In this document: piece by piece, positions 1 to 34,666 of the stretch
Position numbering within the stretch: the stretch's first letter is position 1
Layout: each line of letters opens with the position of its first letter
Source: a virus
Taxonomy: Duplodnaviria > Heunggongvirae > Uroviricota > Caudoviricetes
Strand: one strand, 5' to 3'
IMG/VR virus record: IMGVR_UViG_2909288124_000006
DNA: 34,666 nucleotides
Position numbers and translations under genes: made by a program
The notes under the pieces: generated by a model
Database searches by the model: none
The model's input: the letters and a program-made list of their open reading frames with translations, nothing else
Told to the model about the DNA's origin: nothing

Positions 1-243
1 ATGTATACCTATAAAATGATTCAGGTGCCGCCTAATATTTCTGTAAAAGCCAAGGATAATAAGTCTGGCGTAGCTGCTGCATATCTTCAGGGGGTGGTCA
101 ATGAGCAGGCTGCTGAAGGTTGGGAGTTTCAGCGAGTTGATACCATTGGTATTGAAGAGCAGCCAGGATGTTTCAATGGCGGAAAGGCACAGGTTTTCCA
201 GTACTATGTGATTACTTTTCGAAAAAAAGTGCCAGATGCTTAA
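1..243 (+). CDS. Hypothetical small protein, DUF4177-like (host flank); ATG at window position 1, may be N-terminally truncated by the window
   Basis: 80-aa ORF from track; stop overlaps next gene start; family assignment from memory only. Confidence 0.4.
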   Translation: MYTYKMIQVPPNISVKAKDNKSGVAAAYLQGVVNEQAAEGWEFQRVDTIGIEEQPGCFNGGKAQVFQYYVITFRKKVPDA

Positions 244-469
244 ATGGGTTAGTATTCGCCTGATTCTTTATTATCGCGCCCATGCGCCAGCAAGCATTCG
301 TAACAGATGTCGTTATACTCCAAGCTGCTCGGCTTATACCTTGATTGCAATAAGGCGCTTTGGTTTTTTTGAAGGGTGGCGATTAGGCTTGAACCGGATT
401 TATCGCTGTCGTCCGCCTAATGGTGGTGCTGATTATCCCCCGCATATTTGTAAATGTCGCAAATCGTGA
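236..469 (+). CDS. YidD-family protein (membrane protein insertion efficiency factor-like; Cys-rich 'TPSCSAY' core)
   Basis: 77-aa ORF; sequence resembles YidD/hemolytic-domain family; followed by terminator. Confidence 0.6.
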   Translation: MLKWVSIRLILYYRAHAPASIRNRCRYTPSCSAYTLIAIRRFGFFEGWRLGLNRIYRCRPPNGGADYPPHICKCRKS

Positions 470-486
470 GTGCGCAGGAAAAAGAA

Positions 487-519
487 AACCCGCAGTTTTT
501 ACGCTGCGGGTTTGTTGTT
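487..519 (+). terminator. Rho-independent terminator (stem cccgcag/ctgcggg followed by T-rich run)
   Basis: Hairpin plus tttgttgtt directly after yidD-like stop. Confidence 0.55.
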
Positions 520-930
520 CATGTCTGAGAGATAGGGTGCCACTTCAGCCAACCTTAGCAACCGATTGACGGGGGATTGCTCCCCCGTCGCGGTTTCCTT
601 ACTGCTTACACTGTAAGAACGCCGCAAACTCCGCTCCCCAGAAGCTCATCCGTATTTCACACAGCGAACCGTGCAGCATCCAGATGATGAGGATTACCGT
701 CACGCAGAACGTGATGGCCGTAAGCGATTTTTGCGACATGGCGCTTGCTCCTTTGTTGGAGAGGCGCTAACCTATCACTTGCTTAAGGTAGATATGTTAG
801 GGCCTCGGTTAAACAGAAATGTTTTCCGGGGCCTTTCCACATCTGGCCTTCGGGTATTCCCTCCGACCATCAGCCGAAAGGCACCCGCGCGTAATCTATC
901 GCTTTTTTGTTACTCCGGCAATTCTGCCTG

Positions 931-1191
931 TTAATTCTGAGGTAAAGGCAAACTCATCTGATTGTTTCCCCTGTGTGAAGCTGGCAGATCATGCCACGGG
1001 ATACCTTCTGAAGAGTGAACGCCGGAGGCGTGTTTCGATGTGAATTTATGGAAAGCTTCCAGTGTTGAGAAGCATACGCCGCATTCCAGGTTGTTACACT
1101 GGTAATACTTTTGCCGCACGGTGTTTGAATCATTTTCCGGACGACTGGTGCGGATACGGGCAGATGCGCCACAAAGCGGACAACGGAACAT
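931..1191 (-). CDS. ogr: Ogr/Delta-type zinc-finger late transcription activator
   Basis: MFRCPLCG...Cys4 pattern typical of P2 Ogr; strong SD (AAGGGAGG) upstream of ATG at 1191. Confidence 0.85.
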   Translation of the reverse strand: MFRCPLCGASARIRTSRPENDSNTVRQKYYQCNNLECGVCFSTLEAFHKFTSKHASGVHSSEGIPWHDLPASHRGNNQMSLPLPQN

Positions 1192-1233
1192 AGCGACCTC
1201 CCTTAACGTGGTGCTGCCGCTATTCTAAGTTGC

Positions 1234-2334
1234 TCACTCTGTTTCCGCTATCCATTCCGGGATTTTTGCCTCAAGCTCAAGCTGCGTGGTAAAGCCGCTG
1301 TTATCAATGGTGTGCTCGGCTTTTGCAATGATCCAGTCCTGATTATCAATCTCGCTTTTAAATCCTGTTACCGTACCATGCATTTCGGGGTAGAGTTCTG
1401 CACGTCCACGCGCCAGCGTGATGGAGAATGATGCGGCTCCGCGTTGTAGTTGCTGCCACTTTGCCGCCGCTGCGCGTCTTGCTGCCTGTTCGTTCTGATA
1501 GGTCTTGCGTAACACAAACACATTGCCTTCCGCGCCTTCCATATAATCACCTTCACGGCTGCTGCTTTTCTCTTTTTTCGGTTTGCGGCGTTTCACGCTG
1601 ACTTTTTTCTTTTTCCCGTAATTAAGATCAAGCCAGTAAGCGCGTACCCCCGTATACGCTTCGCGGTCAGCAATGCGGAACTGATGGCGATCGCCGCTGC
1701 TGCGTGTAATGGCGAACGAGGGCAACGGCTGGCCCTGTGCGTTCACGCCACCACCTGGCATGATGAATAACAGATTGCCGCTTTTTACCGTGGTGATTGC
1801 GCCCAGCATTTCCGCCATGCGCGTAAGGAAGGACATGTCGCTTTCTTCGGTCTGGTCGGCGTGGTCGATTTCGATATCCATCAGCATTTCGCTGATTTGC
1901 GGTTTCAGACCATACCGATGAGCGATGGCGGATACCACACGCTCAACGGTCACATCATGCCAGGACACCTCGCGTTTAACGTTAAATTCATCCCGAAAAT
2001 CTGCGCTTCTGGCTGAAACAGTCAGCCTGTCCGGCGGTCCTTCGTGAGCGATTTCATCAACAATGTAAGTGCCTTTTTCTGTCAGCGGTTCCCCTTTCCA
2101 GCCAATGAGAACCGTCAGACGCGCGCCCCGTGGCGGTAGCTGCAACTGGCCATCGGCATCATCCAGCGTGATGGTGAGCTGGTCCGCCTCAAATCCCCGG
2201 TTGTCGGTCAGTGACAGGCTCATCAGGCGTTCTGCCACGCCGGACAGCGTTTTACCCTCGGCGAGAATATCAAAATCCGGCATTTTCACGGGGTCTGTGC
2301 CCTGACTGAGCAATTGCATGGTGGTGTCGGTCAT
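1234..2334 (-). CDS. D: Tail protein D (late control gene D family)
   Basis: Phage_GPD-like sequence; start set at internal ATG 2334 (MTDTTMQLL) with SD GGGAGGGAAG; the ORF-track N-terminal extension to 2466 was not used. Confidence 0.85.
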   Translation of the reverse strand: MTDTTMQLLSQGTDPVKMPDFDILAEGKTLSGVAERLMSLSLTDNRGFEADQLTITLDDADGQLQLPPRGARLTVLIGWKGEPLTEKGTYIVDEIAHEGPPDRLTVSARSADFRDEFNVKREVSWHDVTVERVVSAIAHRYGLKPQISEMLMDIEIDHADQTEESDMSFLTRMAEMLGAITTVKSGNLLFIMPGGGVNAQGQPLPSFAITRSSGDRHQFRIADREAYTGVRAYWLDLNYGKKKKVSVKRRKPKKEKSSSREGDYMEGAEGNVFVLRKTYQNEQAARRAAAAKWQQLQRGAASFSITLARGRAELYPEMHGTVTGFKSEIDNQDWIIAKAEHTIDNSGFTTQLELEAKIPEWIAETE

Positions 2335-2491
2335 CTCTTCCCTCCCTGTGCGGCATGGTCGCATGTGCGTGCGGAGGGGGTTACTGCTTTTTGTTGTCGC
2401 CGTGGCGGGAGAATAGCGCAGGGGTGAGATTACGCGCGTGGTGGGTGATGATTGTTGCTGAATCATTTAACGGATACAAGGGGCTGAAGTT

Positions 2492-3676
2492 ATGAGTGAA
2501 ACTCGTTTTCATGGTGCCCGTGTTACGGAAAATACCGACCTGGTAACAGCGATTAACGATGTTGATTCCAGCGTTATCGGTATCGTGGCAACGGCGGATG
2601 ATGCGGACGCGAAGCTGTTCCCGCTGAACAAGCCCACACTGCTGACCCGCGTCAATGACGTGCTGGGAAAATGCGGGACAACGGGGACGCTTTATCGTGC
2701 GCTTAAGGCCATCGCAGACCAGGTGAGCACAAAGGTGATCGTCGTTCGCGTGGCTGAACACAAAGAAGAAGACGGAAAGACGCAGGATCAACTGGTTATC
2801 GGCGGTTCTGAGGATGACGGCAGCTATACGGGGATGTATGCGCTGCTTGTTGCAGAGCAGGATGAAAGCATCGGATACCGTCCGCGTATTCTGGCAGCGC
2901 CGGAGCTGGACACGGAGGCTGTAACAAAATCCCTGTGCGTGATTGCGGGTAAACTGCGCGCGTTTGTGTATGCCTCATGTCATGGCTGTAACACGATGGC
3001 TGAGGCAATTACCTACCGCCAGAAATTCAACGAACGTGAGGTGATGCTCTTATGGCCGGACTTCATCGCCTACAACCCGAAAAGTGGCAAAAACGAAACG
3101 TTCCCCGCGCCTGCCTATGCGTGCGGCCTTCGTGCGTACATTGACCATGAGCAGGGATGGCACAAATCACTGTCCAACGTTCCGGTTAAAAATGTGCTGG
3201 GGATGTCGAGGCATGTGTTCTGGTCGTTGCAGGCCGAAGACAGCGATGCCAACAGCCTCAACAACAAAGAAATCACGACCATTATTCGTCGCAACGGGTT
3301 CCGCTTCTGGGGCAACCGCACACCGGAAACGAACGCCTACATCTTTGAGGTGTATACCCGAACCGCACAGGTGCTGGCTGATTCAATTGCGGAAGCGCAG
3401 TTTGAAACCATCGACAGTCCACTGACGCCTGCGAACGTGAAGGATGTTATCAGCGCCATCAGGGCAAAACTGGATTCGCTGGTTACTGCCGGGAAACTGA
3501 TTGGCGCGGAGTGCTGGTATGACGTGGTGGATAACGGCACCACGGATTTACGTCAGGGGCGTGTGCGTATTCGCTACAAATATACGCCCGTTCCCCCGCT
3601 GGAAGACATGGAGCTTTACCAGACGTTTACTGATGAATTCTTTGGTCCCGCATTTGCGGTGCTGGGAGGTGCCTGA
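2492..3676 (+). CDS. FI: Contractile tail sheath protein FI
   Basis: 394 aa, strong resemblance to P2 gpFI (e.g. LIRRNGFRFWGNRT, YTPVPPLE). Confidence 0.92.
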   Translation: MSETRFHGARVTENTDLVTAINDVDSSVIGIVATADDADAKLFPLNKPTLLTRVNDVLGKCGTTGTLYRALKAIADQVSTKVIVVRVAEHKEEDGKTQDQLVIGGSEDDGSYTGMYALLVAEQDESIGYRPRILAAPELDTEAVTKSLCVIAGKLRAFVYASCHGCNTMAEAITYRQKFNEREVMLLWPDFIAYNPKSGKNETFPAPAYACGLRAYIDHEQGWHKSLSNVPVKNVLGMSRHVFWSLQAEDSDANSLNNKEITTIIRRNGFRFWGNRTPETNAYIFEVYTRTAQVLADSIAEAQFETIDSPLTPANVKDVISAIRAKLDSLVTAGKLIGAECWYDVVDNGTTDLRQGRVRIRYKYTPVPPLEDMELYQTFTDEFFGPAFAVLGGA

Positions 3677-4188
3677 TGGCTGTACCAAAACATCTTCGCT
3701 TTTTTACGTTGTTTGTGGATGGTGAAAACGAAGTGGGTAAAGTGACATCCGTCACGCCGCCCAAACTGACGCGCAAAACCGACAGTTATCGTGGTGGTGG
3801 CATGATGGGGGCGGTAAGTATTGATCTCGGTCTGGACGACTCCGCGCTTGATGCGAGCTTTGTCATGGGGGGAGCTGTTCGTGCACTGTTCCTTAAGTAT
3901 GGCGGCACGATTGACGGCACGCTGCTGCGTTTTGCGGGTGAATATTACACCGATGCAGAAAGCGATCTGTATGAAATCGAGATGCGCGGGCGTGTGACGG
4001 AAATTGATATGGGGGAGGCCAAACAGGGCGAAGCCACATCACACACATACGCTGTCAAAAACACCTACTACAAGCTGAGTGTTAACGATCGCCCGCTGTG
4101 GGAAATCGACCTGTTGAACCACATCTACCGGAAGGACGGCAAGGACATTGTGCCTGACCGCATTCGCTCCGCGCTTGGGCTTGGCTGA
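3676..4188 (+). CDS. FII: Tail tube protein FII
   Basis: 170 aa, resembles P2 gpFII; start overlaps FI stop. Confidence 0.9.
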   Translation: MAVPKHLRFFTLFVDGENEVGKVTSVTPPKLTRKTDSYRGGGMMGAVSIDLGLDDSALDASFVMGGAVRALFLKYGGTIDGTLLRFAGEYYTDAESDLYEIEMRGRVTEIDMGEAKQGEATSHTYAVKNTYYKLSVNDRPLWEIDLLNHIYRKDGKDIVPDRIRSALGLG

Positions 4189-4243
4189 TAAGTAATATGC
4201 AGGCGACGCAGTGCGTCGCCTCTGACTGAAAAGGAGACAACTG

Positions 4244-4618
4244 ATGAAAGACATCGATACTGAAACCCGGAATAACACCGTAGCGGATGATGTGACGGCA
4301 GGTGAGGATATGGCTGTCGAACGTGGTGTAAAACTTTCCCGGCCAATTGAGCGTGGTGCCGAAAAAATCACATATGTGGAAATCACCGGGGCTATTGAGC
4401 AGGCGGGATCCCTGCGTGGTCTGTCGCTGTCTGATGTGCTGAATCTGAAAGCGGATACCATGTTCACGCTGTTGCCTCGCGTGACCTCGCCACGACTGGA
4501 TGAAGTGATGATTAAAAAAATGTCGTCACGCGATTTTATTCAGTTGTGCGCTGTGGCTGTAAATTTTATGAGCGAGCCAGACTCTGGCGCGAAGAGCGTG
4601 CAGGAGACGGCAGCGTAA
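4244..4618 (+). CDS. E: Tail assembly chaperone E (zero-frame product)
   Basis: Position between tube and tape measure; A7 run at 4514-4520 in frame; the -1 frame is open from 4516 to 4782. Confidence 0.7.
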   Translation: MKDIDTETRNNTVADDVTAGEDMAVERGVKLSRPIERGAEKITYVEITGAIEQAGSLRGLSLSDVLNLKADTMFTLLPRVTSPRLDEVMIKKMSSRDFIQLCAVAVNFMSEPDSGAKSVQETAA

Positions 4619-4782
4619 TCACCCTGGTGTGCTTTGAGCACATCGAAGATCTGGTGGCGGATATTGCCGCCATTTTTAACTGGTCGCCCGCCGAAATCTT
4701 CATGATGACGCCCGGCGAAGTGGTTAGCTGGCGTGAGCGGGCGGCACTTCGCAGCGGGAATGCAGATAATGAAGACTCTTGA
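4244..4782 (+). CDS. E': Tail assembly chaperone E+E' (predicted programmed -1 frameshift product, shift near 4514-4520)
   Basis: Conserved E/E' arrangement upstream of tape measure; -1 frame ORF 4516-4782 overlaps T start; the frameshift itself is an inference. Confidence 0.5.
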
Positions 4783-7576
4783 CATCCGGGTCGCTTTCAG
4801 CGCCGTTGACAGGCTGACCCGGCCTGCCGAAAACGCCCGCCGCCTGATGGGGCAGTTTGGTGACTCCATCCAGCGAACGCAGGGGGCGATCAAAAATCTC
4901 GAGCGTCAGGCGCGTTCATTTGAGCGCGCCCGCGACGCTGTCAGTAAAGCGGATGCGGGTATCGTGAAAGCACGACGCCAGCTTAACGCCCTTAATCAGT
5001 TACAACGCACGGGTACAGTGCTCAGCGAAAAACAACAAAAGCTGATGCAGCAGTTAAGCACCCGGCTTGAACGCCTGAATGAATCGCGCACACGGGAAAT
5101 TCAGAAAATGCGGGAGCTTGGCGGAGAGCTGAAACGCCACGGCATTTCCCTGACAGGCAGCGATAACACCATCCAGCAGGCCATCAGACGCACCGAACAG
5201 TACAACAACCAGCTTGAACGCGAACGGCAGGCGCTTGCGCGTGTAACGCGGGCGCGTGAGCGGTATTCGCGCGCGCAGGAAACAGCGGGAAAACTGAAAA
5301 CAGGTGGTGCGCTGGCAATTGGTGCGGCAGCGGCGGGCGGCTATGCTGCCGGGCGTTTTTTGCAGCCTGCGATCGGGTTCGGGAAAGAGATGTCCCGCGT
5401 TCAGGCACTGACGCGAATCGACAAAAACAGCCCGCAGTTTAAGGCGCTGCGTGAGCAGGCGTTAAAACTTGGCTCTGAAACGCAGTTCACCGCAGGCGAT
5501 GCCGCCAGTGGGCAGGCATTTCTTGCAATGGCTGGCTTCACACCACAGGCCATTCAGGCTGCGCTCCCTGGCGTACTGAGCATGGCAACGGCTGGCGGTA
5601 TGGACCTCGGTGAGACGGCGGATATTGGCTCAAATATTCTGACGCAGTTCGGTCTTTCTGCTGACCAGATGGACCGGGTCGGCGACACACTCACCGCAGC
5701 GTTTACCCGTACCAACACTGACCTTCGCGCACTGGGTGAAACCATGAAATATGCAGGTCCGGTGGCGGGTAAGCTGGGAATATCGCTGGAGCAGGCCGCA
5801 GCGATGGCGGGCGTGCTGGCGAATATGGGTATCAGGGGGAGTGATGCTGGTACGGCAATGCGTGCCAGCCTGGCTCGTCTGGCATCACCGCCAAAGGCGG
5901 CAGCAGAGGCGCTGAAAGAGCTTGGCGTGTCTGTCTCGGATGCCGGGGGCAAAATGCGCCCGATGGAGGATGTGCTGGCTGACCTTTATAAAGCTACCCG
6001 CAAATACGGGGAAGTTGACCGGGTATCGTTCTTTAAGGACATTGCCGGAGAAGAGGCTTTCACATCATTTATGGCCCTCGTTGATGCGGCAGGTGACGGC
6101 TCCTTACCCAAACTGAGAAAAGAACTTGAAGGCGCGCGCGGTGAGGCTGAACGCACGGCAAAGGTTATGGCCAACAACCTTGACGGCGATTTGAAATCAC
6201 TCAGCAGTGCATGGGAAGGGTTGCGCATCCGCATTGCAGATCTGATTGACGGTCCGCTGCGTTCTGTCACGCAGTGGCTCACGCGTGTGGTATCAAAGGT
6301 GACGGCGCTGGCGCAGGCCCATCCCGCACTGACGCGCCAGCTACTGATTGCAGGCGGTGCACTGCTGGCAATGACTGCAACGGTTGGCTCGTTGTCGCTG
6401 GCTATTGGTGTGCTTGCTGGCCCGCTGGCAAAACTGCGTCTTGGTTTTTCCCTCCTGACCGGATCAATGAATGCTGTCAGGGTTCTGCCAGCACTATGGG
6501 GAATGGTGACGGGTTCCGTTTCTTTACTGGGAGGCGCTATCGGGGCGTTGTTCAGTCCGGTTGGTCTTATCGTGGCTGCGCTTGCCGGAGCTGCCGTTCT
6601 TATCTGGAAATACTGGGATCCCATCAGGGCATTTTTTGCCGGGGTGTTCAGCGGGATTATGGAAAGGCTGACCCCGTTGCGCGAAACCTTTGAACGGTTT
6701 GGTCCTGTTTTTGACGCAATCGGAAGCGGGATCAGCCAGGTGTTTAACTGGTTTAAATCGCTGCTGTCACCGATGGAGTCCAGCAAGGAAACGCTGGATA
6801 AATGTACCAGTGCTGGCGAGATATTCGGTAACGTTCTTGGTGGCGCGCTACAGCTTGTTCTGACGCCTGCAAAAATGTTGCTGGATACGCTGGCGTGGAT
6901 ACTTGAAAAACTCGGTGTGCTTCCGGATGAAGCGGAAAGGGCGAGAAAGAAAATCGAAGACGCACAGCGTGCGGCCATTCTTCAGGACAAGGTTGCTCTG
7001 TTTCAGGGAGACATTGCGAAAATCAATCCGCCGAAGTCTGCGGAAAATGGCAATGGCACCGGAGGCGATAAACCCAAAGACAACAAACCGCTCACAGACA
7101 GCAATACCGGCACGCTACGCAGACTCAGCAAAATTGCTGATAACACAGGTAAGCTGGTTGATGAGACAAAAAAACGTATTGGCCCCGGCGATATTGTCTT
7201 TAAGAACCTGCCCCGCGCACTTGCTGTTCGTGGGGAGTGGCAGGAGCGGAAGATTGCGCAGGTCAGTAAGCCTGCCCCCGCAATTAATATCACATCCGTA
7301 GTCCCGGCTCCGCTGCCTCCGGCGCTGGTCCCTGTTGTTGCGGCCAGCTCCCGCCCGGTGGCGGAGGCCATACGATCGCCAGTGGCATCAGTTCCTGCAA
7401 CTTCCCGTAACCGGGAGCCTGCTGTCTCCGGATTTGGTGGTGAAATTCATGTTCATCTGCATAACGTTGTTACGCAGAATCCCCGCGAACTGGCGAAACT
7501 GGTCGGTGAAATGGTCAGGGCAGAAATGGAACGGCGCGCCCGTGCCGGGCGTGGCAGTTTTTACGATAAAGATTGA
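4760..7576 (+). CDS. T: Tail tape measure protein T
   Basis: About 940-aa ORF with coiled-coil N-terminus and Gly/Ala-rich hydrophobic middle typical of tape measure; start uncertain (GTG 4733, ATG 4760 or ATG 4769). Confidence 0.85.
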   Translation: MQIMKTLDIRVAFSAVDRLTRPAENARRLMGQFGDSIQRTQGAIKNLERQARSFERARDAVSKADAGIVKARRQLNALNQLQRTGTVLSEKQQKLMQQLSTRLERLNESRTREIQKMRELGGELKRHGISLTGSDNTIQQAIRRTEQYNNQLERERQALARVTRARERYSRAQETAGKLKTGGALAIGAAAAGGYAAGRFLQPAIGFGKEMSRVQALTRIDKNSPQFKALREQALKLGSETQFTAGDAASGQAFLAMAGFTPQAIQAALPGVLSMATAGGMDLGETADIGSNILTQFGLSADQMDRVGDTLTAAFTRTNTDLRALGETMKYAGPVAGKLGISLEQAAAMAGVLANMGIRGSDAGTAMRASLARLASPPKAAAEALKELGVSVSDAGGKMRPMEDVLADLYKATRKYGEVDRVSFFKDIAGEEAFTSFMALVDAAGDGSLPKLRKELEGARGEAERTAKVMANNLDGDLKSLSSAWEGLRIRIADLIDGPLRSVTQWLTRVVSKVTALAQAHPALTRQLLIAGGALLAMTATVGSLSLAIGVLAGPLAKLRLGFSLLTGSMNAVRVLPALWGMVTGSVSLLGGAIGALFSPVGLIVAALAGAAVLIWKYWDPIRAFFAGVFSGIMERLTPLRETFERFGPVFDAIGSGISQVFNWFKSLLSPMESSKETLDKCTSAGEIFGNVLGGALQLVLTPAKMLLDTLAWILEKLGVLPDEAERARKKIEDAQRAAILQDKVALFQGDIAKINPPKSAENGNGTGGDKPKDNKPLTDSNTGTLRRLSKIADNTGKLVDETKKRIGPGDIVFKNLPRALAVRGEWQERKIAQVSKPAPAINITSVVPAPLPPALVPVVAASSRPVAEAIRSPVASVPATSRNREPAVSGFGGEIHVHLHNVVTQNPRELAKLVGEMVRAEMERRARAGRGSFYDKD

Positions 7577-7582
7577 GGAGTC

Positions 7583-8077
7583 ATGGCCATGATGATGATC
7601 TACGGCATGTTTGTTTTTGAGCTGCGCACGCTGCCGCATCAGCAGTTACAGCAAAACAAAAGCTGGCGGCATGTGAAAAATGAACGCGTTAACCGTTCAG
7701 CAAGCTGGCAGTATATCGGTGCAGGTGATGATCGCATCGTTCTTTCTGGTGTGCTTTATCCTGAAATTACAGGTGGCGAAGTGTCGCTGTCGCTGCTGAC
7801 CACGCAGGCGTATACAGGACGACCCTGGCCTCTGATTGATGGCGTCGGGCAGATTTACGGCATGTATGTCCTGACCGGAACGAATACGACCCGTTCCGAG
7901 TTTGATCGCTACGGTAAGGCGAAAAAGATAGAATTTTCACTGACCCTTGAACGCTGTGATGAGGATTTGCGGGAGCGCCTGCAATCCTCATCGTTCAGTG
8001 ATATGCTGTCCGGCTTCAAAGATAAGGTCACATCATCCCTTAACAGCGCGGCCAGCTCCGTTAAAGGGCTGTTTTGA
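7583..8077 (+). CDS. U: Tail protein U
   Basis: 164 aa resembling P2 gpU; SD GAGGAG upstream. Confidence 0.85.
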   Translation: MAMMMIYGMFVFELRTLPHQQLQQNKSWRHVKNERVNRSASWQYIGAGDDRIVLSGVLYPEITGGEVSLSLLTTQAYTGRPWPLIDGVGQIYGMYVLTGTNTTRSEFDRYGKAKKIEFSLTLERCDEDLRERLQSSSFSDMLSGFKDKVTSSLNSAASSVKGLF

Positions 8078-8103
8078 TTAACGCAAAACCGCTAATGGTC
8101 AGA
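8078..8103. terminator. Hairpin between convergent U and invertase genes (aaaaccgctaat...attagcggtttt), likely bidirectional terminator
   Basis: Perfect 12-bp inverted repeat flanked by A-run and T-run. Confidence 0.5.
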
Positions 8104-8703
8104 TTAGCGGTTTTCATTTTCCTGAGTCTGCCTGGTTGTTTCTTCAGCCTGTATATCGCCTACAGGGTGATAACGATAAATCGTCGATATGCCGATGTCG
8201 TAAATGATCGCCAGTTGTTTCCTGTCATGACCGTTTTTAATCAGCCTCGCTATTTGCTCGTGTTGTTCTTTTGTCAACTTCGGGCGACGTCCGCCAATGC
8301 GTCCTTGTTCGCGTGCTGCTGCCAGCCCGGCCAGTGTACGCTCTACAATTAATTCACGTTCCATTTCGGCTAAAGCCCCCATGACGTGAAAAAAGAAACG
8401 CCCCATGGGTGTTGATGTGTCAATGCTGTCCGTCAGACTACGGAAATTAACACCTTTTTCCCGCAATTCCTCAATAAGCGTGATCAGGTGTTTCATACTT
8501 CTGCCCAGTCTGTCCAGCTTCCAGACAACCAGCGTATCTCCTTCTGATAGCGTTCTGAGCAGTTTTTTCAATCCCGGTCTGGCTGATTTCGTTCCGCTGA
8601 TTTTATCTTCAAAAATCAGTTCACATCCTGCGCAGTTCAGTGCATTGCGTTGTAAATCCGTGTTCTGGTCATTTGTTGACACACGAATATAGCCAATTTG
8701 CAT
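8104..8703 (-). CDS. Serine DNA invertase, Hin/Gin/Cin/Pin family
   Basis: MQIGYIRVSTNDQ...GRFFFHVMGALAEMERELIVERT; start set at ATG 8703 with SD AGAGGA; ORF-track upstream extension rejected. Confidence 0.9.
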   Translation of the reverse strand: MQIGYIRVSTNDQNTDLQRNALNCAGCELIFEDKISGTKSARPGLKKLLRTLSEGDTLVVWKLDRLGRSMKHLITLIEELREKGVNFRSLTDSIDTSTPMGRFFFHVMGALAEMERELIVERTLAGLAAAREQGRIGGRRPKLTKEQHEQIARLIKNGHDRKQLAIIYDIGISTIYRYHPVGDIQAEETTRQTQENENR

Positions 8704-8757
8704 AAAAAACATCCTCTTTGTTTCGTGAAAAATACATAGTTGGTATAGGTAGGGATA

Positions 8758-8789
8758 AAAACGAAAACGTTGGTTTAGGAGAAGCGGCG
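8758..8789. other. gix/hix-like recombination site 1 (core ttggtttaggagaa at 8770-8783)
   Basis: 13/14 inverted match to 10655-10668; resembles Gin/Hin crossover site consensus (from memory). Confidence 0.55.
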
Positions 8790-9128
8790 AAAAGGGATGT
8801 GGGCACAGGAGATAATCAGATACCGGATATGGGAGCATTCGCTTCTGGTTCGGGATGGTTCAGGCTACCAGGTGGATATATTGTTCAGTTTGGCACTTTT
8901 GCAGGAAACACGACCCGCTTTATCAGTGGACACTTCCCTATACCATTCCCTAATCAGCCGATGGTTTCAGTCAGTGTTATGTCTGATGCCGTTCAGTCAG
9001 ACCCGTCGAATCCTGCCCCGCAGGTTTTGTCTGTAAATTTTGAACATATCAGTAATTCAGCGTGGCGTGTGGCAACCAGTGATATCTCACAGCAATACAG
9101 ATTCAGTTATATTTCGATAGGACGGTAG
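8784..9128 (+). other. Promoterless alternative tail-fibre C-terminal cassette (H' variable part), currently in the silent orientation
   Basis: Open frame through gix site encoding ...NVGLGE-AAKRDVG...; H encodes ...YLGLGE-GAPAIG... at the other site; followed by its own tfa gene. Confidence 0.55.
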
Positions 9129-9130
9129 AA

Positions 9131-9571
9131 ATGCAGAAATATATTTTCAGTGCCGATAAAAATGCGTTTTTCCCTGTGGAGCTTAAAATCGCTTATCAGG
9201 AATCCGGCGAATGGCCCGATGATGGAATCGAAATTGACGACACTGTTGCTGCCGAATTTATGAAGGAAGCACCAGAAGGAAAATACAGAGGTGTCATCGA
9301 CGGAATGCCTGCATGGATTGATATTCCACCGCCAACTCATGAGGAACAAATTGCCGCAGCCGAACTGAAAAAGCAGCAATTGATTAATCAGGTCAACGAA
9401 TACATAAACAGTAAGCAATGGCCTGGTAAAGCGGCGATTGGTCGCCTGAAAGGTGAGGAACTGGTGCAATATAATTTGTGGCTGGATTATCTGGACGCAC
9501 TGGAACTGGTCGATACTTCCGGTGCGCCAGATATTGAATGGCCTACGCCTCCGGCAGTTCAGGCCAGATGA
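9131..9571 (+). CDS. Tail fibre assembly protein (alternative, partner of the silent cassette)
   Basis: 146 aa Tfa-like, C-terminal ...IEWPTPPA motif; convergent and overlapping with G. Confidence 0.8.
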   Translation: MQKYIFSADKNAFFPVELKIAYQESGEWPDDGIEIDDTVAAEFMKEAPEGKYRGVIDGMPAWIDIPPPTHEEQIAAAELKKQQLINQVNEYINSKQWPGKAAIGRLKGEELVQYNLWLDYLDALELVDTSGAPDIEWPTPPAVQAR

Positions 9572-10136
9572 CATCCGGTGCGGTGCTGGTATCTGTTGCC
9601 GTCACCGCGTCAATATAATCCAGCACAGCGTTAAGTCGGGTGTTTTCTGGCTGCGTCAGCTTCCGCCCGGCCTGTAATTTCAGTTGAATCAGACTGATGG
9701 AAGCCATTGCAGCATCAATCAGCGACTGGCGCTGTGCTTCTGCCGCTTCTACTGCGGCGCTATGCTGTGCCTCGGTATCCGTCACCCATTTCTCACCATC
9801 CCATTTATCGTATGGCGTTAACGGTGAAAGCGTGACATAACCGTCTTTGATGGCACCGATATAATCCACTGTAACAGCTGCGCCATTTTCAGTTGAGTAA
9901 ACGGTCTCATTGCGATGGTCTTCTTCATGGCTCCATCCCTTACCCGTAAATACAGCCACTTTTCCCGGAATGTTTTCGCTCGGGTCAATACCAGTGGAAC
10001 AGGCGGGCATACTTACGCCAGTATTAATATATTCATCAGACCAGCCGGTATATTCATACGTTACTGCATTATAATAAAAACAACGCATATCGCCCGGCAC
10101 TGTAGCCAGCCCATTTTCATCAAAAACAGGTTTCAT
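9543..10136 (-). CDS. G: Tail fibre assembly protein G (expressed orientation)
   Basis: 197 aa Tfa-like; directly downstream of H. Confidence 0.85.
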   Translation of the reverse strand: MKPVFDENGLATVPGDMRCFYYNAVTYEYTGWSDEYINTGVSMPACSTGIDPSENIPGKVAVFTGKGWSHEEDHRNETVYSTENGAAVTVDYIGAIKDGYVTLSPLTPYDKWDGEKWVTDTEAQHSAAVEAAEAQRQSLIDAAMASISLIQLKLQAGRKLTQPENTRLNAVLDYIDAVTATDTSTAPDVIWPELPEA

Positions 10137-11800
10137 TATTTAGCCCTCACCAGAAAGTTAAATGCAATATTTCGTGGACGGGTTTCTGTACCTACATTTC
10201 CACTAATTTCACCATAACGTTTAACACTACGAGAGCTAAGAGCTCGTAGTGAGGAAGGCACCTTAAGACCGGGTTCGTCCGTTTTAACTATTCCCCCGTC
10301 ACCATATGTAGCCAGTATTCCTGGGTTTACTCCTTCCCGTGCACTTCCTGCGGCAAGCCCGTCCCCCGTCCACAATTCCATATTGTGTGCATGATCCATA
10401 ATTGTGTGTGATTGCCCTGAAAGTAGGGTACGTCCGACATCAATCCCGCGCCCATCATCCCAGATACGAATGAAATCACCGCGTGCGTCAGGTAATGCCA
10501 GCGCCGGAAACACTTTCGCCAGCACAGGGTAATCAGTGGCAGAGAATTTCGCGCCGTTGAACTTCAAAAACACCATACCGGACCAGCTATCGATTACGGT
10601 ATCTGGCATTGCAGCGGACGGCCAGAAGAACGGAACGCCAATAGCTGGAGCTCCTTCTCCCAAACCAAGGTAATCAAGAACTCCCTGAGTGCTGGTTTTA
10701 CCAAGAATGGCACGTCCAACACTTGTCAACGCGGTTAACGCGGCACGATCTGCCCCTGTAAAATATGGGAGTTTATCTGCTGATGTAGCAAGCTCCGCCA
10801 GCGCCGTCAGGGTGGCATCCTTCGGTTGCTTACCCGCAAGCGCGTTAGTCATGGTGGTCGCAAAATTCGGGTCATTGCCCAGCGCCGCAGCCAGTTCGTT
10901 CAGCGTGTTCAGTGCATCAGGTGACGAATCTACAAGTGCGGCAATCGCGGCCATAACGAAAGCTGTGCTTGCGATCTGGGTATTATTAGTCCCCTGTGGC
11001 GCTGTTGGTGTTGTTGGCGTTCCGGTCAGTGCCGGGCTGTTTAATGGTGCTTTCTTGTTCGTTTCATCCATTACCACCTTAACAGCTTTTGGTGTCGCTG
11101 CCAGCGTTTCAGACGTGCTGTTCGTGGCGCTACTGAGCTGAACAATCCCTTTTTGTGTTGTGGTGGCGTTCTGGGCAGTATATTTCCCGTTAGCCAGGTC
11201 ATATGCAGCCTTAACCGCTTTCGGTGTTGCGGCCAGTGTTTCTGATTCACTGTTAATTGCACTGCTTAACTGAGTAAAACCTTTTACGGTCAGCGAGGCG
11301 TCCGGGTGACGTCGTGACTGTTCGTGCTCTGAGATTTTATCATCCACATATTTGCGGGTTGCCAGAACCACAGACGGGTCGATTTTCAGCGTGATGGCTT
11401 CGGTGTTCGTGACAACCAGAATCATGCGGATAGTCTGGGTGCGTCCACTGCCTTCCTGCAACTGCGGTTTGTACGTTTCCGGGCAGTTTGCCACCGCAAT
11501 AAGTACGCCTTCATCATCATAAAGACCAATCTCACGGATCCAGAATCCTCCCTCGTTTTCAGGGATGATTTGTTCCGCAATAATCTGGCTCTGATTGTTA
11601 GGGTCAACACTCAGAAGATTCAGCGGTGCAATGCGTTTCTGGTTAATCAGTTTTGTTTGTGCAGGGTCTGGTGTTGGTAACACACCATTTGCATCACCAA
11701 CGGCCATTTGCGTCAGATTCAGCTTACTGCCGAGCATCGTCGCGTTAGCCAGTCGTGCCGCGCCCTGATTAGTCAGAATGGCGTAGTATTTCACTGTCAT
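10136..11800 (-). CDS. H: Tail fibre protein H
   Basis: 554 aa; conserved N-terminus MTVKYYAILTNQGAARLANA, repeat motifs SETLAATPKAVK; gix-like site inside the gene at 10655-10668. Confidence 0.9.
   Translation of the reverse strand: MTVKYYAILTNQGAARLANATMLGSKLNLTQMAVGDANGVLPTPDPAQTKLINQKRIAPLNLLSVDPNNQSQIIAEQIIPENEGGFWIREIGLYDDEGVLIAVANCPETYKPQLQEGSGRTQTIRMILVVTNTEAITLKIDPSVVLATRKYVDDKISEHEQSRRHPDASLTVKGFTQLSSAINSESETLAATPKAVKAAYDLANGKYTAQNATTTQKGIVQLSSATNSTSETLAATPKAVKVVMDETNKKAPLNSPALTGTPTTPTAPQGTNNTQIASTAFVMAAIAALVDSSPDALNTLNELAAALGNDPNFATTMTNALAGKQPKDATLTALAELATSADKLPYFTGADRAALTALTSVGRAILGKTSTQGVLDYLGLGEGAPAIGVPFFWPSAAMPDTVIDSWSGMVFLKFNGAKFSATDYPVLAKVFPALALPDARGDFIRIWDDGRGIDVGRTLLSGQSHTIMDHAHNMELWTGDGLAAGSAREGVNPGILATYGDGGIVKTDEPGLKVPSSLRALSSRSVKRYGEISGNVGTETRPRNIAFNFLVRAK
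10649..10680. other. gix/hix-like recombination site 2 inside H (core ttctcccaaaccaa at 10655-10668)
   Basis: Inverted copy of site 1 core. Confidence 0.55.
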
Positions 11801-12405
11801 GCGTTTACTCTCAGATTATCAATTAAATGAATGGCCGGGGCAGGGAAATAATCCCCTTCGACAATAATGGACTCCGGGGTGTAGGGATAAACCGTCAGGG
11901 CATCGCCGTGATAGCATCCCGTACCAACGAAAATCTTTCCGTTCACACTCAGGCTGATCGCCAGCCCCGTCAGATGGCGACTTACTGGTTTTGCATCCGC
12001 AATAAGGCGCTCAAGTTCCTGATACATTTCATCGGTGATGCCCTGATCAAGTACTCCGACAACAATGCGAAATGTTCCTGGCTCCTCGTTGAGCTGCCAC
12101 CACTCCTTTACTTCAATCAGGTAGCCGAGAGGCTCCACGGCTCTTCGCAGTGCGCTGATGGTCCCTTTGTGTCGGTGTATCAGCCATGCATCACGAATTA
12201 CCTGTCGCTTTGTCTCTTCCGGCCAGTTGCGATCCCAGCGGTCAACGGAAAACGCCCAGGCGAGATAAGGCAGCAGGTGCACCGGGCAGGTGTCCGGCGA
12301 CCACAGCGTGTTGAGGTCTACCGGGATGTCTGTAATGCGCGTTCCGACAGCTTCGGCATAACGCATGAAATTGCTGGCTGATGGCGGTAACAGTGAATTA
12401 CTCAT
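11797..12405 (-). CDS. I: Baseplate assembly protein I
   Basis: Resembles P2 gpI (LLPYLAWAFSVDRWD...); start at ATG 12405 (MSNSLLPP), ATGAGTAA overlap with J stop. Confidence 0.85.
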   Translation of the reverse strand: MSNSLLPPSASNFMRYAEAVGTRITDIPVDLNTLWSPDTCPVHLLPYLAWAFSVDRWDRNWPEETKRQVIRDAWLIHRHKGTISALRRAVEPLGYLIEVKEWWQLNEEPGTFRIVVGVLDQGITDEMYQELERLIADAKPVSRHLTGLAISLSVNGKIFVGTGCYHGDALTVYPYTPESIIVEGDYFPAPAIHLIDNLRVNA

Positions 12406-13294
12406 TGCGCCCACCTTCGCTGATGGTGAATGACTCACAGCGCGCCGCCTGTATGTCGCTGATGGCCATATTCTGTGTGGGTTCGATTATCTCCACGCGT
12501 TGCACACCGTGCACATGCAGTGCGGCAGCAATGGCGGACAACGCCACGTCCTGACCGATAAGCCCCTGCTCAGCCAGCCACTTCCTGAACGACGATTCCG
12601 CCGCAGCCAGAATAGGTTCGGATTCCGGGCCGGGGTAAAAGTACAGTTTTGCATTCAGCCGCCATGTCACGATGCTGGCGCTCTGTACGGTCAGGCGGTC
12701 GGCCACCGGGCGGGTATCCTCTGCATTCAGAACGGCGCGAACGGTATTAAGCAACGCCTCCGTTGCTGTGCCGTCGCCCTCAGTGGACAGGATGGAAACC
12801 GTCACACTGGCCGGAGACGGGCTGATGGCTCGCGCATCGCGCACCAGACCGCTGGCGCTGCGGGCAAAATACTCGTATGCACCTGACGGGCCAGCAACGC
12901 TCAGGCCGTCATACGCCCGCTGCGCCCGCAGTCTCAGCGAGGTGTCGCTCTCCATCACCGCGTCGGTGGTATCCGTTGCCGGAGTGATAACCAGGCGCTT
13001 TGTGTTCATATTGCCCGCGAGGTTGTCCAGGTTTGTCCCTGAACCGTGGCTTAACATACAGGCGCGTGCGCCCTCGTTAACCCGCTGGCGTAACAGCATT
13101 TCACGAAACGACATGGTTTGAGCGATAACGTTAAGGGGTTCCGATTCCAGCTCCAGCGCGGCGGAAACGGCTTCACGCTGTTCGGCGGGATAGGACGCAA
13201 TCATCATGGCCTTTGTGTCAGCCAGAATTGCCTCAAAGTCAGGCTCCGCGATGATGGCGGGTTCCGGTAACTGTGAAAGGTCAACGGCAGGCAT
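12398..13294 (-). CDS. J: Baseplate protein J
   Basis: 298 aa resembling P2 gpJ. Confidence 0.9.
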   Translation of the reverse strand: MPAVDLSQLPEPAIIAEPDFEAILADTKAMMIASYPAEQREAVSAALELESEPLNVIAQTMSFREMLLRQRVNEGARACMLSHGSGTNLDNLAGNMNTKRLVITPATDTTDAVMESDTSLRLRAQRAYDGLSVAGPSGAYEYFARSASGLVRDARAISPSPASVTVSILSTEGDGTATEALLNTVRAVLNAEDTRPVADRLTVQSASIVTWRLNAKLYFYPGPESEPILAAAESSFRKWLAEQGLIGQDVALSAIAAALHVHGVQRVEIIEPTQNMAISDIQAARCESFTISEGGRNE

Positions 13295-13297
13295 GAT

Positions 13298-13648
13298 TTA
13301 CTCCCTCAGCGTGATGGTTAATTCAACATTCTGCATGGTCTGCATGACAGTGCCCGACAGCGTCACCCCGGCGCGGCCTCCTGCCTTCCAGACAACGTCG
13401 ATAGCGTCCAGGGCAATGCGGGGTTCCCATCGTGTCAGTGCAATCACGGCAGCACTCATGCATTGCAGACGCGTGGTGTTATTCATGGGTTCGTCAATCA
13501 AATCAGGCACAAGGCTGCCATATTCCCGTCGCATAACCCGGCTTGCCAGCGGGGTGATCAGGATGTCCCTGACTGACTGTTTCAGGTGCTCCATATCGTT
13601 CAGGTTTCCCGTTCCGTCCGGGTTCATTCCTGTGTAGCGGGTTGTCAC
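13298..13648 (-). CDS. W: Baseplate protein W (GPW/gp25 family)
   Basis: 116 aa; position and family resemblance. Confidence 0.85.
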   Translation of the reverse strand: MTTRYTGMNPDGTGNLNDMEHLKQSVRDILITPLASRVMRREYGSLVPDLIDEPMNNTTRLQCMSAAVIALTRWEPRIALDAIDVVWKAGGRAGVTLSGTVMQTMQNVELTITLRE

Positions 13649-14226
13649 TGCGGGCCTCCTGTCGAATCGCTGCCACCTTTAACGCCACCGTGTTTATGCG
13701 TATGCACTGTGATGCCGTTTGAGGTGAAATCGCCGCCGCTGTGCGTGATATTGCCGCTCATCTTTCCCCCTTTTGTGACGTCAATCTCGGCTGTTTTCAG
13801 AAGGTTTGTGCATTCCACGACGGGCGTATCCAGTTTCACGCTGACGGATGCCTGCAAAGTGGCCGTTTTCATGCCGCTGGCGCTCAGTGCGCCTGCGTCC
13901 GCGTCGTAGCGGAACACCGCGCCATCCGGCGCGCTGACCACGATTTCTTTCAGGCTTTTGCCGGGGGCCGGACTGGCATCACTCCACAGGCTGCCAATTA
14001 TCATGGCGGTTTCCGGGTTGCCGCCAATGCAGGCAATTACCACCTGTTCGCCGGGTGATGGCGGCAGCCACACATTGAAGGCTCCCGCGCGCGTGGTGTT
14101 CCAGCGCAACCAGCCTGTTTCCAGTTCGCCGCTGCGAACGCGCACGCACCAGGACTTCTCATCAACTTCAGAGATGATCCCGGTGCGGATGATGTTGCTC
14201 AGCAGTCGCATGAGTTCTGCGCTCAC
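13645..14226 (-). CDS. V: Baseplate assembly/spike protein V
   Basis: 193 aa resembling P2 gpV; Gly-rich C-terminus. Confidence 0.85.
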   Translation of the reverse strand: MSAELMRLLSNIIRTGIISEVDEKSWCVRVRSGELETGWLRWNTTRAGAFNVWLPPSPGEQVVIACIGGNPETAMIIGSLWSDASPAPGKSLKEIVVSAPDGAVFRYDADAGALSASGMKTATLQASVSVKLDTPVVECTNLLKTAEIDVTKGGKMSGNITHSGGDFTSNGITVHTHKHGGVKGGSDSTGGPQ

Positions 14227-14867
14227 CGTACAGTCTCCGCAATCCGGCCCAGCACCGTGTTATAAATCAGGCGTTCATCTGCCTGACTGATGCCCAACAG
14301 CTCACGTACCGGGTAATCGGTGAAAATGCCCGGCGCAACCTGATCGCGCTCACCGAACTGATGAACGCGGGCAATACGTGCGGCCACGCCGCTGTAACCC
14401 ACCGTCACACCGGAAGCATCTGCACGGGCTTTCAGGTAGCGGGCGGTGCGCAGTTTTACGAACATGGGGACGCGCTTTGTGCTGTCCTGGTTGATGCGCC
14501 GGGTGCGTATTTCCAGAAAGCGGTCGATGTCATCCCGGTAAAACGTGCGGATGCTGTTTTTATCCTCATCCCACCCGGTGATGGTTCGCCCGTATTTCCC
14601 CGTGTCGTGATGCCAGTTTTTCAGCGTGCGTGCTTCGTTATTCCAGATAAAGCGAATGCGCTCCTGTATCCGGGTTACGCGGCGTCTGCGTGGTGTCCAT
14701 GCGGTCCCGTCCGGCGCTTTCTGTGACCGGATGCGCGCCTGCTGGGCGCGGCGTAAATCCTGTGCCAGCTTTCTGGCGATGTTATTGATGGCCTGCTGAT
14801 TCAGGCTGTCGCGGATGGCCTCAAAGGTTTCATCCACGCGGGTGAATGCCTTATCCATCGCTTTCAT
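14223..14867 (-). CDS. S: Tail completion / virion morphogenesis protein S
   Basis: Synteny and family resemblance; longer than P2 gpS as I recall it. Confidence 0.7.
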   Translation of the reverse strand: MKAMDKAFTRVDETFEAIRDSLNQQAINNIARKLAQDLRRAQQARIRSQKAPDGTAWTPRRRRVTRIQERIRFIWNNEARTLKNWHHDTGKYGRTITGWDEDKNSIRTFYRDDIDRFLEIRTRRINQDSTKRVPMFVKLRTARYLKARADASGVTVGYSGVAARIARVHQFGERDQVAPGIFTDYPVRELLGISQADERLIYNTVLGRIAETVR

Positions 14868-15318
14868 CCCACGTCACATCCTGGAATACATGCGACCAGT
14901 CGCCTTCGGAAGAGGGCAGACGGGGTTTTGGCTCCGGCAGGTGTTCTGCCTGCGGTGTGCCCTGACTGTTGCGCGTAATGCGAACGCGTTCCCGCAGGGG
15001 GAGCGTAAACAGGAGATCGGCGCTGTCATCGTCATTGATAACGGCGGAGAATTTGATGTCCTGATTACGCTCCGGATTGAGCAACAACTGTGGCTGATTT
15101 TCGGATAACCACGCCAGCAGCGGCAGCGTGAGGTCGTCCAGCTCCCCGGCGTAATCCATGACAAACATCACCATCTGATAGCGGTAAACAAACGAGGGCG
15201 TTTCTCCGGTCGTTTCAATGTTGCCGCTCTCCACGAAAATGGTGAATTTTTCCGGATTAGCCTGGCACCATCGGCATGAACGGGTCATGGCTTCACGCAG
15301 GGAATCAGTTTTCAGCAT
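14851..15318 (-). CDS. R: Tail completion protein R
   Basis: 155 aa resembling P2 gpR (MLKTDSLR..., LAWLSENQP). Confidence 0.8.
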   Translation of the reverse strand: MLKTDSLREAMTRSCRWCQANPEKFTIFVESGNIETTGETPSFVYRYQMVMFVMDYAGELDDLTLPLLAWLSENQPQLLLNPERNQDIKFSAVINDDDSADLLFTLPLRERVRITRNSQGTPQAEHLPEPKPRLPSSEGDWSHVFQDVTWDESDG

Positions 15319-15625
15319 GGTTGTTATCCTCGTTGTTCAGTCGTTGCAGCCTGCGCTGTTCCAGTAATTCAATGGCCCGTTTATCCGCGTTACAGGTTTC
15401 AAGTGCATCCAGAAGGCGGTCGCCCCATATACCGAGATTTCCCCATGTGGGAGTGTCAGGGAAGGGGGGAGGCATTACCGGTATGGTCAGCGTCTGCGGT
15501 ATAAGCCGGACTGACGGCGCTGGCCGTGGCGCGTTCTGCGTGCCTGCGCAACCTGTCAGTAAAACGAGCGTCAGGCAAAGCGTGGGCGCATTCATCTTTT
15601 GCAATATCGTTGCGTAGCTGTTCAC
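15305..15625 (-). CDS. lysC: Outer-membrane lipoprotein o-spanin (LysC/Rz1-like), starting inside lysB in another frame
   Basis: Lipobox LLTGC followed by Pro-rich region; GTG start at 15625 with SD GGAGAGG; overlaps lysB and R. Confidence 0.6.
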   Translation of the reverse strand: MNSYATILQKMNAPTLCLTLVLLTGCAGTQNAPRPAPSVRLIPQTLTIPVMPPPFPDTPTWGNLGIWGDRLLDALETCNADKRAIELLEQRRLQRLNNEDNNHAEN

Positions 15626-15863
15626 GTCTGGCCTCTCCGTCCTGATTTCGCTGTTGATTTTCCACGCGGAGTTGCGTCAGCACCTGCTGCATATCCTGTA
15701 CCCCGGCGCTGATGATATTCAGGGTGTCGGCGGTACTTTTCAGGGTGCTGGCCTGCGCTTCGTTTCTGGCGTTCTCCCGGCCAAGCGACCATGACAGACG
15801 CATGGATGTTCCCCATCCGGCAATCAGAAGGAAAGCGACACCCAGCGTGGGCCAGAGCTTCAT
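15456..15863 (-). CDS. lysB: Inner-membrane spanin (LysB/Rz-like)
   Basis: N-terminal TM helix then coiled-coil-like region; start at ATG 15863 (MKLWPTLG) overlapping endolysin stop. Confidence 0.7.
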   Translation of the reverse strand: MKLWPTLGVAFLLIAGWGTSMRLSWSLGRENARNEAQASTLKSTADTLNIISAGVQDMQQVLTQLRVENQQRNQDGEARREQLRNDIAKDECAHALPDARFTDRLRRHAERATASAVSPAYTADADHTGNASPLP

Positions 15864-16252
15864 GCCGGATAGGCTCCGTGTGGTAACTGAAAATGCGGTC
15901 CGTCTTTCAGGGTCTTCCAGTCGCCGCCCCATTCCACCGGAATATTCAGTTCCCGGCTGGCTTGTCTGAATGCTGCTGCGATTTTTTCGTACAGCGGCCA
16001 TTCCCATGACACCTGGCTGCCGATATAAGCCACAACATCCACGGCATGCCCCGTAAGGTGGCGGCTGTTCATGGTCTGGCTCTTACCCGTGGCCACCAGT
16101 TGCTTCTGGCGGTAACGGCTGCGCAACCCTTCGGTGATACCAAAATCCACTTCCGAGATTTCCAGTGCCCGTCGGGTCACTTTCACCAGATCAGGATTTA
16201 CGCCCTGCAAATTCTTTTCGCTCCGGCTGCTGAATTTAAATGTGTTGCTCAT
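15860..16252 (-). CDS. Endolysin, peptidase M15 (VanY/L-Ala-D-Glu peptidase-like) family
   Basis: 130 aa with H..D...WGGDW...HFQ motif arrangement typical of M15 peptidases. Confidence 0.8.
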   Translation of the reverse strand: MSNTFKFSSRSEKNLQGVNPDLVKVTRRALEISEVDFGITEGLRSRYRQKQLVATGKSQTMNSRHLTGHAVDVVAYIGSQVSWEWPLYEKIAAAFRQASRELNIPVEWGGDWKTLKDGPHFQLPHGAYPA

Positions 16253-16572
16253 TCGTCCTTCTCCTTCACCCTGCGATTAAAGGCCGCAATAACCTTGTCG
16301 CGTGCTTTCTCTGCCCCCATAAAACCGATTGATGCGCCGATAAACGTCACGGCATCTTCAGGAAACCCGAAGAAGCGCAACGACCCGGCCACGGCCATGG
16401 CAAGAACGCCGCACGCCAGCGATCCCGTTACGGTCTGAACCAGTGTTCGTCCGTCATAAAGACTCATCAGCGCGGAAATGCTGACCGCCGCGCCTACTGC
16501 ATACACCGTTGGCAGGTGGTCAAAGAGCCACGCAATAACCTGCTCTGTGATCCCTGTTTGAATGGTGCTCAC
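16249..16572 (-). CDS. Holin (three predicted TM helices)
   Basis: GTG start at 16572 with SD GGGGGGAG just after X stop; hydrophobic segments; lysis-cassette position; ORF-track N-terminal extension rejected. Confidence 0.6.
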   Translation of the reverse strand: MSTIQTGITEQVIAWLFDHLPTVYAVGAAVSISALMSLYDGRTLVQTVTGSLACGVLAMAVAGSLRFFGFPEDAVTFIGASIGFMGAEKARDKVIAAFNRRVKEKDE

Positions 16573-16574
16573 TG

Positions 16575-16775
16575 CTACTCCCCCCACAACTGAATCATTT
16601 CTCGTTTCTTCTTCTCCGGCTCCGGCATCTCCACTTCCTGCCCGGCGTCCAGAAATACCTGCTGACAGAGTCCGGGGTTGGCATCCAGCACCTTTTCGGT
16701 GACGCCCTGCGTCGTGCCGTAGTACCGGAAACAGAGCGAATCCACGGTGTCGCCTTCCAGTGCCTTCACTTTCAT
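16575..16775 (-). CDS. X: Tail protein X
   Basis: 66 aa from MKVKALEGDTVDSLCFRYYG resembling P2 gpX. Confidence 0.75.
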   Translation of the reverse strand: MKVKALEGDTVDSLCFRYYGTTQGVTEKVLDANPGLCQQVFLDAGQEVEMPEPEKKKREMIQLWGE

Positions 16776-17278
16776 CAGCACAATTCCGCAAAGATTCGCG
16801 GGCGACACAGAATGTCAGAGATGGCCCAGCTCACATCGCGCCACAAATCCGATGTCTGTATATCCAGTGCGTCCGCCCGGCGGTCGCCCTTGTCCGTTGT
16901 GTCCGCATCGCGGTAACGCTCCAGAATCAGGGCGCGCGTGGCGGTATAAACAGCATTGCGCCAGTGCCAGAGATTGACGCTTTCTCCGTTAATTTCGGGT
17001 GCCGGAACATCGGCCAGCGTCTGATGGCCAGCTGCCTGCTGTTCCTGCTGCCATGCTTCCAGCTCGCGGGTAACGTGTGCCACAGCCCCGGTGGCAGTAT
17101 GCAGCAGGCGGGAGGTGGTCACGCGGCCCGGCAGTCGTACCGCCAGACGCAGCTCGCGCAGCACAATATCCGGCCAGAATGCACCCGCTGAAATGCGGGT
17201 ATCGCCATCATCGGTATCGGTGATGTCGTCCTCTGCGGGTCTGGGTTCAGTTCTGGCAACCATACTCATGGGGTTCAC
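16775..17278 (-). CDS. L: Head completion/stabilisation protein L
   Basis: Synteny between M and X; size consistent with gpL. Confidence 0.7.
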   Translation of the reverse strand: MNPMSMVARTEPRPAEDDITDTDDGDTRISAGAFWPDIVLRELRLAVRLPGRVTTSRLLHTATGAVAHVTRELEAWQQEQQAAGHQTLADVPAPEINGESVNLWHWRNAVYTATRALILERYRDADTTDKGDRRADALDIQTSDLWRDVSWAISDILCRPRIFAELC

Positions 17279-17371
17279 TCCTGAAAAAAATCGGGCGGTG
17301 GGTGCGCGGTGTAAACGGTCACGGAGTCAAACCGGAACACCGCGCACGCCGCCCGCTGACGGGGTCAGTCG

Positions 17372-18172
17372 TTAACCGCGCTTCGCCTTCTGCGTCGCGG
17401 TGGTTTTTCGTGTTGCAGGCTTCCGCGTTGTCTTTTTACTTTTGCTGCTTTCGTCCTGCGTCTGCTGTGCGCTGGCGTCTTCTGGTGCGGCTGCGGAATC
17501 GGCTTTTTTCAGGGCGCGGGAAAGGGTTGCAATCTCGCGTTTCACACCTGCGTTCGGGTTCAGGTGCATTGCTTCGCGCAGCAGCTTCAGTGACAGGGCC
17601 ATGCTGTCCGTATCACTCAGGCCACGGCGGGCAAAGGCGCACGCTTTGCATAATTTGGCGCGCACTTCGTCCGGCATGTCCTGGTCGGTGACAATCTCCC
17701 GGAGGGTGTCCAGTGGTTCGATAAAGGCGGACAAATCCGCGTCGGCATCCGTCCCGGCCTGCGTCAGTACCGGATTACAGATTTCTTCGGTCAGTACCGT
17801 GGCAGCAGTACGTCCAAAGTTATCCGGCATGATGAGGTTGTGACGGACCACATATGCACCAATACGCAGCGCCAGCGGAAGATCGCCGCAGTCAATCGCC
17901 CAGACCATCAGCGTGGCAATCACTTCATCCTGCTGCCCGCCGTCAGCCTCCAGCGTTCCCTCAATCCAGCCGGAAAAGTCCGGCAATAACTCTTTTTTGA
18001 TGGCGGCTTTCGCGCTTCTGGCCTGTACGCCCTTAAGCCGGGCCTGTGCCAGACGCAGACGATACAGCACCTCTTCATGCGCGGTACGCGCGGCGTGGTC
18101 CACGCCTTCATTCGCCCGGCCTGCGCGCTGTGCCATCACGTTCTGCCAGTGTTGCTGTGCAGGAGTAATCAT
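17372..18172 (-). CDS. M: Terminase endonuclease (small) subunit M
   Basis: 266 aa, synteny N-M-L and basic C-terminal tail. Confidence 0.8.
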   Translation of the reverse strand: MITPAQQHWQNVMAQRAGRANEGVDHAARTAHEEVLYRLRLAQARLKGVQARSAKAAIKKELLPDFSGWIEGTLEADGGQQDEVIATLMVWAIDCGDLPLALRIGAYVVRHNLIMPDNFGRTAATVLTEEICNPVLTQAGTDADADLSAFIEPLDTLREIVTDQDMPDEVRAKLCKACAFARRGLSDTDSMALSLKLLREAMHLNPNAGVKREIATLSRALKKADSAAAPEDASAQQTQDESSKSKKTTRKPATRKTTATQKAKRG

Positions 18173-18217
18173 TTTTTCTCTCCGTTACAGGCGGGCATGA
18201 TGTCCGCCGTGAGGTGA

Positions 18218-19270
18218 TTAGCTGTCGGCGAACTTCAGGCCAGTGACCATCGCGCACTTGCCATAGTCTTCAACGACATAAGCGTCATTGATGGACTGGT
18301 AGGTGGCGATGCGGTTGTATTCCGGCTCGTCTTTCATCAGGCGACGCATTGTTCCTTTCTGCCAGTAAATTGACAGGTTGTTGAACGAGGTGATCAGCAT
18401 CGTTGCATCCGGGAAGAACGGCGCAAGGAATACATCCAGCCCGCCAATGGCGCGCGATGACAGGATGAGCTGTCCGGCAAGTAATTCCGCATTGGGATTC
18501 TGGCCGCTGATGCTGTTCAGCACGGGCAGACGCAGCGAGTTAAACAGGTTGCGCCCCATAATCACCACGAGGTCGTCAGCTTCCTTGTGCCATTCATCCA
18601 GCAGGGATGAGCGCGCGTCCTGTACCAGTGCATCAGCGTTCGCATATTTACCCGCGTGCGCCACGGTGTTGTCCATGTTGCGGGAGGTCAGCGTTACATC
18701 ATTCATAACGCGCTCGCTGGCGTCGGTTCTGATGTGCTCCAGCCATCCCACGTTAACGTCCTGAAGCAGCTTGTTAGTGCTGAAGTTGGACTCATCTGCG
18801 TGAGACGTGCCGTTGAAACCGATCATGATGCGGTCAAGCGCCACCTGCCGGGCAATCTGTGTGCTGACGCGGGACTGAAAATCAGGGTGTGCCGCCCAGG
18901 CATCAAGCTGCGGATACGAAATAAACGTGTCGTAGTTCACCTGTTCGCACTGGTATTTGCGGTTTTTCAGATCAACCACGTTATTCGGGTTACGGCGTTT
19001 TGTGCCGTCATAACTGGTATTCGTGCGCGCAATCGGCCCGGTGGTGTCCAGGAGGATTTTTTCGCCTTTCTGGTCAGTCACACCGAACACGTTAATTTTT
19101 TTTGTAAATTCAGTGCTCTCCTTTACTGCGTTTTCAAAACGCTGCTGCACCGAGGGTTCTACGGTAAATCGCGATACCAGTGCAGATACCGGGATATTGT
19201 TAAGCGACGCCTGCTGCGCCATATAGCAACCCAGCTTGTTGCGGGTAATATCTGACATCACCAGATTCAT
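18218..19270 (-). CDS. N: Major capsid protein N
   Basis: 350 aa resembling P2 gpN (FTVEPSV..., GFNG...); SD AAGGAG upstream. Confidence 0.9.
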   Translation of the reverse strand: MNLVMSDITRNKLGCYMAQQASLNNIPVSALVSRFTVEPSVQQRFENAVKESTEFTKKINVFGVTDQKGEKILLDTTGPIARTNTSYDGTKRRNPNNVVDLKNRKYQCEQVNYDTFISYPQLDAWAAHPDFQSRVSTQIARQVALDRIMIGFNGTSHADESNFSTNKLLQDVNVGWLEHIRTDASERVMNDVTLTSRNMDNTVAHAGKYANADALVQDARSSLLDEWHKEADDLVVIMGRNLFNSLRLPVLNSISGQNPNAELLAGQLILSSRAIGGLDVFLAPFFPDATMLITSFNNLSIYWQKGTMRRLMKDEPEYNRIATYQSINDAYVVEDYGKCAMVTGLKFADS

Positions 19271-19292
19271 AAAAATTTGCTCCTTTGTCTTA

Positions 19293-20129
19293 TCAGAAGT
19301 CAGCCAGCTGGTCGGAGGCTGCGCCCGTTGCGGTGAAGCGGTTCTGCGGATCGCCGTCCTGCGTGCGCAGTTTTTCCTTCAGTGCTGTCAGCTCTGTGGT
19401 CAGTGACGTGATTTTCTGGCGGTCCTGCTGATGGCGGGTTTCCAGCACATTAAAACGGTCGATAATGTCGGCCTGTGACGTTGCGACGCCTTCCACCGCT
19501 TCCTGAATACGGGAGAAACTGGCGTCATCCGCTTTGCGGCCACGACCAATAATCCCCATTACGCGGTTAAACCACTGGGTGCCTTCTTCCTGGCGTTGTT
19601 CTGCCATTTCGATGATTTCAGACTCGATGGCTTCGGAAATGAGCGGTGCTTCACCCTGGACACTGTTGAACGTCATCACCGCCTGACGTTGCTGTGCCGT
19701 GAATTTCAGGCGCTCAGTGCCCAGGCTTGCCGGGGTGTCGGTCATCGCCAGCCCGACCAGATAGGCGCGCCCGTTAACGGAGAACTGCGGGTGCAGTTCG
19801 ATACTGGAATAGATTTTCTTGCCGTCCGCGACAAGCTGCTTCATGCGCTCGGTCGGTTCGATTTCTGCATACAGCGCAGTACGTCCGGCCAGCGGACCTT
19901 CCGTAATGTCTTCCGTACTCAGTGCGGTGACATCGCCCATTGCGGAAAATTCGCTTGACGGGCATGGCGAGAGATAGTGCTCAACGTTCACGCGGGCAGC
20001 GTAAACATCCGGGTTGAAGTTCTCGGCGGCTTCACGCAGATGCACCGGACTGATTTCACGGCCATCAACAGTTGATCCGGAGACAGCCACGCGAAACTTT
20101 TTGCGGGATGTCTTTTTTTCATTAGCCAT
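19293..20129 (-). CDS. O: Capsid scaffolding protein O
   Basis: Resembles P2 gpO (FRVAVSG..TVDGREIS); start at ATG 20129 (MANEKK). Confidence 0.85.
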   Translation of the reverse strand: MANEKKTSRKKFRVAVSGSTVDGREISPVHLREAAENFNPDVYAARVNVEHYLSPCPSSEFSAMGDVTALSTEDITEGPLAGRTALYAEIEPTERMKQLVADGKKIYSSIELHPQFSVNGRAYLVGLAMTDTPASLGTERLKFTAQQRQAVMTFNSVQGEAPLISEAIESEIIEMAEQRQEEGTQWFNRVMGIIGRGRKADDASFSRIQEAVEGVATSQADIIDRFNVLETRHQQDRQKITSLTTELTALKEKLRTQDGDPQNRFTATGAASDQLADF

Positions 20130-20283
20130 AGTTTTTGCCCCTCTGACTGGTTCTTCAGTCATGATGGCAAAGCGTAACAGGCTGATACAAAGGGCTTTTG
20201 TTGTAAGAAAACGGCCAGAACAGGGGGTTAAGGAGAACGGTTTCGCGCGCGGGTAATCTTCCTGTAATTACTCAGGGGGAGCA

Positions 20284-22035
20284 ATGATTCAGGACGCTTT
20301 TGTGCGCCAGCGTGCGCGGCAACTTTACTGGCAGGGTTATCCGCCCGCAGAAATATCACGTCTGATGGGAATAAACCCGAACACGATTTATGCGTGGAAA
20401 AAACGCGACCAGTGGGATGAAACGCCACCCGTGCAGCGTGTCACGCAGTCCATCGATGCGCGCCTCATCCAGCTTACTGAAAAACAGAATAAAACAGGTG
20501 GTGACTTTAAGGAAATAGACCTGCTGACCCGGCAGCTTAAAAAACTGCATGATGGCCAGCCGGATGCGACGGCCACAGGAAAGAAAGGCCGGGCGAAAAA
20601 ACTTAAAAATCATTTCACGCCGGAGCAGATTGCCGCACTGCGGGAAAAAATCATCAGCAGGCTGGAGTGGCATCAGCGGGGCTGGTTTGACTCCCTGACC
20701 CTTTGCAGTGAAGCCGGGATACGTAACAGGATGATCCTGAAATCCCGACAGATTGGGGCGACCTGGTATTTTGCACAGGAAGCACTGCTGATGGCGCTGC
20801 GTGACGATGTGGCACAACCTTACCAGCGTAACCAGATTTTTTTGTCTGCGTCGCGTCGTCAGGCGTTCCAGTTTAAAAGCATTATTCAGAAGGCCGCGGC
20901 TGAAGTTGATGTGGAGCTGAAAGGGGGCGATAAAATCATCCTCTCCAACGGCGCAGAACTGCATTTTCTCGGTACTTCTGCTGCGACGGCACAGTCCTAC
21001 ACAGGCAATTTTTATTTTGATGAATTTTTCTGGGTCAGTCGCTTTGCTGAACTGCGCAAGGTGGCTGGCGCTATGGCAACCCTCAGCGGACTGCGGCGCA
21101 CCTACTTCTCCACGCCATCCACCGAAACGCACGAGGCATACGTCTATTGGAACGGCGACCGCTGGAACGAGAAAAAGGCCGCGCATAAACGCCAGCGTTT
21201 TTCTGTGGACTGGAAAACGCTGCATAACGGGCTTATCTGCCCCGACCGGACGTGGCGGCAAATTGTCACGCTGGAAGATGTGGTTAATCACGGCTGGAAA
21301 CACACCGATATTGATGAAATTCGTGATGAAAACACCGAAGACGAGTTCCGCAATCTCTATATGTGTGAGTTTGTCCGCGAAGGGGAATCGGCATTTAACC
21401 TGAATATCCTGATTGGCTGCGGTGTTGATGGATACGACGACTGGAAAGACTGGAAACCTTTTGCTCCCCGCCCGATGGGGAATCGTCCGGTATGGATTGG
21501 GTATGACGCAAACGGCAGCAGTGGCAACGGCGACAGCGGCGCTGTGTCCGTGGTGGTTCCTCCGTCTGTTCCTGGTGGCCGTTTTCGAACGGTGGAGACG
21601 CGACGCGTTCAGGGGCTGGAGTTTGAAGAACAGGCCAGAGTCATTGAAGAGTTCACGTGTCGCTACAACGTGGAACACATCGGCATTGATGTGACGGGCG
21701 GGAACGGGGAGGCTGTTTATCAGATAGTGAAACGGTTTTTCCCTGCCGCTATTCCGTACACCTTCACGCTGTCATCAAAACGGTCGCTGGTACTGAAAAT
21801 GCTGCAAATAATGCGTGCCGGGCGGTGGGAATACGATCGCGCCGAACGCGAGCTGGTCGCGGCCTTTAACGCCGTGCGTAAGGTGAAAACACCGGGCGGC
21901 TTTATCACTTACGAAACGGACCGCGCGAGGGGGATCAGCCACGGCGACCTTGCGTGGGCAACCATGCTTGCTGTCATTAACGAACCAATTGGCGGCGAAG
22001 GAGAAAACGAGCGTTTCACGGTTATGGAGTTCTGA
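20284..22035 (+). CDS. P: Terminase ATPase (large) subunit P
   Basis: 583 aa; P2 gpP-like. Confidence 0.92.
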   Translation: MIQDAFVRQRARQLYWQGYPPAEISRLMGINPNTIYAWKKRDQWDETPPVQRVTQSIDARLIQLTEKQNKTGGDFKEIDLLTRQLKKLHDGQPDATATGKKGRAKKLKNHFTPEQIAALREKIISRLEWHQRGWFDSLTLCSEAGIRNRMILKSRQIGATWYFAQEALLMALRDDVAQPYQRNQIFLSASRRQAFQFKSIIQKAAAEVDVELKGGDKIILSNGAELHFLGTSAATAQSYTGNFYFDEFFWVSRFAELRKVAGAMATLSGLRRTYFSTPSTETHEAYVYWNGDRWNEKKAAHKRQRFSVDWKTLHNGLICPDRTWRQIVTLEDVVNHGWKHTDIDEIRDENTEDEFRNLYMCEFVREGESAFNLNILIGCGVDGYDDWKDWKPFAPRPMGNRPVWIGYDANGSSGNGDSGAVSVVVPPSVPGGRFRTVETRRVQGLEFEEQARVIEEFTCRYNVEHIGIDVTGGNGEAVYQIVKRFFPAAIPYTFTLSSKRSLVLKMLQIMRAGRWEYDRAERELVAAFNAVRKVKTPGGFITYETDRARGISHGDLAWATMLAVINEPIGGEGENERFTVMEF

Positions 22036-23081
22036 TGAGCAGAAAAAATAAAAAAGTGCGCATGAGTTCACGCATTGATCTCGCTGATGCGCTCAGGAAA
22101 GAATCATCGCTCAGTGCATTCACATTTGATGGTCCTTATCGCCTGACCGGGCATGACCTGCTGGACAATATGTACTGTGCTGATAACGGGCGGTGGTATG
22201 AAACCCCGGTGGACTGGTACGGTCTGGCAAGAGCCGCCCGGCAAACGTCATGGCATCAGTCTGCGCTTTACTTTAAGCGCAATGTATTGCTCGGTTGCTA
22301 CATCCCGCACCCGCTGCTTTCCCGGCAGGATTTCTCGGCGCTGGCGCTGGACTGGTTTGTGTTCGGTAACGCATTCCTTGAGCTTCGAAGCAATATGCTC
22401 GGCGAACCGCTTAAATTACGGCACGCACTGGCGAAATACATGCGACGCGGAAGCGATCTTGAATCATGGTGGTATATGCAGGATGGCAAGGATGCGTTTC
22501 AGTTTCGCCCTGGCAAAGTGTGCCACCTGATGAATCCTGACATTAACCAGGAAATCTACGGCATGCCGGAATATCTCGGCGCATTACTCTCGGCCAGCCT
22601 GTCTCATTCGGCGGACATGTTCAGAAAACTGTATTACGACAATGGATCCCACGCCGGGTGCATCATCTACATCGGTGCAGCGCAGGTAAACCGCGAAAGC
22701 ATGGACTCCCTGAAAGAAACGCTACAGGGTGCGCGTGGTGGTGGTGCGTTTAAAAACGTGCTCATTCATGCGCCCAACGGGGGCAAAGAGGGGGTGCAAA
22801 TTTTGCCGTTCCAGCAGATCACCGCAAAGGATGAGTTCATGAATGTTAAGGCGGCATCCCGTGATGATGTGCTGGCTGCGCACCGCGTTCCGCCGCAACT
22901 GATGGGGGCGATGCCGGGTGAAAAAAGTGCGTTTGGTGATGTGGAGAAGGCCGCGCGGGTTTACGCAATTAACGAGCTGATGCCCGTCATGGAGGCCATG
23001 AAGCATATCAATGACTGGCTTGGCGAAGAGGTGATCCGATTTAACCCTTACGCACTGCTGGACACCCAGCCCACATCCTGA
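22035..23081 (+). CDS. Q: Portal protein Q
   Basis: 348 aa; P2 gpQ-like. Confidence 0.92.
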   Translation: MSRKNKKVRMSSRIDLADALRKESSLSAFTFDGPYRLTGHDLLDNMYCADNGRWYETPVDWYGLARAARQTSWHQSALYFKRNVLLGCYIPHPLLSRQDFSALALDWFVFGNAFLELRSNMLGEPLKLRHALAKYMRRGSDLESWWYMQDGKDAFQFRPGKVCHLMNPDINQEIYGMPEYLGALLSASLSHSADMFRKLYYDNGSHAGCIIYIGAAQVNRESMDSLKETLQGARGGGAFKNVLIHAPNGGKEGVQILPFQQITAKDEFMNVKAASRDDVLAAHRVPPQLMGAMPGEKSAFGDVEKAARVYAINELMPVMEAMKHINDWLGEEVIRFNPYALLDTQPTS

Positions 23082-23230
23082 CGCGCTTCGCTTGTCTGCT
23101 GCTTCGCCGGGGCATAAAAAATTTATGCCCCGACTCTCCAGCTCCTGTATCAATCAGATAATTTCACGACGTCTTCCAGCTTATCGCCATCATCGACGGT
23201 CAGGCTCTTACGCAATCCCACTGCGCTGAC

Positions 23231-23255
23231 TGCATGTTCTCGCCGCCTCAGTGCG
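23231..23255. other. Candidate cohesive-end (cos) core, by partial resemblance to the P2/186 cos 19-mer as remembered
   Basis: Position just beyond Q as in P2; the complement of this stretch contains GAGGCGG...GA.AACATGC resembling GGCGAGGCGGGGAAAGCAC; weak. Confidence 0.25.
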
Positions 23256-23567
23256 ATTTTGACGGCCTTATCTGCTACCCCATCAAATCAAAAGTCCTCA
23301 CGTCTTTTTCATGCTCAGCGTGAGAAATACAGCCATTCTGTTGTGTCGCTGCGACATCGTTCAGGGGATGCTATTTACCCCCTGAAACGCGGGCTGTTCC
23401 CCCGTCACCTGCGCGCAGAAAAAGCGCGTTTTTTTGTGCACGTACGGATCCTTGACGGATCCAGCCACCACGCGGGCCGGAAGTACAAAAAGTCGTTCAA
23501 AAAAATTGTGCAAACTTGTGCACTATCGTGCAAACAAAAAAAGCGCCTTATCGGCGCTTCAAAAGTA

Positions 23568-23837
23568 TCAATTGTTGCTGTGTATTAATCGCCAACCACG
23601 AACATATGCTTCATAGGCATCTCTGTGCCTTACAGTTCCAGCCTGGCTAAACGGAATGTTAGCTAAAACTAAATCATTCTGAGCCATAGCGCGTCCTTCA
23701 AGCGCATCTTTTATGCCTAGCTCAAAAGCACAGGCAGCGCATTTGTGCCGACCTTCTTGTCCTTGATATTCAGGGAGAGACAGAAATGTTGGATTATAAC
23801 GATGAGGGTTCTTGCAAATACCTGTTTTAGCCCGCAC
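23568..23837 (-). CDS. Hypothetical 89-aa protein (no SD seen; possible gene remnant)
   Basis: ORF only; lies in the cos-proximal accessory region. Confidence 0.3.
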   Translation of the reverse strand: MRAKTGICKNPHRYNPTFLSLPEYQGQEGRHKCAACAFELGIKDALEGRAMAQNDLVLANIPFSQAGTVRHRDAYEAYVRGWRLIHSNN

Positions 23838-23977
23838 TTTATTTACCTCATAGGAAAAATATGCGTGCCTTTACAGAGGTGCGTGTAAGCAATAAAATAT
23901 ACGACGCACATTTTGATTTACTTCGGAAGGCACGCATATCAGGTTAAGTGAGTCCGACCGAGTTTTACGCCCCAATA

Positions 23978-24000
23978 GTTGCTGCTATTGGGGCGTTTTG
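23978..24000 (+). terminator. Rho-independent terminator (gccccaatag...ctattggggc followed by TTTT)
   Basis: Perfect 10-bp stem followed by T-run. Confidence 0.55.
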
Positions 24001-24201
24001 CATGGACAATGCCGCGCAATTATCTTGTCGCTCACAATGCGAACGATCTTACAAAAAGGCACATTACTGTCAAGATAATTGATCGTTTTAATCGATAGAT
24101 AATAGACAATCTATTTGTTTAACAGATCGATTATTGAAGTAAGTGTGCCAAATGGAATGATACTGTCTCTATAAACGTGAGCATTTTTCGCGCAGATGCT
24201 T

Positions 24202-24513
24202 TTACTCAGGAAATAACGCCCGGATATTCCCAGCCATCTGGCTGGTTATCTTAGCCACTGGTGCAGACTGTGCTTCAAACTTTTTTGAGCTGATTTGTGT
24301 CACAGGTAACATCTCATCATCAGCCCATGCGGCCAGTCGGTAAGCCTCTGCCGGATTCGTCTTCAGAAGTGCCAGCCCGGCCAGAAAAGCCACGCGTTGG
24401 CCGCTTTTGCGGGCTTCTGGTGTAAGGCTGTCCAGCCAGGCGCATGCTTCTCCTTCGTTCTTGACGGCAGCTGGCTTCAGATAGAAACTTATTCTTCTGG
24501 TTGGTGTCGTCAT
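24202..24513 (-). CDS. parR: ParR-like centromere-binding adaptor (type II partition)
   Basis: 103 aa directly downstream of parM; ...VAFLAGLALL... resembles R1 ParR region. Confidence 0.7.
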   Translation of the reverse strand: MTTPTRRISFYLKPAAVKNEGEACAWLDSLTPEARKSGQRVAFLAGLALLKTNPAEAYRLAAWADDEMLPVTQISSKKFEAQSAPVAKITSQMAGNIRALFPE

Positions 24514-24517
24514 TGGT

Positions 24518-25477
24518 TTACTCCTTGTTCATTGCGTACAGCCCATTAACCAGAGCAAATTGTGGCCCCCCGTCCGCGATGAAAGTCGCATTAACTCCGC
24601 AGGCTTCGCGGATAGCGGGTGCCACAATCTCCGCCCCGCCACCGACAACCATCACCCGCCCGTAACCCGAAAAAACCGCCAGCGCGCGGATCACGCGTTG
24701 TTTCAGTGTTTCTTCCTTTTCACGAATAACCGCCATCAGGCTGGCGTAATGCGCGTCATTGTGGATGTGCTGGCGCAGCCAGGCTTCATCATGGCGATGT
24801 TCGATAATGGTATTGGCGATGTGGTGACTGGTGCGCATACCGTTAGTGGCCATCACCGACAGTACGGCATCGGCCATAAGAGAAACGCCTACGTGTGGAT
24901 CGCAAAACAGCTGGCTGATACCTGCCAGTTGCCCCTGAACCTTTGCCACATCCAGCGTGGTTCCGCCCAAATCCACAATCAGCAGGGATTCAAACGGACT
25001 CATGTCAGCCAGAGCCTTAAAGCCAGCCGGAATGGATTCAGGCATAACCCGCACGTTACAGATAGTGAATGCTTCGCCGTTCTGGTACTCCACCGGGCGC
25101 ATAACGTTCGCTTTTTTGCGGTTGATGTTGGCCATGTCCGGCTGTGCGTTTGTGTCGAAATACTCGCTCAGTGGCAGGGTGACAACCACATCCACCTCCT
25201 GTGGCGTGATGCCTGATTTGACCAGTGCGTGATGAATGGCAATGACATTCACATCGCTGTACTGGTATTGCGTGTCGGTCGTCTGGACAAAGCGATCGCT
25301 GACCGGATCAAAACCGTAGCGCACGCCATCAAGCATGTAGTTCGCGGGCTGCGTGCCACTGAACGGCGCAGACCATTCCGACTTGAAACTGTTCGGGCTG
25401 ATGGCGTTGCGGCGTTCGCCGTTCTCAGTCCATGCCAGCTTGATGTTGGTGGAGCCGTCGTCGATACAAATTTTCAT
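24518..25477 (-). CDS. parM: ParM/StbA actin-like segregation ATPase
   Basis: 319 aa; IDDGSTNIKL, YSDVNVIAIHHAL, VMPESIPAG, DLGGTTLD motifs matching plasmid R1 ParM as remembered. Confidence 0.9.
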   Translation of the reverse strand: MKICIDDGSTNIKLAWTENGERRNAISPNSFKSEWSAPFSGTQPANYMLDGVRYGFDPVSDRFVQTTDTQYQYSDVNVIAIHHALVKSGITPQEVDVVVTLPLSEYFDTNAQPDMANINRKKANVMRPVEYQNGEAFTICNVRVMPESIPAGFKALADMSPFESLLIVDLGGTTLDVAKVQGQLAGISQLFCDPHVGVSLMADAVLSVMATNGMRTSHHIANTIIEHRHDEAWLRQHIHNDAHYASLMAVIREKEETLKQRVIRALAVFSGYGRVMVVGGGAEIVAPAIREACGVNATFIADGGPQFALVNGLYAMNKE

Positions 25478-25508
25478 GTCGCTTTTCCTTATGTTGATTA
25501 ATTAATCG

Positions 25509-25623
25509 TTTACGGGATTCTGAAATCCCGTTTTTGCCTGTTTTGTGTGCGCTTCATATATCGCGGCGCGTTTTTTGCTCATTTACGGGATTTGTGAATC
25601 CCGTTTCTGTCTGTTTTTTGTTT
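25509..25623. repeat. Two about 40-bp direct repeats, each containing an 8-bp-stem palindrome (acgggatt N4 aatcccgt) followed by a T-rich tract; parC-like centromere/operator candidate
   Basis: Copies at 25509-25547 and 25581-25623; first is 32 bp upstream of parM start, second lies in the last codons of gene A. Confidence 0.55.
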
Positions 25624-28376
25624 CCACTGGTCAGGCTACCCCGCAGCAGGTCTGCTTTGCGGTGGGCGCGTTCAGTGGTTTCACTGATTCTCTGTGCGTG
25701 CTCTGCGTCACGGATGGCGCGCAGCATGTCAGAAAGCACGGTAACGGGGGTTTTCATGGTGTTCTGGTCCTGCTGAAGTGTGGATGCCAGACGTGCGGCG
25801 GCTTCGGGGTCTGATGCCCCCAGTTGTTCCAGATAGCTGGCGACCGGGTTATGGCGGATCTCTGTGCTGCTTACGCCGTGATTACGGCTCAGGCGCTGCC
25901 AGAGCTGCGTGATTCGGCTGTCCGGGCGGGTATCCGGTTTGCGTACAATTTCAAATCCCTGCGGTGCAATGATGCTGCCGTCAACGTACAGGCTGCCGCC
26001 CCGTAACAGGTGCTGCATCTGCTGTTCACCGATATGCAGGCCGAGAGATTCGGCAGATTCCCGCCATTCTTTAGCGAGTAATTCGTGGTTATCAGGCAAA
26101 GGCCGCTGCTGTTTGCGGCTCTGTGTCCAGCTCTGCATTTCATCACTGCTGTTTTTTGCCTGTTTGTCACGAAGCGAACGCATCAGCGCCCGGCGTTCGT
26201 GCCGTTTCAGTGAGCGCATCCATTCGTTCACTTCAACGCCATCAGGGAGCTGCGGCCACGGTGCTGGCCGTTCTTCCGGCTGTTCTGTCCCGTTGTTGTT
26301 CGTTTCCTGTACACGGGGACAGTTATTGCCACGAGTCCAAGGGGCGGCAGGGCCGCCCTGAAGGTCAAAACCATTTTCGCGGGCGCTGTCTTCCGCTTCC
26401 GGTTTACGTCTTACCAGCTTCCAGTTATCCGGATGTGTGCACACACGGGAAGACTCCCCGATGAGTGGTGACCAGATCCCGTAAATCTGTACGCTCTGTT
26501 CGCCGTAATCGTTCAGCTCATCTGCGAGGTCGTAGGCGGTGCGAATCAGGTAGTCTTTGCGTGGAACAAGTACGCCGCCCTGTTTTTCAATGTAGGAGGC
26601 AAAACACCCGGCATCAGCGGCAGCGAGCACTGCATCCATTGCGTCATCCTTCAGTCGTTGCGGGCCTTCCGGGTTGCGTGCCATCTGGCTGGCAAGGCGG
26701 CGCAGTTCACGCCACACCTGACGGGAGGGGATGCCAAAGAACTGGAACTGGCGGACCCGGTGAAGGCGCGCCCAGCCGATGGCGCGCTCCACGCTCTCGG
26801 CCATTGATTTTCCGGTTTCGTGGTCAACGCGTGGCTTGCCCGTTTTCGGGTCGATACCATCCACGGCGCGGCTGTCCAGGTTCTTTCCGATGTAGGTGGC
26901 GATGTAGCTGGTTGGCGTGCCTTTTGAGCCGTCGACGTACTCCGCTTTAAAACGCGGAGTTATGTCATCGCCCAGCTCGTGGCGGTCTTCCTGAATGGCA
27001 ATATCGCAGACGTGGGACACGATGGTTTCAATCTCGTCCGGATGTGCAAAGACCATCATATGCCAGTGCACAGTGCCGTCATGGTGAGGCTCCACCGTGC
27101 GGATGCCATACCAGCGAAGACCGTCGCGGTTCAGTTTTTTGCGGACCGCCGCAAAAAACGTGTTAACCAGGTAATCGCTGGAGTCGCGCATGGTGGCCCC
27201 GTTCCATTTGGGATTCGGATGACCGTTCTCTGTTGTGGCGTGGTATTTTGACGGGCAGGTGACAGTCAGAAACACCGCTTTGTCGCCACGGGCTTCGGCC
27301 AGAAGTTCCAGCCCCTTCATGGTGGCCATCATTTCTGCCTTACGGTGAACCGGGTTACTTACTCCCGCGTAATACACTGTCTCGAGATCAATCGTGAACC
27401 CGTCTTCGTTTTCCAGCATGAAACTTTTCAGGAAATCGCGTGTTTTCTCGCGCTGTGCGCGAAACTCGCTTAATGCGTCCTGGCTCAGATAGGGCGATGT
27501 TTTTCTGGAAACCAGACAGGCGGCGCGGAGTTGTTCTTCTCTCCACTCGCAACGTAACAGCCACAGTTTGCGTTTCCACCATTCCGCACAGGTCAGGCGA
27601 AGGATTGCGCCCGGCAGCAGCTCCGTGTCCGGTTCGTTCCTCCGGTCTTTGTCTGTTGTCAGTGCGTCATAATGTGGAGGCATGATGTGCAGGTGTAACG
27701 CCATGCGGGCCAGCATCTGATACGCCTTCAGCGTTACATCCATGGTCAGTTCGCCATCGGTCGCGCCAAAGCCATCGCAGAGTTTTTCGAAGGTGCTGCT
27801 GAACATCGCCGCCGTCATGGTGGCCAGCGTCTGTATCTGGTGTTTGTTGAGCTGCGGCAGGTAAAGCAAATCGTCCAGGCGTTCGCGTCCGGCAAGGGAG
27901 CGATACCCCGGTGTCAGCCAGCGTCCGTCAGTGCGATCCAGACGTTCGAATATTTTGCGCAGGGTTCCGCGTGCATAGCGTTCCGCCTGCCAGCTCTTTT
28001 TGCATTTCCGGTGATCGGCTTCCTGTTTTTTGCGCAGGAAGGAGAGGTGGCGAATAAGCGGATCGCGCAGATAGGACGGCAGCAGGCGCAGCGAGGCCAT
28101 GGCTTCATCCACCGCGCCGCGTGCCTGTTTTCTGGCGTCTCCTGCCAGTGTGATGGTTTTGTCCTGTTTTTCCTGTGCGTCCAGGCTTTTATTAATCAGG
28201 TTGCCCAGCGGCGTGGCGGAGAACGCCGCATCAGCCATTTCTTGGCGTCGCTCGTTCTCTGCCCGGTAGGCATCCAGCCAGGAGGAAAGCGCGGATTCAG
28301 GAGCGGGGATCCCCGTTCCTTCACGCCCCACTGCGTGGCGCGGTTGTTGCCAGTCCCTGATGTACTCTGCCGTCAT
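25554..28376 (-). CDS. A: Replication initiation endonuclease A (rolling-circle, P2 gpA family)
   Basis: 940 aa; VEPHHDGTVHWHMMVF and YIATYIGKN motifs typical of gpA. Confidence 0.9.
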   Translation of the reverse strand: MTAEYIRDWQQPRHAVGREGTGIPAPESALSSWLDAYRAENERRQEMADAAFSATPLGNLINKSLDAQEKQDKTITLAGDARKQARGAVDEAMASLRLLPSYLRDPLIRHLSFLRKKQEADHRKCKKSWQAERYARGTLRKIFERLDRTDGRWLTPGYRSLAGRERLDDLLYLPQLNKHQIQTLATMTAAMFSSTFEKLCDGFGATDGELTMDVTLKAYQMLARMALHLHIMPPHYDALTTDKDRRNEPDTELLPGAILRLTCAEWWKRKLWLLRCEWREEQLRAACLVSRKTSPYLSQDALSEFRAQREKTRDFLKSFMLENEDGFTIDLETVYYAGVSNPVHRKAEMMATMKGLELLAEARGDKAVFLTVTCPSKYHATTENGHPNPKWNGATMRDSSDYLVNTFFAAVRKKLNRDGLRWYGIRTVEPHHDGTVHWHMMVFAHPDEIETIVSHVCDIAIQEDRHELGDDITPRFKAEYVDGSKGTPTSYIATYIGKNLDSRAVDGIDPKTGKPRVDHETGKSMAESVERAIGWARLHRVRQFQFFGIPSRQVWRELRRLASQMARNPEGPQRLKDDAMDAVLAAADAGCFASYIEKQGGVLVPRKDYLIRTAYDLADELNDYGEQSVQIYGIWSPLIGESSRVCTHPDNWKLVRRKPEAEDSARENGFDLQGGPAAPWTRGNNCPRVQETNNNGTEQPEERPAPWPQLPDGVEVNEWMRSLKRHERRALMRSLRDKQAKNSSDEMQSWTQSRKQQRPLPDNHELLAKEWRESAESLGLHIGEQQMQHLLRGGSLYVDGSIIAPQGFEIVRKPDTRPDSRITQLWQRLSRNHGVSSTEIRHNPVASYLEQLGASDPEAAARLASTLQQDQNTMKTPVTVLSDMLRAIRDAEHAQRISETTERAHRKADLLRGSLTSGNKKQTETGFTNPVNEQKTRRDI

Positions 28377-28382
28377 AGTGAT

Positions 28383-28748
28383 TTACTTCGTCATGCCATT
28401 CAGGGTGTCGCGGCAGACGGTAGCCAGCCGCTGAATTTCCAGCACGGTGTCTTCTGTGTCGGCATGGCGATGTGTGATGCGGATGCTGTCGGCAATCACA
28501 TCGACGATTGCAGAGGATGGGCGCTGGTAAATGCCAATAACGGACGGGGTACCACCTTCAATGCGGTAAAGCCTGTAATTCCCCTCGTGGCTGTCAATCA
28601 TGTAGCGGCCATCAATAACAATCTTTCCGTCAGCGAGCTGCGGTACAGGCAGGGATTTCAGATACATGTCATAACGATCACGTACGCGAGCGGCAAGATC
28701 ACGCTCTGTGTTGAGCAGGTATTCAAGAAAGTCGTTGGCGAGAATCAT
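28383..28748 (-). CDS. Hypothetical protein (121 aa) immediately upstream of A
   Basis: ORF with tight spacing to A. Confidence 0.5.
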   Translation of the reverse strand: MILANDFLEYLLNTERDLAARVRDRYDMYLKSLPVPQLADGKIVIDGRYMIDSHEGNYRLYRIEGGTPSVIGIYQRPSSAIVDVIADSIRITHRHADTEDTVLEIQRLATVCRDTLNGMTK

Positions 28749-28820
28749 TGCGGCAATCCTCTTGTTACAGATGTGCGAAGGCCTCCCGCCGCAAGGTGCA
28801 GGAAAGGCCCGGAACAGGAA

Positions 28821-29051
28821 TTAATGGAGTTTGTTTTGCTGCTGGATGAGATCCTGAAGAGACAGGAGGTCTTCCGCCAGATAGCTGAATACAGCGGCGC
28901 AGTAGTCGGCTGAAATAGTGCTGTTGAGTCTGTGCAATGTGTTGGATTGCATGATAAAGGCGATGTGTGCAGCGCGGGTGAGTCTGCGATCGATTTCAGT
29001 CTGGATGTGACGACGCTCCGCGATAGTGCGGTGCTGTTTGCGGTTTGCCAT
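28821..29051 (-). CDS. Hypothetical basic protein (76 aa)
   Basis: ORF with SD AAGAGG; its SD lies inside a repeated motif. Confidence 0.4.
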   Translation of the reverse strand: MANRKQHRTIAERRHIQTEIDRRLTRAAHIAFIMQSNTLHRLNSTISADYCAAVFSYLAEDLLSLQDLIQQQNKLH

Positions 29052-29227
29052 GATATGTGGCCTCTTGTAGTAAGTTGTGAAAACTCACCATCCAGAGCTG
29101 CGAAACTGTGGGTGGCGAGACGTACGAGGTTCGCAGTACCGGCTACAAGAGATCCCGGCCCGACCGAAGTCGGCCCCGTACACCCCGCCATAATTCTGAC
29201 GCGAAAAAAACGTGGCAATACAGTACG

Positions 29228-29355
29228 CACAAAAAAACCGCTGGCGCGGTTGTGCGCTCTTGTAGTCAGCAGGCTGCGAAACCCGGCACCCGTTTTATGA
29301 GGTGCAGCGGAAATGTAACCTGACTGATTGCGGCATGGCAAGCGGTTTTTTTGTG
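29228..29355. repeat. Perfect 15-bp inverted repeat (cacaaaaaaaccgct / agcggtttttttgtg) separated by 98 bp
   Basis: Arms at 29228-29242 and 29341-29355. Confidence 0.6.
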
Positions 29356-29418
29356 AGAACGGCATACTAAAAAATCCTGATACTGCTCCGGCCAGCGGTT
29401 TTCACTGGCCGGGTTTAA

Positions 29419-30249
29419 TTACTTCACCGGAACAAACGGAACAGCGGTGTTACTGGTCATGTATTGCGGTAGCGTGCCGTTCCATTTGTTAATCGCTTCC
29501 AGCTCCATAACGCCGGGATTCTGGCGCAGAGCTTCACCGCGTAAACGAATGGCGTCGGCTTCAGCCTGGGCTTTTGTGCGAATGGCATCGGCCTGTCCGG
29601 CTGCTTCTGCGCGTAGCATGTTGGCTTCTGCTTCGCGCTGCTTGACTTCCTGTTCGCGTTGCAGGGTTTTCTGGTTTGCCGTGACTTTGGCGTTAATGCT
29701 GTCGATAACGGTTGGCGGATATTCCGGTTTACCGACATAAGAGAGGCTCATGACCTGAATGCCGATGGGGGTCATCTCTTCCTGAATATCTTTAAGTGCT
29801 GAATCCAGCAGTTCAGACTTACCACCGTCGATAAACTTATCGGTGGTCATTTTGCTGGCCAGTCGGTTGAGTGCATCGGCGATCTTCTGGCGCAGGTCAG
29901 TGTCGGTAATGTCATCCACGCCTTTGCGGTAGGTCTGAAACACTGTAGTAACTTTGGATGGATCAACCTTGTAGGCCACACCGATGTGATAGCCGATGGT
30001 TGTGCCGTCACTCATCTGGAAGCTGAACGGCTCATCGTAGGTCTTCATTTGTTTGAAGGTCGGGAAGATGTAAACCTCGGTATTCCAGCCAGTCCAGTAG
30101 CGGCCAACGCCAACCACTTCGCCGACGCCTTTGTCGTCGCCCAGTTTGTTGACTTTGATGCCCACATTACCTGGCTCAACGCGATCGCAACCAACCAGCA
30201 GGATGGCGGCAAAAAGCGGGAGAATCTGAAAGAGTTTGAATTTCTTCAT
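29419..30249 (-). CDS. SPFH/band-7 domain lipoprotein (lipobox LLVGC with Asp at +2, predicted inner-membrane retention)
   Basis: 276 aa; SPFH-like N-terminal domain then Ala/Glu/Gln-rich coiled-coil; hairpin downstream at about 29383-29408. Confidence 0.8.
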   Translation of the reverse strand: MKKFKLFQILPLFAAILLVGCDRVEPGNVGIKVNKLGDDKGVGEVVGVGRYWTGWNTEVYIFPTFKQMKTYDEPFSFQMSDGTTIGYHIGVAYKVDPSKVTTVFQTYRKGVDDITDTDLRQKIADALNRLASKMTTDKFIDGGKSELLDSALKDIQEEMTPIGIQVMSLSYVGKPEYPPTVIDSINAKVTANQKTLQREQEVKQREAEANMLRAEAAGQADAIRTKAQAEADAIRLRGEALRQNPGVMELEAINKWNGTLPQYMTSNTAVPFVPVK

Positions 30250-30449
30250 TGTTTGATTTCCTTGATGTACTTACTGAAAAGGCGAACAACGCCTGCCGGG
30301 TACAGCATGGCAATAAAAATGCCCAGCAATACCAGGAAGGAGCTGTCTGATGAAATCATTCGGGGGAGTAGTCCTGCATACAGAATGAGAGAGACGAGGA
30401 CGCATACCAGCGCCCACATGTATGCGCGAAACCAGGTCTTTTTGTTCAT
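30246..30449 (-). CDS. Small two-TM membrane protein, translationally coupled (ATGA) to the SPFH gene
   Basis: 67 aa, two hydrophobic helices; stop overlaps SPFH start. Confidence 0.6.
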   Translation of the reverse strand: MNKKTWFRAYMWALVCVLVSLILYAGLLPRMISSDSSFLVLLGIFIAMLYPAGVVRLFSKYIKEIKQ

Positions 30450-30460
30450 ATCGCGGTCCT

Positions 30461-30760
30461 TTACTGGTTAAGGAAAAAATCGAAAACGTTGTCGATGCGT
30501 TGCAGCAGCTCCTGCTGCATTGCTTCCGGCGTTTCTGATTCACCTGGTGACTCCAGCGTCGCGCAAAAATCCTTGATTTCATGATGGAGTGTCAGACGAA
30601 TGGCAGGAGCCATGGTTCTGGCGTGCTCCAGCTCATCCAGCAGTGCCAGCACGGCAGATGGCGAGAGCATTGCGCGAAACGCCAGTAATTTTTGATGCGT
30701 TGCCATTCGTTGCAGGTCAGTCGCCAGTTCGCGTAGTTCCTGGTGGTTGATGGTGCTCAT
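30461..30760 (-). CDS. Hypothetical protein (99 aa)
   Basis: ORF in early operon, overlaps upstream gene stop. Confidence 0.5.
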   Translation of the reverse strand: MSTINHQELRELATDLQRMATHQKLLAFRAMLSPSAVLALLDELEHARTMAPAIRLTLHHEIKDFCATLESPGESETPEAMQQELLQRIDNVFDFFLNQ

Positions 30761-31002
30761 GCTCTGGCTTCCTTCAGTAGCTGGTTAAACAAGTGAGTAA
30801 GCGGGTTGCCACACCCGAACTGCATCGGGTTTACCTGGTAAGAAAAGCGACCACCTGTTTTGCGCTCTTTTCTTATGACTGAACCGCTGCGCCAGAGTCG
30901 GCGTAACTCCGCATTAATGGCTGTGGTTGGGGTATTCAGTGCTGCGGCGATTTCTCCACCGCTACAACCCGGATTGGCGGCGATGTAGTCCAGAATGGTC
31001 AT
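30757..31002 (-). CDS. Small winged-helix-like DNA-binding protein (81 aa)
   Basis: ILDYIAANPGCSGGEIAAALN... resembles HTH; assignment tentative. Confidence 0.45.
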   Translation of the reverse strand: MTILDYIAANPGCSGGEIAAALNTPTTAINAELRRLWRSGSVIRKERKTGGRFSYQVNPMQFGCGNPLTHLFNQLLKEARA

Positions 31003-31202
31003 CTGCGTGACTCCTGTACCAGTCTGATAAGATTCACCTGCACCACGTTGGTGGCGCAGAAGTAAGTGTCGTCAGTGAGATAAATGTGATGCGCGTCAGG
31101 TTGCGAACGGTGACGGTCGATCGTTTTAATCAGCCGTTCGTCAACTTCGTATTCACGCCCTCTGGAGGTGAAACGAATGACGGAAAAACGCTTAATTGCC
31201 AT
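30999..31202 (-). CDS. Hypothetical protein (67 aa)
   Basis: ORF in early operon with overlapping stop/start. Confidence 0.45.
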   Translation of the reverse strand: MAIKRFSVIRFTSRGREYEVDERLIKTIDRHRSQPDAHHIYLTDDTYFCATNVVQVNLIRLVQESRR

Positions 31203-31225
31203 TGCGCCCCCTTTGTCCAGTAACC

Positions 31226-31636
31226 CTATGCGTTAAATACGGTGTGTTGGGCGTCATCAATGAATGCAACTTGAGAGCGCTCTATCAGGCGGAGATTTGT
31301 CAGAATCTCTGATTCCCTTATGGGGTGAGGAGTGATCAGGTATTTATCCTGTAATCCGGCGATAATGGTGTATCGCTGTAGCTCCGAGCCAATTGTGTAA
31401 ATAAGGCGTCCGGTGTTAGACAAATCCAGTCCGGTGACTGGTTGTGTTCTGAGAACCGCCAGTTCAGCATCCTGTTTTGCGATAATTTCTGCTGCTTCTG
31501 CCGTGACTCTTGCGACTATCAGTGTGTGGGTTGCGACGTCCATATGTGCATTTGCCACGGCTTTTTTCGCTACTTCGTTTTCTGTCTTTGAAATTTCTTT
31601 CAGTACTCTGATGATACCTTCTTCTTTTGCGTGCAT
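31226..31636 (-). CDS. Hypothetical protein (136 aa)
   Basis: ORF with SD ACGGAG. Confidence 0.5.
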   Translation of the reverse strand: MHAKEEGIIRVLKEISKTENEVAKKAVANAHMDVATHTLIVARVTAEAAEIIAKQDAELAVLRTQPVTGLDLSNTGRLIYTIGSELQRYTIIAGLQDKYLITPHPIRESEILTNLRLIERSQVAFIDDAQHTVFNA

Positions 31637-31726
31637 TTTTGTATCTCCGTTATTTGCGTGTGCGAATACCTCCGTTAATACGGATGGTTTTCACGCTTTC
31701 TTATTTAATTTGATGTTTTATTTGTA

Positions 31727-31843
31727 TCGTTATTCACCAGTGAAAAAGCGTTCAATCTTTTTTACTGAATGAATAATTCGCATAATCCCAATGGCGCAGG
31801 CCACCGAAATAATCAGAACAAGCCATGAGATAAATATACTCAT
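31727..31843 (-). CDS. 38-aa hydrophobic single-TM peptide (MSIFISWLVLIISVACAIGIMRIIHSVKKIERFFTGE), coupled by ATGA to upstream ORF
   Basis: Hand-translated; below ORF-track size cutoff; ATG overlaps TGA of the 81-aa ORF. Confidence 0.4.
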
Positions 31844-32085
31844 GCAATATTCCCCAGCTTATACGGTTCAATATGTTCCCCGCATTCTGCGGCACAGATC
31901 AGCTCGGAAAGTTCGTTAAGTGCATCCAGATCATCAGCGTAAAAAGCCACGTCATACAGACTCCGGATTGCCCTGGTCAATGAGTCACGGGCTGCACGTT
32001 CAGCATGAGCGCCTGATGCGCTTAAGCGAAAATAAAAACGCTCAAGTGCTTTGTTAATGAGAGTTTTATATTCTTTGCCCATCAC
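31840..32085 (-). CDS. Hypothetical protein (81 aa)
   Basis: ORF; coupled to downstream small peptide. Confidence 0.5.
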   Translation of the reverse strand: MMGKEYKTLINKALERFYFRLSASGAHAERAARDSLTRAIRSLYDVAFYADDLDALNELSELICAAECGEHIEPYKLGNIA

Positions 32086-32093
32086 AACGCCCT

Positions 32094-32372
32094 TTAATCT
32101 GCTTTCTTAATTTCAGCTTCTGAATCCATACAAATAATTTCGATATAGGGTTCATCGCTATTAGCCTGGCGCGCTTTTTCAGCTTCGTTAATGGCTTCGC
32201 GAACGGTCTGGTACGGAAGCTCCACGATCAGTTGTGCGTTGTTCGCATAAACGTGAGTAACTGCTTTTTTTTCTGCCTGGGCTACAGCATCAATAGCTGA
32301 TGCACGTAATAACAGTTCACCGCGAAAATCAATAAAACGGATAAATACACCTTGTGCATACTCTTTGGTCAT
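32094..32372 (-). CDS. Hypothetical protein (92 aa)
   Basis: ORF in early operon. Confidence 0.5.
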   Translation of the reverse strand: MTKEYAQGVFIRFIDFRGELLLRASAIDAVAQAEKKAVTHVYANNAQLIVELPYQTVREAINEAEKARQANSDEPYIEIICMDSEAEIKKAD

Positions 32373-32382
32373 AAATCACCTG

Positions 32383-32733
32383 TTATAAATCAACCTGTTT
32401 AATAAAACTTTGTCCGCGAAGCAGACGATCAACCGTGCGAAGTGCTTCGTATAATGTGAAATCCTGCCCGAACTGATTGTCGCCGCTGCTCAGTGCAAAA
32501 ATGCGGTTTCCAGTAAACGGATTGCGTGGGCATTTGTGGACCACGATTCCTGCTTTTTCAATCAGCCAGGTGTGTTCACCAATTTGTTTTACGGGATGGC
32601 CATCAGGTGTGGCGTGTGTTTCGCTCAGGCTGTAGCGAGAGTTGCTACGTGATGCACTGGTAGCGAAACGGTTAGCGTGGCGTTCCGCACCGTTGCGGAA
32701 GCGCTGCTGTGAAGAATTGCGCTGTTCCTTCAT
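32383..32733 (-). CDS. Hypothetical protein (116 aa)
   Basis: ORF in early operon. Confidence 0.5.
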   Translation of the reverse strand: MKEQRNSSQQRFRNGAERHANRFATSASRSNSRYSLSETHATPDGHPVKQIGEHTWLIEKAGIVVHKCPRNPFTGNRIFALSSGDNQFGQDFTLYEALRTVDRLLRGQSFIKQVDL

Positions 32734-32770
32734 ATCAAAATACTCCGCCTAAAATGAATTATGGTTTGAG

Positions 32771-33022
32771 TTATGCTGCTTTACCGCTGATATTTCCGTT
32801 TCGTCTGCCACTTGTTGGCTTAAACAAAAACAGACGGTTTTCCCAGTCGTGCCATTCCTGAGGTGCGTTTTCGATGAGGCGATCGCATGCTTCATCCCAC
32901 GCTTTTCTGTTGATGTAGAGTTCAGCGTTTCCGCCTGGTTTGAGAGGGTCCGCCATATACACCGCAGGTAGCTTTCCTGCTTTGGCCATGCTTACGATGG
33001 CGTCAACGGTCTTTCCGATATA
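32771..33022 (-). CDS. cox: Cox-like excisionase/early repressor (start uncertain; frame is open up to 33235)
   Basis: IGKTVDAIVSMAKAGKLPAVYMADP resembles P2 Cox IGKSTGAVRRMIDKGKLPVIDMTDP; ATG 33022 has SD AAGGA; divergent from C. Confidence 0.6.
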   Translation of the reverse strand, partial: YIGKTVDAIVSMAKAGKLPAVYMADPLKPGGNAELYINRKAWDEACDRLIENAPQEWHDWENRLFLFKPTSGRRNGNISGKAA

Positions 33023-33268
33023 CATCGCAAATCCTTCTTTTGACAGGAGATGCGAGGGATTTTCTGAAAGTCGAATCTCTTCACGTTCACGTGCTTTGCG
33101 TCCTGTTTTTTGATGCTCCCCTTCTGGCATTTCTGGCAGGTGATCGCATCGTGTTCCGCAAAGTGACTCAGGCGCGTTTTGAGTGCTTTCTTGCATCTGA
33201 TATCCTCCGCCATTGGTGCTTTTTCTAATTGGCACTAGTTGGAACCACTTAGAACATTCTTTTGCTGT

Positions 33269-33295
33269 TCATATGTGGTGTTAATCTACACATAT
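33269..33295. promoter_or_regulatory. Inverted repeat catatgtg N11 cacatatg in the cox/C intergenic switch region; operator candidate
   Basis: 8-bp perfect arms 15 bp upstream of C start; overlaps C ribosome-binding region. Confidence 0.4.
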
Positions 33296-33310
33296 GTAGG
33301 AGTTTGTCAA

Positions 33311-33604
33311 ATGGACATTCCTCAAAAAATTCGCGTCATGCGTAAATCTGAAGATCTGACTCAGCGGGAATTCGCTGATATGATTGGAATTTCTTATTCT
33401 GCTCTGACCAGTTATGAGTATGGTCGTAACCTTCCTGGTCTTGAGATCACTATCAAGCTTTTCAAGCACCCGAGATTTTCTAAATACCGCGACTGGTTTT
33501 TGTTTGATGAAGTTGCACCCAAGGCCGGGCAGGTTGTACCGGCTCTCGCACACATTGGGCAAGACGAAGCGGAATCATCCCGCTCCGGCAAGAAAACTGG
33601 TTAA
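33311..33604 (+). CDS. C: Immunity repressor C
   Basis: VMRKSEDLTQREFADMIGISYSALTSYEYGRN... and C-terminal PALAHIGQDE...SGKKTG resemble P2 C; start ATG 33311 with SD AGGAG. Confidence 0.85.
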   Translation: MDIPQKIRVMRKSEDLTQREFADMIGISYSALTSYEYGRNLPGLEITIKLFKHPRFSKYRDWFLFDEVAPKAGQVVPALAHIGQDEAESSRSGKKTG

Positions 33605-33670
33605 CGGTTCATCAGGCATTTATTTCCCAGAGCTGTGATCAAGATGATGTTTTCATTGGAGGGCTTCCTT

Positions 33671-34666
33671 ATGTCGATTAAGAAGCTCGCTAATGGCAAA
33701 TTTTGTGTGGACGTGCGGCCTGCTGGATCAGAAGGAAAGAGATTCAGGCGGCGATTTGATACTCGTGGTGAGGCTGTTTTGTATGAGCGTCATGTATTGC
33801 AGCATTACCACGACAAAGACTGGGTTGATAAGCCAACAGAACGGCGGTCGCTGAGGGAGCTGCTGGATTGTTGGTGGTTGTATCACGGTAAAAATCATCC
33901 TTACGGTGCGATGGAGCGAGTGCGTATTGCTGCGGTCATTAGTGATCTTGAAAGTATTAATGTTACACGCAGTGATCAACTTACTCGTAAAAACATAATT
34001 AATTATCGGTTATTGTTGCTTAACCGCGGAATAAAACAATCCACGGTTAATCGTTATTGCGCAATGATGAGTGGTTTTTTCACAAAACTAATTGACGCAG
34101 AGGAATATTCTGGGGCTAATCCGTTTCATGATGTGAAAAAACTTAATATCAAACAGCCTGAAATGGCTTATTTGTATCATGAAGATATTCCACGATTACT
34201 GGAGTTGTTATCAGGTGATGAATTAAAAGCCGTCTTGTTGTGTCTGGCAACAGGTGGAAGATGGAGTGAAGTTGCAAATATCAAGGGGGAGCATGTTATT
34301 AGCGGCAAAGTCATTTTTATGGAAACAAAAAATGGGAAGCGTCGCGTTATACCTATATCGTCAGAACTGGAGTGCATGATTAAAACAAAGGCCACTGGTC
34401 GTTTAATTTATCCAAGTTATTCTGCTGTCAGAACGGCTATCAGAAAGGTGAGGCCCGATCTTCCTGAAGGGCAGTCGATACATGTTTTACGGCATACCTT
34501 TGCTACTCACTTCATGATTAATGGTGGGAATATCATCACGTTGCAGAGAATACTTGGACATAGCACTATTCAGCAGACGATGACTTATGCCCATTTTGCA
34601 CCGGATTATCTGCAGGATGCTGTGCGCTTTAATCCTGTGGCTGAGTTGTCCAGATATTGCCCATAA
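33671..34666 (+). CDS. int: Tyrosine integrase (P2 Int family)
   Basis: HVLRHTFATHFMINGGNIITLQRILGH...YAHFAPDYLQDA; start ATG 33671 (MSIKKLANG) with SD GGAGGG; stop is the last codon of the window. Confidence 0.92.
   Translation: MSIKKLANGKFCVDVRPAGSEGKRFRRRFDTRGEAVLYERHVLQHYHDKDWVDKPTERRSLRELLDCWWLYHGKNHPYGAMERVRIAAVISDLESINVTRSDQLTRKNIINYRLLLLNRGIKQSTVNRYCAMMSGFFTKLIDAEEYSGANPFHDVKKLNIKQPEMAYLYHEDIPRLLELLSGDELKAVLLCLATGGRWSEVANIKGEHVISGKVIFMETKNGKRRVIPISSELECMIKTKATGRLIYPSYSAVRTAIRKVRPDLPEGQSIHVLRHTFATHFMINGGNIITLQRILGHSTIQQTMTYAHFAPDYLQDAVRFNPVAELSRYCP

Follow-up and report, generated by a model that had tools for sequence, protein, structure and literature searches.

Divergent D/FI tail genes and a predicted bidirectional late promoter in P88-like prophages

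In phages P2 (Peduovirus) and Fels-2 (Felsduovirus), the genes FI, FII, E/E', T, U, D and ogr all run in the same direction, and the F operon ends with D. Late promoters of the P2 family show a dyad of the TGT-N12-ACA type, whose centre precedes the transcription start by about 55 nt, a -10 element and a poor -35. In pF of P2, the -10 is centred at +48 and the mapped start is at +57.5. Furthermore, the P2 record gives pO and pP one common feature, annotated as "activator binding site; pO, pP promoters". Their mapped starts are on either side of it, at a distance of 55-56 nt, and the pP and pO -10 hexamers, as read in this analysis, are located 46 nt to each side of the dyad. A different gene order is found in the genus Xuanwuvirus (Peduoviridae), to which P88 belongs: ogr and D are transcribed leftward, FI, FII, E, T and U rightward, and the invertase gene, the fibre segment and H again leftward. 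P88 and PhiSM are viable temperate phages that form plaques (PMC5285337, PMC6456863), which indicates that the inverted layout works, and the papers describing them do not mention the inversion.

The window, that is, the whole stretch of 34,666 nucleotides analysed here (IMG/VR record IMGVR_UViG_2909288124_000006), shows the following genes from ogr to H:

931-1191, minus strand: ogr, late-gene activator of 86 aa (Pfam Ogr_Delta PF04606, 52.3 bits against a cutoff of 26.3), whose translation contains a C-X2-C...C-X4-C zinc finger
1234-2334, minus strand: D, tail/baseplate hub protein of 366 aa (Pfam Phage_GPD)
2335-2491: divergent D/FI spacer of 157 bp, proposed bidirectional Ogr-dependent late promoter (pF rightward, 'pD' leftward)
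2492-3676, plus strand: FI, tail sheath (Pfam sheath domains)
3676-4188, plus strand: FII, tail tube (Pfam Phage_tube, E = 2e-45)
4244-4618, plus strand: E, identified from its position and its similarity to the E of relatives, including P2 and Fels-2 (31-48% identity)
4244-4782, plus strand: E+E', probable -1 frameshift product
4733-7576, plus strand: open reading frame of T, tape measure (Pfam PhageMin_Tail), probable start at 4769
7583-8077, plus strand: U, tail protein (Pfam Phage_P2_GpU), final gene in the inverted block
8104-8703, minus strand: serine DNA invertase of 199 aa (Pfam Resolvase and HTH_7)
9543-10136, minus strand: G (Pfam Caudo_TAP)
10136-11800, minus strand: H (Pfam tail-collar fibre domains)

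These gene identities and strands, as well as the 157-bp spacer between D and FI, agree with the original prediction, made from the letters of the window. E gave no match in the Pfam search. The E/E' frameshift is probable according to frame analysis, with a slippery A_AAT_TTT at 4561-4567 and a -1 frame open to 4782, and the start of T was placed at 4769 after the PhiSM annotation. The D protein is 52-53% identical to D of P2 and Fels-2 and equal in length to P88 gp51; its ATG at 2334 is preceded by a strong Shine-Dalgarno sequence (GGGAGGG), and its stop codon is separated from ogr by 42 nt. P2 and Fels-2 share FI, FII, E/E', T, U, D and ogr with the window, with amino acid identities of 32-54%. 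However, their records show FI-FII-E-T-U-D-ogr co-directional, whereas in the window FI-U is inverted and D-ogr constitutes a separate divergent unit, so that the block is indeed flipped in place in relation to P2, 186 and Fels-2, as had been proposed with reference to P2 and 186. In Fels-2, an invertase gene lies directly upstream of FI.

The closest relatives are Escherichia phage P88, Citrobacter phage PhiSM and Xuanwuvirus P884B11, which have the same gene order and strands as the window from ogr to the baseplate, share with it the divergent D/FI and the convergent U/invertase pairs, and also share the accessory genes hok, ParM and a gpA-type replication protein. Annotated strands in the P88 and PhiSM records agree with those of the window, and according to these records and a tblastn map the window matches the Xuanwuvirus gene order described above. 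Identity with P88 is 94.7% over 90% of positions 900-9600 and 96.3% over 89% of positions 9667-34666, which gives an overall similarity (identity x coverage) of about 85%, based on two segments searched separately and not on a VIRIDIC-type calculation. The ICTV genus criterion is a nucleotide similarity (identity x coverage) of at least 70% across the genome, and the window lies above this value for Xuanwuvirus. Gene E and the tail-fibre/invertible-segment region (about 8.7-10.8 kb) are other alleles than those of P88 (the E of the window shares 73% identity with that of P88 and 98% with that of PhiSM), and small differences from the Xuanwuvirus relatives P88, PhiSM and P884B11 are found at the left end. 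The window is an ordinary P88-like prophage.

A recent inversion of 5.7 kb specific to this prophage, or an assembly error, would also give a block inverted in relation to P2 and Fels-2, and the GC skew changes sign at both block junctions, as expected from the strand switch. However, the ogr-to-invertase region is collinear, with 92-96% identity, in P88, P884B11, PhiSM, 500465-2, 520873, 503458, PhiR44_2 and Chuche, and this collinearity in at least eight Xuanwuvirus phages argues against a private rearrangement. At a coverage of at least 80%, the D|FI junction was found contiguous in 1354 of 5426 complete E. coli genomes (about 25%) and the U|invertase junction in 620 of the 5426; among 1372 E. 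coli records, 1356 showed an intact D|FI junction. Species representatives from GTDB were surveyed at 80 loci mapped by tblastn. All 29 loci with a D at least 61% identical to that of the window, from about 15 genera of Enterobacterales, showed the inverted layout, whereas canonical order, also that of P2 and Fels-2, was found in 42 of 42 loci with a readable U-D or FI-U-D layout among the 51 with a D at most 54% identical. Misassembly is ruled out by the same junction in phage isolates, E. coli genomes and species representatives, and the suggestion that the rearrangement is private to this element does not survive the identical layout of so many related genomes; an event of this prophage alone is extremely improbable. 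The divergent D/FI layout is the standard one in the very common P88-like prophage lineage, which roughly a quarter of the complete E. coli genomes contain.

Neighbour-joining trees of D, FI and U, midpoint-rooted and built on tblastn fragments without support values, each put inverted and canonical loci in separate, mutually exclusive clades. The single clade formed by the inverted loci in the three trees indicates a single ancient inversion. Furthermore, the spacers of the inverted loci are almost wholly diverged in sequence but keep their architecture, which requires a long shared history and again speaks against a change confined to this prophage. We consider it likely that the FI-U inversion is an old lineage trait which arose once and became fixed, and that D-ogr would have been kept active through a shared Ogr dyad. 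The inversion of FI-FII-E/E'-T-U would have taken place in the ancestor of a deep P2-family tail-module lineage, to which the P88-like phages (genus Xuanwuvirus) belong, as do related prophages throughout Enterobacterales.

At the other end of the block, two elements were located:

8085-8114: bidirectional intrinsic-terminator hairpin, AAAACCGCTAAT-ggtcag-ATTAGCGGTTTT, between the convergent U and invertase genes
8758-8783: hix-like 26-nt crossover site, which belongs to the tail-fibre segment

The hairpin has a 12-bp stem and a 6-nt loop and overlaps the invertase stop codon (8104-8106); its folding energy is -15.7 kcal/mol (z = -3.0) on one strand and -16.9 kcal/mol (z = -4.3) on the other. 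A hairpin had been predicted here and is present, but the 26 bp assigned to it (8078-8103) are the intergenic gap. As a bidirectional terminator, it would separate the convergent U and invertase genes.

Serine invertases of the Gin/Hin/Cin type invert DNA between hix/gix-type sites. Since the invertase gene abuts the block and one site of this type is found at 8758-8783, a phase switch was also considered, in which this enzyme would flip the tail block reversibly and in a programmed manner. It is very unlikely, because the best matches to the 26-nt site at the two FI-U junctions show 13/26 mismatches each, which is chance level, and a scan for the crossover-site core found none in the D/FI spacer or the U/invertase gap. 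The FI-U block has neither flanking crossover sites nor two orientations: a single orientation was seen in all of the clade loci and phages, 32 in total. In addition, the inverted layout is kept without an invertase beside U in Kosakonia (loci L008-L011) and E. coli strain 147, and no inverted match longer than 9 nt was found between the junction regions, a length reached by 4% of shuffles. A second candidate crossover site, at about 10316-10329, is also in the tail-fibre segment, and the positions of both sites indicate that the invertase acts on this segment and not on the FI-U block. It had originally been noted that the D/FI spacer contains no gix-like site and that flipping by the invertase is not supported; both points were borne out, the first of them at both junctions. 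Inverted repeats at the block ends were considered as a recombination substrate; none was found among the 25 longest pairs in the window, and the 9-nt match was rejected as evidence.

With D and ogr uncoupled from the F operon, a new promoter for D in the 157-bp spacer had been called for, and this reasoning is upheld for both genes. The spacer shows four elements:

2395-2412, centre 2403.5: Ogr/B/Delta-type activator dyad, TGT-N12-AGA, conserved and with the geometry of annotated P2 sites
2355-2360, minus strand: predicted -10 of the D-ogr promoter, GACCAT, 46 nt from the dyad centre
2447-2452, plus strand: predicted -10 of pF, GATGAT, 46 nt from the dyad centre
2360-2373: alternating CG/CA-rich block, GCATGTGCGTGCG, between the dyad and the D-side -10, (CG)n in relatives

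The dyad is imperfect, with one mismatch in relation to the TGT-N12-ACA type; a window-wide search for exact TGT-N12-ACA gave no match in the D/FI or P/O spacers, and the site was recognised only through alignment of relatives. Each of 30 clade spacers contains a single central T[GC]T-N12-A[GC]A. Transcription starts are predicted at about 2347-2349 leftward and about 2459 for pF. In the lineages inspected, the D start codon is 70-82 nt from the dyad centre, leaving a leader of 15-27 nt; for D of the window, a leader of only about 14 nt is predicted, starting at the Shine-Dalgarno sequence. The pF architecture of P2 and Fels-2 is that of the window, with the dyad about 80-88 nt upstream of FI and the -10 at +46 to +48.

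In an ungapped alignment anchored on the dyad, minus-strand nAnnAT at -46 was found in 12 of 15 inverted lineages versus 1 of 33 canonical loci (Fisher p = 8e-8), although this is a low-information motif and kinship among lineages makes the test overstate independence. Plus-strand nAnnAT at +46 was present in all 15 inverted lineages and in 29 of the 33 canonical loci. A generic scan, uninformative for activator-dependent promoters, found no sigma-70 consensus promoter in the D/FI spacer, as expected of activator-dependent late promoters. As in P2-family late transcription, the window encodes an Ogr/Delta activator, and the dyad is accompanied by -10-like hexamers without a sigma-70 consensus and by predicted starts.

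For comparison, the P/O spacer of the window was read in the same way:

20202-20219: shared P/O dyad, comparison element, TGT-N12-AGA, with a -10-like TAATCT at 20254-20259 (+46)
20161-20166, minus strand: leftward P/O -10-like hexamer CATCAT, at -47 from the dyad

The D/FI and P/O spacers of the window have TTTTGTTGT-N12-AGAA in common. Both resemble pP/pO of P2 in having a central dyad with -10s about 46 nt to either side; however, P2 has this architecture annotated at P/O only, whereas the window has a second, predicted copy at D/FI. The pV promoter was not located in the window by the dyad and -10 rule. A CG-rich block comparable to that on the D side is found upstream of the P-side -10 (about 20241-20253) and also in pP of P2. 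The conserved D-side block has no place in a model in which the dyad is shared.

One Ogr-type dyad with -10-like hexamers 46 nt to each side, as in P2 pP/pO, suggests that D-ogr is probably driven by a bidirectional late promoter. From this geometry and its conservation we infer promoter function and activation of D by Ogr. The inversion would have joined the start of D to the upstream flank of pF, the tail promoter, whose Ogr-binding site, being a dyad, could serve RNA polymerase on either side, as happens at pP/pO of P2. A mirror-image -10, located 46 nt from this dyad in the direction of D, would then have given a leftward promoter, and D-ogr would be a leftward two-gene late operon and FI-U a rightward one, with one activator site common to both.

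An alternative accepts the old lineage trait but places D-ogr under an Ogr-independent promoter or another signal, for example the CG-rich block, with the hexamer at -46 reflecting something else. The CG-rich block is conserved on the D side yet superfluous if the site is shared, the exact D-side hexamer is missing in three of the 15 inverted lineages, and ogr of P2 has its own promoter, while here a TAGAAT is located 26 nt upstream of ogr. We regard this alternative as unlikely, since the spacer lacks a sigma-70 consensus promoter and the hexamer stands at the exact mirror distance (46 nt) of the annotated P2 pP/pO pair and, with one exception in 33, not at the corresponding position in canonical phages. 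Furthermore, D encodes a structural protein of the tail, required late along with FI-U. On balance we favour, with some reserve, the reading that the inversion was tolerated because the pF dyad is symmetric, and that the mirror -10 made a second bidirectional promoter of the pP/pO type, with Ogr activating ogr itself.

A literature search on Xuanwuvirus, the FETUD operon, inversion in Peduoviridae and bidirectional Ogr promoters returned nothing relevant; earlier discussion in print is possible, and as far as the searchable literature shows the bidirectional D/FI promoter is undescribed. For annotators, a divergent D/FI layout is no sign of misassembly, and surveys of prophages and tailocins can use the pair as a diagnostic marker for this lineage of tail modules. 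The shared dyad offers a simple testable prediction for late transcription in the P2 family. The lineage illustrates how an essential gene, D, and an activator gene, ogr, may leave their operon by inversion and still be expressed on time, apparently by reusing the dyad symmetry of an activator site, a design already present in the phage family at pP/pO. If true, this would be a clean natural case of a genome rearrangement rescued through activator-site symmetry.

An ORF map and Pfam scans of the window bear out the gene calls of the original prediction for the tail region. FI, FII, T, U, the invertase, G and H were placed by the ORF map and Pfam scans, and E by the ORF map.

Features of the tail region of the window
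931-1191, minus: ogr (Pfam Ogr_Delta, 52 bits)
1234-2334, minus: D (Pfam Phage_GPD)
2492-3676, plus: FI
3676-4188, plus: FII
4244-4618, plus: E
about 4769-7576, plus: T
7583-8077, plus: U
8104-8703, minus: serine invertase
8758-10329: invertible tail-fibre segment, with a hix-like 26-mer (8758-8783) and a second candidate site inside H (about 10316-10329)
9543-10136, minus: G
10136-11800, minus: H

D and FI are divergent across a gap of 157 bp (2335-2491). U and the invertase converge on a hairpin with a 12-bp stem (8085-8114), with an A-run and a T-run on opposite sides and with folding energies on the two strands of -15.7 and -16.9 kcal/mol (z = -3.0 and -4.3). This hairpin overlaps the invertase stop codon; the 26-bp hairpin formerly placed at 8078-8103 is the U/invertase intergenic gap. 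The E frame carries the canonical -1 slippery heptamer A_AAT_TTT (4561-4567), about 50 nt before its stop codon, and the -1 frame is open to 4782 (region 4546-4782), which probably corresponds to an E+E' tail-chaperone frameshift.

The P2 and Fels-2 records both carry FI-FII-E-T-U-D-ogr on a single strand, and comparison of gene order confirms that FI-U is inverted in relation to P2. Since Fels-2 shows the one-strand order with an invertase directly upstream of FI, an in-place inversion of FI-U is exactly what sets the window apart from it.

When 900-9600 was compared with phage records by megablast, it gave single-piece collinear matches with 92-96% identity in P88, Xuanwuvirus P884B11, Citrobacter phage PhiSM, 500465-2, 520873, 503458, PhiR44_2 and Chuche, and the annotated strands in P88 and PhiSM are identical to those of the window. 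The remaining 25 kb shows 96.3% identity to P88 over 89%, and the window is an ordinary P88-like (Xuanwuvirus) prophage. The D/FI junction (2100-2750, at least 80% coverage) was found in 1354 of 5426 complete E. coli genomes, including O157:H7 strains, in which the junction can be reduced to a degraded remnant. The layout is therefore already present in reference phage genomes and a quarter of complete E. coli genomes, which by the refutation criterion of the original prediction refutes a rearrangement private to this element: as proposed, the block runs in the opposite direction to that of P2 and D requires a promoter of its own, but the element itself is not rearranged. The layout is functional, since both P88 and PhiSM produce plaques and establish lysogens (PMC5285337, PMC6456863). 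A literature search in which the key works were not covered found no paper discussing the inverted layout or the proposed D-side promoter.

The U/invertase junction was found in 620 complete E. coli genomes, while in many others similarity ends directly past the U stop codon (8082-8083); it is a module boundary able to hold other cargo, and seems to be a favoured place for cargo in the way that the Z/fun position is in P2. Strain 147 (locus L086, 9285-10050) has a serine O-acetyltransferase at this post-U position; in the same strain an IS30 truncates D and an IS3 element deleted structural genes.

A D-protein alignment scan, with one genome per GTDB species, returned 80 loci, onto which twelve tail and baseplate proteins of the window were mapped. 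The 29 loci whose D is at least 61% identical are all ordered J+ I+ H+ (G, invertase) U- T- E- FII- FI- D+ ogr+, and belong to Salmonella, Kluyvera, Kosakonia, Enterobacter, Klebsiella, Providencia, Xenorhabdus, Photorhabdus, Rouxiella, Dryocola, Hafnia, Citrobacter, Morganella, Pectobacterium and Yersinia. One further locus, labelled as the Firmicute Vagococcus sp. WN89Y (L005, NZ_JBQPOM010000071.1), with the whole E. coli-type layout and a D 98-99% identical to that of the window, is most likely assembly contamination or mislabelling. Among the 51 loci with D at most 54% identical, the 42 that were readable all have U (or FI through U) upstream of D and co-directional with it; the other nine, cut off or lacking a U match, were left out of the layout count. 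Neighbor-joining trees of D, FI and U each place inverted and canonical loci in exclusive clades; the baseplate J tree (loci L005-L084) mixes both types, with a minimum between-group distance of 0.10. The tail module is inherited as a mosaic unit of its own. One ancient inversion, in a tail-module lineage that was later shuffled among P2-family backbones, is the simplest interpretation; a single origin is well supported, although not formally proven because the trees are distance-based and midpoint-rooted, without support values. A Burkholderia P2-like phage table likewise lists D, U and T in one direction, which fits an ancestral canonical order.

Flipping of FI-U by the invertase was rejected, as both junctions show 13 of 26 mismatches to the 26-nt crossover site. 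One orientation is common to all relatives, and the layout is the same where no invertase adjoins. No meaningful inverted repeats bracket the block in a search of its ends; a 9-nt inverted match just inside them (TTTAACGGA at 2466-2474 and TCCGTTAAA at 8058-8066) is probably due to chance, since 4% of shuffles reach the same length. On its opposite strand, the invertible tail-fibre segment holds alternative versions of the H C-terminus (8718-9128, Gp53-like_C) and of a tail-fibre assembly gene (9131-9571).

Further genes were also observed in the window. A 46-aa Hok/Gef-family toxin ORF (599-739, minus; Pfam HOK_GEF) lies just past ogr and is presumably type I toxin-antitoxin cargo; its P88 equivalent is annotated as MokW-like host killing. 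A ParM actin-like segregation ATPase (24518-25477, minus) and a Plasmid_stab_B protein (24202-24513, minus) adjoin the gpA-type replication gene, and represent a plasmid-style partition pair within an integrating P2-like prophage. Two small cargo ORFs occupy the left edge: one (1-243) is DUF4177-like on a weak match that falls short of the Pfam cutoff, and the other (236-469) encodes a YidD-family membrane-insertion factor homologue.

An exact search for the Ogr/B/Delta-type activator dyad TGT-N12-ACA gave no match in the D/FI spacer. Nevertheless, aligned spacers of 29 relatives keep one central dyad each despite near-total sequence turnover, which in the window is TGT (2395-2397)-N12-AGA (2410-2412). 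Providencia spacers (L014, L020) have TCT-N12-AGA, where both half-sites are altered together and symmetry is retained. When 15 lineage representatives were aligned ungapped on the dyad centre, a plus-strand nAnnAT hexamer centred at +46 was present in all 15 (GATGAT in the window, 2447-2452), and a minus-strand copy at -46 in 12 (GACCAT, 2355-2360). Canonical loci aligned on their own pF (F operon promoter) dyad as a control (n=33) showed the FI-side hexamer in 29 and the opposite-side hexamer in only one; for the D-side hexamer, Fisher p = 8e-8, a value overstated by the relatedness of the lineages. In the lineages inspected, 70-82 nt separate the D start codon from the dyad centre, which always places the codon downstream of the transcription start predicted at about -55.

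In the P2 reference record, just one "activator binding site; pO, pP promoters" is annotated (3057-3087), with mapped starts at 3016 (P) and 3127 (O), 55-56 nt each side of this shared site; we read the -10 hexamers as lying 46 nt each side of the dyad centre. In P2 pF, the annotated start lies 57.5 nt and the -10 lies 48 nt from the dyad centre. The P/O spacer of the window has TTTTGTTGT-N12-AGAA (20202-20219), nearly equal in extended sequence to the D/FI spacer and with the same mixed TGT-N12-AGA form, as well as TAATCT at +46 and minus-strand CATCAT at -47. Dyad-like matches number 14 across the window, and -10 hexamers stand at suitable positions only in these two divergent late spacers. 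From this comparison, the D/FI spacer appears to be a second instance of the bidirectional late-promoter design known in the family. The bidirectional-promoter model does not account for an alternating CG-rich block that is conserved between the dyad and the -10 on the D side (GCATGTGCGTGCG at 2360-2373; forms such as ACGCGCGCGCGT in relatives). A block of this kind also stands immediately upstream of the P-side -10, both in the window (about 20241-20253) and in P2 pP (about 234-246 of locus L085), whereas the FI and O sides lack it.

The original prediction reasoned that D would need a promoter in the spacer. In the history proposed here, the inversion would have brought the D start up against the upstream face of pF; given the symmetry of the activator site, driving D-ogr from it would take no more than a -10 at the mirrored distance. 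Transcription of ogr from the proposed spacer promoter would keep late positive feedback, for which P2 relies on F-operon read-through; one terminator in the P2 record carries the label "for ogr transcript and F operon". The bidirectional-promoter reading would be a modest, testable addition.

Follow-up and report, generated by a model that had tools for sequence, protein, structure and literature searches.

Organization of the tail-fibre locus

The 34,666-base window, the whole stretch of DNA that was analysed, is a P88-like (Xuanwuvirus, P2-family) E. coli prophage. In a nucleotide comparison P88 and 500465-2 covered 86-91% of window positions 1000-25000 at 94.7-96.4% identity and were colinear with it, and the gene order is the same as in P88. 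P2-type D, U, I, J, gpA, Cox, Ogr and integrase domains were found, and capsid, terminase, portal, replication and integrase genes are also encoded. The prophage appears to be intact, with a full late operon. Coordinates of the features of the locus are collected in Table 1.

Table 1. Features of the invertible tail-fibre locus (positions in the window)
Feature	Positions	Strand	Description
Hairpin	8085-8114		perfect 12-bp stem, A-run/T-run flanks; between gpU (+) and invertase (-)
DNA invertase gene	8104-8703	minus	199 aa; serine recombinase, Hin/Gin/Cin/Pin subfamily; start MQIGYIRVSTNDQ
Putative recombinational enhancer	8619-8681		inside 5' end of invertase gene; two Fis-consensus 15-mers
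Left (invertase-proximal) crossover site	8758-8783		plus strand AAAACGAAAACG-TT-GGTTTAGGAGAA
Left site, outer half-site	8758-8769
Left site, core	8770-8771
Left site, inner half-site	8772-8783
Silent alternative C-terminus	8784-9128	plus	114 aa + stop; gp53-like domain; own promoter absent
Tfa chaperone of gp53-like tip	9131-9571	plus	146 aa; Caudo_TAP 9.3e-34, PHROG 188
Tfa chaperone of expressed tip	9543-10136	minus	197 aa; Caudo_TAP 1.2e-27, PHROG 105 8e-83
Tail-fibre gene H	10136-11800	minus	554 aa; right site crossed in frame
Expressed variable C-terminus of H	10136-10654	minus	residues 383-554 (172 aa + stop); collar/T4 gp37-tip-like
Right crossover site, inside H	10655-10680		TTCTCCCAAACC-AA-GGTAATCAAGAA; minus strand encodes LDYLGLGE
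Right site, inner half-site	10655-10666
Right site, core	10667-10668
Right site, outer half-site	10669-10680
Constant N-terminal part of H	10655-11800	minus	residues 1-382; outside segment save last four codons (GLGE)

The invertase gene lies outside the invertible segment and its transcription points away from it. An earlier note, made from the sequence alone, had placed a Hin/Gin-type invertase here, and this was confirmed by the open reading frame coordinates together with Pfam matches to Resolvase (N-terminal, 2.2e-51) and HTH_7 (C-terminal, 1.4e-12). The protein also matched PHROG 125 'DNA invertase' (2e-98) and the PDB entries 4m6f (Gin, E=1.8e-91) and 3uj3 (E ~1e-91). In an alignment to Gin the catalytic Ser9 was kept and the motifs YxRVSTNDQ and DRLGRS were intact. 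Identity was 82% to e14 PinE, with the catalytic domain as the most similar part, 73% to both Gin and Cin, and 100% to the invertase of strain TUM1881. The invertase thus combines a Pin-like catalytic domain with a DNA-binding domain of P88 type. P88 pairs the latter with Mu-type gix sites, and this may mean that sites are chosen less strictly in this family than the named systems imply. A terminator scan and the sequence place the invertase stop codon within the hairpin, which is likely a bidirectional terminator closing both convergent transcription units.

Gene H comes after the P2-type I, J and W genes. Its constant part matched Phage_tail_fib (1.7e-62) and Phage_fiber_2 (2.8e-41), and PHROG 7032 spans residues 1-387. 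The expressed tip carries an HxH motif (DHAHN) and matched the T4 gp37 tip (PDB 2xgf, E=1e-4); the Pfam Collar match was weak (16.9 bits, under the cutoff of 24), and PHROG 2631 and 523 matched up to the C-terminal end. The silent tip continues the reading frame of the GLGE codons in the left site, with a mechanical open reading frame start at TTG 8718. It matched Gp53-like_C (4.3e-09, 37.2 bits; cutoff 24.9) and, in PHROG 2557 and 1396, fibre/structural proteins at their C-terminal ends. Fused to fibre N-termini, the gp53-like tip is expressed in L001, L002, L014 and L015. No similarity between the expressed and silent tips was detectable (local score 23), and the HMM comparison that had been suggested as a check assigns them to unrelated folds, gp37-tip/collar-like and Gp53-like_C.

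A separate Tfa gene comes after each of the two alternative C-termini. The two genes had been described as convergent tail-fibre assembly genes, and both are indeed Caudo_TAP proteins that converge inside the segment with a 29-bp overlap of their 3' ends. The start of the 197-aa Tfa overlaps the H stop codon (TAATG). The 146-aa Tfa is the same protein as WP_001174919.1, which comes after the gp53-like tip in five other loci, L001, L002, L003, L006 and L014.

The shared GLGE junction had been read as in frame on both sides, and is: H reads ...DYLGLGE-GAPAIG and the silent open reading frame ...NVGLGE-AAKRDVG. Since GLGE ends at H residue 382, the exchanged parts measure 172 aa and 114 aa, close to the 'roughly 170 aa' and '115-aa' of the earlier note. 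Inversion in silico yielded an uninterrupted fibre of 496 aa that shares residues 1-382 with the 554-aa H. The earlier note had named as counting against the proposal either a lack of flipped reads together with an inactive invertase (mutated catalytic serine), or an interrupted cassette frame; neither applies, as Ser9 is present and the frame is unbroken.

Crossover sites and putative enhancer

The two inverted 14-bp cores were found as they had been reported, ttggtttaggagaa at 8770-8783 and ttctcccaaaccaa at 10655-10668, complementary at 13/14 positions. The inverted repeat widens to 16/18 over 8767-8784 and 10654-10671. The motif TTCTCCYAAACCAA occurs in exactly two copies in the window, in inverted orientation, and had 0 occurrences in 100 dinucleotide-preserving shuffles. 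These cores are only part of the functional sites, which are the full 26-bp units. Each unit consists of two 12-bp half-sites that form an imperfect dyad around a central AA/TT, and the two units are inverted relative to each other with an identical central dinucleotide. The minus strand of the left site reads TTCTCCTAAACC-AA-CGTTTTCGTTTT. Its inner half-site is one base off that of e14 pix; its outer half-site CGTTTTCGTTTT matches the symmetric half-site poorly and is identical in relatives with reassorted sites. Homology of the constant part of H to hundreds of E. coli genomes ends at 10653/10654, the edge of the right site.

Judged by sequence, the sites belong to the class of e14 pix: their inner half is TTCTCCYAAACC and their core AA. 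On both site sequence and catalytic domain the nearest relative is e14 Pin/pix and not Mu Gin/gix; the Mu core is GA, that of the window AA. Only two sites are present in the window, and the locus therefore does not belong with the multiple-inversion (Min/p15B, 'shufflon-like') loci, which have more than two.

The putative enhancer contains Fis-consensus 15-mers at 8667-8681 and 8619-8633 (invertase gene nt 23-37 and 71-85), whose centres are 48 bp apart; the distance to the middle of the left crossover site is ~96 bp. Both fit the consensus KNNYRNNWNNYRNNM, which reportedly goes back to Hubner and Arber in 1989, at 7/7 positions; the consensus is degenerate. Matches stand at the same two gene positions in pinE, gin, cin and the P88 invertase, a conservation that is in itself no proof of an enhancer since the coding sequence here (catalytic motif) is strongly conserved. 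The geometry agrees with that of the Hin enhancer, which is 65 bp long with a Fis site at either end and lies ~100 bp from hix (PMC3798978). Inversion would be expected to depend on Fis.

Orientation of the segment in public E. coli genomes

Reads in both orientations had been suggested as a check, and a comparison of public genomes supplies the flipped-orientation evidence in their stead. Both orientations occur naturally in near-identical elements. One and the same prophage is found in strains 503829 and B7A, with colinear flanks of 99.95% identity and exactly this segment inverted; the breakpoints lie within the 26-bp sites, and a C/T marker in the inner half-site moves with the segment. 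Relative to the window L005 is flipped, with an invertase of 99.5% identity, flanks of 98.5-98.8% and a left site that differs by 1 base. L003 and L014 are likewise inverted relative to each other. The predicted flipped junction was found at full length in 7 E. coli chromosomes (98.5-99.8% identity) and the native junction in 3 genomes. The in-silico flipped fibre was identical at 491/496 residues to WP_315775432.1, annotated as an intact protein in strain TUM1880.

Relatives whose invertase and two outer half-sites are identical to those of the window carry 5 sites, and in them one Tfa goes with 4-5 Collar cassettes arranged in varying order. Here the one TTCTCCT inner half-site has four different outer half-sites as partners; such reassortment is the signature of exchange at the central dinucleotide.

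Mechanism and alternative explanations

The tail-fibre gene of this P88-like E. coli prophage, apparently a complete one, very probably carries a site-specific inversion switch of Pin/Gin type, which seems to be an ordinary, working copy of a textbook phage device. The Mu G-segment / P1 C-segment logic proposed in the earlier note is borne out, in that all elements are present and intact (invertase Ser9, inverted sites, frames, Tfa pairs). Indirect support points to the invertase as the probable catalyst of inversion between the two sites. It would bind the two inverted 26-bp units while host Fis occupies the putative enhancer in the 5' part of the invertase gene itself. Both sites would be cut at the central AA/TT and the half-sites turned by 180 degrees and religated, the predicted outcome being that ~1.9 kb (8770-10668) flips. 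Neither the promoter of the late operon nor codons 1-382 of H would move. In the present orientation H ends in the gp37-tip/collar-like domain of 172 aa, followed by the 197-aa Tfa; in the flipped orientation it would end in the gp53-like domain of 114 aa, followed by the 146-aa Tfa. Because two orientations give two tips, the virions released by a lysogen population would be of two kinds that differ in their receptor-binding tip, a form of host-range bet-hedging. The tips would be expected to recognise different receptors, and the switch probably changes which bacteria the phage attaches to. The host range of P88 is set by the fibre C-terminus (PMC5285337).

That this exact copy flips is the expected behaviour. 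The contrary reading, in which the parts are intact but this copy no longer flips and the silent cassette is a fossil, could draw on the left outer half-site, a poor dyad partner, on a promoter scan that found no sigma-70-like site upstream of the invertase, and on the public records, in which neither the second orientation of the exact copy was seen nor any other record of the exact 554-aa H found. It is very unlikely, however: the relatives that share its invertase protein and both its outer half-sites have clearly reassorted half-sites, L005 is flipped with nearly the same invertase and left site, and both cassette reading frames and both Tfa genes are unbroken. Hardly credible is an origin of the orientation differences in horizontal cassette replacement, or in RecA-dependent recombination at short repeats, in place of the invertase. 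The segment is clearly mobile, being 99.9% identical in the unrelated prophage backbones L001 and L002, and hundreds of genomes have other cassettes joined to the same H constant part. The repeats span only 14-18 bp, however, which is too short for efficient homologous recombination. The breakpoints and the exchanged inner-half marker of the otherwise 99.95% identical prophages of strains 503829 and B7A, and the half-site reassortment at the 5-site loci, also argue for site-specific exchange. Flipping has moreover been measured within clonal cultures of P2-like lysogens (PMC4272514).

A further reading leaves the inversion switch in place and changes its beneficiary: the switch would mainly serve the lysogen, with the fibre/Tfa product of one orientation blocking adsorption of other phages, a role with which host-range switching is still compatible. 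In e14, PinQ-driven inversion of the P segment is a precedent, StfE2 blocking adsorption (PMC12529663). The sites and architecture of the window are e14-like, and the median E. coli genome with any Pin-type segments has them at 2 places, which makes cross-talk between them plausible. Against this, the fibre gene is part of a late operon that is complete, in what appears to be an intact phage of P88 type; P88 itself can be induced and is infectious (PMC5285337), and the cassettes are only ~41% identical to e14 StfE; no PADLOC defence model matched. A switch that mainly serves the lysogen is very unlikely here. It is unlikely, too, that the flip exceeds virion diversification at all, be it through a fibre or Tfa product of one orientation that blocks adsorption of unrelated phages to the lysogen, as with e14 StfE2, or through an invertase that acts in trans on other Pin-type segments of the same genome and couples the states of several prophages.

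Inversion of the Mu G, P1 C and e14 P segments has been known since the 1980s. The mechanism is thus already known, and continuous flipping has been measured in two P2-like EPEC prophages and in e14 (PMC4272514). As a discovery the present result is small, a correctly recognised instance of a known mechanism; its practical use lies in annotation and phage engineering. For the parts, the RefSeq labels go no further than 'recombinase family protein', 'gp53-like domain-containing protein' and 'phage tail protein'. The silent tip is often called a separate gene in RefSeq. The GLGE codons in the 26-bp site, read in frame, mark the exact point at which natural tips, each with its chaperone, are exchanged between unrelated phages, and offer a ready splice point for retargeting P2-type phages or tailocins.

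Comparison with known systems

The backbone is common to the Xuanwuvirus phages P88, 500465-2, P884B11 and 520873. As in the window, P88 has an invertase and invertible fibre module between gpU and H, but its sites are Mu-type gix, its invertase has a Gin-like catalytic domain, and its segment of ~3.07 kb carries larger, unrelated tips. The P88 paper leaves inversion unmentioned.

The P segment of e14 has the same arrangement as the window: a constant fibre part, [variable tip + tfa / tfa + variable tip], and the invertase outside. It also shares the inner half TTCTCCCAAACC, the AA core, an invertase-side outer half that begins CGTTT and the overlap of convergent tfa genes. It differs in that e14 is a defective lambdoid remnant in which stfE is a pseudogene, whereas the P2-family prophage of the window appears to be complete. 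Between the two, identity of tips and chaperones is only 41-62%, and the DNA-binding domain of the window invertase is of P88 and not Pin type.

The Mu G segment has the gene order Sc-[Sv U / U' S'v]-gin, with the invertase downstream in fibre-operon orientation, as in the window, and Mu Gin and P1 Cin have Fis-consensus sites at the same gene positions. In contrast, Mu gix differs in its core, GA, and in its inner half (TTCCTGTAAACC), the G segment is ~3 kb against 1.9 kb, the phage family is different, and no DNA or protein similarity to Mu was detectable for the tips and chaperones of the window.

The Min type of p15B and the EPEC E2348/69 P2-like prophage matches the 5-site relatives with an identical invertase, and this type of multiple-inversion fibre locus has been described for EPEC (PMC4272514). 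Unlike it, the window has two sites, two tips and two chaperones, and is therefore limited to two states.

In tailocins such as carotovoricin Er and xenorhabdicin, DNA inversion in a P2-type tail module swaps the fibre C-terminus and changes the target range (see references in PMC4272514). These are head-less bacteriocins, whereas the window also has capsid, terminase, portal, replication and integrase genes.

Invertase and crossover sites

A functional invertase-driven switch between two tail-fibre tips is very probably encoded at this locus, whose features are collected in the table. The coordinates and sequences of the earlier note were all found to be correct, and its interpretation as a system of the Mu G / P1 C type is supported.

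Coordinates of the invertase, the crossover sites and the fibre genes
Feature	Position	Strand	Description
DNA invertase	8104-8703	-	199 aa, MQIGYIRVSTNDQ...; Resolvase catalytic domain 2.2e-51, HTH_7 domain 1.4e-12
Putative Fis sites	8667-8681 and 8619-8633		invertase gene nt 23-37 and 71-85; each 7/7 to degenerate consensus KNNYRNNWNNYRNNM
Left 26-bp site	8758-8783	read on -	TTCTCCTAAACC-AA-CGTTTTCGTTTT
Right 26-bp site	10655-10680		TTCTCCCAAACC-AA-GGTAATCAAGAA; inside H, encodes LDYLGLGE
Silent tip	8784-9128	+	114 aa; Pfam Gp53-like_C 4.3e-09, above cutoff
Tfa of silent tip	9131-9571	+	146 aa
Tfa of expressed tip	9543-10136	-	197 aa; start overlaps H stop
H tail-fibre gene	10136-11800	-	554 aa; P2-type N-terminus, Phage_tail_fib 1.7e-62, Phage_fiber_2 2.8e-41
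Expressed tip	H residues 383-554	-	172 aa; like T4 gp37 tip (2xgf, E=1e-4), HxH motif; Pfam Collar sub-threshold only

The invertase had been described as Hin/Gin-type, which agrees with its domains and with the solved structures of Mu Gin (4m6f and 3uj3), aligned over 185 residues with E about 1e-91. The Ser9 nucleophile, whose mutation had been named as counter-evidence, and the DRLGRS motif are both kept in this alignment. A longer mechanical ORF, extending to 8838, is not credible, since AAGAGGA precedes the 8703 start, which also agrees with those of Gin, Pin and Cin. The protein is a mosaic, nearly Pin-like from residue 1 to about 125 and with a C-terminal DNA-binding domain of P88 type. 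No sigma-70-like promoter was found upstream of the gene in a promoter scan. A perfect hairpin (8085-8114) stands between it and the convergent gpU gene. No specific NCBIfam model for the invertase or the fibre reached cutoff, and the invertase and accessory ORFs matched no PADLOC defence model.

The exact invertase protein is widespread and is listed by 881 blocks of the collection. Its closest homologue in the phage database (95%) lies in the P1-like Punavirus vB_EcoM-673R5 (L013, 1900-5600), where it is divided between two CDS ('Hin1' and 'Hin2') and both strands carry copies, several in all, of the conserved collar-tip motif. This points to a locus with several cassettes and an invertase that is frameshifted or mis-assembled.

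Each crossover site has the hix/gix/cix/pix layout, with two 12-bp half-sites flanking a core that is AA in both. The two 14-bp cores described previously were located at the same positions and extend to a 16/18 inverted repeat. In the window, motif TTCTCCYAAACCAA has only two occurrences, oppositely oriented; 100 shuffles gave none. The window was scanned for further sites with the core motif, which gave the two known sites only when exact and these plus one 3-mismatch chance hit at ≤3 mismatches, and with AAACCNNGGTTT at 1 mismatch allowed, which gave none extra. A shufflon, with more sites, is ruled out in the window by these scans.

The degenerate Fis consensus is reportedly that of Hubner and Arber 1989. 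The two putative Fis sites are 48 bp apart, centre to centre, and ~96 bp separate them from the centre of the left site; both gene positions also match in pinE, gin, cin and the invertase gene of P88. This geometry agrees with that of the Hin enhancer, which spans 65 bp with one Fis site per end, about 100 bp from hix (PMC3798978). Because the region also codes for the catalytic motif, a recombinational enhancer inside the invertase gene is rated as likely and not more firmly.

Tail-fibre gene, tips and chaperones

The locus is ordered constant part, [tip + tfa / tfa + tip], invertase, with the invertase 3' of the fibre operon and in the same orientation. The GLGE junction was confirmed to be in frame in both H and the silent cassette: GLGE ends at residue 382 of H, the left-site GLGE codons are in frame with the silent tip, and both frames read through. 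In-silico inversion of 8770-10668 produced an uninterrupted fibre of 496 aa, the outcome opposite to the broken cassette frame that the earlier note had named as possible counter-evidence. The HMM comparison of the C-terminal domains that it had proposed gave a gp37-tip-like domain and a Gp53-like_C domain without detectable similarity; the two tips are unrelated as judged by HMM and PDB sequence evidence. The two Tfa chaperones have only their C-terminal ~80 residues in common.

In strains DETEC-S589, B7A and JB2, RefSeq annotates H of this kind of prophage as two or three fragments or pseudogenes and gives the silent tip a gene of its own. Frameshifts or misassembly of the repeat region may lie behind part of this. 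Automated annotation thus fails to recognise the switch.

Orientation in related genomes

Strains 503829 and B7A carry the same prophage, with colinear flanks 99.95% identical and exactly the inter-site segment inverted. A C/T difference at inner half-site position 7 travelled with the segment and the outer half-sites did not move, which places the exchange at or beside the central AA. Among closer relatives, the flipped state was found in DETEC-S589 (invertase 99.5% identical to that of the window, flanks 98.5-98.8%), and strains 12A and JB2 are likewise in opposite orientations. Among 5,426 complete E. coli genomes, 3 have the native H/collar junction at full length, and the predicted flipped H/gp53-like junction is full-length in 7 chromosomes, at 98.5-99.8% identity. 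An intact annotated protein of TUM1880 is identical to the in-silico flipped fibre at 491 of 496 residues. No assembly was found to have exactly this copy in the opposite orientation; an exact-protein look-up returned no match to the 554-aa H.

A 100% identical invertase on the same backbone is accompanied by five crossover sites in loci L018-L025 (about 1300-4450, locus coordinates). These have one 203-aa Tfa and 4-5 short Collar cassettes, whose order and orientation vary between genomes. Both outer half-sites of the window are kept unchanged, and the one inner half-site with TTCTCCT occurs next to four different outer half-sites. From the sequences, this reassortment reads as the footprint of repeated core exchange by exactly this enzyme, and the loci as the multi-state counterpart of the two-state switch in the window.

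Two unrelated backbones, a different P2-type prophage beside csg (csgC; L001, 4001-5908) and a Mu/e14-like element with pinE (L002, 4001-5907), share the invertible segment (window 8762-10671) at 99.9% identity; both have the gp53-like tip in the expressed position. The tip-plus-chaperone module is thus transferred horizontally as one unit, with the crossover sites as its limits. Across hundreds of genomes, 100% identity to the constant part of H ends at 10653/10654, the site edge; the site is thus also the natural splice point for horizontal tip-plus-chaperone exchange.

Prophage context

The window is an E. coli prophage of the P88-like kind (Xuanwuvirus, Peduoviridae), 86-91% of 1000-25000 aligning at 95-96% identity to phages 500465-2, 520873, P884B11 and P88. 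It is not a head-less tailocin of the carotovoricin kind, since it has genes for capsid, terminase, portal, gpA, Cox and integrase. Compared with the classical gene order of P2 (V W J I H G - FI FII E T U D), the block from FI to U (FI-FII-E-T-U) runs inverted (1234-8077 vs 8104-15318) and converges on the invertase, with D and ogr remaining on the other strand; this is genus-wide and alike in P88. The D/FI junction was searched for a leftover crossover site, as a possible cause of the inversion, and has none.

A plasmid-type segregation pair lies between portal and gpA (24202-25477, -) in this integrating P2-type prophage: a ParM actin-like ATPase (StbA_N 2.6e-81, ParM C-terminal domain 4.6e-68) beside a Plasmid_stab_B protein (9.8e-24). 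The P88 homologues are labelled 'recombinase' and 'chromosome partitioning protein' in GenBank. Rfam matches to a C4 antisense RNA (29108-29195, -, 78.5 bits) and the Hfq-binding sRNA isrK (29231-29305, -, 66.7 bits) lie inside or overlap a 206-aa ORF (28745-29365, weak Ash-family match), and the region resembles the immunity RNA modules of P1/P7 type, here in a prophage of the P2 family. The early region encodes a protein with an SPFH/Band 7 domain (29419-30249, -, 5.7e-31) and no PADLOC match. Beyond ogr, two small overlapping ORFs at the window edge (1-469, +), a YidD-like membrane-insertion-factor homologue (3.6e-18) and a weak sub-threshold DUF4177 match, may be prophage cargo or host flank.

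Comparison with known systems

From the exchange of fibre tips we infer a consequence for host range. Inversion in e14 is reported to block T2 adsorption (PMC12529663), and the switch in the window could have such a different role; since the late operon is intact, adsorption blocking is considered secondary. In P88 host range is set by the fibre C-terminus, and an invertase is nowhere mentioned in that paper (PMC5285337).

This kind of system is already known. In P2-like phages, invertases with inversion of adjacent genes have been noted at this same hotspot, which is also one of fibre/Tfa gene swapping (bioRxiv 10.1101/2024.10.15.618418). Measurements on clonal cultures have shown flipping of e14, of a Mu prophage and of two P2-like EPEC prophages, one with two states and one with four (PMC4272514). 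Mu and e14 share the gene order of the window, with a constant part, convergent tip/tfa pairs and the invertase. Mu and P88 itself, whose type of DNA-binding domain the window invertase has, use Mu-type gix sites with a GA core, whereas the window sites have an AA core. The system closest to that of the window, judged by site sequence and catalytic domain, is Pin/pix of e14.

Follow-up and report, generated by a model that had tools for sequence, protein, structure and literature searches.

An integrase-bearing P2-like prophage of Escherichia coli was found to carry, directly behind its replication gene A, a complete actin-type partition module composed of parM and parR. On balance, we consider it probable that this is a functional type II (ParMRC-like) module which acts on transient phage circles, and not the mark of a stable plasmid prophage. 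By analogy, we infer that the early operon would express the module together with A, and that the module would separate transient circular phage genomes. We also propose, more tentatively, that P88-like and related P2-family phages across Enterobacterales may segregate their rolling-circle-replicated monomeric genomes, in the interval that starts with infection or excision and ends with integration or lysis, by a streamlined ParMRC that has a short ParR, lacks its own promoter and has a two-palindrome centromere overlapping the 3' end of the replication gene.

It is remarkable that strong purifying selection should maintain an entire plasmid-type segregation motor in a lineage of phages that integrate and replicate by rolling circle. 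If the proposed role is true, this would be the first type II partition system serving an integrating tailed phage in the literature searched, and it would account for a "plasmid" partition motor kept in the chromosome by about a quarter of E. coli genomes. It would also extend to tailed prophages the principle that ICEs behave like plasmids when excised, and it would have a bearing on lysogenization efficiency, prophage curing and the dynamics of spontaneous induction in important pathogens. The literature searched offered genome surveys alone, and no experimental work on what ParM does in phages of the P2-like, P88 or Xuanwuvirus groups; partition is not mentioned in the P88 paper, and the phiSM paper merely lists the parM gene as cargo (PMC6456863).

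Prophage identity and genome organization

The window, by which we mean the whole stretch of 34,666 nt analysed (IMG/VR record IMGVR_UViG_2909288124_000006), is a P88-like E. coli prophage (Xuanwuvirus, P2-family, Peduoviridae) in which integrase, C and Cox are present and intact (Table 1). The nucleotide match with P88 covered 87% of window positions 1-24000 with 96.2% identity, and the A-parM-parR segment was 95.5% identical to that of P88; the two phages agree in gene order. Among the ORFs examined, the only replication initiator was the rolling-circle endonuclease gpA of P2 type, and replication genes of plasmid type were absent. The product of gene A is 31% identical to P2 A over residues 77-744.

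Both Pfam matches and gene content agreed with the original prediction that parMR is co-oriented right after gene A in an integrase-bearing P2-like prophage. The statement that P2 holds tin and old at this position, between A and cos, was also correct, and orf91 is found there too. The P2 cos 19-mer had no match in the window at up to 4 mismatches; from synteny, cos is predicted to lie between the portal gene and the cargo slot. Rfam searches of positions 22900-26000 gave nothing meaningful.

The module is already known as an annotation. Essentially the same genes are annotated at the same place after the endonuclease in phage P88 (NC_026014) and in Citrobacter phage phiSM, with ParM 97-98% identical, and they are represented in RefSeq (WP_000686519 and WP_000211275) and in the PHROG families 691 and 2515. 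Homology with the P88, O157 and EcPF14 prophages breaks at or within the 3' part of parR, and the cargo gene downstream of parR differs from that of the P88-type relatives. parMR is the conserved flank of this cargo hotspot and not its variable part.

Table 1. Coordinates of the partition module and of neighbouring features in the window.
Feature	Position	Strand	Remarks
Variable cargo slot	23568-24201	(-)	Outside the module
Cargo gene, 89 aa	23568-23837	(-)	PHROG 3941 (function unknown); promoter-like site 24073..24046; strong terminator 23560..23540
parR, StbB/ParR-type adaptor, 103 aa	24202-24513	(-)	Pfam Plasmid_stab_B; PHROG 2515
parM, actin-like segregation ATPase (StbA/ParM family), 319 aa	24518-25477	(-)	Pfam, PDB, PHROG 691 "partition protein"
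Proximal 43-nt repeat, candidate ParR site 2	25506-25548		Palindrome ACGGGATTCTGAAATCCCGT at 25512-25531; in the 76-bp A-parM gap
Gene A, P2-type rolling-circle replication endonuclease, 940 aa	25554-28376	(-)	Pfam Phage_GPA, E 2e-130
Distal 43-nt repeat, candidate ParR site 1	25579-25621		Palindrome ACGGGATTTGTGAATCCCGT at 25585-25604; in the last ~22 codons of gene A
Tyrosine integrase	33635-34666		HTH repressor and Cox also in the window

The ParM and ParR proteins

Profile searches assigned both proteins to the partition families proposed for them from the sequence, StbA/ParM and StbB/ParR. ParM matched Pfam StbA_N (E 2.6e-81, 271.7 bits for a cut-off of 24.6) and the Pfam ParM C-terminal domain (E 4.6e-68, 228.7 bits for a cut-off of 27.4). 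In a PDB sequence search the structures of R1 ParM (1mwk and others) matched its residues 2-316 with an E value of 1e-91, and the protein is 47% identical to R1-type StbA. Degenerate ATPase motifs, which the original prediction had named as a sign against a partition role, were not found. The phosphate 1, connect, phosphate 2 and adenosine motifs are all intact and near-identical to those of R1 ParM, the nucleotide-binding motifs IDDGSTNIKL, VMPESIPAG and DLGGTTLD being the same in both proteins and GGGAE(I/L) being conserved. Residues E147 and D169 align with E148 and D170 of R1, as counted by hand from the alignment. The dN/dS values of parM were 0.01-0.2 and 8 of 8 alleles examined were intact; judged from these sequences, parM is under strong purifying selection.

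The ParR-like gene was likewise borne out, as its product matched Pfam Plasmid_stab_B (StbB/ParR) with an E value of 9.8e-24 and 83.4 bits (cut-off 25). parR starts 4 nt past the parM stop codon, and an AAGGAG ribosome-binding site lies within the end of parM. The protein is predicted to consist of an N-terminal strand with helices, putatively a DNA-binding domain of the ribbon-helix-helix type, a variable linker and a C-terminal NIRALFPE tail. Both termini align with R1 StbB and with the ParR proteins of IncI1, IncK and IncL/M. Comparison of 27 ParR alleles, which are 43-98% identical (vs 91-98% for the full-length ParM clusters of the same phage lineage), revealed that residues R6-P14 (strand RRISFYLKP), along with helices, and N96, I97, F101 and P102 are invariant, whereas the linker is hypervariable; the C-terminal motif N-I-x-x-x-F-P (tail NIxxLFPE) was kept in all 27. 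The ParR of this window has a linker allele of its own. A PDB sequence search with ParR gave no match, and the AlphaFold model of the monomer, of low confidence (pLDDT 58), showed helices at 20-61 and 86-100 and no N-terminal strand.

Candidate ParR sites upstream of parM

The hairpin repeats announced upstream of parM are present as two 43-nt direct repeats, 81% identical and with a spacing of 73, each containing a palindrome with 8-bp arms, ACGGGATT-N4-AATCCCGT. This pattern has 2 matches in the window for 0.14 expected, and only 1 of 100 shuffles reached 2. The 2 exact matches of AAWCCCRNAAAY in the window are both at the repeat sites, and the half-site AATCCCGTAAAC resembles the R1 parC iteron AAACCCAAAAAC.

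A pair of GGG-N10-CCC sequences, 72-73 bp apart and at the same distance from the parM ATG, was found in E. coli, Escherichia albertii, Salmonella, Hafnia and Plesiomonas, its position being kept although ParM differs by about 40% between genera. In Hafnia another ORF stands between A and parM and contains the equivalent of the distal site, and therefore the sites travel with parM and not with A. In addition, the bases between GGG and CCC are not self-complementary in Hafnia and Plesiomonas, which favours a protein-binding site over a hairpin. The proximal site of the O157:H7 remnant is mutated, from CCC to CCT, yet its parM is intact.

Other functions were considered for the repeats. An RNA or DNA hairpin was rejected since the stem is not kept in Hafnia and Plesiomonas, where GGG-N10-CCC alone is kept; allele changes did not support it consistently either, because the wobble pairs that they produce fall on the sense strand in one of the two sites but on the antisense strand in the second. 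A replication origin was ruled out by the position of the P2 nick site, which is inside A (codon 620 of 761) and whose homologous region in the window, at ~26.3 kb, is ~0.7 kb away, and also by the location of the Hafnia sites in another ORF. On the antisense strand both palindromes resemble intrinsic terminators, each being a hairpin with a T-run behind it, and Serratia has two antisense hairpins of terminator type too. A role of the palindromes as transcriptional insulators, by way of antisense termination, is possible, though not favoured.

The repeat region has only two palindromic sites, and an iteron array such as R1 (~10 repeats), IncI1 and IncL/M possess is absent. It may be a mere operator, or too small for a ParR scaffold. 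If the proposed role is true, the conserved two-site element would be a compact natural parC, which would test the minimum of ParR sites needed for ParM filament capture.

Transcription of the module

In the A-parM interval, a simple consensus scan, which a weak or non-consensus promoter may escape, detected neither a sigma-70-like promoter nor a sense-strand terminator. parMR was co-oriented with A in 5 of 5 lineages, either close behind A or behind one or two small genes following it, and the gene A transcript is presumed to read into parMR. A promoter of weak or non-sigma-70-consensus type would permit the expression of parMR in lysogens.

Distribution and origin

parM was detected in 1302 of 5426 complete E. 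coli genomes (~24%), including O157:H7 and ST131 lineages. It was near full length in 1278 genomes, for 1354 genomes having this A type, which represents a retention of ~94%. A tblastn search of 50,697 phage records found ParM in only 14 P88-like records and in 2 of phage D6. P2, 186 and most Peduoviridae are without any ParM. Escherichia phage 500465-2, which appeared to be a close relative lacking parMR, was discarded as a mis-delimited record, as it includes the host genes fabB, mnmC and flk and its whole early region is absent.

Diverged relatives were found by protein search and contig look-ups, a single-protein scan of GTDB genomes having given near-identical copies alone. The gpA-parM-parR-cargo-portal synteny was present in P2-like prophages of Hafnia, Plesiomonas, Serratia and Enterobacter, and the five context-verified ParMs grouped together in an NJ tree built without bootstrap. 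The best plasmid ParM found by tblastn was ~52% identical. The Serratia and Enterobacter ParMs share 58-61% identity with those of IncI1 and IncL/M plasmids and 53-62% with the clade of this window; as they are similar to plasmid and clade alike, a single ancient acquisition is not proven. Of the suggestion that the module was captured from a plasmid, what stands is a possible capture in the distant past alone, since the low identity of the best plasmid ParM and the synteny in four other genera speak against a recent one. On these sequence comparisons, parMR is very probably neither a recent capture nor a relic.

Comparison with other actin-type systems

The module shares with R1 ParMRC both Pfam families and the order cis site, parM, parR. 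Its ParM keeps all the nucleotide-binding motifs of the R1 protein, and its ParR appears to have the same N-terminal strand, helices and C-terminal motif, which is NIRALFPE here, NAMKLIN in R1 and N.xxLFPDD in IncI1 and IncL/M. However, the carrier is an integrating phage and not a plasmid, and ParR is, with 103 aa, the shortest of those compared (117 aa in R1 StbB and 138-147 aa in IncI1, IncK and IncL/M). The R1 parC consists of two blocks of direct 11-bp iterons around the promoter, whereas here there are two palindromes 73 bp apart, one of them in the end of A. In addition, type II systems have a promoter inside parC that ParR autoregulates; hexamers of the TTGACT/TTGACA type can be read by eye between the iteron blocks of the R1-type locus, and the scan detected no promoter between A and parM in the window.

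SrpMRC of the SXT/R391 ICEs is also a ParMRC-type system on an element that is normally integrated in the chromosome. It stabilizes the excised circle and is expressed with the excision functions alone, alongside rolling-circle replication (Carraro et al., 2015; PMC4489591). Its host element is an ICE and its function was demonstrated by experiment, whereas that of the module described here is deduced. Moreover, SrpM and SrpR are described as distant relatives of R1 ParMR, and a ParR domain is not recognisable in SrpR (PMC4489591), while the proteins of the window are clear StbA and StbB members. A ParM from a Dickeya ICE was 48% identical to that of the window.

Among prophages, CGP3 of Corynebacterium glutamicum encodes AlpAC, by which actin-like filaments are connected with the circular phage DNA (Donovan et al., 2015; PMC4446434). 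As in the present case, a prophage encodes an actin-like filament protein (AlpC) and an adaptor (AlpA), which in CGP3 is co-transcribed, early induced and binds upstream of its own operon, at alpS (PMC4446434). The likeness concerns the described features of the two cases; they differ in host and phage type, and the phenotype shown for AlpAC is replication efficiency and not partition.

Another tailed temperate phage with a ParM/ParR pair of StbA type is D6, whose ParM is 47% identical. Its genome has 91 kb and is P1-like (its annotation cites P1 genes), with a long region before parM. Maintenance as a plasmid is the rule in P1-like phages, whereas the P88-like phages have an integrase and occur in the integrated state.

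Proposed role and alternative explanations

In the role that we propose, parM and parR would be the last genes transcribed in the early operon (cox ... A-parM-parR), so that parMR would be made with the initiator gpA after infection or induction and would be silent in the repressed lysogen. The two GGG-N10-CCC palindromes, at 52 and 125 bp upstream of parM, would constitute a minimal parC to which ParR dimers would bind, and the invariant NIxxLFPE tail of ParR would capture the growing ends of ATP-ParM filaments. These filaments would push sister phage circles apart. The expected gain is that monomeric circles would be separated and would reach both cell halves or daughter cells, so that the element would be lost less often before it integrates or when excision is abortive, as was shown for SrpMRC of the SXT/R391 ICEs.

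It is highly improbable that the phage is regularly maintained as an autonomous plasmid prophage of low copy number, with parMR serving its stable inheritance, a lifestyle that the original prediction had advanced in addition to integration. Low-copy plasmids and D6 do use modules of this type, and PLSDB gave 7 matches, of which only one, pZ1323PEC0009-2, is a phage-sized circle of 34.5 kb containing a complete P88-like phage with its integrase. However, in the 5426 complete E. coli genomes parM was located 1440 times in a chromosome and only 2 times on a plasmid record, which argues against a stable phage-plasmid lifestyle as the regular state and largely refutes it. The phage in pZ1323PEC0009-2 is 100% identical to a prophage integrated in another strain of the same study, and the other plasmid records examined, hybrid or degraded, do not support an episome: the 26.7-kb Shigella boydii record is a linear, degraded and IS1-ridden prophage fragment, and the Salmonella pS2122_1 record holds chromosomal pheA, tyrA, rplS and ffh beside the prophage. 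The intact integrase, Cox and C repressor and the presence of gpA as sole replicon also disagree with this lifestyle, and the close relative phiSM integrates at a chromosomal attB in K-12 (PMC6456863).

A lytic role like that of AlpAC is possible, although rather unlikely: ParMR would position or spread the replicating circles for efficient rolling-circle replication, and possibly packaging, for which phages of the P2 type use monomeric circles; inheritance by daughter cells would not be served. The placement of parMR and its presumed co-expression with gpA fit this role, and in CGP3 AlpC and AlpA are needed for efficient replication of the phage DNA (PMC4446434). Nevertheless, the rarity of ParM among phages, with P2 and 186 devoid of it, indicates that it is not required for replication or packaging of the P2 type; the sequence itself gives no means of telling the lytic role from partition, and both could hold together. 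Quite unlikely is an accessory function exerted from the prophage, such as incompatibility or interference with incoming ParMRC plasmids or related phages or another defence-type activity. The module adjoins a variable cargo slot at the tin/old hotspot of P2, its half-sites are similar to the parC iterons of R1-type plasmids, and the diversity of its ParR alleles is unusual for a single phage lineage. But that diversity lies in the linker and not in the invariant putative DNA-binding strand, the module belongs to the conserved side of the hotspot, no promoter for expression in lysogens was found by the scan, and PADLOC gave no defence-system match for ParM, ParR, gpA or the cargo protein of 89 aa; the retention of a whole ParM, of the ParR tail in intact form and of the cis sites is what a working motor would need and a decoy would not. 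We regard as very unlikely that parMR is a selfish or decaying relic, that is, a plasmid module captured once and hitch-hiking with the replication module without any service to the phage. P2-family phages without parMR are fully viable, and the O157:H7 prophage remnant keeps the module although the rest of it is degraded. Against this stand the strong purifying selection on parM and its high retention among genomes with this A type, the invariance of the functional ends of ParR despite the turnover of the linker, and the conservation of synteny and cis sites across genera at ~60% ParM identity.

Identification of the ParMR module

The window is a P88-like prophage (Xuanwuvirus, Peduoviridae), phage P88 matching 87% of positions 1-24000 at 96% identity and the A-parM-parR segment at 95-98%. 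The minus-strand early genes run on from Cox, and the last of them, A, parM and parR, occupy positions 24202-28376 in the same orientation. Both partition proteins matched the expected Pfam families, and the crystallised R1 ParM aligned end to end with the window ParM (E 1e-91), which shares 47% identity with R1-type StbA. The nucleotide-binding motifs IDDGSTNIKL, VMPESIPAG, DLGGTTLD and GGGAE are the same as in R1 ParM or nearly so. The original prediction of a ParM/StbA gene accompanied by a ParR-like gene was thus confirmed and, in view of the R1 alignment and the intact motifs, this ParM is neither a member of a non-partition actin-like family nor a protein with degenerate ATPase motifs. 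The parM stop codon is separated by 4 nt from the parR start, whose ribosome-binding site (AAGGAG) lies within the 3' end of parM. The locus is a real and intact ParMR module.

Features of the prophage and its ParMR module (positions in the window)
Feature	Position	Strand	Evidence or remarks
Tyrosine integrase	33635-34666		
HTH repressor	33239-33604	+	
Cox	32771-33235		
SPFH/Band-7 domain protein, 276 aa	29419-30249	-	Pfam E 5.7e-31; PHROG 200 'lipoprotein'
gpA replication endonuclease, 940 aa	25554-28376	-	Pfam Phage_GPA E 2e-130
gpA region past residue 744 (C-terminal ~195 aa)	25554-26140	-	No P2 counterpart in BLASTP alignment
43-nt direct repeats	25506-25548 and 25579-25621		81% identical, 73 bp apart
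ParM, 319 aa	24518-25477	-	Pfam StbA_N E 2.6e-81; ParM C-terminal domain E 4.6e-68
ParR, 103 aa	24202-24513	-	Pfam Plasmid_stab_B (StbB/ParR family) E 9.8e-24
Cargo slot with 89-aa gene	23568-24100	-	PHROG 3941, function not assigned
Inverted repeat, 11 bp, perfect	24017-24027 and 24071-24081		Flanks the promoter-like site
Promoter-like site of cargo gene	24073..24046		TTGACA-16-TAAGAT
Strong terminator, cargo gene	23560..23540		

The module was already annotated and is very common. The annotation of phage P88 (NC_026014) gives 'plasmid segregation protein ParM' and 'partition protein' at the same position, PHROGs places the two proteins in families 691 and 2515 ('partition protein'), and RefSeq names both in all genomes sampled. 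No functional study of the module was found in the literature searched.

Distribution and age of the module

Of 5426 complete E. coli genomes, 1302 carry parM, 1278 of them at nearly full length, and one genome can have up to three copies. The gpA type was found at a coverage of at least 80% in 1354 genomes, so that the module, with 1278 near-full-length parM genomes, is nearly fixed in this lineage. All eight prophage alleles compared were intact, with pairwise dN/dS values of 0.01-0.2; their sources were E. coli, E. albertii, Salmonella and one Vagococcus-labelled contig. That contig (NZ_JBQPOM010000071, labelled Vagococcus sp. WN89Y) carries a P88-like parM 97% identical to that of E. coli; as the label is that of a Gram-positive genus, it is most likely an enterobacterial contaminant or a mislabelled assembly.

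More diverged parM genes were found in P2-like prophages of Hafnia (61% ParM identity to the window), Plesiomonas (62%), Serratia (57%) and Enterobacter (53%). In each of them the order is gpA, parM, parR, cargo and portal gene, with none, one or two small genes inserted between gpA and parM. ParMR belongs to the regular gene set of P88-like and related P2-family prophages. The best plasmid ParM by tblastn (IncI1, IncL/M) has about 52% identity, that of the P1-like phage-plasmid D6 47%, and a relative in a Dickeya ICE 48%. Capture from a plasmid was one of the two readings originally proposed; a recent capture agrees neither with this distance nor with the same placement across P2-like prophages. 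The five P2-like ParMs cluster in a neighbour-joining tree built without bootstrap, the Serratia/Enterobacter pair being similarly close to the IncI1/L-M plasmid ParMs and to the window clade. A single ancient acquisition by P2-like phages appears likely from these comparisons. The module was not captured recently and is no relic.

ParR and its candidate binding sites

Within E. coli, full-length ParM clusters of this phage lineage are 91-98% identical, but the aligned ParR alleles 43-98%. In the 27 aligned ParR alleles, M1, R6-P14 (RRISFYLKP), several helix positions, N96, I97, F101 and P102 are invariant and residues 64-95 are hypervariable. Plasmid ParRs (R1, IncI1, IncK and IncL/M) can be aligned at both of these conserved ends; they are longer (117-147 aa), with the extra length only in the linker. 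A functional adaptor, binding DNA with its head and ParM with its tail, would be expected to show this pattern. The alleles compared with the window parR (P0121-P0201) differ by up to 57%, mostly in residues 64-95. Breakpoints of cargo-hotspot DNA homology fall inside the 3' part of parR, at ~24368 and ~24459, and the recombination boundary of the hotspot seems to run into the ParR linker.

The hairpin repeats reported upstream of parM do exist, as two 43-nt direct repeats, each containing the palindrome ACGGGATT-N4-AATCCCGT. A GGG-N10-CCC pair precedes parM, with a spacing of 72-73 bp throughout. Counted from the parM ATG, its two members are at -52 and -125 for E. coli, E. albertii and Salmonella; Hafnia has them at -55 and -128, Plesiomonas at -59 and -131. 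In Hafnia and Plesiomonas the stretch between GGG and CCC is not self-complementary. The conserved feature is a putative protein-binding-site geometry and not a hairpin. In Hafnia an additional ORF separates A from parM and contains the sites, indicating that they travel with parM and not with A. The half-site AATCCCGTAAAC is similar to the R1 parC iteron AAACCCAAAAAC, which Hafnia carries exactly, and exact matches to AAWCCCRNAAAY occur twice in the window, only at the candidate sites. The two repeats may constitute a minimal parC/operator, whereas plasmid parC consists of direct-iteron arrays around a promoter.

The Serratia/Enterobacter lineage differs in having another inverted repeat upstream of parM. 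It is 14-20 nt long (GAAATAGAAAAATG / CATTTTTCTATTTC; L014 of Serratia, 5887-5940, and L018 of Enterobacter, 5883-5950), has a 26-28-nt spacer and replaces the GGG-N10-CCC pair. The N-terminal strand of the Serratia ParR is also different (NRKISFYLKP), which suggests that adaptor and site may co-vary. In E. coli O157:H7 strain 2149 (NZ_CP017436 2153672-2161863) the P88-like element is a remnant: its tape measure gene is frameshifted and IS1203 directly follows parR. Both module genes are still intact, yet the proximal GGG-N10-CCC site is mutated (GCGGGATTTAAAAATCCTGT).

The repeats were also considered as a replication origin. The P2 nick site is at codon 620 of 761, within A, and P2 A aligns with the window A over residues 77-744. 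This alignment places the region equivalent to the nick site near 26.3 kb, and the repeats are not the origin by homology.

Expression

A consensus scan from A to parM detected neither a sigma-70-like promoter nor a sense-strand terminator, and in each of the five lineages parMR follows A in the same orientation, directly or after one or two small genes. On this crude scan, the most economical explanation is that parMR would be expressed by read-through from the early operon. The module would then be switched on along with gpA upon infection or induction and stay silent in the lysogen, which fits the tolerance of up to three copies per genome. On the opposite strand both palindromes resemble intrinsic terminators, and Serratia also has two such antisense-strand hairpins; the palindromes could conceivably insulate against antisense transcription.

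Possible role of the module

The original prediction considered that the phage may persist as an extrachromosomal replicon. However, parM places in complete E. coli genomes were 1440 chromosomal versus 2 plasmid, and phage phiSM inserts at a chromosomal attB in K-12 (PMC6456863). PLSDB gave 7 matches. One is a 34.5-kb circle comprising a whole P88-like phage that keeps its integrase; the same phage, at 100% identity, sits integrated in a different strain from that series. Two further matches inspected were a hybrid record with chromosomal genes and a degraded linear fragment. An occasional excised circle caught by the assembler explains these exceptions. In addition, the rolling-circle gpA was the only replication initiator found in the window. 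All these results leave a stable plasmid lifestyle unsupported, and a true phage-plasmid is hardly credible. The same distribution, together with the selection and conservation data, makes a selfish relic very improbable and also speaks against a role in interference or defence, for which PADLOC gave no matches and which we regard as quite improbable.

We lean towards a function in the transient extrachromosomal phase of the phage. ParR would bind both candidate sites, its tails would capture ParM filaments, and these would push sister phage circles apart. Two documented systems are analogues of this proposed role. In the SXT/R391 ICEs, SrpMRC is produced only alongside the excision functions and stabilises the element while this is excised and replicating by rolling circle (PMC4489591). 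In prophage CGP3, AlpAC links circular phage DNA to actin-like filaments, and efficient replication depends on it (PMC4446434). The main rival places the pay-off in organising lytic replication and packaging instead of in daughter-cell inheritance (lysogenisation, curing), and we consider it rather unlikely. The purpose that a partition motor serves in an integrating phage makes a well-posed question for experiment, and the two-repeat element is a candidate for a compact two-site centromere.

Salmonella pS2122_1 (NZ_CP110658 99429-140873) contains a P2-like prophage that carries sopE and the same parMR, at 96% nucleotide identity. The record is typed as an IncHI2A plasmid and the prophage adjoins chromosomal pheA, tyrA, aroF, rplS and ffh and IS26. 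Either plasmid and chromosome have fused here or the record is misassembled.

Genetic neighbourhood

In P2, A is followed by orf91, tin, old and then cosR, and the original placement of tin/old between A and cos was correct. Homology to other P88-like prophages stops at the end of parR or in its 3' part; parMR therefore borders the hotspot as a conserved block, and the part that truly varies, the cargo slot, extends from parR to the portal side. The window runs from the ATG of an 80-aa ORF (PHROG 12383) exactly to the stop codon of the integrase gene, with no tRNA genes or host flanks within 1-34666. It looks like a software-delimited prophage, and for this reason att sites and integration locus cannot be read from it.

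The window gpA is longer than that of P2 (761 aa). Its last ~22 codons contain the distal repeat, one of the two candidate ParR sites, so that replication gene and partition cis element overlap physically. The SPFH/Band-7 gene, which is unusual cargo for an early region of the P2 type, lies in the middle of the early operon, with small early genes on one side and the derepression protein on the other. The 89-aa cargo protein had no match in PADLOC; its gene has a good promoter-like site of its own and is probably a lysogen-expressed moron.

Follow-up and report, generated by a model that had tools for sequence, protein, structure and literature searches.

Genes at the Locus

The window, meaning the whole stretch of 34,666 nucleotides that was analysed, belongs to a P88-like (Xuanwuvirus) temperate phage of the P2 family, a prophage of E. 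coli, and the roughly 2 kb spanning the repeats described below are 95-97% identical to phages P88, 520873, P884B11, and phiSM. The minus strand encodes three genes at this locus, A, parM, and parR. Gene A (25554-28376), whose stop codon occupies 25554-25556, encodes a replication endonuclease of 940 amino acids. The parM gene (24518-25477) encodes an actin-like segregation ATPase, recognized by the Pfam families StbA_N (2.6e-81) and ParM C-terminal domain (4.6e-68), and its product matches the R1 ParM structure 1mwk with an E value of 1.1e-91. The parR gene (24202-24513) encodes an adaptor of the StbB/ParR family (PF10784, 9.8e-24; PHROG 2515 'partition protein', 2.3e-59). As in type II ParMRC systems, an actin-like ParM gene adjoins the repeated site, and parR follows directly 3' of parM.

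The gene A protein is longer than that of P2 (940 against 761 amino acids), and residue 42 of P2 A aligns with residue 77 of the window's protein, an offset of about 35 residues. Its C-terminal part is long and variable; other P2-like A proteins align at 37-40% identity over part of the C-terminal region only, and its last 120 or so amino acids are absent from them. Past the parR stop at 24202, the cargo varies among relatives, comprising gp19-22 in P88, memP in phiSM, and HicAB in the Serratia relative L196. The cargo of L163 and L195 includes a gene for an HTH-M78 peptidase, accompanied in L163 by a PIN-domain gene.

The Repeat Pair and Its Parts

Two copies of a single 43-nt direct-repeat family, 81% identical and 73 bp apart from start to start, occupy positions 25506-25548 and 25579-25621. 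Both contain a perfect 8-N4-8 palindrome, ACGGGATT-N4-AATCCCGT, at 25512-25531 and 25585-25604, respectively. When all 34,666 bases were searched for this palindrome with up to three mismatches, these two sites alone were returned, against a chance expectation of 0.14, and two matches were reached in 1 of 100 shuffles. No second repeat family was found in 25300-25800, nor any additional GGGATT or AATCCC half-site near the two repeats. A preliminary description of this DNA had reported the repeat pair with its perfect palindromes, a T-rich tract 3' of each palindrome on the plus strand, and the placement of one copy 5' of parM and the other in the last codons of A; the pair proved real in the repeat search, which found exactly two sites in the window, the tracts are present and flagged by a terminator scan, and the genes lie as described.

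The proximal repeat (25506-25548, minus strand), a candidate parC element, lies in the intergenic region between A and parM. Its core, GGGATT-N4-AATCCC at 25514-25529, sits inside the palindrome and starts 52 nt 5' of the parM ATG, the end of the palindrome being 34 nt from that codon. The distal repeat (25579-25621, minus strand), likewise a candidate parC element, overlaps the final 23 codons of gene A and reads on the sense strand as an A/C-rich flank, the 20-bp palindrome, and AAATGA; its core, GGGATT-N4-AATCCC or, more generally, GGG-N10-CCC, occupies 25587-25602 inside the palindrome. The 30-bp spacer between the copies (25549-25578, minus strand) includes the A stop codon and a weak, variable -10-like TATATG, and its nucleotide diversity of 0.11 is above that of the repeat cores.

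A perfect palindrome of 12 bp, GATTAATTAATC, lies at 25496-25507, with the proximal site on one side and the ribosome-binding site on the other. This palindrome belongs to a ATTAATCAA...ATAAGGA element that is kept in the distant lineages L193 and L194 as well, and its diversity is 0.036, compared with 0.065 at the third codon positions of parM. This element may be a promoter, a leader, or another binding site.

Promoter-Like Sites and DNA Shape

The preliminary description placed the parMR promoter over the repeats. A scan found no sigma-70-like promoter in or beside them, 25300-25800 being free of promoter-like sites. By eye, two weak candidates can be picked out, aTGAgc-N16-TATATG and TTCAGA-N16-ATTAAT, the first of which, containing the best -10 candidate, varies among relatives. 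With no sigma-70-like promoter detected by the scan, the customary coincidence of centromere and operator finds no support here, and parMR may be read through from the early operon. Farther along, in the variable cargo region 3' of parR, two divergent promoter-like sites with 10 of 12 matches each are present at 23870-23898 (plus strand) and 24046-24073 (minus strand); the former, TTTACA-17-TAAAAT, faces parR in antisense orientation.

The A-tract phasing of 10.5 bp at the repeats is the strongest in the window, a level matched by 13 of 2000 shuffles, and the second-strongest lies at about 23381-23540. The parC of R100, a proven centromere, displays the same phasing peak. No such phasing is present in L193 or L194, and it was dropped as a general feature, having been seen in the window family and R100 but not in those two lineages.

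Inheritance of the Repeats with parMR

Mosaic relatives delimit the unit to which the repeats belong. In L124, gene A has no nucleotide match to that of the window, and in L061 the 3' part of gene A has been swapped for other sequence; in both, homology to the window returns where the distal repeat has its left edge (25619 or 25618), persists at about 95% identity as far as the parR stop at 24202, and is then lost. These limits identify the exchanged unit as the repeats together with parM and parR. The repeated cis site, at -126 and -52 with the boundary at 25619, is inherited with parMR, as in type II ParMRC.

The Hafnia relative L009 is 36-72% identical to the window in the 3' third of A, 84% in the proximal repeat, and 84-94% in parM; across window positions 25650-26250, within gene A, DNA identity is just 36-72%. 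Both palindrome cores are kept in L009, A is read in a different frame over the distal site, and the A stop codon falls in the loop of the distal palindrome. Because the reading frame differs, coding does not explain the conservation of the site; that the distal repeat runs into the 3' end of gene A seems to be incidental to the placement of the module.

The two-site signature was found in 93 viral contigs, all in this P88-like phage family. A parM gene was detected beside it in 92 of them, and in 90 a full-length parM starts 36-37 nt 3' of the signature. Repeats in relatives without parMR, looked for as the case that would speak against a partition site, turned up in obvious deletion derivatives alone: the rearranged contig L170 and the internally deleted L163, in which parM is absent or a stub and the repeats are present. 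The deletion in L163 (3780-4300) joins parM codon 21 to the last parR codons and retains both repeats. Relatives with the same gene A but without parMR were not found in the phage collection, and a scan of genome contigs for close relatives yielded only three near-identical loci.

Paired changes occur in two relatives. In L061 (1351-1503), both palindromes share a change from CGGG to CAGG; in L088 (1351-1503), the two copies depart from AATCCC at the same T, one having A there and the other C. These pairs could reflect gene conversion, co-adaptation, or chance, and no ParR change matching them was seen.

Conserved Sites in Distant Lineages

A search with ParM led to remoter P2-like prophages that carry parM-parR at the same place, in Hafnia sp. 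(L193), Plesiomonas (L194), and Serratia (L196). ParM identity is 54-62% among the window and these three, and 60-62% among the window, L193, and L194; scans of viral contigs with the ParM proteins of L193 and L194 gave almost no matches. In the window family, the distal site GGGATTCACAAATCCC and the proximal site GGGATTTCAGAATCCC are spaced by 73 and lie at -126 and -52 from the parM ATG. The corresponding sites are GGGATTGAGGAAACCC and GGGTTCATTAAATCCC in L193 (spacing 73; -128 and -55) and GGGACAACAAAAACCC and GGGACAACACTAACCC in L194 (spacing 72; -131 and -59). Two GGG-N10-CCC sites are thus kept in all three lineages, and the sequence between them is unrelated. When the upstream regions of L193 and L194 were shuffled, at least two sites arose in 12 of 20,000 and 32 of 20,000 cases, respectively, and this spacing never did. 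A look for the repeat near parMR in related elements had been proposed, and in L193 and L194 the GGG-N10-CCC core is present there at matching spacing and position.

An additional gene separates A from parM in L193, so the sites follow parM, not A. The sites of L194 are palindromic at GGG/CCC only and those of L193 are partly non-palindromic; the folding energies of both are near those of shuffled sequences, and no T-run follows the sites. Since the sites are kept in these lineages without the hairpin, what is conserved is a DNA motif at fixed spacing and fixed distance from parM, not a stem-loop. The weight initially placed on hairpins and the T-rich tract therefore seems misdirected, these features being apparently incidental and the conserved unit being GGG-N10-CCC.

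Serratia-type systems are built differently. The ParM proteins of L196 and L197 are 58% and 53% identical to that of the window, and their ParR strand, NRKISFYLKP, is similar. L196 (3340-3500) and L197 (1000-1200) share the flank CAGGCAAAAACGGGA, and their repeat layout is different, consisting of inverted arms of 19 nt (GGGAACGAWATAGAAAAAT and its complement) separated by about 28 nt, to which L196 adds a GCCGTTTAAACGGC palindrome.

A functionless duplication or recombination scar, left at the junction where a parMR cassette was inserted, would account for the coincidence of the mosaic junctions with the repeat edge. The repeats do recombine, as L032 (1351-1503) has lost exactly one 73-bp unit, which leaves it one site and gives A a new tail. 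Nevertheless, core, spacing, and distance from parM are the same in lineages with about 60% ParM identity and unrelated intervening sequence, a divergence that a neutral remnant would not outlast, which makes such a scar highly improbable.

The location of the distal repeat within the A reading frame, and of the P2 origin inside gene A according to the P2 record, raised the further prospect that the repeats are part of a rolling-circle origin or accessory binding sites for the A protein. The nick-site annotation of the P2 record is at 29892, within gene A, and on that basis a homolog was located in the window at 26319-26356 (minus strand, inside gene A), with about 31 of 39 bases identical; this stretch is itself identical in Hafnia L009. 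Nick-site homology was not found at 25506-25621. The homolog lies upstream of the distal repeat at a distance of about 735 bp. It is likely to be the rolling-circle origin of the window phage, and this distance makes the repeats unlikely to be the origin. Moreover, the repeats stay with parMR when the A allele is replaced, and in L193 they follow parM despite the intervening gene. The suggestion of an origin, made earlier as an alternative, is weakened accordingly by the nick-site homolog, and an origin-related role is now barely credible.

RNA-Level Explanations

Two further explanations assign the palindromes a function in RNA. On the plus strand, they could act as tandem intrinsic terminators for transcripts antisense to parR-parM, shielding gene A or setting the 3' end of an antisense RNA. 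An 8-bp stem followed by a T-rich tract, flagged by the scan in both copies, has the expected form, the hairpins of the window reach about -10 kcal/mol on either strand, and the promoter-like site at 23870-23898 is directed at parR. The stems are weak, however, and in plus-strand RNA the proximal stem would carry an A-C mismatch that is terminal in 32 of 75 distinct sequences and internal in 12 of 75, as the counts of G-U pairs imply. If a cargo-gene transcript were to be terminated, the terminator should lie beside that gene rather than 1.3 kb on, and 25300-25800 contains no promoter-like site. The combination of a stem and a U-tract is present in the window but not in L193 or L194, where hairpin and T-run are lost and the site, its spacing, and its position are kept. 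The earlier alternative of terminator-like hairpins on the plus strand is undercut by that absence, and a terminator function is very improbable.

On the sense strand, hairpins in the A-parM mRNA might serve in RNA processing or stability, uncoupling parMR expression from that of the early operon, or might control parM translation. Sense-strand folds are more stable than shuffled sequences, with z scores of -4.2 and -5.2, and two common polymorphisms of the proximal stem retain G-U pairs in sense RNA. A and parM are not separated by a sense-strand terminator, which makes read-through likely. Against this stands the distal stem, which has a C-A mismatch in 18 of 75 distinct sequences. Among the common polymorphisms, one disrupts the distal stem in sense RNA, and two others would disrupt the proximal stem in antisense RNA. 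Compensatory changes were found in 0 of 16 stem pairs among 75 distinct close-family sequences, a weak test by itself given their low divergence, and covariation in the stems was 0.051, compared with 0.053 in shuffles of the same low-divergence set. This result agrees with the distant lineages, as L193 and L194 lose the hairpin potential and keep GGG-N10-CCC with its spacing and position. A structured RNA element was rejected for want of compensatory changes and of any Rfam match, and mRNA hairpins as such are very unlikely to explain the locus.

In sum, the two sites exist, belong to the parMR module, and keep their sequence, spacing, and position where the hairpin potential disappears; neither coding, nor RNA pairing, nor an origin accounts for their conservation.

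The ParR Protein

ParR is the only DNA-binding protein in the module. In the ribbon-helix-helix fold, the N-terminal strand is the DNA-reading element, and in R1 ParR the C-terminus is the part that binds ParM. The N-terminal RRISFYLKP of the window's ParR is invariant in 19 aligned family variants that are 43-88% identical to it, and the sole departure seen in this strand is the change from F to L in L185 (RRISLYLKP). The corresponding strand reads TRRVSFYLKP in L193 and TRRISFYLNP in L194. At the other end of the protein, NIRALFPE is conserved and aligns with the C-termini of plasmid ParR proteins. Between the two, the folded domain occurs as two allele types and is joined to a linker at residues 65-90 that is hypervariable. 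The distribution of variation points to diversifying change there, with the contacts to DNA and ParM kept. No co-variation was found between site variants and ParR allele type.

A ribbon-helix-helix fold of the window's ParR is predicted solely from its Pfam family; a sequence search of the PDB returned no match for ParR, and the AlphaFold model of the monomer is poor (pLDDT 54). The cluster representatives P0025 and P0081 look frameshifted.

A Candidate Centromere and Its Proposed Mechanism

In characterised type II systems, the centromere lies 5' of parM (PMC9426499). The two repeats are quite probably the parC centromere, bound by ParR, of a type II ParMRC cassette in P88-like prophages of the P2 family. 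The preliminary description had proposed a parC-like ParR site of parMR, and this is the best-supported reading, on the strength of a mosaic module, a fixed position relative to parM, a core kept without its hairpin, and an invariant ParR strand; the promoter overlap that came with it found no support in the scans, and the emphasis on hairpins seems misplaced.

We infer ParR binding, its stoichiometry, looping, and autoregulation from sequence comparison, along the following lines. ParR, as a ribbon-helix-helix protein, would sit on each 16-bp core GGGATT-N4-AATCCC, probably as a pair of dimers. The half-sites of a core are inverted hexamers 10 bp, or one helical turn, apart, an arrangement that would suit two dimers on one face of the helix. 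The 73 bp between the repeats correspond to seven turns, which places both cores on the same helix face, and in the window family the intervening DNA carries phased A-tracts. A compact, possibly looped ParR complex could thereby form on about 120 bp of DNA, from which the C-terminal tail NIRALFPE would capture or cap the ends of ParM filaments. The complex would perhaps also limit transcription into parMR.

A broader proposal is tentative and, on present evidence, more doubtful than not: that this ParR family has a recognition mode undescribed for type II systems, in which dimer pairs on inverted GGG-N10-CCC, at two sites seven turns apart, would make up a minimal centromere. The cassette would then be a prophage actin-like machine for excised or replicating phage DNA, as proposed for AlpAC of CGP3, and its targets might even include the host chromosome or, through partition incompatibility, incoming ParMRC plasmids.

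Distribution and Significance

ParMRC is the textbook actin-like DNA segregation machine, and it has been studied nearly always on plasmids. The present locus occurs in 1302 of 5426 complete E. coli genomes, or about a quarter, including O157:H7 and O104:H4 strains, and its places in these genomes are chromosomal in 1439 cases versus 2 on plasmids. Some records show the phage as a separate circular replicon (e.g., CP025923, CP025874, and NZ_CP148288), and occasional extrachromosomal carriage is possible. No publication dealing with partition in P88-like phages came up in a literature search.

What the locus appears to present is a complete ParMRC cassette in a chromosomally integrated P2-like prophage that is common in E. 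coli. Narrowing the candidate centromere to two 16-bp cores renders the system directly testable, and the inverted-repeat, two-site layout, if true, widens the known designs of parC.

Comparison with Known Systems

The plasmids R1 and R100 carry one of the closest known systems, of type II ParMRC. Their ParM is 46% identical to that of the window (tblastn), their ParR belongs to the same Pfam family, and their parC, like the window's repeats, lies directly 5' of parM-parR. In both cases repeat blocks flank a short core, measuring 43-30-43 bp in the window and consisting in R1 of five iterons, a core of about 40 bp, and five more iterons. The window and R100 parC are also alike in their A/C-rich sense strand and 10.5-bp A-tract phasing. 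R100 iterons present AACCC every 11 bp and the window's half-site is AA(T/A)CCC, a resemblance to be taken as a lead only. Although the window's A/C-rich flanks resemble R1 iterons, direct similarity to R100 parC was tried and rejected, the local alignment score of 19 against a shuffle mean of 20.5 being not significant. The differences are equally plain: R1 has ten 11-bp direct iterons, whereas the window has two sites with internal inverted symmetry; R1 parC contains a promoter, whereas none is evident in the window; and R1 is a plasmid, whereas the element studied here is an integrated prophage.

According to a 2022 paper, all characterised ParR proteins bind direct repeats (PMC9426499). 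The window does not hold a direct-iteron array of 4 to 10 or more copies, as in R1, pSK41, and pCW3, but two copies with inverted-repeat cores. The novelty of the locus would accordingly lie in two inverted-repeat sites seven helical turns apart in place of such an array.

Proteins of the ribbon-helix-helix fold, such as Arc, CopG, and omega, read short subsites about one helical turn apart. Such subsites, for example those bound by ParG at parH of TP228, may stand in direct or inverted orientation (PMC3130281). Subsites of this type fit the window's core of two inverted hexamers 10 bp apart; parH/ParG and its relatives differ in being type Ib systems or plain repressors, with sequences unrelated to those of the window.

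Two systems on integrated elements complete the comparison. In SXT/R391, srpMRC is, like the cassette in the window, a ParM-type partition system on a normally chromosomal element, and it has paired direct and inverted repeats (PMC4489591). SrpR is not detectably similar to ParR, and its repeats differ from those of the window in sequence and layout; binding and plasmid stabilisation have been shown experimentally for srpMRC of SXT, whereas those of the window's system are predicted. In the prophage CGP3, AlpAC comprises an actin-like protein and an adaptor that binds repeats 5' of the operon, and it is induced early and needed for efficient replication of phage DNA (PMC4446434). By analogy, AlpAC is a possible model for the role of ParMR in a P2-like phage. 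AlpAC and alpS of Corynebacterium glutamicum CGP3 belong to another actin-like family and to another type of host and phage, and alpS contains 24 short repeats (TTAAnnG), compared with two sites in the window. With these differences in view, srpMRC and CGP3 AlpAC are the nearest functional precedents on integrated elements.

Follow-up and report, generated by a model that had tools for sequence, protein, structure and literature searches.

The window, by which we mean the whole stretch of 34,666 nt analyzed here, is a P88-like prophage (Xuanwuvirus, Peduoviridae; P2-type), and phage P88 itself matched positions 28700–29500 at 87.8% identity. The minus-strand early operon ended with an SPFH lipoprotein gene (29419–30249), after which came a leader with an RNA module and, 3' of it, a 76-aa gene, a 121-aa ORF, gene A, and ParM/StbB-like genes (Table 1). 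A gene for a winged-helix protein (30757–31002) was located upstream of the module. Homology to many relatives ended at ~29355, which is the outer end of an inverted-repeat arm, and the cargo upstream of this point varied.

The SPFH/Band-7 lipoprotein gene and a 67-aa membrane-like ORF (30246–30449) made up a variable cargo cassette (29356–30449). In many relatives other sequence replaced this cassette, with the junction at ~29355/29356 at the outer edge of the arm. Directly downstream of gene A, genes for a ParM (StbA_N/ParM) and a Plasmid_stab_B protein (24202–25477, minus strand) were found as in P88, which hints at a plasmid-like maintenance option.

Table 1 Coordinates of the RNA elements, recognition and target segments, and genes in the window
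Feature	Position	Strand	Evidence or remark
Integrase gene	33635–34666	+	
C-type HTH repressor gene	33239–33604	+	Divergent from cox
cox	32771–33235	-	
Upstream arm of 15-nt inverted repeat	29355–29341	-	RNA sense CACAAAAAAACCGCU; A-tract directly 5' of -35 box
Promoter-like site for IsrK-type RNA	29341–29312	-	-35 TTGCCA 29341–29336, 18-nt spacer, -10 TACATT 29317–29312
IsrK/seqA-type small RNA with target copy 1	29305–29231	-	Rfam RF01394, 66.7 bits (gathering 50), full length
b1 target, GUUUCGCAG	29282–29274	-	In and beside loop of IsrK hairpin 2; pairs with b', covariation
a1 target, CUACAAGAG	29265–29257	-	Pairs with a'; mismatch-free in 58/59 distinct relatives
Predicted intrinsic terminator of IsrK	29251–29228	-	Stem AACCGC/GCGGUU (6 bp, GC-rich), loop GCCA, U7
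C4/CI-type antisense RNA	29195–29108	-	Rfam RF01695, 78.5 bits (gathering 45); long closing stem around two hairpins
a' recognition segment, CUCUUGUAG	29151–29143	-	Loop of second C4 hairpin (C4 alignment)
b' recognition segment, CUGCGAACC	29136–29128	-	Single-stranded joint 3' of second C4 hairpin
b2 target, GUUUCGCAG	29106–29098	-	Directly 3' of C4
a2 target, CUACAAGAG	29070–29061	-	Overlaps SD AAGAGG (29066–29061) of 76-aa gene
76-aa homologue of P4 derepression protein epsilon	29051–28821	-	BLASTP against P4 epsilon
121-aa ORF	28748–28383	-	phrog_3237; downstream, same transcription unit
940-aa P2-type replication initiator, gene A family	28376–25554	-	PF05840, 434.9 bits; last gene downstream of module

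The product of the 76-aa gene showed 30% identity to P4 epsilon over 66 residues (BLASTP, E = 4e-9) and fell into phrog_3688, where homologues are named 'derepression protein' and most carry PF25738. The score against PF25738 was 22.7 bits for the window protein (cut-off 27), 31.8 bits for the P88 orthologue, and 170 bits for P4 epsilon. NCBIfam gave no match for the two downstream proteins or for the ORFs overlapping the RNAs. In the 940-aa initiator, the Pfam GPA domain occupied residues 179–503, with sizeable N- and C-terminal extensions on either side. P88 was isolated by mitomycin C induction (PMC5285337), which is compatible with an anti-repressor and no proof of one.

When the Rfam models were run over the window with their curated thresholds, exactly two matches were obtained, both in the leader and both on the minus strand, namely the IsrK/seqA-type and the C4/CI-type RNA. 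The RF01695 match was full length (model positions 1–87 of 87), while the Rfam c4-a1b1 model reached only 20.5 bits in the window against its gathering threshold of 46.7. Consensus scans predicted a promoter and an intrinsic terminator for the IsrK-type RNA. The predicted start at ~29305 coincided with position 1 of the isrK match, and the -35 and -10 hexamers of the promoter-like site were conserved across the P88 family. The predicted terminator (29251–29231) was placed at the 3' end of the isrK match, and its stem was 100% paired and invariant in relatives. The three helices of C4 were likewise 100% paired across 59 distinct sequences, with double-sided changes in the C4 stems at columns 181/254, 191/244, 197/206, and 198/205.

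A separate promoter for C4 (TTGCCA 29218/AATTAT 29190) was considered and rejected. Its -35 box was polymorphic in relatives (TTGCCA or TCGCCA), and the predicted start would land within the closing stem of C4. The non-conserved -35 box of this sole candidate directly 5' of C4 fits processing of C4 from a transcript of the IsrK promoter. By analogy with known members of the family, which RNase P processes at the 5' end to stable RNAs of ~77 nt, we infer that C4 is excised from a longer transcript and acts in trans.

The initial annotation of this leader had described a bipartite motif in two direct copies (29062–29106 and 29257–29282) with a near reverse complement between them (29128–29151), and all three copies were found in these places. 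One part of the motif, CTCTTGTAG, occurred at 29062 and 29257 and as its reverse complement at 29143, and nowhere else on either strand of the 34.7-kb window. The other part, GCTGCGAAAC, was present twice (29097 and 29273), and its near reverse complement, GGTTCGCAG, lay at 29128–29136. The perfect 15-bp inverted repeat noted at 29228–29242 and 29341–29355 was also present (CACAAAAAAACCGCT/AGCGGTTTTTTTGTG) and extended to 28 nt at 82% complementarity. Among 300 dinucleotide-preserving shuffles of 28800–29700, the longest perfect inverted repeat was at most 13 nt (mean 8.5), compared to the 15 nt observed. As had been claimed, the downstream copy of the bipartite motif holds the SD of the 76-aa ORF: the minus-strand RNA reads CUACAAGAGG, with AAGAGG 9 nt 5' of the ATG at 29051. 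The strongest evidence that these repeats exceed chance came from comparative data.

Since the a' part of the inverted copy lies in a C4 hairpin loop and the b' part in a joint, the two direct copies are to be read as the target sites of C4, b1/a1 in the IsrK-type RNA and b2/a2 at the 76-aa gene. The a-to-b spacings of the three copies differed (7, 6, and 27 nt).

To compare these segments among relatives, we searched viral contigs with the 76-aa protein, which yielded 80 loci, and aligned 59 distinct P88-family leaders. In this alignment, a near-invariant scaffold was made up of the promoter, hairpin 1 of IsrK and its terminator, the stems of C4, and the region around the start codon. The six specificity segments were hypervariable, with a mean column entropy of 0.709 bits compared to 0.157 bits elsewhere. 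The 59 leaders comprised 12 types of a' and 5 of b', occurring in 17 combinations, which indicates that the a and b parts reassort, and the segments changed in lockstep. The window type was CUCUUGUAG/CUGCGAAC, and another type of the family was CUGUAGUUG/GUGGAAAC.

The proposed pairing of the central inverted copy with the one or the other flanking copy in the minus-strand RNA was supported by covariation across homologous phages. Both pairings showed very strong covariation and were conserved with many compensatory changes in the 59 distinct leaders. Between a'/b' and a2/b2, 98.5% of cells were paired, compared to 74.8% in shuffles and no more than 49% in slid controls. Double-sided changes were seen in 10 of 17 base pairs, and 199 cells were compensatory as against 52 when shuffled, a value reached in none of 500 shuffles. 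The figures for a'/b' with a1/b1 were 99.7% paired cells (75.2% in shuffles, no more than 48% in slid controls), double-sided changes in 11 of 17 pairs, and 204 compensatory cells (52 when shuffled; 0 of 500 shuffles). Cognate a'–a1 helices had no mismatch in 58 of the 59 leaders, whereas non-cognate a'–a2 combinations had a median of 3 mismatches. The b helix kept one single mismatch, which was conserved in all five b-types. One lineage (L037/L038/L043) carried a G·U wobble at the same position in both targets, with U where exact repeats need C, which points to RNA pairing on the minus strand and against identical DNA sites for a protein. Judged from these alignments, both C4–target pairings were shown to be under strong selection.

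A third candidate target, the a3/b3-like sequence GGCCUUCGCACAUCUGUAACAAGAGG at the RBS of the 121-aa ORF (28757–28785, minus strand), was tried and rejected. It was constant whatever the C4 type and is therefore no C4 target. It does resemble the b/a target of the window's own C4 type, a resemblance that is probably coincidental or ancestral.

The layout was compared with three known systems. In the immunity region of P4, the promoter PLE is followed by seqA, the CI RNA/seqB, and seqC, and then by epsilon, orf151, orf106, and alpha. P4 matched the same two Rfam families as the window, with order and strand also in agreement (isrK 8692–8615, C4 8507–8420). In both, the IsrK/seqA element is directly preceded by a promoter (a predicted one in the window), the a and b parts occupy corresponding places, and the SD of the first downstream ORF is covered, in P4 by seqC. 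Both also have a homologous derepression protein and then a replication gene downstream, the order in the window being isrK, C4, the epsilon-like gene, orf121, and gene A. Unlike P4, the window represents an entire P2-type phage that encodes a C repressor, Cox, and an integrase, and given its C repressor gene the RNA would not be the sole immunity factor, as it is in P4, where immunity operates through premature termination of transcription. The epsilon-like gene starts directly at the seqC equivalent, whereas P4 has an intervening short ORF; the replication protein is a gene-A-type initiator, whereas that of P4 is the alpha primase-helicase; and P4 is without the 15-nt arm 5' of its promoter. 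The synteny with P4, together with the homology to epsilon, suggests a module of a known kind that is here placed within a P2-type early operon.

The immI region of P1/P7 consists of a1b1, the c4 antisense RNA, a2b2, icd, and ant. The a2/b2 copy masks the RBS of icd, a short leader ORF coupled in translation to ant; this keeps the anti-repressor silent and serves as a second tier beside the protein repressor. Immunity specificity resides in a few a'/b' bases with matching changes in the targets. The studies of immI are said to be those of Citron and Schuster in 1990, Biere, Citron and Schuster in 1992, and Hartmann et al. in 1995. The window resembles immI in having a C4-family RNA between two bipartite target copies, of which the downstream one lies at an RBS. 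It differs in that there is no icd-type leader ORF, the a2 segment overlapping the SD of the 76-aa gene itself, and in that the upstream target lies within an IsrK-type RNA with its own predicted intrinsic terminator. Pfam and phrog searches of the window found no Ant/KilA-type anti-repressor homologue. The number of specificity types in the P88 family (12 x 5) is far above the classic pair of P1 and P7.

The IsrK/STnc1160/orf45-anrP region of Salmonella Gifsy-1 shares with the window an IsrK RNA with a terminator and a C4-like RNA downstream (PMC4825925). In Gifsy-1, the IsrK terminator is partially read through, the C4-like RNA is processed, and the anti-repressor gene is controlled at translation (PMC4825925). 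Alternative cis structures have been demonstrated there, and free IsrK activates translation of the downstream anti-repressor (PMC4825925). A cis structure between the middle of IsrK and the downstream region is common to both, as published for Gifsy-1 (PMC4825925) and as seen in the minimum free energy (MFE) fold of the window. Unlike in Gifsy-1, the downstream gene of the window is epsilon-like and not Rha/AnrP-like, no orf45-type coupled ORF was called, and the module stands in a P2-type early operon upstream of gene A and has the additional 15-nt arm. The equivalence of IsrK–C4 and seqA–CI has been stated previously (PMC3632133) and was discussed for Gifsy-1 (PMC4825925). P88, P4, and three lambdoid phages all had the same isrK and C4 pair. 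The three lambdoid phages had their own complementary a/b segments, and the pair was located directly before Rha-type anti-repressor genes in the early-right operon; the lambdoid Escherichia coli relatives have the same layout as Gifsy-1.

Taken together, the region is very probably an RNA-based second-tier immunity module of a P88-like prophage, homologous to seqA–CI–seqC of P4, a1b1–c4–a2b2 of P1/P7, and IsrK–STnc1160 of Gifsy-1. On the strength of this homology, we read the module as conferring immunity in trans and not as a simple switch within a cis leader. The trans action of the C4 module, its processing by RNase P, and polarity through Rho are properties of P1, P4, and Gifsy-1 that are transferred here. 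On this analogy, most transcripts from the IsrK promoter would stop at the terminator and give an IsrK-type RNA of ~75 nt. Read-through transcripts would be processed, with RNase P acting at the 5' end, to a stable C4 RNA (88-nt match). C4 would pair in trans with a2/b2 and block translation of the epsilon-like anti-repressor, and, once translation is lost, Rho would probably terminate transcription prematurely ahead of gene A. Competition for C4 by the a1/b1 copy, whether in cis or on free IsrK RNA, may tune or relieve the block. The a/b types would represent immunity specificities, with a resident prophage able to silence an incoming phage only if both are of one type. The diversity of a/b types is as expected under trans-acting, type-specific immunity.

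The initial annotation had read the leader as a translational or attenuation switch made of mutually exclusive hairpins. RNA pairing and coverage of the RBS were retained from that reading, but the central copy turned out to be part of a discrete, folded antisense RNA gene, and the upstream copy to belong to a second, distinct small RNA that has a promoter-like site and a predicted terminator of its own. The suggested folding of the minus-strand RNA gave a divided result. The MFE fold of the leader (29305–29040) paired a1b1 with a'b' in cis, resembling the published 'structure A', but the whole-RNA duplex energies of C4 with IsrK and with the a2b2 leader, calculated for the single sequence, were only slightly better than those of shuffles (26/500 and 38/500, respectively) and were for this reason left out as evidence. 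A purely cis switch, in which the central copy alternates between the flanking copies within one transcript and no diffusible antisense RNA is made, is improbable. Such a switch would agree with the MFE fold and with the alternative structures demonstrated in Gifsy-1 (PMC4825925), and the covariation is equally compatible with pairing in cis and in trans; however, the central copy lies within a conserved, independently folding RNA whose family is known as excised and trans-acting, and its recognition segments occupy a loop and a single-stranded joint, as is typical of antisense RNAs. Furthermore, a cis switch offers no obvious reason for the combinatorial diversification of specificity, whereas trans-acting immunity gives one.

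A set of protein-binding sites had been offered as the alternative. Hardly credible is a reading in which the three copies are DNA sites of a phage protein and co-vary as the specificity of the protein shifts between phages: identical inverted sites would mimic complementarity and the winged-helix protein gene does lie upstream, but the target U of the L037/L038/L043 lineage makes a G·U wobble in RNA and mismatched sites in DNA, the single b-helix mismatch is conserved in all five b-types, the inverted copy coincides precisely with the unpaired parts of an RNA fold that covariation supports, and the three unequal a–b spacings would be awkward for one protein.

The 15-bp inverted repeat is real, but it is separate from the a/b system of the antisense RNA module. 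Its second arm (29242–29228) consists of the terminator 3' half, the U-tract, and GUG, and the other arm is located 5' of the -35 box. This upstream arm holds AACCGC, the 5' half of the IsrK terminator stem, and so would compete for the terminator 3' half. Lying at about -36 to -50 of the IsrK promoter, it would be transcribed only from starts further upstream. All epsilon-type loci had the arm, even those variants whose promoter spacer had diverged (duplex energies of about -27 to -30); Rha-type lambdoid loci (-12 to -20) and P4 lacked it. Covariation was uninformative either way for this repeat, because 14 of its 15 pairs never vary in the family.

Equilibrium folding was used to examine whether the arm could sequester the terminator. 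In the window, the probability of the terminator stem was 0.84 for RNA starting at 29305, 0.01–0.04 for RNA starting at 29360 or 29420, and 0.42 for RNA starting at 29520. Among 91 loci with the arm and 35 without it, the median probabilities were 0.86 and 0.84, respectively, with the 5' end at the predicted start; 0.01 and 0.96 with the 5' end 55 nt upstream; 0.10 and 0.13 at 115 nt upstream; and 0.33 and 0.92 at 225 nt upstream. The modeled support for sequestration was therefore mixed, being clear with the 5' end just upstream of the arm and inconsistent in longer contexts.

Whether the complementarity of the repeat is without function is an evenly balanced question. The arms may simply be UP-element-like A-tract/promoter DNA on one side and the U-tract and stem of a terminator on the other, with the additional matching bases left over from an inverted terminator duplication. 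They could be invariant for independent reasons, and hence show no covariation, and the presence of the terminator 5' half in the arm suggests common descent. In addition, exact complementarity is not always kept, as the arms of L216/L237/L290 and of L239 have A5 against U7, and L016 (G to A in the upstream arm) and L043 carry uncompensated changes. What speaks for a function is that a perfect 15-mer was never reached in 300 shuffles, that eight positions other than A/T also match, and that the arm was kept in all epsilon-type loci despite spacer divergence while being absent from Rha-type lambdoid phages and P4. Moreover, L042 shortens both runs by one base, and a loop change in L239 turns a C·U mismatch into G·U. 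We regard a functional RNA role of the 15-bp repeat as possible, with a likelihood ranging from rather low to at best even.

A joint reading of these observations can only be put forward tentatively, and we consider it rather unlikely as a whole. It takes the arm as a start-site-dependent antiterminator and the 12 x 5 reassorting a/b types as a combinatorial RNA 'barcode' of superinfection immunity among P2-type phages, and supposes that the CI–epsilon module of P4 shares its origin with helper-type phages. An RNA begun at the P2-type early promoter would include the arm, which would capture the 3' half of the terminator of IsrK, and transcription would continue into the epsilon-like gene and gene A. 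An RNA begun at the IsrK promoter would not contain the arm and would end at the terminator, yielding the small RNA. For P2-type phages gene A is essential, and lambdoid phages have N-type antitermination; we know of no N-type antitermination in the P2-type early operon. An essential gene A located 3' of a strong terminator, in an operon without known N-type antitermination, would provide a rationale for an antiterminator arm, and the lambdoid carriers of the module, with N-type antitermination, would do without it.

A second perfect inverted repeat of 12 nt (GCCAGCGGTTTT/AAAACCGCTGGC; 29391–29402 and 29234–29245) connects a hairpin just after the SPFH stop codon (29389–29413) with the terminator of IsrK, at its loop and 3' half. 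GC(C/A)AGCGGTTTT occurs in three related copies (29337, 29390, and 29234, the last inverted), suggesting that a terminator-like element has been duplicated.

The region is common in E. coli. Among 5426 complete genomes, 1395 (about a quarter) matched at least part of 28700–29500, 888 of them at coverage of at least 80%. An exact 30-mer scan of one-genome-per-species contigs gave no match. In a loose C4 pattern scan of viral contigs, the matches from L082 onwards were isolated hits in unrelated metagenome contigs and were left out.

The kind of system described here is well known and is detected by curated models, but its setting, a P2-type early operon with an epsilon-like gene, is undescribed so far, and the searched literature held no description of the RNA module in P88-type phages. 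According to a survey of P4-like satellites, delta alone among the P4-specific genes has clear homologues in P2-like phages (PMC8628076). Our comparison shows that the cassette for RNA immunity and derepression known from their satellite P4 is also present in P88-group phages of the P2 type, and it assigns a probable function to a stretch that is unannotated or mis-annotated ('ash family protein', 'hypothetical protein'). The 17 recognition combinations in a constant scaffold represent a natural experiment for antisense specificity and for the rules of phage heteroimmunity. The combinatorial specificity repertoire and the family-specific inverted repeat are the points of moderate interest.

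The 'ash' label can probably be traced to the RNA genes. An ORF that spans the RNA module (28745–29365, minus strand) matched Pfam Phage_ASH (PF10554; 24.4 bits, residues 17–101), and the match spans exactly the isrK–C4–a2b2 DNA (29062–29317). In P4, PF10554 matched the old 'cI gene product' ORF over the CI RNA (contig L325, 8168–8584) and not epsilon, which corresponds to PF25738. 'Ash family protein' annotations at this locus are therefore probably translated RNA genes. PF10554 was used as the epsilon marker in a survey of P4-like elements (PMC8628076).

Single members of the comparison deviated in their recognition segments. In L016 (IMGVR_UViG_2565956729_000013; leader upstream of 2501), the C4 loop CUGUAGUUG had 2 mismatches with each of its own targets (CAACCAAAG). 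This was the sole family member with a C4 loop non-cognate to both of its own targets, and it may be a recent recombinant with impaired self-repression. L025 had a non-cognate b1. The b' segment of P4 (UUCUCAC) resembles the target of the UUGAGAAC type. In P88-family members with GUGGAAAC as b' (e.g., L006), the b targets share their sense with b' (UUUCCAC) of the lambdoid phage PhiR63_1 (L202, 2563–2650), suggesting that C4 RNAs of different prophages could pair with each other.

Follow-up and report, generated by a model that had tools for sequence, protein, structure and literature searches.

The early operon of a P2-like prophage raises the question of what an SPFH/band 7 lipoprotein and a small membrane protein, whose genes overlap, may do for the phage that carries them. 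The two genes lie in a viral DNA stretch of 34,666 nucleotides (IMG/VR record IMGVR_UViG_2909288124_000006), hereafter the window, which is a P88-like (Xuanwuvirus, P2-like) prophage. A sequence-only reading had described them as a membrane module, not a canonical P2 gene, that could tune FtsH-dependent lysis/lysogeny or act in superinfection exclusion or abortive infection, and had suggested profile searches and a survey of other prophages as checks.

Organisation of the Gene Pair

The gene of the SPFH/band 7 lipoprotein (29419..30249, minus strand, 276 aa) was defined from the ORF list, Pfam, PHROG, an AF2 model and Foldseek, and that of its two-TM partner (30246..30449, minus strand, 67 aa) from the ORF list, hydropathy, phrog_1130 and a partner HMM. 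They are the P88 genes SF19_gp12 (phrog_200) and SF19_gp11 (phrog_1130), respectively. The plus-strand tcat at 30246–30249 reads ATGA on the minus strand, so the stop codon of the partner and the ATG of the SPFH gene share 4 nt (TGA/ATG), as expected for translational coupling. ORFs, sequence and Pfam thus bear out the earlier description of a lipobox-bearing SPFH protein of 276 aa overlapping a 67-aa two-TM protein. The identical 4-nt overlap is found in phiP27, MY01, phi1026b and one Pseudomonas phage, and the pairs of Paxi and RCS47 overlap by 8–20 nt. An SD-like AGGA stands ahead of both starts. A 103-aa overlapping ORF (30271..30582), present in many loci, was discarded as spurious and an HMM approach took over; the possibility that the pair itself is a chance ORF or artefact was rejected on the basis of phrog_1130, the partner HMM and a reversed-ORF control.

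The early genes are tightly packed and run on the minus strand throughout. The pair sits among them, between a Cox-like gene (32771..33235), which faces a C-type repressor (33239..33604), and the gpA replication endonuclease (25554..28376), in agreement with the early-operon assignment made before. Comparison by blastn with an empty-slot E. coli prophage and with Citrobacter phage Shae_phiSM revealed that homology stops at 29355 and restarts at 30457/30461, which delimits a cassette of 1.1 kb (29356..30460, minus strand) containing the partner, the SPFH gene and a 3′ hairpin. In related prophages the slot is empty or filled by another gene, and the cassette is absent from most of the related Xuanwuvirus prophages; it is an optional element, as the view that it is not a canonical P2 gene implied.

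The AGGA Shine-Dalgarno of the partner gene (30457..30460, minus strand) comes directly after the TAA (30461..30463) of an upstream Ead/Ea22-like gene, and only 11 nt separate this stop from the partner ATG, leaving no space for a promoter; moreover, no sigma-70-like site was found on the minus strand from 30450 to 32029. Just past the SPFH stop, inside the cassette, lies a GC-rich hairpin, CCGGCCAGTGAAAACCGCTGGCCGG (29388..29412, minus strand), whose U-run is located about 13 nt beyond it, with none adjacent, so that it is not a canonical intrinsic terminator. These features led us to reject a moron with its own promoter and terminator. As an optional indel the cassette does count as cargo, but the early promoter appears to be the one that reads it, and its expression in the lysogen is doubtful because no promoter of its own was found.

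The SPFH Lipoprotein

Profile searches identified Band_7 and phrog_200 for the SPFH protein and phrog_1130 for the partner. The match to Pfam Band_7 (PF01145) covers residues 23–209 (29623..30183, minus strand; E = 5.7e-31, 108.4 bits for a cut-off of 23.6) and profile positions 2–176 of 176, with a beta-rich SPFH1 and an alpha/beta SPFH2 part, and the match to phrog_200, annotated ‘lipoprotein’, reaches 1.8e-112. The protein therefore belongs to the SPFH/Band 7 superfamily. Several homologues (phiP27 L05, those of Stx2 phages, Pastis) are labelled ‘serine protease’, which we rejected, as the protein consists of SPFH domain and coiled coil with no protease domain; our guess is that the label was carried over from the ClpP-type NfeD partners of stomatin operons.

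The translation starts with a signal peptide and lipobox (residues 1–21, 30187..30249, minus strand), MKKFKLFQILPLFAAILLVGC, followed by DR. It has a basic n-region, a hydrophobic core and the lipobox L-V-G-C ending at Cys21 (codon 30187..30189), after which Asp22 and Arg23 occupy positions +2 and +3. The segment MKKFK-LFQILPLFAAILLV-GC fits the lipobox [LVI][ASTVI][GAS]C expected of an Lgt/LspA substrate. The Cys is invariant in an alignment of 13 diverse phage homologues, and a lipobox-like motif was recognised in 109 of 139 full-length representatives. The sequence-only reading had relied on Asp at +2 for retention in the inner membrane. This stands for the window protein and its enterobacterial relatives, Asp being present also in the phiP27, RCS47, MY01 and phi1026b homologues, but not for the whole family, in which position +2 varies (T in 27, S in 23, D in 13, G in 11, and others including E and F); since this sorting residue is not conserved, some members may be outer-membrane lipoproteins. 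A literature search for an effect of the +3 residue on Lol avoidance returned no paper. We infer that the window protein is lipidated at Cys21 and located at the inner membrane, a location better backed by the integral-membrane partner and by the natural fusions described below than by Asp +2.

The AF2 monomer (pLDDT 77) contains strands at 21–95, helices at 97–162, a strand at 164–176 and a helix of 65 residues at 179–243. The latter is Ala/Glu-rich (29521..29715, minus strand), would correspond to the coiled-coil wall element of SPFH cages, and aligns with the CC regions of HflK and prohibitin-2 and with whole-chain cage subunits. Foldseek searches with this model retrieved erlin1/2 (9e-14), prohibitin, HflK/C and stomatin with E values of 1e-13 to 1e-11, and also flotillin and QmcA-YbbJ; the top matches are the SPFH clade that faces the non-cytoplasmic side. 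Towards the C-terminus, the motif K255-W-N-G-x-L-P261 (29467..29487, minus strand) is a family signature, with K255, W256, G258 and P261 invariant among the 13 diverse homologues; it is possibly the cage cap, and lies in the would-be cap region, residues 246–276, modelled at pLDDT < 50. It has been reported that SPFH proteins assemble membrane-abutting cages whose subunit number tracks CC1 length (y = 0.1782x + 10.22; PMC12624060). By rough extrapolation of this relation, a helix of at most 65 aa would give a cage of about 22 subunits or fewer.

The Two-TM Partner

Hydropathy analysis of the partner showed two hydrophobic segments, at about residues 8–28 and 37–57, with basic ends, and the predicted topology is an N-in/C-in hairpin. 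The residues between the helices, 26–36 (GLLPRMISSDS, 30342..30374, minus strand), match in alignments a motif G-x3-P-x-[LM]-[IV]-S-[SA]-x-[DS], in which Pro29 is invariant and which recurs from Enterobacterales phages through to Leptospira and Saprospirales. From the positive-inside rule and the fusions, this loop is predicted to be periplasmic.

The only PHROG matched was phrog_1130 (‘membrane protein’, category ‘moron/host takeover’; E = 1.3e-22), and an HMM built from 18 diverse partners recognised the window protein at E = 3.9e-21, with 0 matches at E ≤ 1e-3 on reversed ORFs. At E ≤ 1, Pfam searches with the partner and 8 diverse homologues gave TM-protein noise and no family, NfeD or holin, and a word-indexed homology search with the partner retrieved near-identical E. 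coli ‘hypothetical proteins’ only. Two candidate identities were rejected: NfeD (PF01957), which has no match at E ≤ 1 and whose NfeD/OB-fold domain could not be accommodated in 67 aa, and a holin, for which neither Pfam (E ≤ 1) nor PHROG gave a match and whose place would be in the lysis cassette.

Pairing, Fusions and Co-Variation

We defined the module by two elements, a lipobox-bearing SPFH gene and a two-TM partner whose loop reads P-x-[LM]-[IV]-S-[SA]-x-[DS], the latter directly preceding the SPFH gene, overlapping it or fused to it; the window pair falls within this definition by its partner-HMM match and its overlap. The partner overlaps the SPFH start in all of 84 near-identical loci (84/84) and, as judged by the partner HMM, lies at most 60 nt upstream of the SPFH gene in 59 of 90 diverse loci. 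No partner was detectable in 26 of these 90 (U47, Fifi318, Karma, crAss-like phages and most Bacteroidota), which suggests that the SPFH protein can work alone or with another partner. Pairing is kept in P2-like, P1-like, lambdoid, N4-like, rV5-like, Pseudomonas, Burkholderia and Stenotrophomonas phages and across bacterial phyla. Partner and SPFH protein are thus a conserved module, and the survey of other prophages upheld the notion of a two-protein membrane unit, the pair being found widely across phages.

Moreover, the two proteins are naturally fused in 19 of the 150 top cluster representatives and at 5 genome loci, in the order partner, K/R-rich linker, signal-like TM with lipobox, and SPFH. 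Such fusions settle the topology and speak for a physical association of the two proteins. The distances of partners and SPFH proteins correlate (Mantel r = 0.75, p = 0.001). In enterobacterial phages, mature SPFH proteins are 95–98% identical and the partners just 18–49%, which indicates free partner exchange and fits a loose rather than a tight co-adaptation.

Distribution

Homologues occur in 412 records of temperate and virulent phages; a genome scan was run with an alignment of 7 SPFH sequences as query. The virulent carriers include N4-like, rV5-like, LUZ24-like and phiCbK-like phages, in which the pair occurs among early or middle genes, and the family is also frequent in virulent phages of non-pathogens and in environmental bacteria. 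About 13% of the complete E. coli genomes carry it, on prophages and phage-plasmids, and it is borne by Stx2 phages and phage-plasmids of pathogenic strains. Conserved non-phage chromosomal loci exist in Dyella, where the module is syntenic in about 20 species, and in Leptospira and Xenorhabdus, where the copies adjoin housekeeping genes.

This distribution in virulent phages and on chromosomes indicates that the pair is probably not a lysogeny switch. It had been envisaged that the pair might match a stomatin operon of housekeeping type, unlinked to phages; this is not the case, since phage linkage is massive, but housekeeping-type chromosomal copies nonetheless exist.

Comparison with Known SPFH Systems

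A close bacterial counterpart is HflK/HflC, which modulates FtsH (PDB 7VHP, 7WI3, 9CZ2): it shares with the window protein an SPFH domain and a long coiled coil that face the periplasm from the inner membrane, as predicted for the window protein, a fold match over the full length (E ~1e-13 to 1e-11) and the best, although weak, sequence match in PDB and NCBIfam. On the other hand, HflK and HflC are anchored by an N-terminal TM helix, whereas the window protein would be held by a lipid at its lipobox, and they form K/C heterodimers, unlike the single SPFH gene of the window with its dedicated two-TM partner, whose product is presumably a homo-oligomer. By sequence, the similarity to HflK and prohibitin is confined to the generic SPFH2 and coiled-coil region. 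In fact, the NCBIfam models scored far below their curated cut-offs for both HflC (25.7 versus 134.4 bits, TIGR01932; 18.8 versus 427, NF008259) and HflK (23.5 versus 159.4, TIGR01933; 20.7 versus 660, NF008181), and FloT was sub-threshold too; an HflK or HflC equivalog was rejected on these grounds.

In SPFH-NfeD operons (QmcA-YbbJ, 8Z5G; YqiK-YqiJ; and the B. subtilis pairs YqfA-YqeZ and YuaG-YuaF) an SPFH gene is likewise linked translationally to the gene of a small membrane protein, and QmcA is among the fold matches. The NfeD partners, however, carry an NfeD/OB-fold domain, whereas that of the window consists of just a helical hairpin, whose loop is conserved and predicted to be periplasmic. 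The SPFH domain of QmcA faces the cytoplasm, in contrast to the predicted periplasmic domain of the window protein. The correlation between partner and SPFH trees observed here resembles that reported for NfeD and SPFH trees (PMC2636767). The latter study, which distinguishes 12 SPFH subfamilies, does not describe a lipoprotein type among them, a search of its text giving 0 occurrences of ‘lipoprotein’ or ‘phage’, and a survey of P. aeruginosa SPFH proteins mentions neither term.

The best structural matches, prohibitin PHB1/2 and erlin1/2 (9e-14 to 1e-12), show an identity of just 14–17%. Their cages, too, assemble on the non-cytosolic side of the membrane, where they are believed to close off patches of it for protein quality control (PMC12624060). 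In contrast to the window protein, they are heteromeric proteins of eukaryotes with a TM anchor. Among phage entries, the window proteins are direct members of phrog_200 and phrog_1130, which carry neither a function nor a record of the pairing, and a literature search on SPFH proteins in phages, defence and superinfection exclusion retrieved no functional study of the lipoprotein family.

Possible Roles of the Module

The interpretation that we favour, with slightly more confidence than doubt, is that the pair is a self-contained membrane-scaffold module, in which a periplasm-facing SPFH cage encloses the partner, carried as an optional early-operon cassette and not as a lysogeny switch. After export, the SPFH protein would receive a lipid at Cys21 and stay on the periplasmic side of the inner membrane, where, like HflK/C, prohibitin, erlin and QmcA, it would oligomerise into a closed ring or cage of about 20 subunits over a membrane patch. 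The ATGA-coupled start would keep synthesis of the partner in step with that of the SPFH protein, and the partner would insert as an N-in/C-in helical hairpin whose conserved periplasmic loop contacts the SPFH protein, placing the partner in the caged patch or at its rim; both cage formation and docking are proposed here by analogy with known SPFH assemblies. The module would be ancient and cellular in origin, captured by many temperate and virulent phages, and transcription of the cassette would accompany that of the early genes once the phage infects or is induced. During lytic development, the pair would most probably benefit the phage by insulating or stabilising the inner membrane of the host, or by sequestering a host protein of that membrane; it could, for example, protect against envelope stress, superinfecting phage or host suicide effectors that attack membranes.

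A dedicated role in superinfection exclusion, by a block of DNA entry like that of Imm/Sp, or in an Abi device, with the small hydrophobic protein as a membrane toxin kept in a cage, seems unlikely to us. It would suit the predicted envelope location of both proteins, the variable cargo slot of a P2-like prophage in which the cassette resides and the ‘moron/host takeover’ category of phrog_1130, and early expression would go well with exclusion in the lytic phase, a role that would be useful to virulent phages too. The T4 proteins Imm and Sp, one a small early protein of the inner membrane and the other facing the periplasm, act on the envelope once a cell is infected. They offer only an analogy, as neither is an SPFH protein, their genes lack translational coupling, and no kinship in sequence or fold would be expected. 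Against this role, PADLOC-DB v2 gave no match for the SPFH protein at E ≤ 0.1 and a single, marginal one for the partner (PDC-M18B, E = 0.0078, 14 bits over 21 residues), a PADLOC scan of the pair with its five neighbours yielded nothing meaningful, and no publication tying the module to defence was found. Expression in the resting lysogen is doubtful as well, and the copies syntenic across Dyella or adjoining housekeeping genes in Leptospira and Xenorhabdus point to a general membrane role rather than to a dedicated immune gene. We give similarly little credence to the narrower idea that the pair, widespread among phages, would build a cage on the periplasmic side of the infected inner membrane and shield it from superinfecting genomes or from membrane-disrupting Abi effectors and toxins. 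If true, it would represent an unrecognised class of membrane-level counter-defence or exclusion in temperate and virulent phages, derived from a cellular envelope-maintenance module.

It is also improbable, in our judgement, that the cage binds or competes for host FtsH and alters substrate degradation, biasing lysis/lysogeny or aiding lytic growth. HflK/C and prohibitins, among the closest relatives in sequence and fold, partner FtsH-type AAA proteases (PMC12624060), HflK/C has the same orientation as that predicted here, and the gene lies in the early operon, the site of the developmental decision. The likeness in sequence, however, is limited to generic regions, and equivalog scores of 19–26 bits miss cut-offs of 134–660 by more than 100 bits; furthermore, the family is plentiful in obligately virulent phages and non-phage chromosomal loci, and most related Xuanwuvirus prophages do without the cassette. 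P2-type switches use C/Cox and not a CII-type FtsH substrate, and no FtsH-labile CII or CIII analogue is known in them. The tuning of FtsH-dependent lysis/lysogeny put forward in the sequence-only reading is therefore poorly supported as a general role, although FtsH modulation may serve a purpose other than lysogeny.

We consider very improbable a function in lysis timing, with a holin- or antiholin-like partner organised or restrained by the SPFH lipoprotein. The size and topology of the partner do resemble those of class II holins and both proteins would act at the inner membrane/periplasm, but the pair is early and not late, the partner matches no Pfam holin or holin PHROG, non-phage chromosomal copies exist, and a complete lysis cassette lies elsewhere in the prophage, at a distance of about 13 kb (holin/antiholin 16249..16791, endolysin 15860..16252, Rz 15456..16007, Rz1 15305..15625).

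Equally far-fetched is a surface or vesicle lipoprotein of lysogenic conversion, benefiting the bacterial host, for example through virulence or immune stimulation: it has a precedent, likened by description, in Pasteurella multocida PM0222, a prophage-borne HflK/C-like SPFH protein of 25–35 kDa that occurs in outer-membrane vesicles, signals through TLR1/2 and whose deletion attenuates virulence (PMC9872710), and the gene is present on Stx2 phages and phage-plasmids of pathogenic E. coli, but the cassette lacks its own promoter within an early operon that is repressed, and the family is frequent both in environmental bacteria and in virulent phages whose hosts are not pathogens.

Conclusions

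For the window itself the result is modest, namely an optional early cassette outside the P2-type lysis/lysogeny circuit. Membrane biology currently takes an interest in SPFH cages (HflK/C, prohibitin, stomatin, flotillin, erlin), whose contents are mostly unclear. The subfamily described here is distinct in its predicted lipid anchor, which replaces the TM helix, and in its pairing, often as a fusion, with a minimal two-helix partner; its small size and amenability to genetics make it a convenient SPFH system, one that comes with an evident client of its own. Knowing what the module does would annotate thousands of genes now called ‘hypothetical’, ‘lipoprotein’ or, wrongly, ‘serine protease’, and could reveal how phages manage the inner membrane of their host during infection.

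The pair lies within the P2-like early operon

Over this stretch, the window shares 97.6% identity with Escherichia phage P88 (Peduoviridae, Xuanwuvirus), in which the counterparts of the two genes are SF19_gp11, a 'membrane protein' (the partner), and SF19_gp12, a 'lipoprotein' (the SPFH protein). Both genes belong to a minus-strand early operon, which opens with a Cox-like regulator (32771..33235), facing a C-type repressor (33239..33604), and closes with the gene for the replication endonuclease gpA (25554..28376). Between the Cox-like regulator and the pair come small ORFs, a gene for a MarR-type wHTH protein and, directly upstream of the partner, an Ead/Ea22-like gene (30461..30760, minus strand), whose stop is only 11 nt from the ATG of the partner. 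No promoter-like site was found near the partner start, and the cassette appears to be transcribed from the early promoter. Both this 11-nt gap and the lack of a promoter-like site speak against a classical moron, which would carry a promoter of its own.

On the minus strand, downstream of the SPFH stop, a GC-rich hairpin (29388..29412) is followed by the isrK RNA (29231..29305, 66.7 bits), the C4 antisense RNA (29108..29195, 78.5 bits) and a gene for a 76-aa 'derepression protein' (28821..29051). What the sequence-only reading had taken for a non-coding gap is therefore occupied by RNA genes, and isrK, C4 and the 76-aa gene form a P1/P7/P4-style antisense-RNA/antirepressor control module within a P2-like early operon. 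Adjoining gpA, the P88 annotation also places on the minus strand a ParM-type plasmid segregation protein of 319 aa (24518..25477) and, beside it, a small 'partition protein' (24202..24513), both unusual for an integrated P2-like phage.

The pair is optional cargo

The bounds of the cassette were set by blastn of the window against an E. coli prophage with an empty slot (L175) and Citrobacter phage Shae_phiSM (L174). Homology ends at 29355 and restarts at 30457/30461, which defines the cassette as 29356..30460. The whole locus was present in 134 of the 5,426 complete E. coli genomes, and the related E. coli prophages sampled have the flanks only, with a span of either ~1.17 kb (the empty slot) or ~1.74 kb. 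In the empty-slot prophage the flanks are 18 nt apart (L175 907..924), and the 1.74-kb version in Shae_phiSM encodes a 183-aa DNA-binding protein (L174 2573..3124). Xuanwuvirus prophages have a variable cargo position between the Ead/Ea22-like gene and isrK, either empty or filled by a DNA-binding protein or by the SPFH pair, and relatives with the flanks only or with an alternative gene indicate that the pair is dispensable.

Two coupled genes, a lipoprotein and a two-helix membrane protein

ORF calling placed the 67-aa partner at 30246..30449 and the 276-aa SPFH protein at 29419..30249, both on the minus strand, the stop of the former overlapping the start of the latter in an ATGA (30246-30249, minus strand; plus-strand bases 'tcat'). 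An AGGA Shine-Dalgarno precedes each start. The SPFH protein matches Band_7/SPFH (PF01145) over its full length (108 bits, cut-off 23.6), and its N-terminus, MKKFKLFQILPLFAAILLVGC followed by DR, has the lipobox L-V-G-C with Asp at +2 and Arg at +3, in sequence a typical lipoprotein signal peptide. The basic termini and two hydrophobic segments of the partner suggest an N-in/C-in topology. All the gene features first read from the DNA (the two ORFs and their overlap, the SPFH domain, the lipobox, Asp+2 and the two TM segments) were borne out. The retention in the inner membrane proposed from Asp+2 is supported for the window protein, not as a family trait, as the +2 residue varies among homologues.

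An AlphaFold2 model of the SPFH protein (mean pLDDT 77) comprises a beta-rich SPFH1 (21-95) and an SPFH2 (97-176), followed by a single long helix (179-243) and by a C-terminus of low confidence. Foldseek against the PDB returned whole-subunit matches to erlin1/2 (9e-14), prohibitin, HflK, HflC, stomatin, flotillin, QmcA-YbbJ and major vault protein, the best of them being SPFH proteins oriented away from the cytosol. SPFH proteins of this kind form membrane-abutting cages, in which the subunit number follows the length of CC1 (PMC12624060); a helix no longer than 65 residues would, by rough extrapolation, correspond to some 22 subunits at most. In sequence the protein resembles HflK only, and weakly (E = 1e-4, residues 115-241), and membership of HflK/HflC was rejected, the equivalog thresholds being missed by >100 bits. 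The name 'serine protease' in many records, and 'transposase' in some (phiP27 L05, 2480..3307 of its locus L002; Stx2 records H3-H12; Erwinia phage Pastis), look like annotation errors, no protease domain being present.

The partner accompanies the SPFH protein

phiP27 and the P1-like RCS47 each have a two-TM ORF, left unannotated, that runs over the SPFH start. Partners align across phages, sharing the inter-helix loop motif G-x3-P-x-[LM]-[IV]-S-[SA]-x-[DS] with an invariant Pro29. An HMM built from 18 partners was run on 24,398 stop-to-stop ORFs, taken from every retrieved locus, and gave 149 matches at E ≤ 1e-3; reversed sequences gave none. It found the partner in 84/84 near-identical loci and, ≤60 nt upstream on the same strand, in 59 of the 90 diverse SPFH loci, confirming co-occurrence of the pair in other phages; in 26/90, mostly of Bacteroidota, plus U47, Fifi318, Karma and a crAss-like phage, no partner was detected by the HMM. 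In rV5-like phages the partner is one gene further upstream, behind a soluble ORF of 54-57 aa (MLLNLKASTWEKLQALARSKNKSAASYVAKIVDEYV...; PVP-SE1 gp116, L085 1820..1984; Hena1_00680, L088 1341..1514), which by eye has the look of a candidate ribbon-helix-helix protein. In the Shigella flexneri / E. coli chromosomes L095 (5237..6003) and L096, both species-representative genomes, the pair is uncoupled by an insert of ~770 bp, with IS1-like InsA/InsB ORFs on the opposite strand, placed exactly between its two genes.

Partner and SPFH protein form a single ORF in five genome loci (L137 5719..6936; L152 3659..4777; L154 5623..6825; L158 5542..6846; L159 5659..6861), and fusions account for 19 of the 150 top representatives of a 50%-identity library. 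They run from the partner through a K/R-rich linker and a signal-like TM keeping the lipobox (e.g. VAGC before S, GGC before T) to the SPFH domain, a layout in which the loop of the partner and the SPFH domain share the periplasmic side. These fusions argue for a physical partner-SPFH complex in the inner membrane. Their internal lipobox raises the question of cleavage and lipidation at an internal signal-like helix; in one representative (P0148, 344 aa) the partner-like segment is instead C-terminal.

In 66 non-redundant pairs, the distances of partners and of SPFH proteins are correlated (Mantel r = 0.75, p = 0.001). An exception is seen in enterobacterial phages, with mature SPFH proteins 95-98% identical and partners only 18-49%. 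The DNA shows a matching break: among the P88, Stx2/phiP27 and P1-like versions, similarity begins almost exactly at the lipobox Cys codon (window 30190..30249 against the phiP27 and RCS47 loci), mature SPFH DNA being 86-92% identical and the signal peptide and partner gene having no detectable DNA similarity. This junction looks like a recombination boundary, suggesting that a 'partner plus signal peptide' unit is exchanged.

Distribution in phages and bacteria

Lambdoid phages (Stx2 phages, phiP27) and P1-like phage-plasmids carry the SPFH gene too. By tblastn, 412 of 50,697 phage records have a homologue, including virulent N4-like phages (MY01, Pastis, Tribble, PMBT57, Paxi), rV5-like PVP-SE1 and Hena1, LUZ24-like U47 and Clew-1, Ounavirinae, phiCbK-like, crAss-like and Lak phages, and temperate Burkholderia and Pseudomonas phages. 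Virulent phages hold the module among early or middle genes. In RCS47 (L003 2898..5127) the pair sits amid tRNA genes between ban (dnaB) and upl/plp, in what looks like another accessory-gene site of P1-like phages.

A one-genome-per-species scan gave 80 loci. In ~20 Dyella/Rhodanobacteraceae species the pair is in conserved synteny, with blaI/blaR1-like genes on one side and hemerythrin and nrdAB on the other; its neighbours are MFS, LysR and FlhA genes in Xenorhabdus, and a succinate dehydrogenase/fumarate reductase flavoprotein gene and a beta-lactamase-family gene in Leptospira. In Pseudomonas oryzihabitans, Cupriavidus and Morganella it lies among prophage or plasmid genes. Chromosomal together with prophage and plasmid loci indicate a cellular envelope module captured repeatedly by mobile elements. 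In E. coli the family is accessory, with 714 of 5,426 genomes and 417 chromosomal and 389 plasmid places; among the listed matches, plasmids of ~94-112 kb resemble P1-like phage-plasmids. At E ≤ 1e-30 the specific subfamily amounts to about 221 clusters, and at E ≤ 1e-10 to 953.

Possible function

The lipoprotein would sit on the periplasmic face of the inner membrane, a placement supported by Asp+2 for the window protein and, for the family with its varying +2, by the membrane partner and the fusions. There it may oligomerise into a cage, onto which the partner hairpin would dock through its periplasmic loop. Apparent transcription from the early promoter, and the early or middle position in virulent phages, make a benefit during lytic growth most likely. 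We favour, as the least secure step, that the inner membrane would be insulated or stabilised, or a host membrane protein sequestered.

Superinfection exclusion or abortive infection, proposed from the sequence alone, is plausible given the location and the cargo slot, but no meaningful match to a PADLOC defence model speaks for it, and it fits poorly with the syntenic housekeeping-type copies. A lysogenic-conversion lipoprotein like Pasteurella PM0222 (PMC9872710) is a possible lead. A lysis-timing role is unlikely, since the phage has its own holin, endolysin and spanin genes, distant from the pair (15305..16791), and the partner matches no Pfam holin family at E ≤ 1. Modulation of FtsH to steer lysis/lysogeny, the other original suggestion, fits the HflK/C resemblance but is disfavoured by the distribution, which includes virulent phages and chromosomes, by the failed HflK/HflC thresholds, by the dispensability of the cassette and by a switch that is here of the C/Cox type.

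Band_7, phrog_200 and phrog_1130 are already known, as families without assigned function, and the partner-SPFH module is parallel to SPFH-NfeD operons. In the searchable literature, including a survey of 12 prokaryotic SPFH subfamilies (PMC2636767), we found no description of a lipid-anchored SPFH subfamily as such, nor of its obligate-looking two-TM partner with a conserved loop, of the frequent fusions or of its wide carriage by phages. No surprising function is indicated so far; the finding is real and widespread, and it opens a tractable question.

Follow-up and report, generated by a model that had tools for sequence, protein, structure and literature searches.

The small open reading frame (ORF) that directly follows the DUF4754 gene in a P88-like prophage is, judged by how its codons vary among related loci, a protein-coding gene under purifying selection. 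We regard it as very probably a real, translated membrane-protein gene. Together with DUF4754 it forms a strictly conserved two-gene cassette, in which a peptide of 37–41 residues is the distal cistron. The gene is already annotated in databases, and its function has never been studied. We refer to the whole stretch of DNA that was analysed (34,666 nucleotides) as the window; it is a P88-like prophage (genus Xuanwuvirus, Peduoviridae, P2 family), and all coordinates are those of the window.

The small gene and its neighbours

Direct reading of the sequence gives the small gene 37 codons and a TAA stop (Table 1), and the sequence across the DUF4754 stop and the small-gene start is GCATGAGT. The original prediction had placed a 38-residue peptide at 31727–31843. 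The hydrophobic small ORF that it described is real, but the product has 37 residues, as does the peptide string given with the prediction itself, and the span is that listed in Table 1. The overlap of the upstream stop codon with the ATG of the small ORF in the tetranucleotide ATGA is confirmed. The upstream ORF had been assigned 81 residues, a length that is obtained only from the GTG at 32085; the ATG at 32082 yields 80. We take the latter to be the start of DUF4754 because it agrees with the database annotation and with a full-length Pfam match (positions 1–80 of 80; 2.8e-54; 181.7 bits versus a cut-off of 27). The non-coding gap said to follow the small gene is present and measures 93 nt instead of 90.

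Table 1. Positions of features in the window (aa, amino acids; nt, nucleotides)
Feature	Position	Strand	Basis or remark
Promoter-like site TTGACA-16-TAGATT upstream of cox, candidate Pe	33283..33310	-	10/12 consensus match
DUF4754 partner (PF15946, phrog_2549), 80 aa	31840..32082	-	Pfam, public annotation; mechanical GTG start at 32085
Shine-Dalgarno (SD)-like GGGGA at -12..-8 from small-gene ATG, within DUF4754 Leu-Gly-Asn codons	31851..31855	-	sequence
ATGA stop/start overlap, DUF4754 TGA (31842-31840) and small-gene ATG (31843-31841)	31840..31843	-	direct reading
Small gene, 37 codons + TAA stop, encodes MSIFISWLVLIISVACAIGIMRIIHSVKKIERFFTGE	31730..31843	-	direct reading, ORF listing
Predicted transmembrane segment IFISWLVLIISVACAIGIM, codons 3-21, with S13/A17/G19 small-residue positions	31781..31837	-	hydropathy, AlphaFold2, conservation
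Basic amphipathic, predicted cytoplasmic tail RIIHSVKKIERFFTGE, codons 22-37, motif K28-x-I30-E31-x-x-F34	31733..31780	-	alignment
Intergenic gap, 93 nt, 3' of small gene	31637..31729	-	ORF listing, locus alignment
Hairpin UCCGU-AUUA-ACGGA, 5-bp stem, 4-nt loop	31671..31684	-	terminator-like call on + strand, covariation
Holin PF05106	within 16249-16791		late operon
M15 endolysin	15860-16252		late operon
LysC	15305-15625		late operon

The small ORF had also been called unlisted. This is true of the ORF list on which the prediction was based, whereas public records do annotate the gene: as gp07 of phage P88 (YP_009113050.1, 'membrane protein'), as WP_000021656.1 ('hypothetical protein') and as URC09552.1 of vB_EcoM-569R5 ('putative membrane protein'). 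One peptide variant is named 'prophage membrane protein' in UniRef, and each of the two most frequent variants occurs on at least 1000 contigs. Searches of Pfam, PHROGs, NCBIfam and PADLOC assign the peptide to no family, the sole Pfam line being PET117 at E = 0.19, far below threshold. A literature search covering DUF4754, the protein accessions and small membrane proteins of P88 and P2-like phages found nothing on the small gene and, within the library searched, no mention of DUF4754.

The early operon is on the minus strand, and the gene order is int, C, cox, DUF4761, phrog_3800 (92 residues), DUF4754, the 37-residue peptide and onward to gpA, with the genes for the C repressor and the integrase divergent from the operon. 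Beyond the 93-nt gap there are a 136-residue gene that is missing from P88 itself, several small genes, a 67-residue membrane protein and an SPFH lipoprotein, an Ash-family gene and gpA. The promoter-like site upstream of cox is the probable early promoter Pe driving the operon with the DUF4754–peptide pair, an assignment that we base on where it lies with respect to the genes for the C repressor and cox, the arrangement being that of P2. The cassette sits in the repressor-controlled early (cox/Pe) operon. Since this operon is lytic, the peptide would not be made in a quiescent lysogen.

The cassette is found in P88-like, P2-family prophages of Escherichia, Shigella, Salmonella and Citrobacter. 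The 1.6-kb stretch around it (31200–32800) has matches in 1397 of 5426 complete E. coli genomes, and a scan of species-representative genomes revealed no deep phylogenetic spread of DUF4754, which it returned solely in E. albertii and one assembly that bears the label Vagococcus.

Conservation and selection

We collected 166 loci anchored on DUF4754, with a partner identity of 44% to 100%, and 66 further loci anchored on the peptide, giving a total of about 230. The small ORF is open in every one of them (166/166 and 66/66). The DUF4754-anchored loci comprise 72 unique nucleotide sequences and 55 peptide variants, and the start codon of the small gene is ATG in all but one, which has GTG. Conservation of the frame in relatives was the test that the original prediction set itself, and the small gene passes it decisively, being open throughout these loci and under purifying selection in the annotated frame.

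The substitution pattern was analysed for 54 unique sequences of codons 1–29. The dN/dS ratio (Nei–Gojobori, NG86) is 0.247 in the annotated frame, and 1.28 and 1.20 in the other two frames; DUF4754 has a ratio of 0.166. Variable sites at codon positions 1, 2 and 3 number 22, 8 and 34 (chi-square p = 3.6e-4), and synonymous codon types are in excess (p = 8.9e-4). The replacements that do occur in the peptide are almost all among I, V, L, M and A. An exhaustive HMMER scan of 1.84 billion representatives returned only the peptide's own family. This includes branches with a 41-residue peptide (47–68% identity) that terminate in ...IE(S/A)LFTG(E/D)xxxK and occupy the same operon position, 3' of an 80-residue gene and with the same 4-nt overlap.

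An ORF this short and AT-rich (36% GC, compared with 53% for the window) might have no functional product at all, being open by chance or maintained by conservation of the DNA or RNA for some other reason, and hydrophobic ORFs arise easily in such sequence. Against this, the low dN/dS ratio is confined to the annotated frame, Gly19, Ser13 and Ala17 are each encoded by all four synonymous codons, no premature stop occurs before codon 30 in any of the about 230 loci, including relatives that are only 52–58% identical, and the start codon is conserved together with an SD-like motif. The codon-level selection, combined with an operon position and overlap that are kept family-wide, effectively excludes a spurious ORF, and we assign this reading a very low probability.

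Predicted structure of the peptide

The original prediction of one transmembrane helix with a basic tail agrees with both hydropathy and AlphaFold2. Residues 3–21 have a summed Hessa dG of -2.9 kcal/mol and a mean Kyte–Doolittle value of 2.68, and the peptide has a GRAVY of 1.25. The AlphaFold2 model is a single continuous helix comprising residues 2–34 (pLDDT 91.8). The N-terminal flank of the hydrophobic segment consists of two residues and the C-terminal flank contains four K/R residues, so that by the positive-inside rule the peptide is likely to adopt an N-out/C-in topology in the inner membrane, with only the two N-terminal residues predicted to be outside.

Residues M1, S6, W7, L10, G19, I23, I24, K28, I30 and E31 are invariant across the peptide family, and A17 and F34 are nearly so. 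S13, A17 and G19 form a small-residue face within the membrane helix. The C-terminal end is variable, with forms of 37, 41, 45 and 30 residues; the 45-residue form has a frameshifted tail that results from a 1-nt indel in a T-run (9/166 loci), and the 30-residue form is truncated (3/166). Since the extreme C-terminus can be replaced in this way, binding cannot depend on the final residues. In the alignment, the conservation of the tail motif and the invariance of S6, W7 and G19 point to a specific interaction and away from a general damaging of membranes.

Translational coupling

The junction with DUF4754 is kept as ATGA in 165 of the 166 DUF4754-anchored loci and as GTGA in the remaining one, and the TGA/start overlap is present in all 66 peptide-anchored loci. 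Upstream of the start, a purine-rich motif (GGGG, GGGA, GGAG or GAGG) is maintained at -13 to -8, although the partner residues encoded there differ (LGN, IEEL, IEGE or IERA). That the motif is retained over differing partner residues points to selection acting on translation initiation at the small gene.

Overlaps of the ATGA type were strictly coupled in 13 of 14 tested gene pairs, five E. coli pairs included (Huber et al. 2019, PMC6728339). The locus described here shares the junction architecture of those pairs and has an intragenic SD-like motif. By analogy, the small gene is likely to be translationally coupled to DUF4754, as the original prediction proposed; alternatively, the SD-like motif could permit independent initiation. 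The overlap is no peculiarity of this pair. ATGA is found at 5 of the 13 gene junctions of the early operon and is its ordinary architecture, so the overlap alone does not mark DUF4754 and the peptide as a complex.

We rejected a structure that would hide the start codon and so make coupling obligatory. In the minimum free energy fold the start region is paired (CAUGAG/CUCAUG), but z is only -0.69 and synonymous variants of Ser6 break the pairing.

The partner protein

The AlphaFold2 model of DUF4754 (pLDDT 88.8) contains two helices, residues 4–48 and 52–66, that together make a helical hairpin, and beyond them an extended tail at the C-terminus. The protein is predicted to be soluble and has a pI of 5.3. 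Its C-terminal half carries a net charge of -8, opposite to that of the peptide tail with its four K/R residues. Foldseek searches of the PDB and BFVD with the model gave generic helical-hairpin matches only, none at E ≤ 0.001, and a sequence-profile search of the PDB returned nothing meaningful. PADLOC, searched at E ≤ 0.01 with the peptide, DUF4754 and the genes next to them, gave no match.

An 80-residue ORF is always present directly upstream of the peptide with the 4-nt overlap, even where that partner is only 31–39% identical. Partner and peptide distances are correlated (Mantel r = 0.68, reached by 0/2000 permutations), a result that physical linkage alone would give too. One locus (L165) combines a partner of 44% identity with a near-standard peptide (88%), and tight co-adaptation of the two proteins is therefore not required. 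DUF4754 entries of greater length (103–128 residues) were considered as DUF4754–peptide fusions and turned out to be frameshifted or alternate-frame reads, mostly from single assemblies.

A conserved hairpin beyond the cassette

The gap beside the DUF4754–peptide cassette contains a covarying hairpin. The sequence is conserved through the hairpin and just beyond it; further on, the downstream modules differ between phages. We find the hairpin in 229 of 231 loci and a near-variant of it in each of the remaining two; its usual distance from the stop codon of the small gene is 45 nt. In 26 diverse sequences 97.7% of cells are paired, and two stem pairs show CG-to-UA double changes. The covariation score was reached by 0 of 500 shuffles, and controls in which the position was slid are 38–64% paired.

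The hairpin has no U-tract on the operon strand. A conserved A-rich run upstream of it would read as a U-tract for antisense transcription only. Possible roles are a stabiliser or processing site at the mRNA 3' end, a weak or factor-dependent terminator like tR1 of phage 186, a block to antisense transcription that enters from the downstream modules, or a palindrome to which a protein binds.

Comparison with known systems

Phage 186 also belongs to the Peduoviridae. Its genes fil, which encodes a division inhibitor, and dhr, which encodes an inhibitor of host replication, occupy the corresponding slot behind apl and cII, and the terminator tR1 comes next. Like the P88-type genes, fil and dhr are small overlapping cistrons (75 and 66 residues) in the same operon and the same relative position, beyond the cox/apl switch gene and ahead of the first structured intergenic element. 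The equivalent slot of P2 holds orf78 and B and then a putative terminator. The P88-type cassette, followed by its conserved structured element, is thus the positional equivalent of these genes, but it has no homology to them, and its hairpin differs from tR1 in having no U-tract.

By inspection of the translations, neither Fil nor Dhr has an N-terminal hydrophobic helix like that of the peptide. A relationship between the peptide and Fil was rejected: BLASTP gave no alignment at E ≤ 100, and a Smith–Waterman score of 29, for a resemblance to the C-terminus of Fil, has a shuffle p of 0.03–0.05 that is not reproduced by other members of the family (P0066, P0067 and P0069; p = 0.10–0.63). Inspection of the translations of 186 Dhr and P2 Orf78 showed no similarity to the peptide either.

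The type I toxins of E. coli (TisB, LdrD, Hok, ShoB, DinQ and ZorO) have fewer than 60 residues, one hydrophobic helix and charged ends. The peptide shares these three properties, but it has no recognised antisense RNA and no homology to the toxins, and it is part of a phage operon instead of a stand-alone locus with its own promoter and a long structured 5' UTR. Small single-pass regulators such as AcrZ, MgtS, MgrB, KdpF and CydX are in some cases encoded beside the partner they act on. The peptide resembles them in size, in its single helix and in conserved small-residue positions that are suited to helix–helix packing. It differs in being phage-encoded and in having no homology to them, and its neighbour DUF4754 is predicted to be soluble and is not a large membrane protein. 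Imm and Sp of phage T4 (83 and 97 residues) are early-expressed inner-membrane proteins that exclude superinfecting phage. The peptide is likewise the small, predicted inner-membrane product of a phage early gene, but it is shorter and has no homology to either. To our knowledge, superinfection-exclusion membrane proteins of the T4 Imm and P22 SieA type share no defining sequence family.

Proposed function

We propose that the peptide is translated by termination–reinitiation at the ATGA, aided by the SD-like GGGG(A) run. Termination–reinitiation would tie its output to that of DUF4754, so that its synthesis would be confined to times when DUF4754 is also produced, soon after infection or derepression, and would roughly match it in amount. 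The peptide would not poison the cell by itself but would be the component of the cassette that is embedded in the membrane. It would keep DUF4754, an acidic helical hairpin, on the cytoplasmic side of the inner membrane, bind a host membrane protein with the S13/A17/G19 face of its helix, or do both. Judged by its position, which corresponds to that of fil and dhr in phage 186, the cassette may have an accessory, early, host-directed function, and its role would be modulation or exclusion. That the peptide works together with DUF4754 at the membrane is possible, and we suggest it tentatively. The explanation as a whole, from the real, coupled gene through to the mechanism as a membrane partner, we put forward as plausible, with some reserve.

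A more specific form of this proposal, which we consider unlikely, is an unrecognised two-component, membrane-targeted early module. In such a module the peptide would recruit DUF4754 to the membrane and a host function would be switched off (division, replication anchoring, transport or the uptake of rival-phage DNA); the cassette would be a non-homologous counterpart of Fil and Dhr, and the hairpin would mark the end of the immediate-early unit.

DUF4754 might instead be a mere neighbour, with the peptide acting alone on a host inner-membrane protein or process. It could block entry of superinfecting-phage DNA during lytic growth, as T4 Imm does, or inhibit a component of the divisome, a transport system or a protease, as small membrane regulators of bacteria do. 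Most characterised membrane-spanning bacterial proteins of fewer than 50 residues regulate larger membrane proteins. Such a role would suit a helix that crosses the membrane once and has a conserved face of small residues as well as the invariant S6, W7 and G19, and the early-operon position is analogous to that of the host-directed fil and dhr genes of 186. Furthermore, the peptide of L165 tolerates a very different partner, and ATGA overlaps are common in the operon regardless of function. Nevertheless, the peptide was never found without an 80-residue ORF directly upstream in the about 230 loci, the peptide-anchored searches included, and no host target can be proposed from its sequence. 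Nor does expression come from the lysogenic side, so the peptide could not provide exclusion of the classical prophage-mediated kind; exclusion was one of the roles offered by the original prediction. We therefore judge action of the peptide alone to be somewhat unlikely, though deserving of consideration.

The original prediction had suggested a toxin-like peptide, which we take to mean a free-standing agent that, like a type I toxin or a pore-forming peptide, would damage the inner membrane by depolarising it or making it permeable. In composition the peptide does recall TisB-, Ldr- and Hok-type peptides, being small and having a hydrophobic helix at its N-terminus and a basic tail, and with 37 residues and a transmembrane segment at 3–21 the peptide falls within the size and hydrophobicity range of type I toxins (membrane peptides of fewer than 60 residues). 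It has no homology to toxin families in Pfam, NCBIfam or PADLOC, however, and the exhaustive HMMER scan recovered only its own family. The 4-nt overlap embeds the gene in the operon: there is no promoter-like site directly upstream of it on the minus strand, and the local mRNA fold is not significant. A generic membrane disruptor would not be expected to have a conserved, specific tail motif, and a depolarising product of the early operon would act well before virions are assembled and the cell is lysed, to the detriment of the phage.

The search for a type I antisense RNA points the same way. No Rfam family lies within or next to the small ORF at E ≤ 1, and we found no conserved antisense promoter for it. 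On the plus strand, a weak promoter-like site (31588–31615) and the terminator-like element at 31671–31684 were considered as the ends of such an RNA and rejected. The element lies downstream of the small ORF without overlapping it, a transcript ending there would stop before reaching the ORF, and the promoter-like site falls in the 136-residue gene that P88 does not have. An undescribed sRNA antitoxin may exist. With neither a recognised antisense RNA, a promoter of its own nor toxin homology, the peptide is improbable as a free-standing toxin.

A lysis-modulating role, also part of the original prediction, is very improbable: a small single-transmembrane protein with a charged C-terminus would fit many lysis proteins (holin, antiholin or spanin-like accessory), but the peptide is encoded in the early operon near cox, the holin, endolysin and LysC genes belong to the late operon, at a distance of about 15 kb, and the peptide matches no holin, antiholin or spanin family in Pfam, PHROGs or NCBIfam.

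Our finding overturns nothing, as small hydrophobic accessory proteins are expected in phage early operons and sequence alone yields no mechanism. The peptide is nevertheless widespread in E. coli while having no family, name or known function, and its gene provides a clean test case for the annotation of small proteins. As a selected and putatively coupled membrane-protein gene, it is a defined target for the study of early effects of P2-family phages on the host envelope.

Conserved hairpin and mosaic junction downstream of the small gene

The gap that follows the gene for the small single-helix membrane peptide contains a hairpin, which we found in essentially all of the ~231 related loci. 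Two stem positions show compensatory CG->UA changes. The operon strand carries no U-tract at this site, but read in the antisense direction the hairpin resembles a terminator. Past it, the downstream modules diverge among phages, the mosaic junction lying immediately beyond the hairpin. The 136-aa gene on the far side of the gap, which has no Pfam family, is present in many relatives and absent from phage P88 itself.

Positions of the features discussed, in window coordinates
Feature	Position	Strand	Assignment or setting
Conserved hairpin	31671-31684		5-bp stem, 4-nt loop; within gap 31637-31729, ~45 nt 3' of the small gene
136-aa gene	31226-31636	-	phrog_9338; after the gap and before the 67-aa gene
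67-aa membrane protein	30246-30449	-	Early operon
SPFH/Band-7 lipoprotein	29419-30249	-	Pfam PF01145, 5.7e-31
isrK match	29231-29305	-	Rfam RF01394, 66.7 bits (strong)
C4 antisense RNA match	29108-29195	-	Rfam RF01695, 78.5 bits (strong)
ParM/StbA and StbB	24202-25477	-	Pfam; plasmid-type segregation pair inside the prophage

Database records of DUF4754

Public protein collections hold 'DUF4754' entries of 103-128 aa (P0001, P0004, P0005, P0016, P0017, P0022, P0033 and P0037), relatives of the partner gene at 31840-32082 that are open to misreading as natural fusions with the peptide. We reject such a fusion: the C-terminal part of each entry comes from indel-caused read-through of the small-gene region in an alternate frame. 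DUF4754 also occurs, at 98% identity to the E. coli gene, on a 226-kb contig (NZ_JBQPOM010000071.1) of an assembly labelled Vagococcus sp. WN89Y. This assembly is probably contaminated or mislabelled, and a real transfer into a Firmicute seems unlikely.

Organization of the early operon

Across the minus-strand early operon (25554-33196), consecutive genes overlap by the 4-nt ATGA at 5 of 13 junctions (DUF4754/peptide, 67aa/wHTH, wHTH/Ea22-like, 67aa-TM/SPFH and Ash/121aa), a frequency from which chained translational coupling appears to be the rule of the operon. The fourth of these junctions joins the 67-aa membrane protein to the SPFH/Band-7 lipoprotein, a second pair of a small membrane protein plus partner. 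In a PADLOC search, these two proteins gave no defence match except a weak one to PDC-M18B (E = 0.0078).

Antisense RNA and segregation modules

The C4 antisense RNA and isrK matches fall within or beside the Ash-family ORF (28745-29365), upstream of gpA, and the P88 annotation places a 'derepression protein' close by. This region looks like a c4-like antisense immunity element of the P1/P7 type, here in a P2-family prophage.

ParM/StbA (319 aa) matches PF06406 (2.6e-81) as well as PF21523, and StbB (103 aa) matches PF10784 (9.8e-24). The presence of this pair could mean that the prophage has a plasmid-like maintenance option, or that it carries a cargo module.
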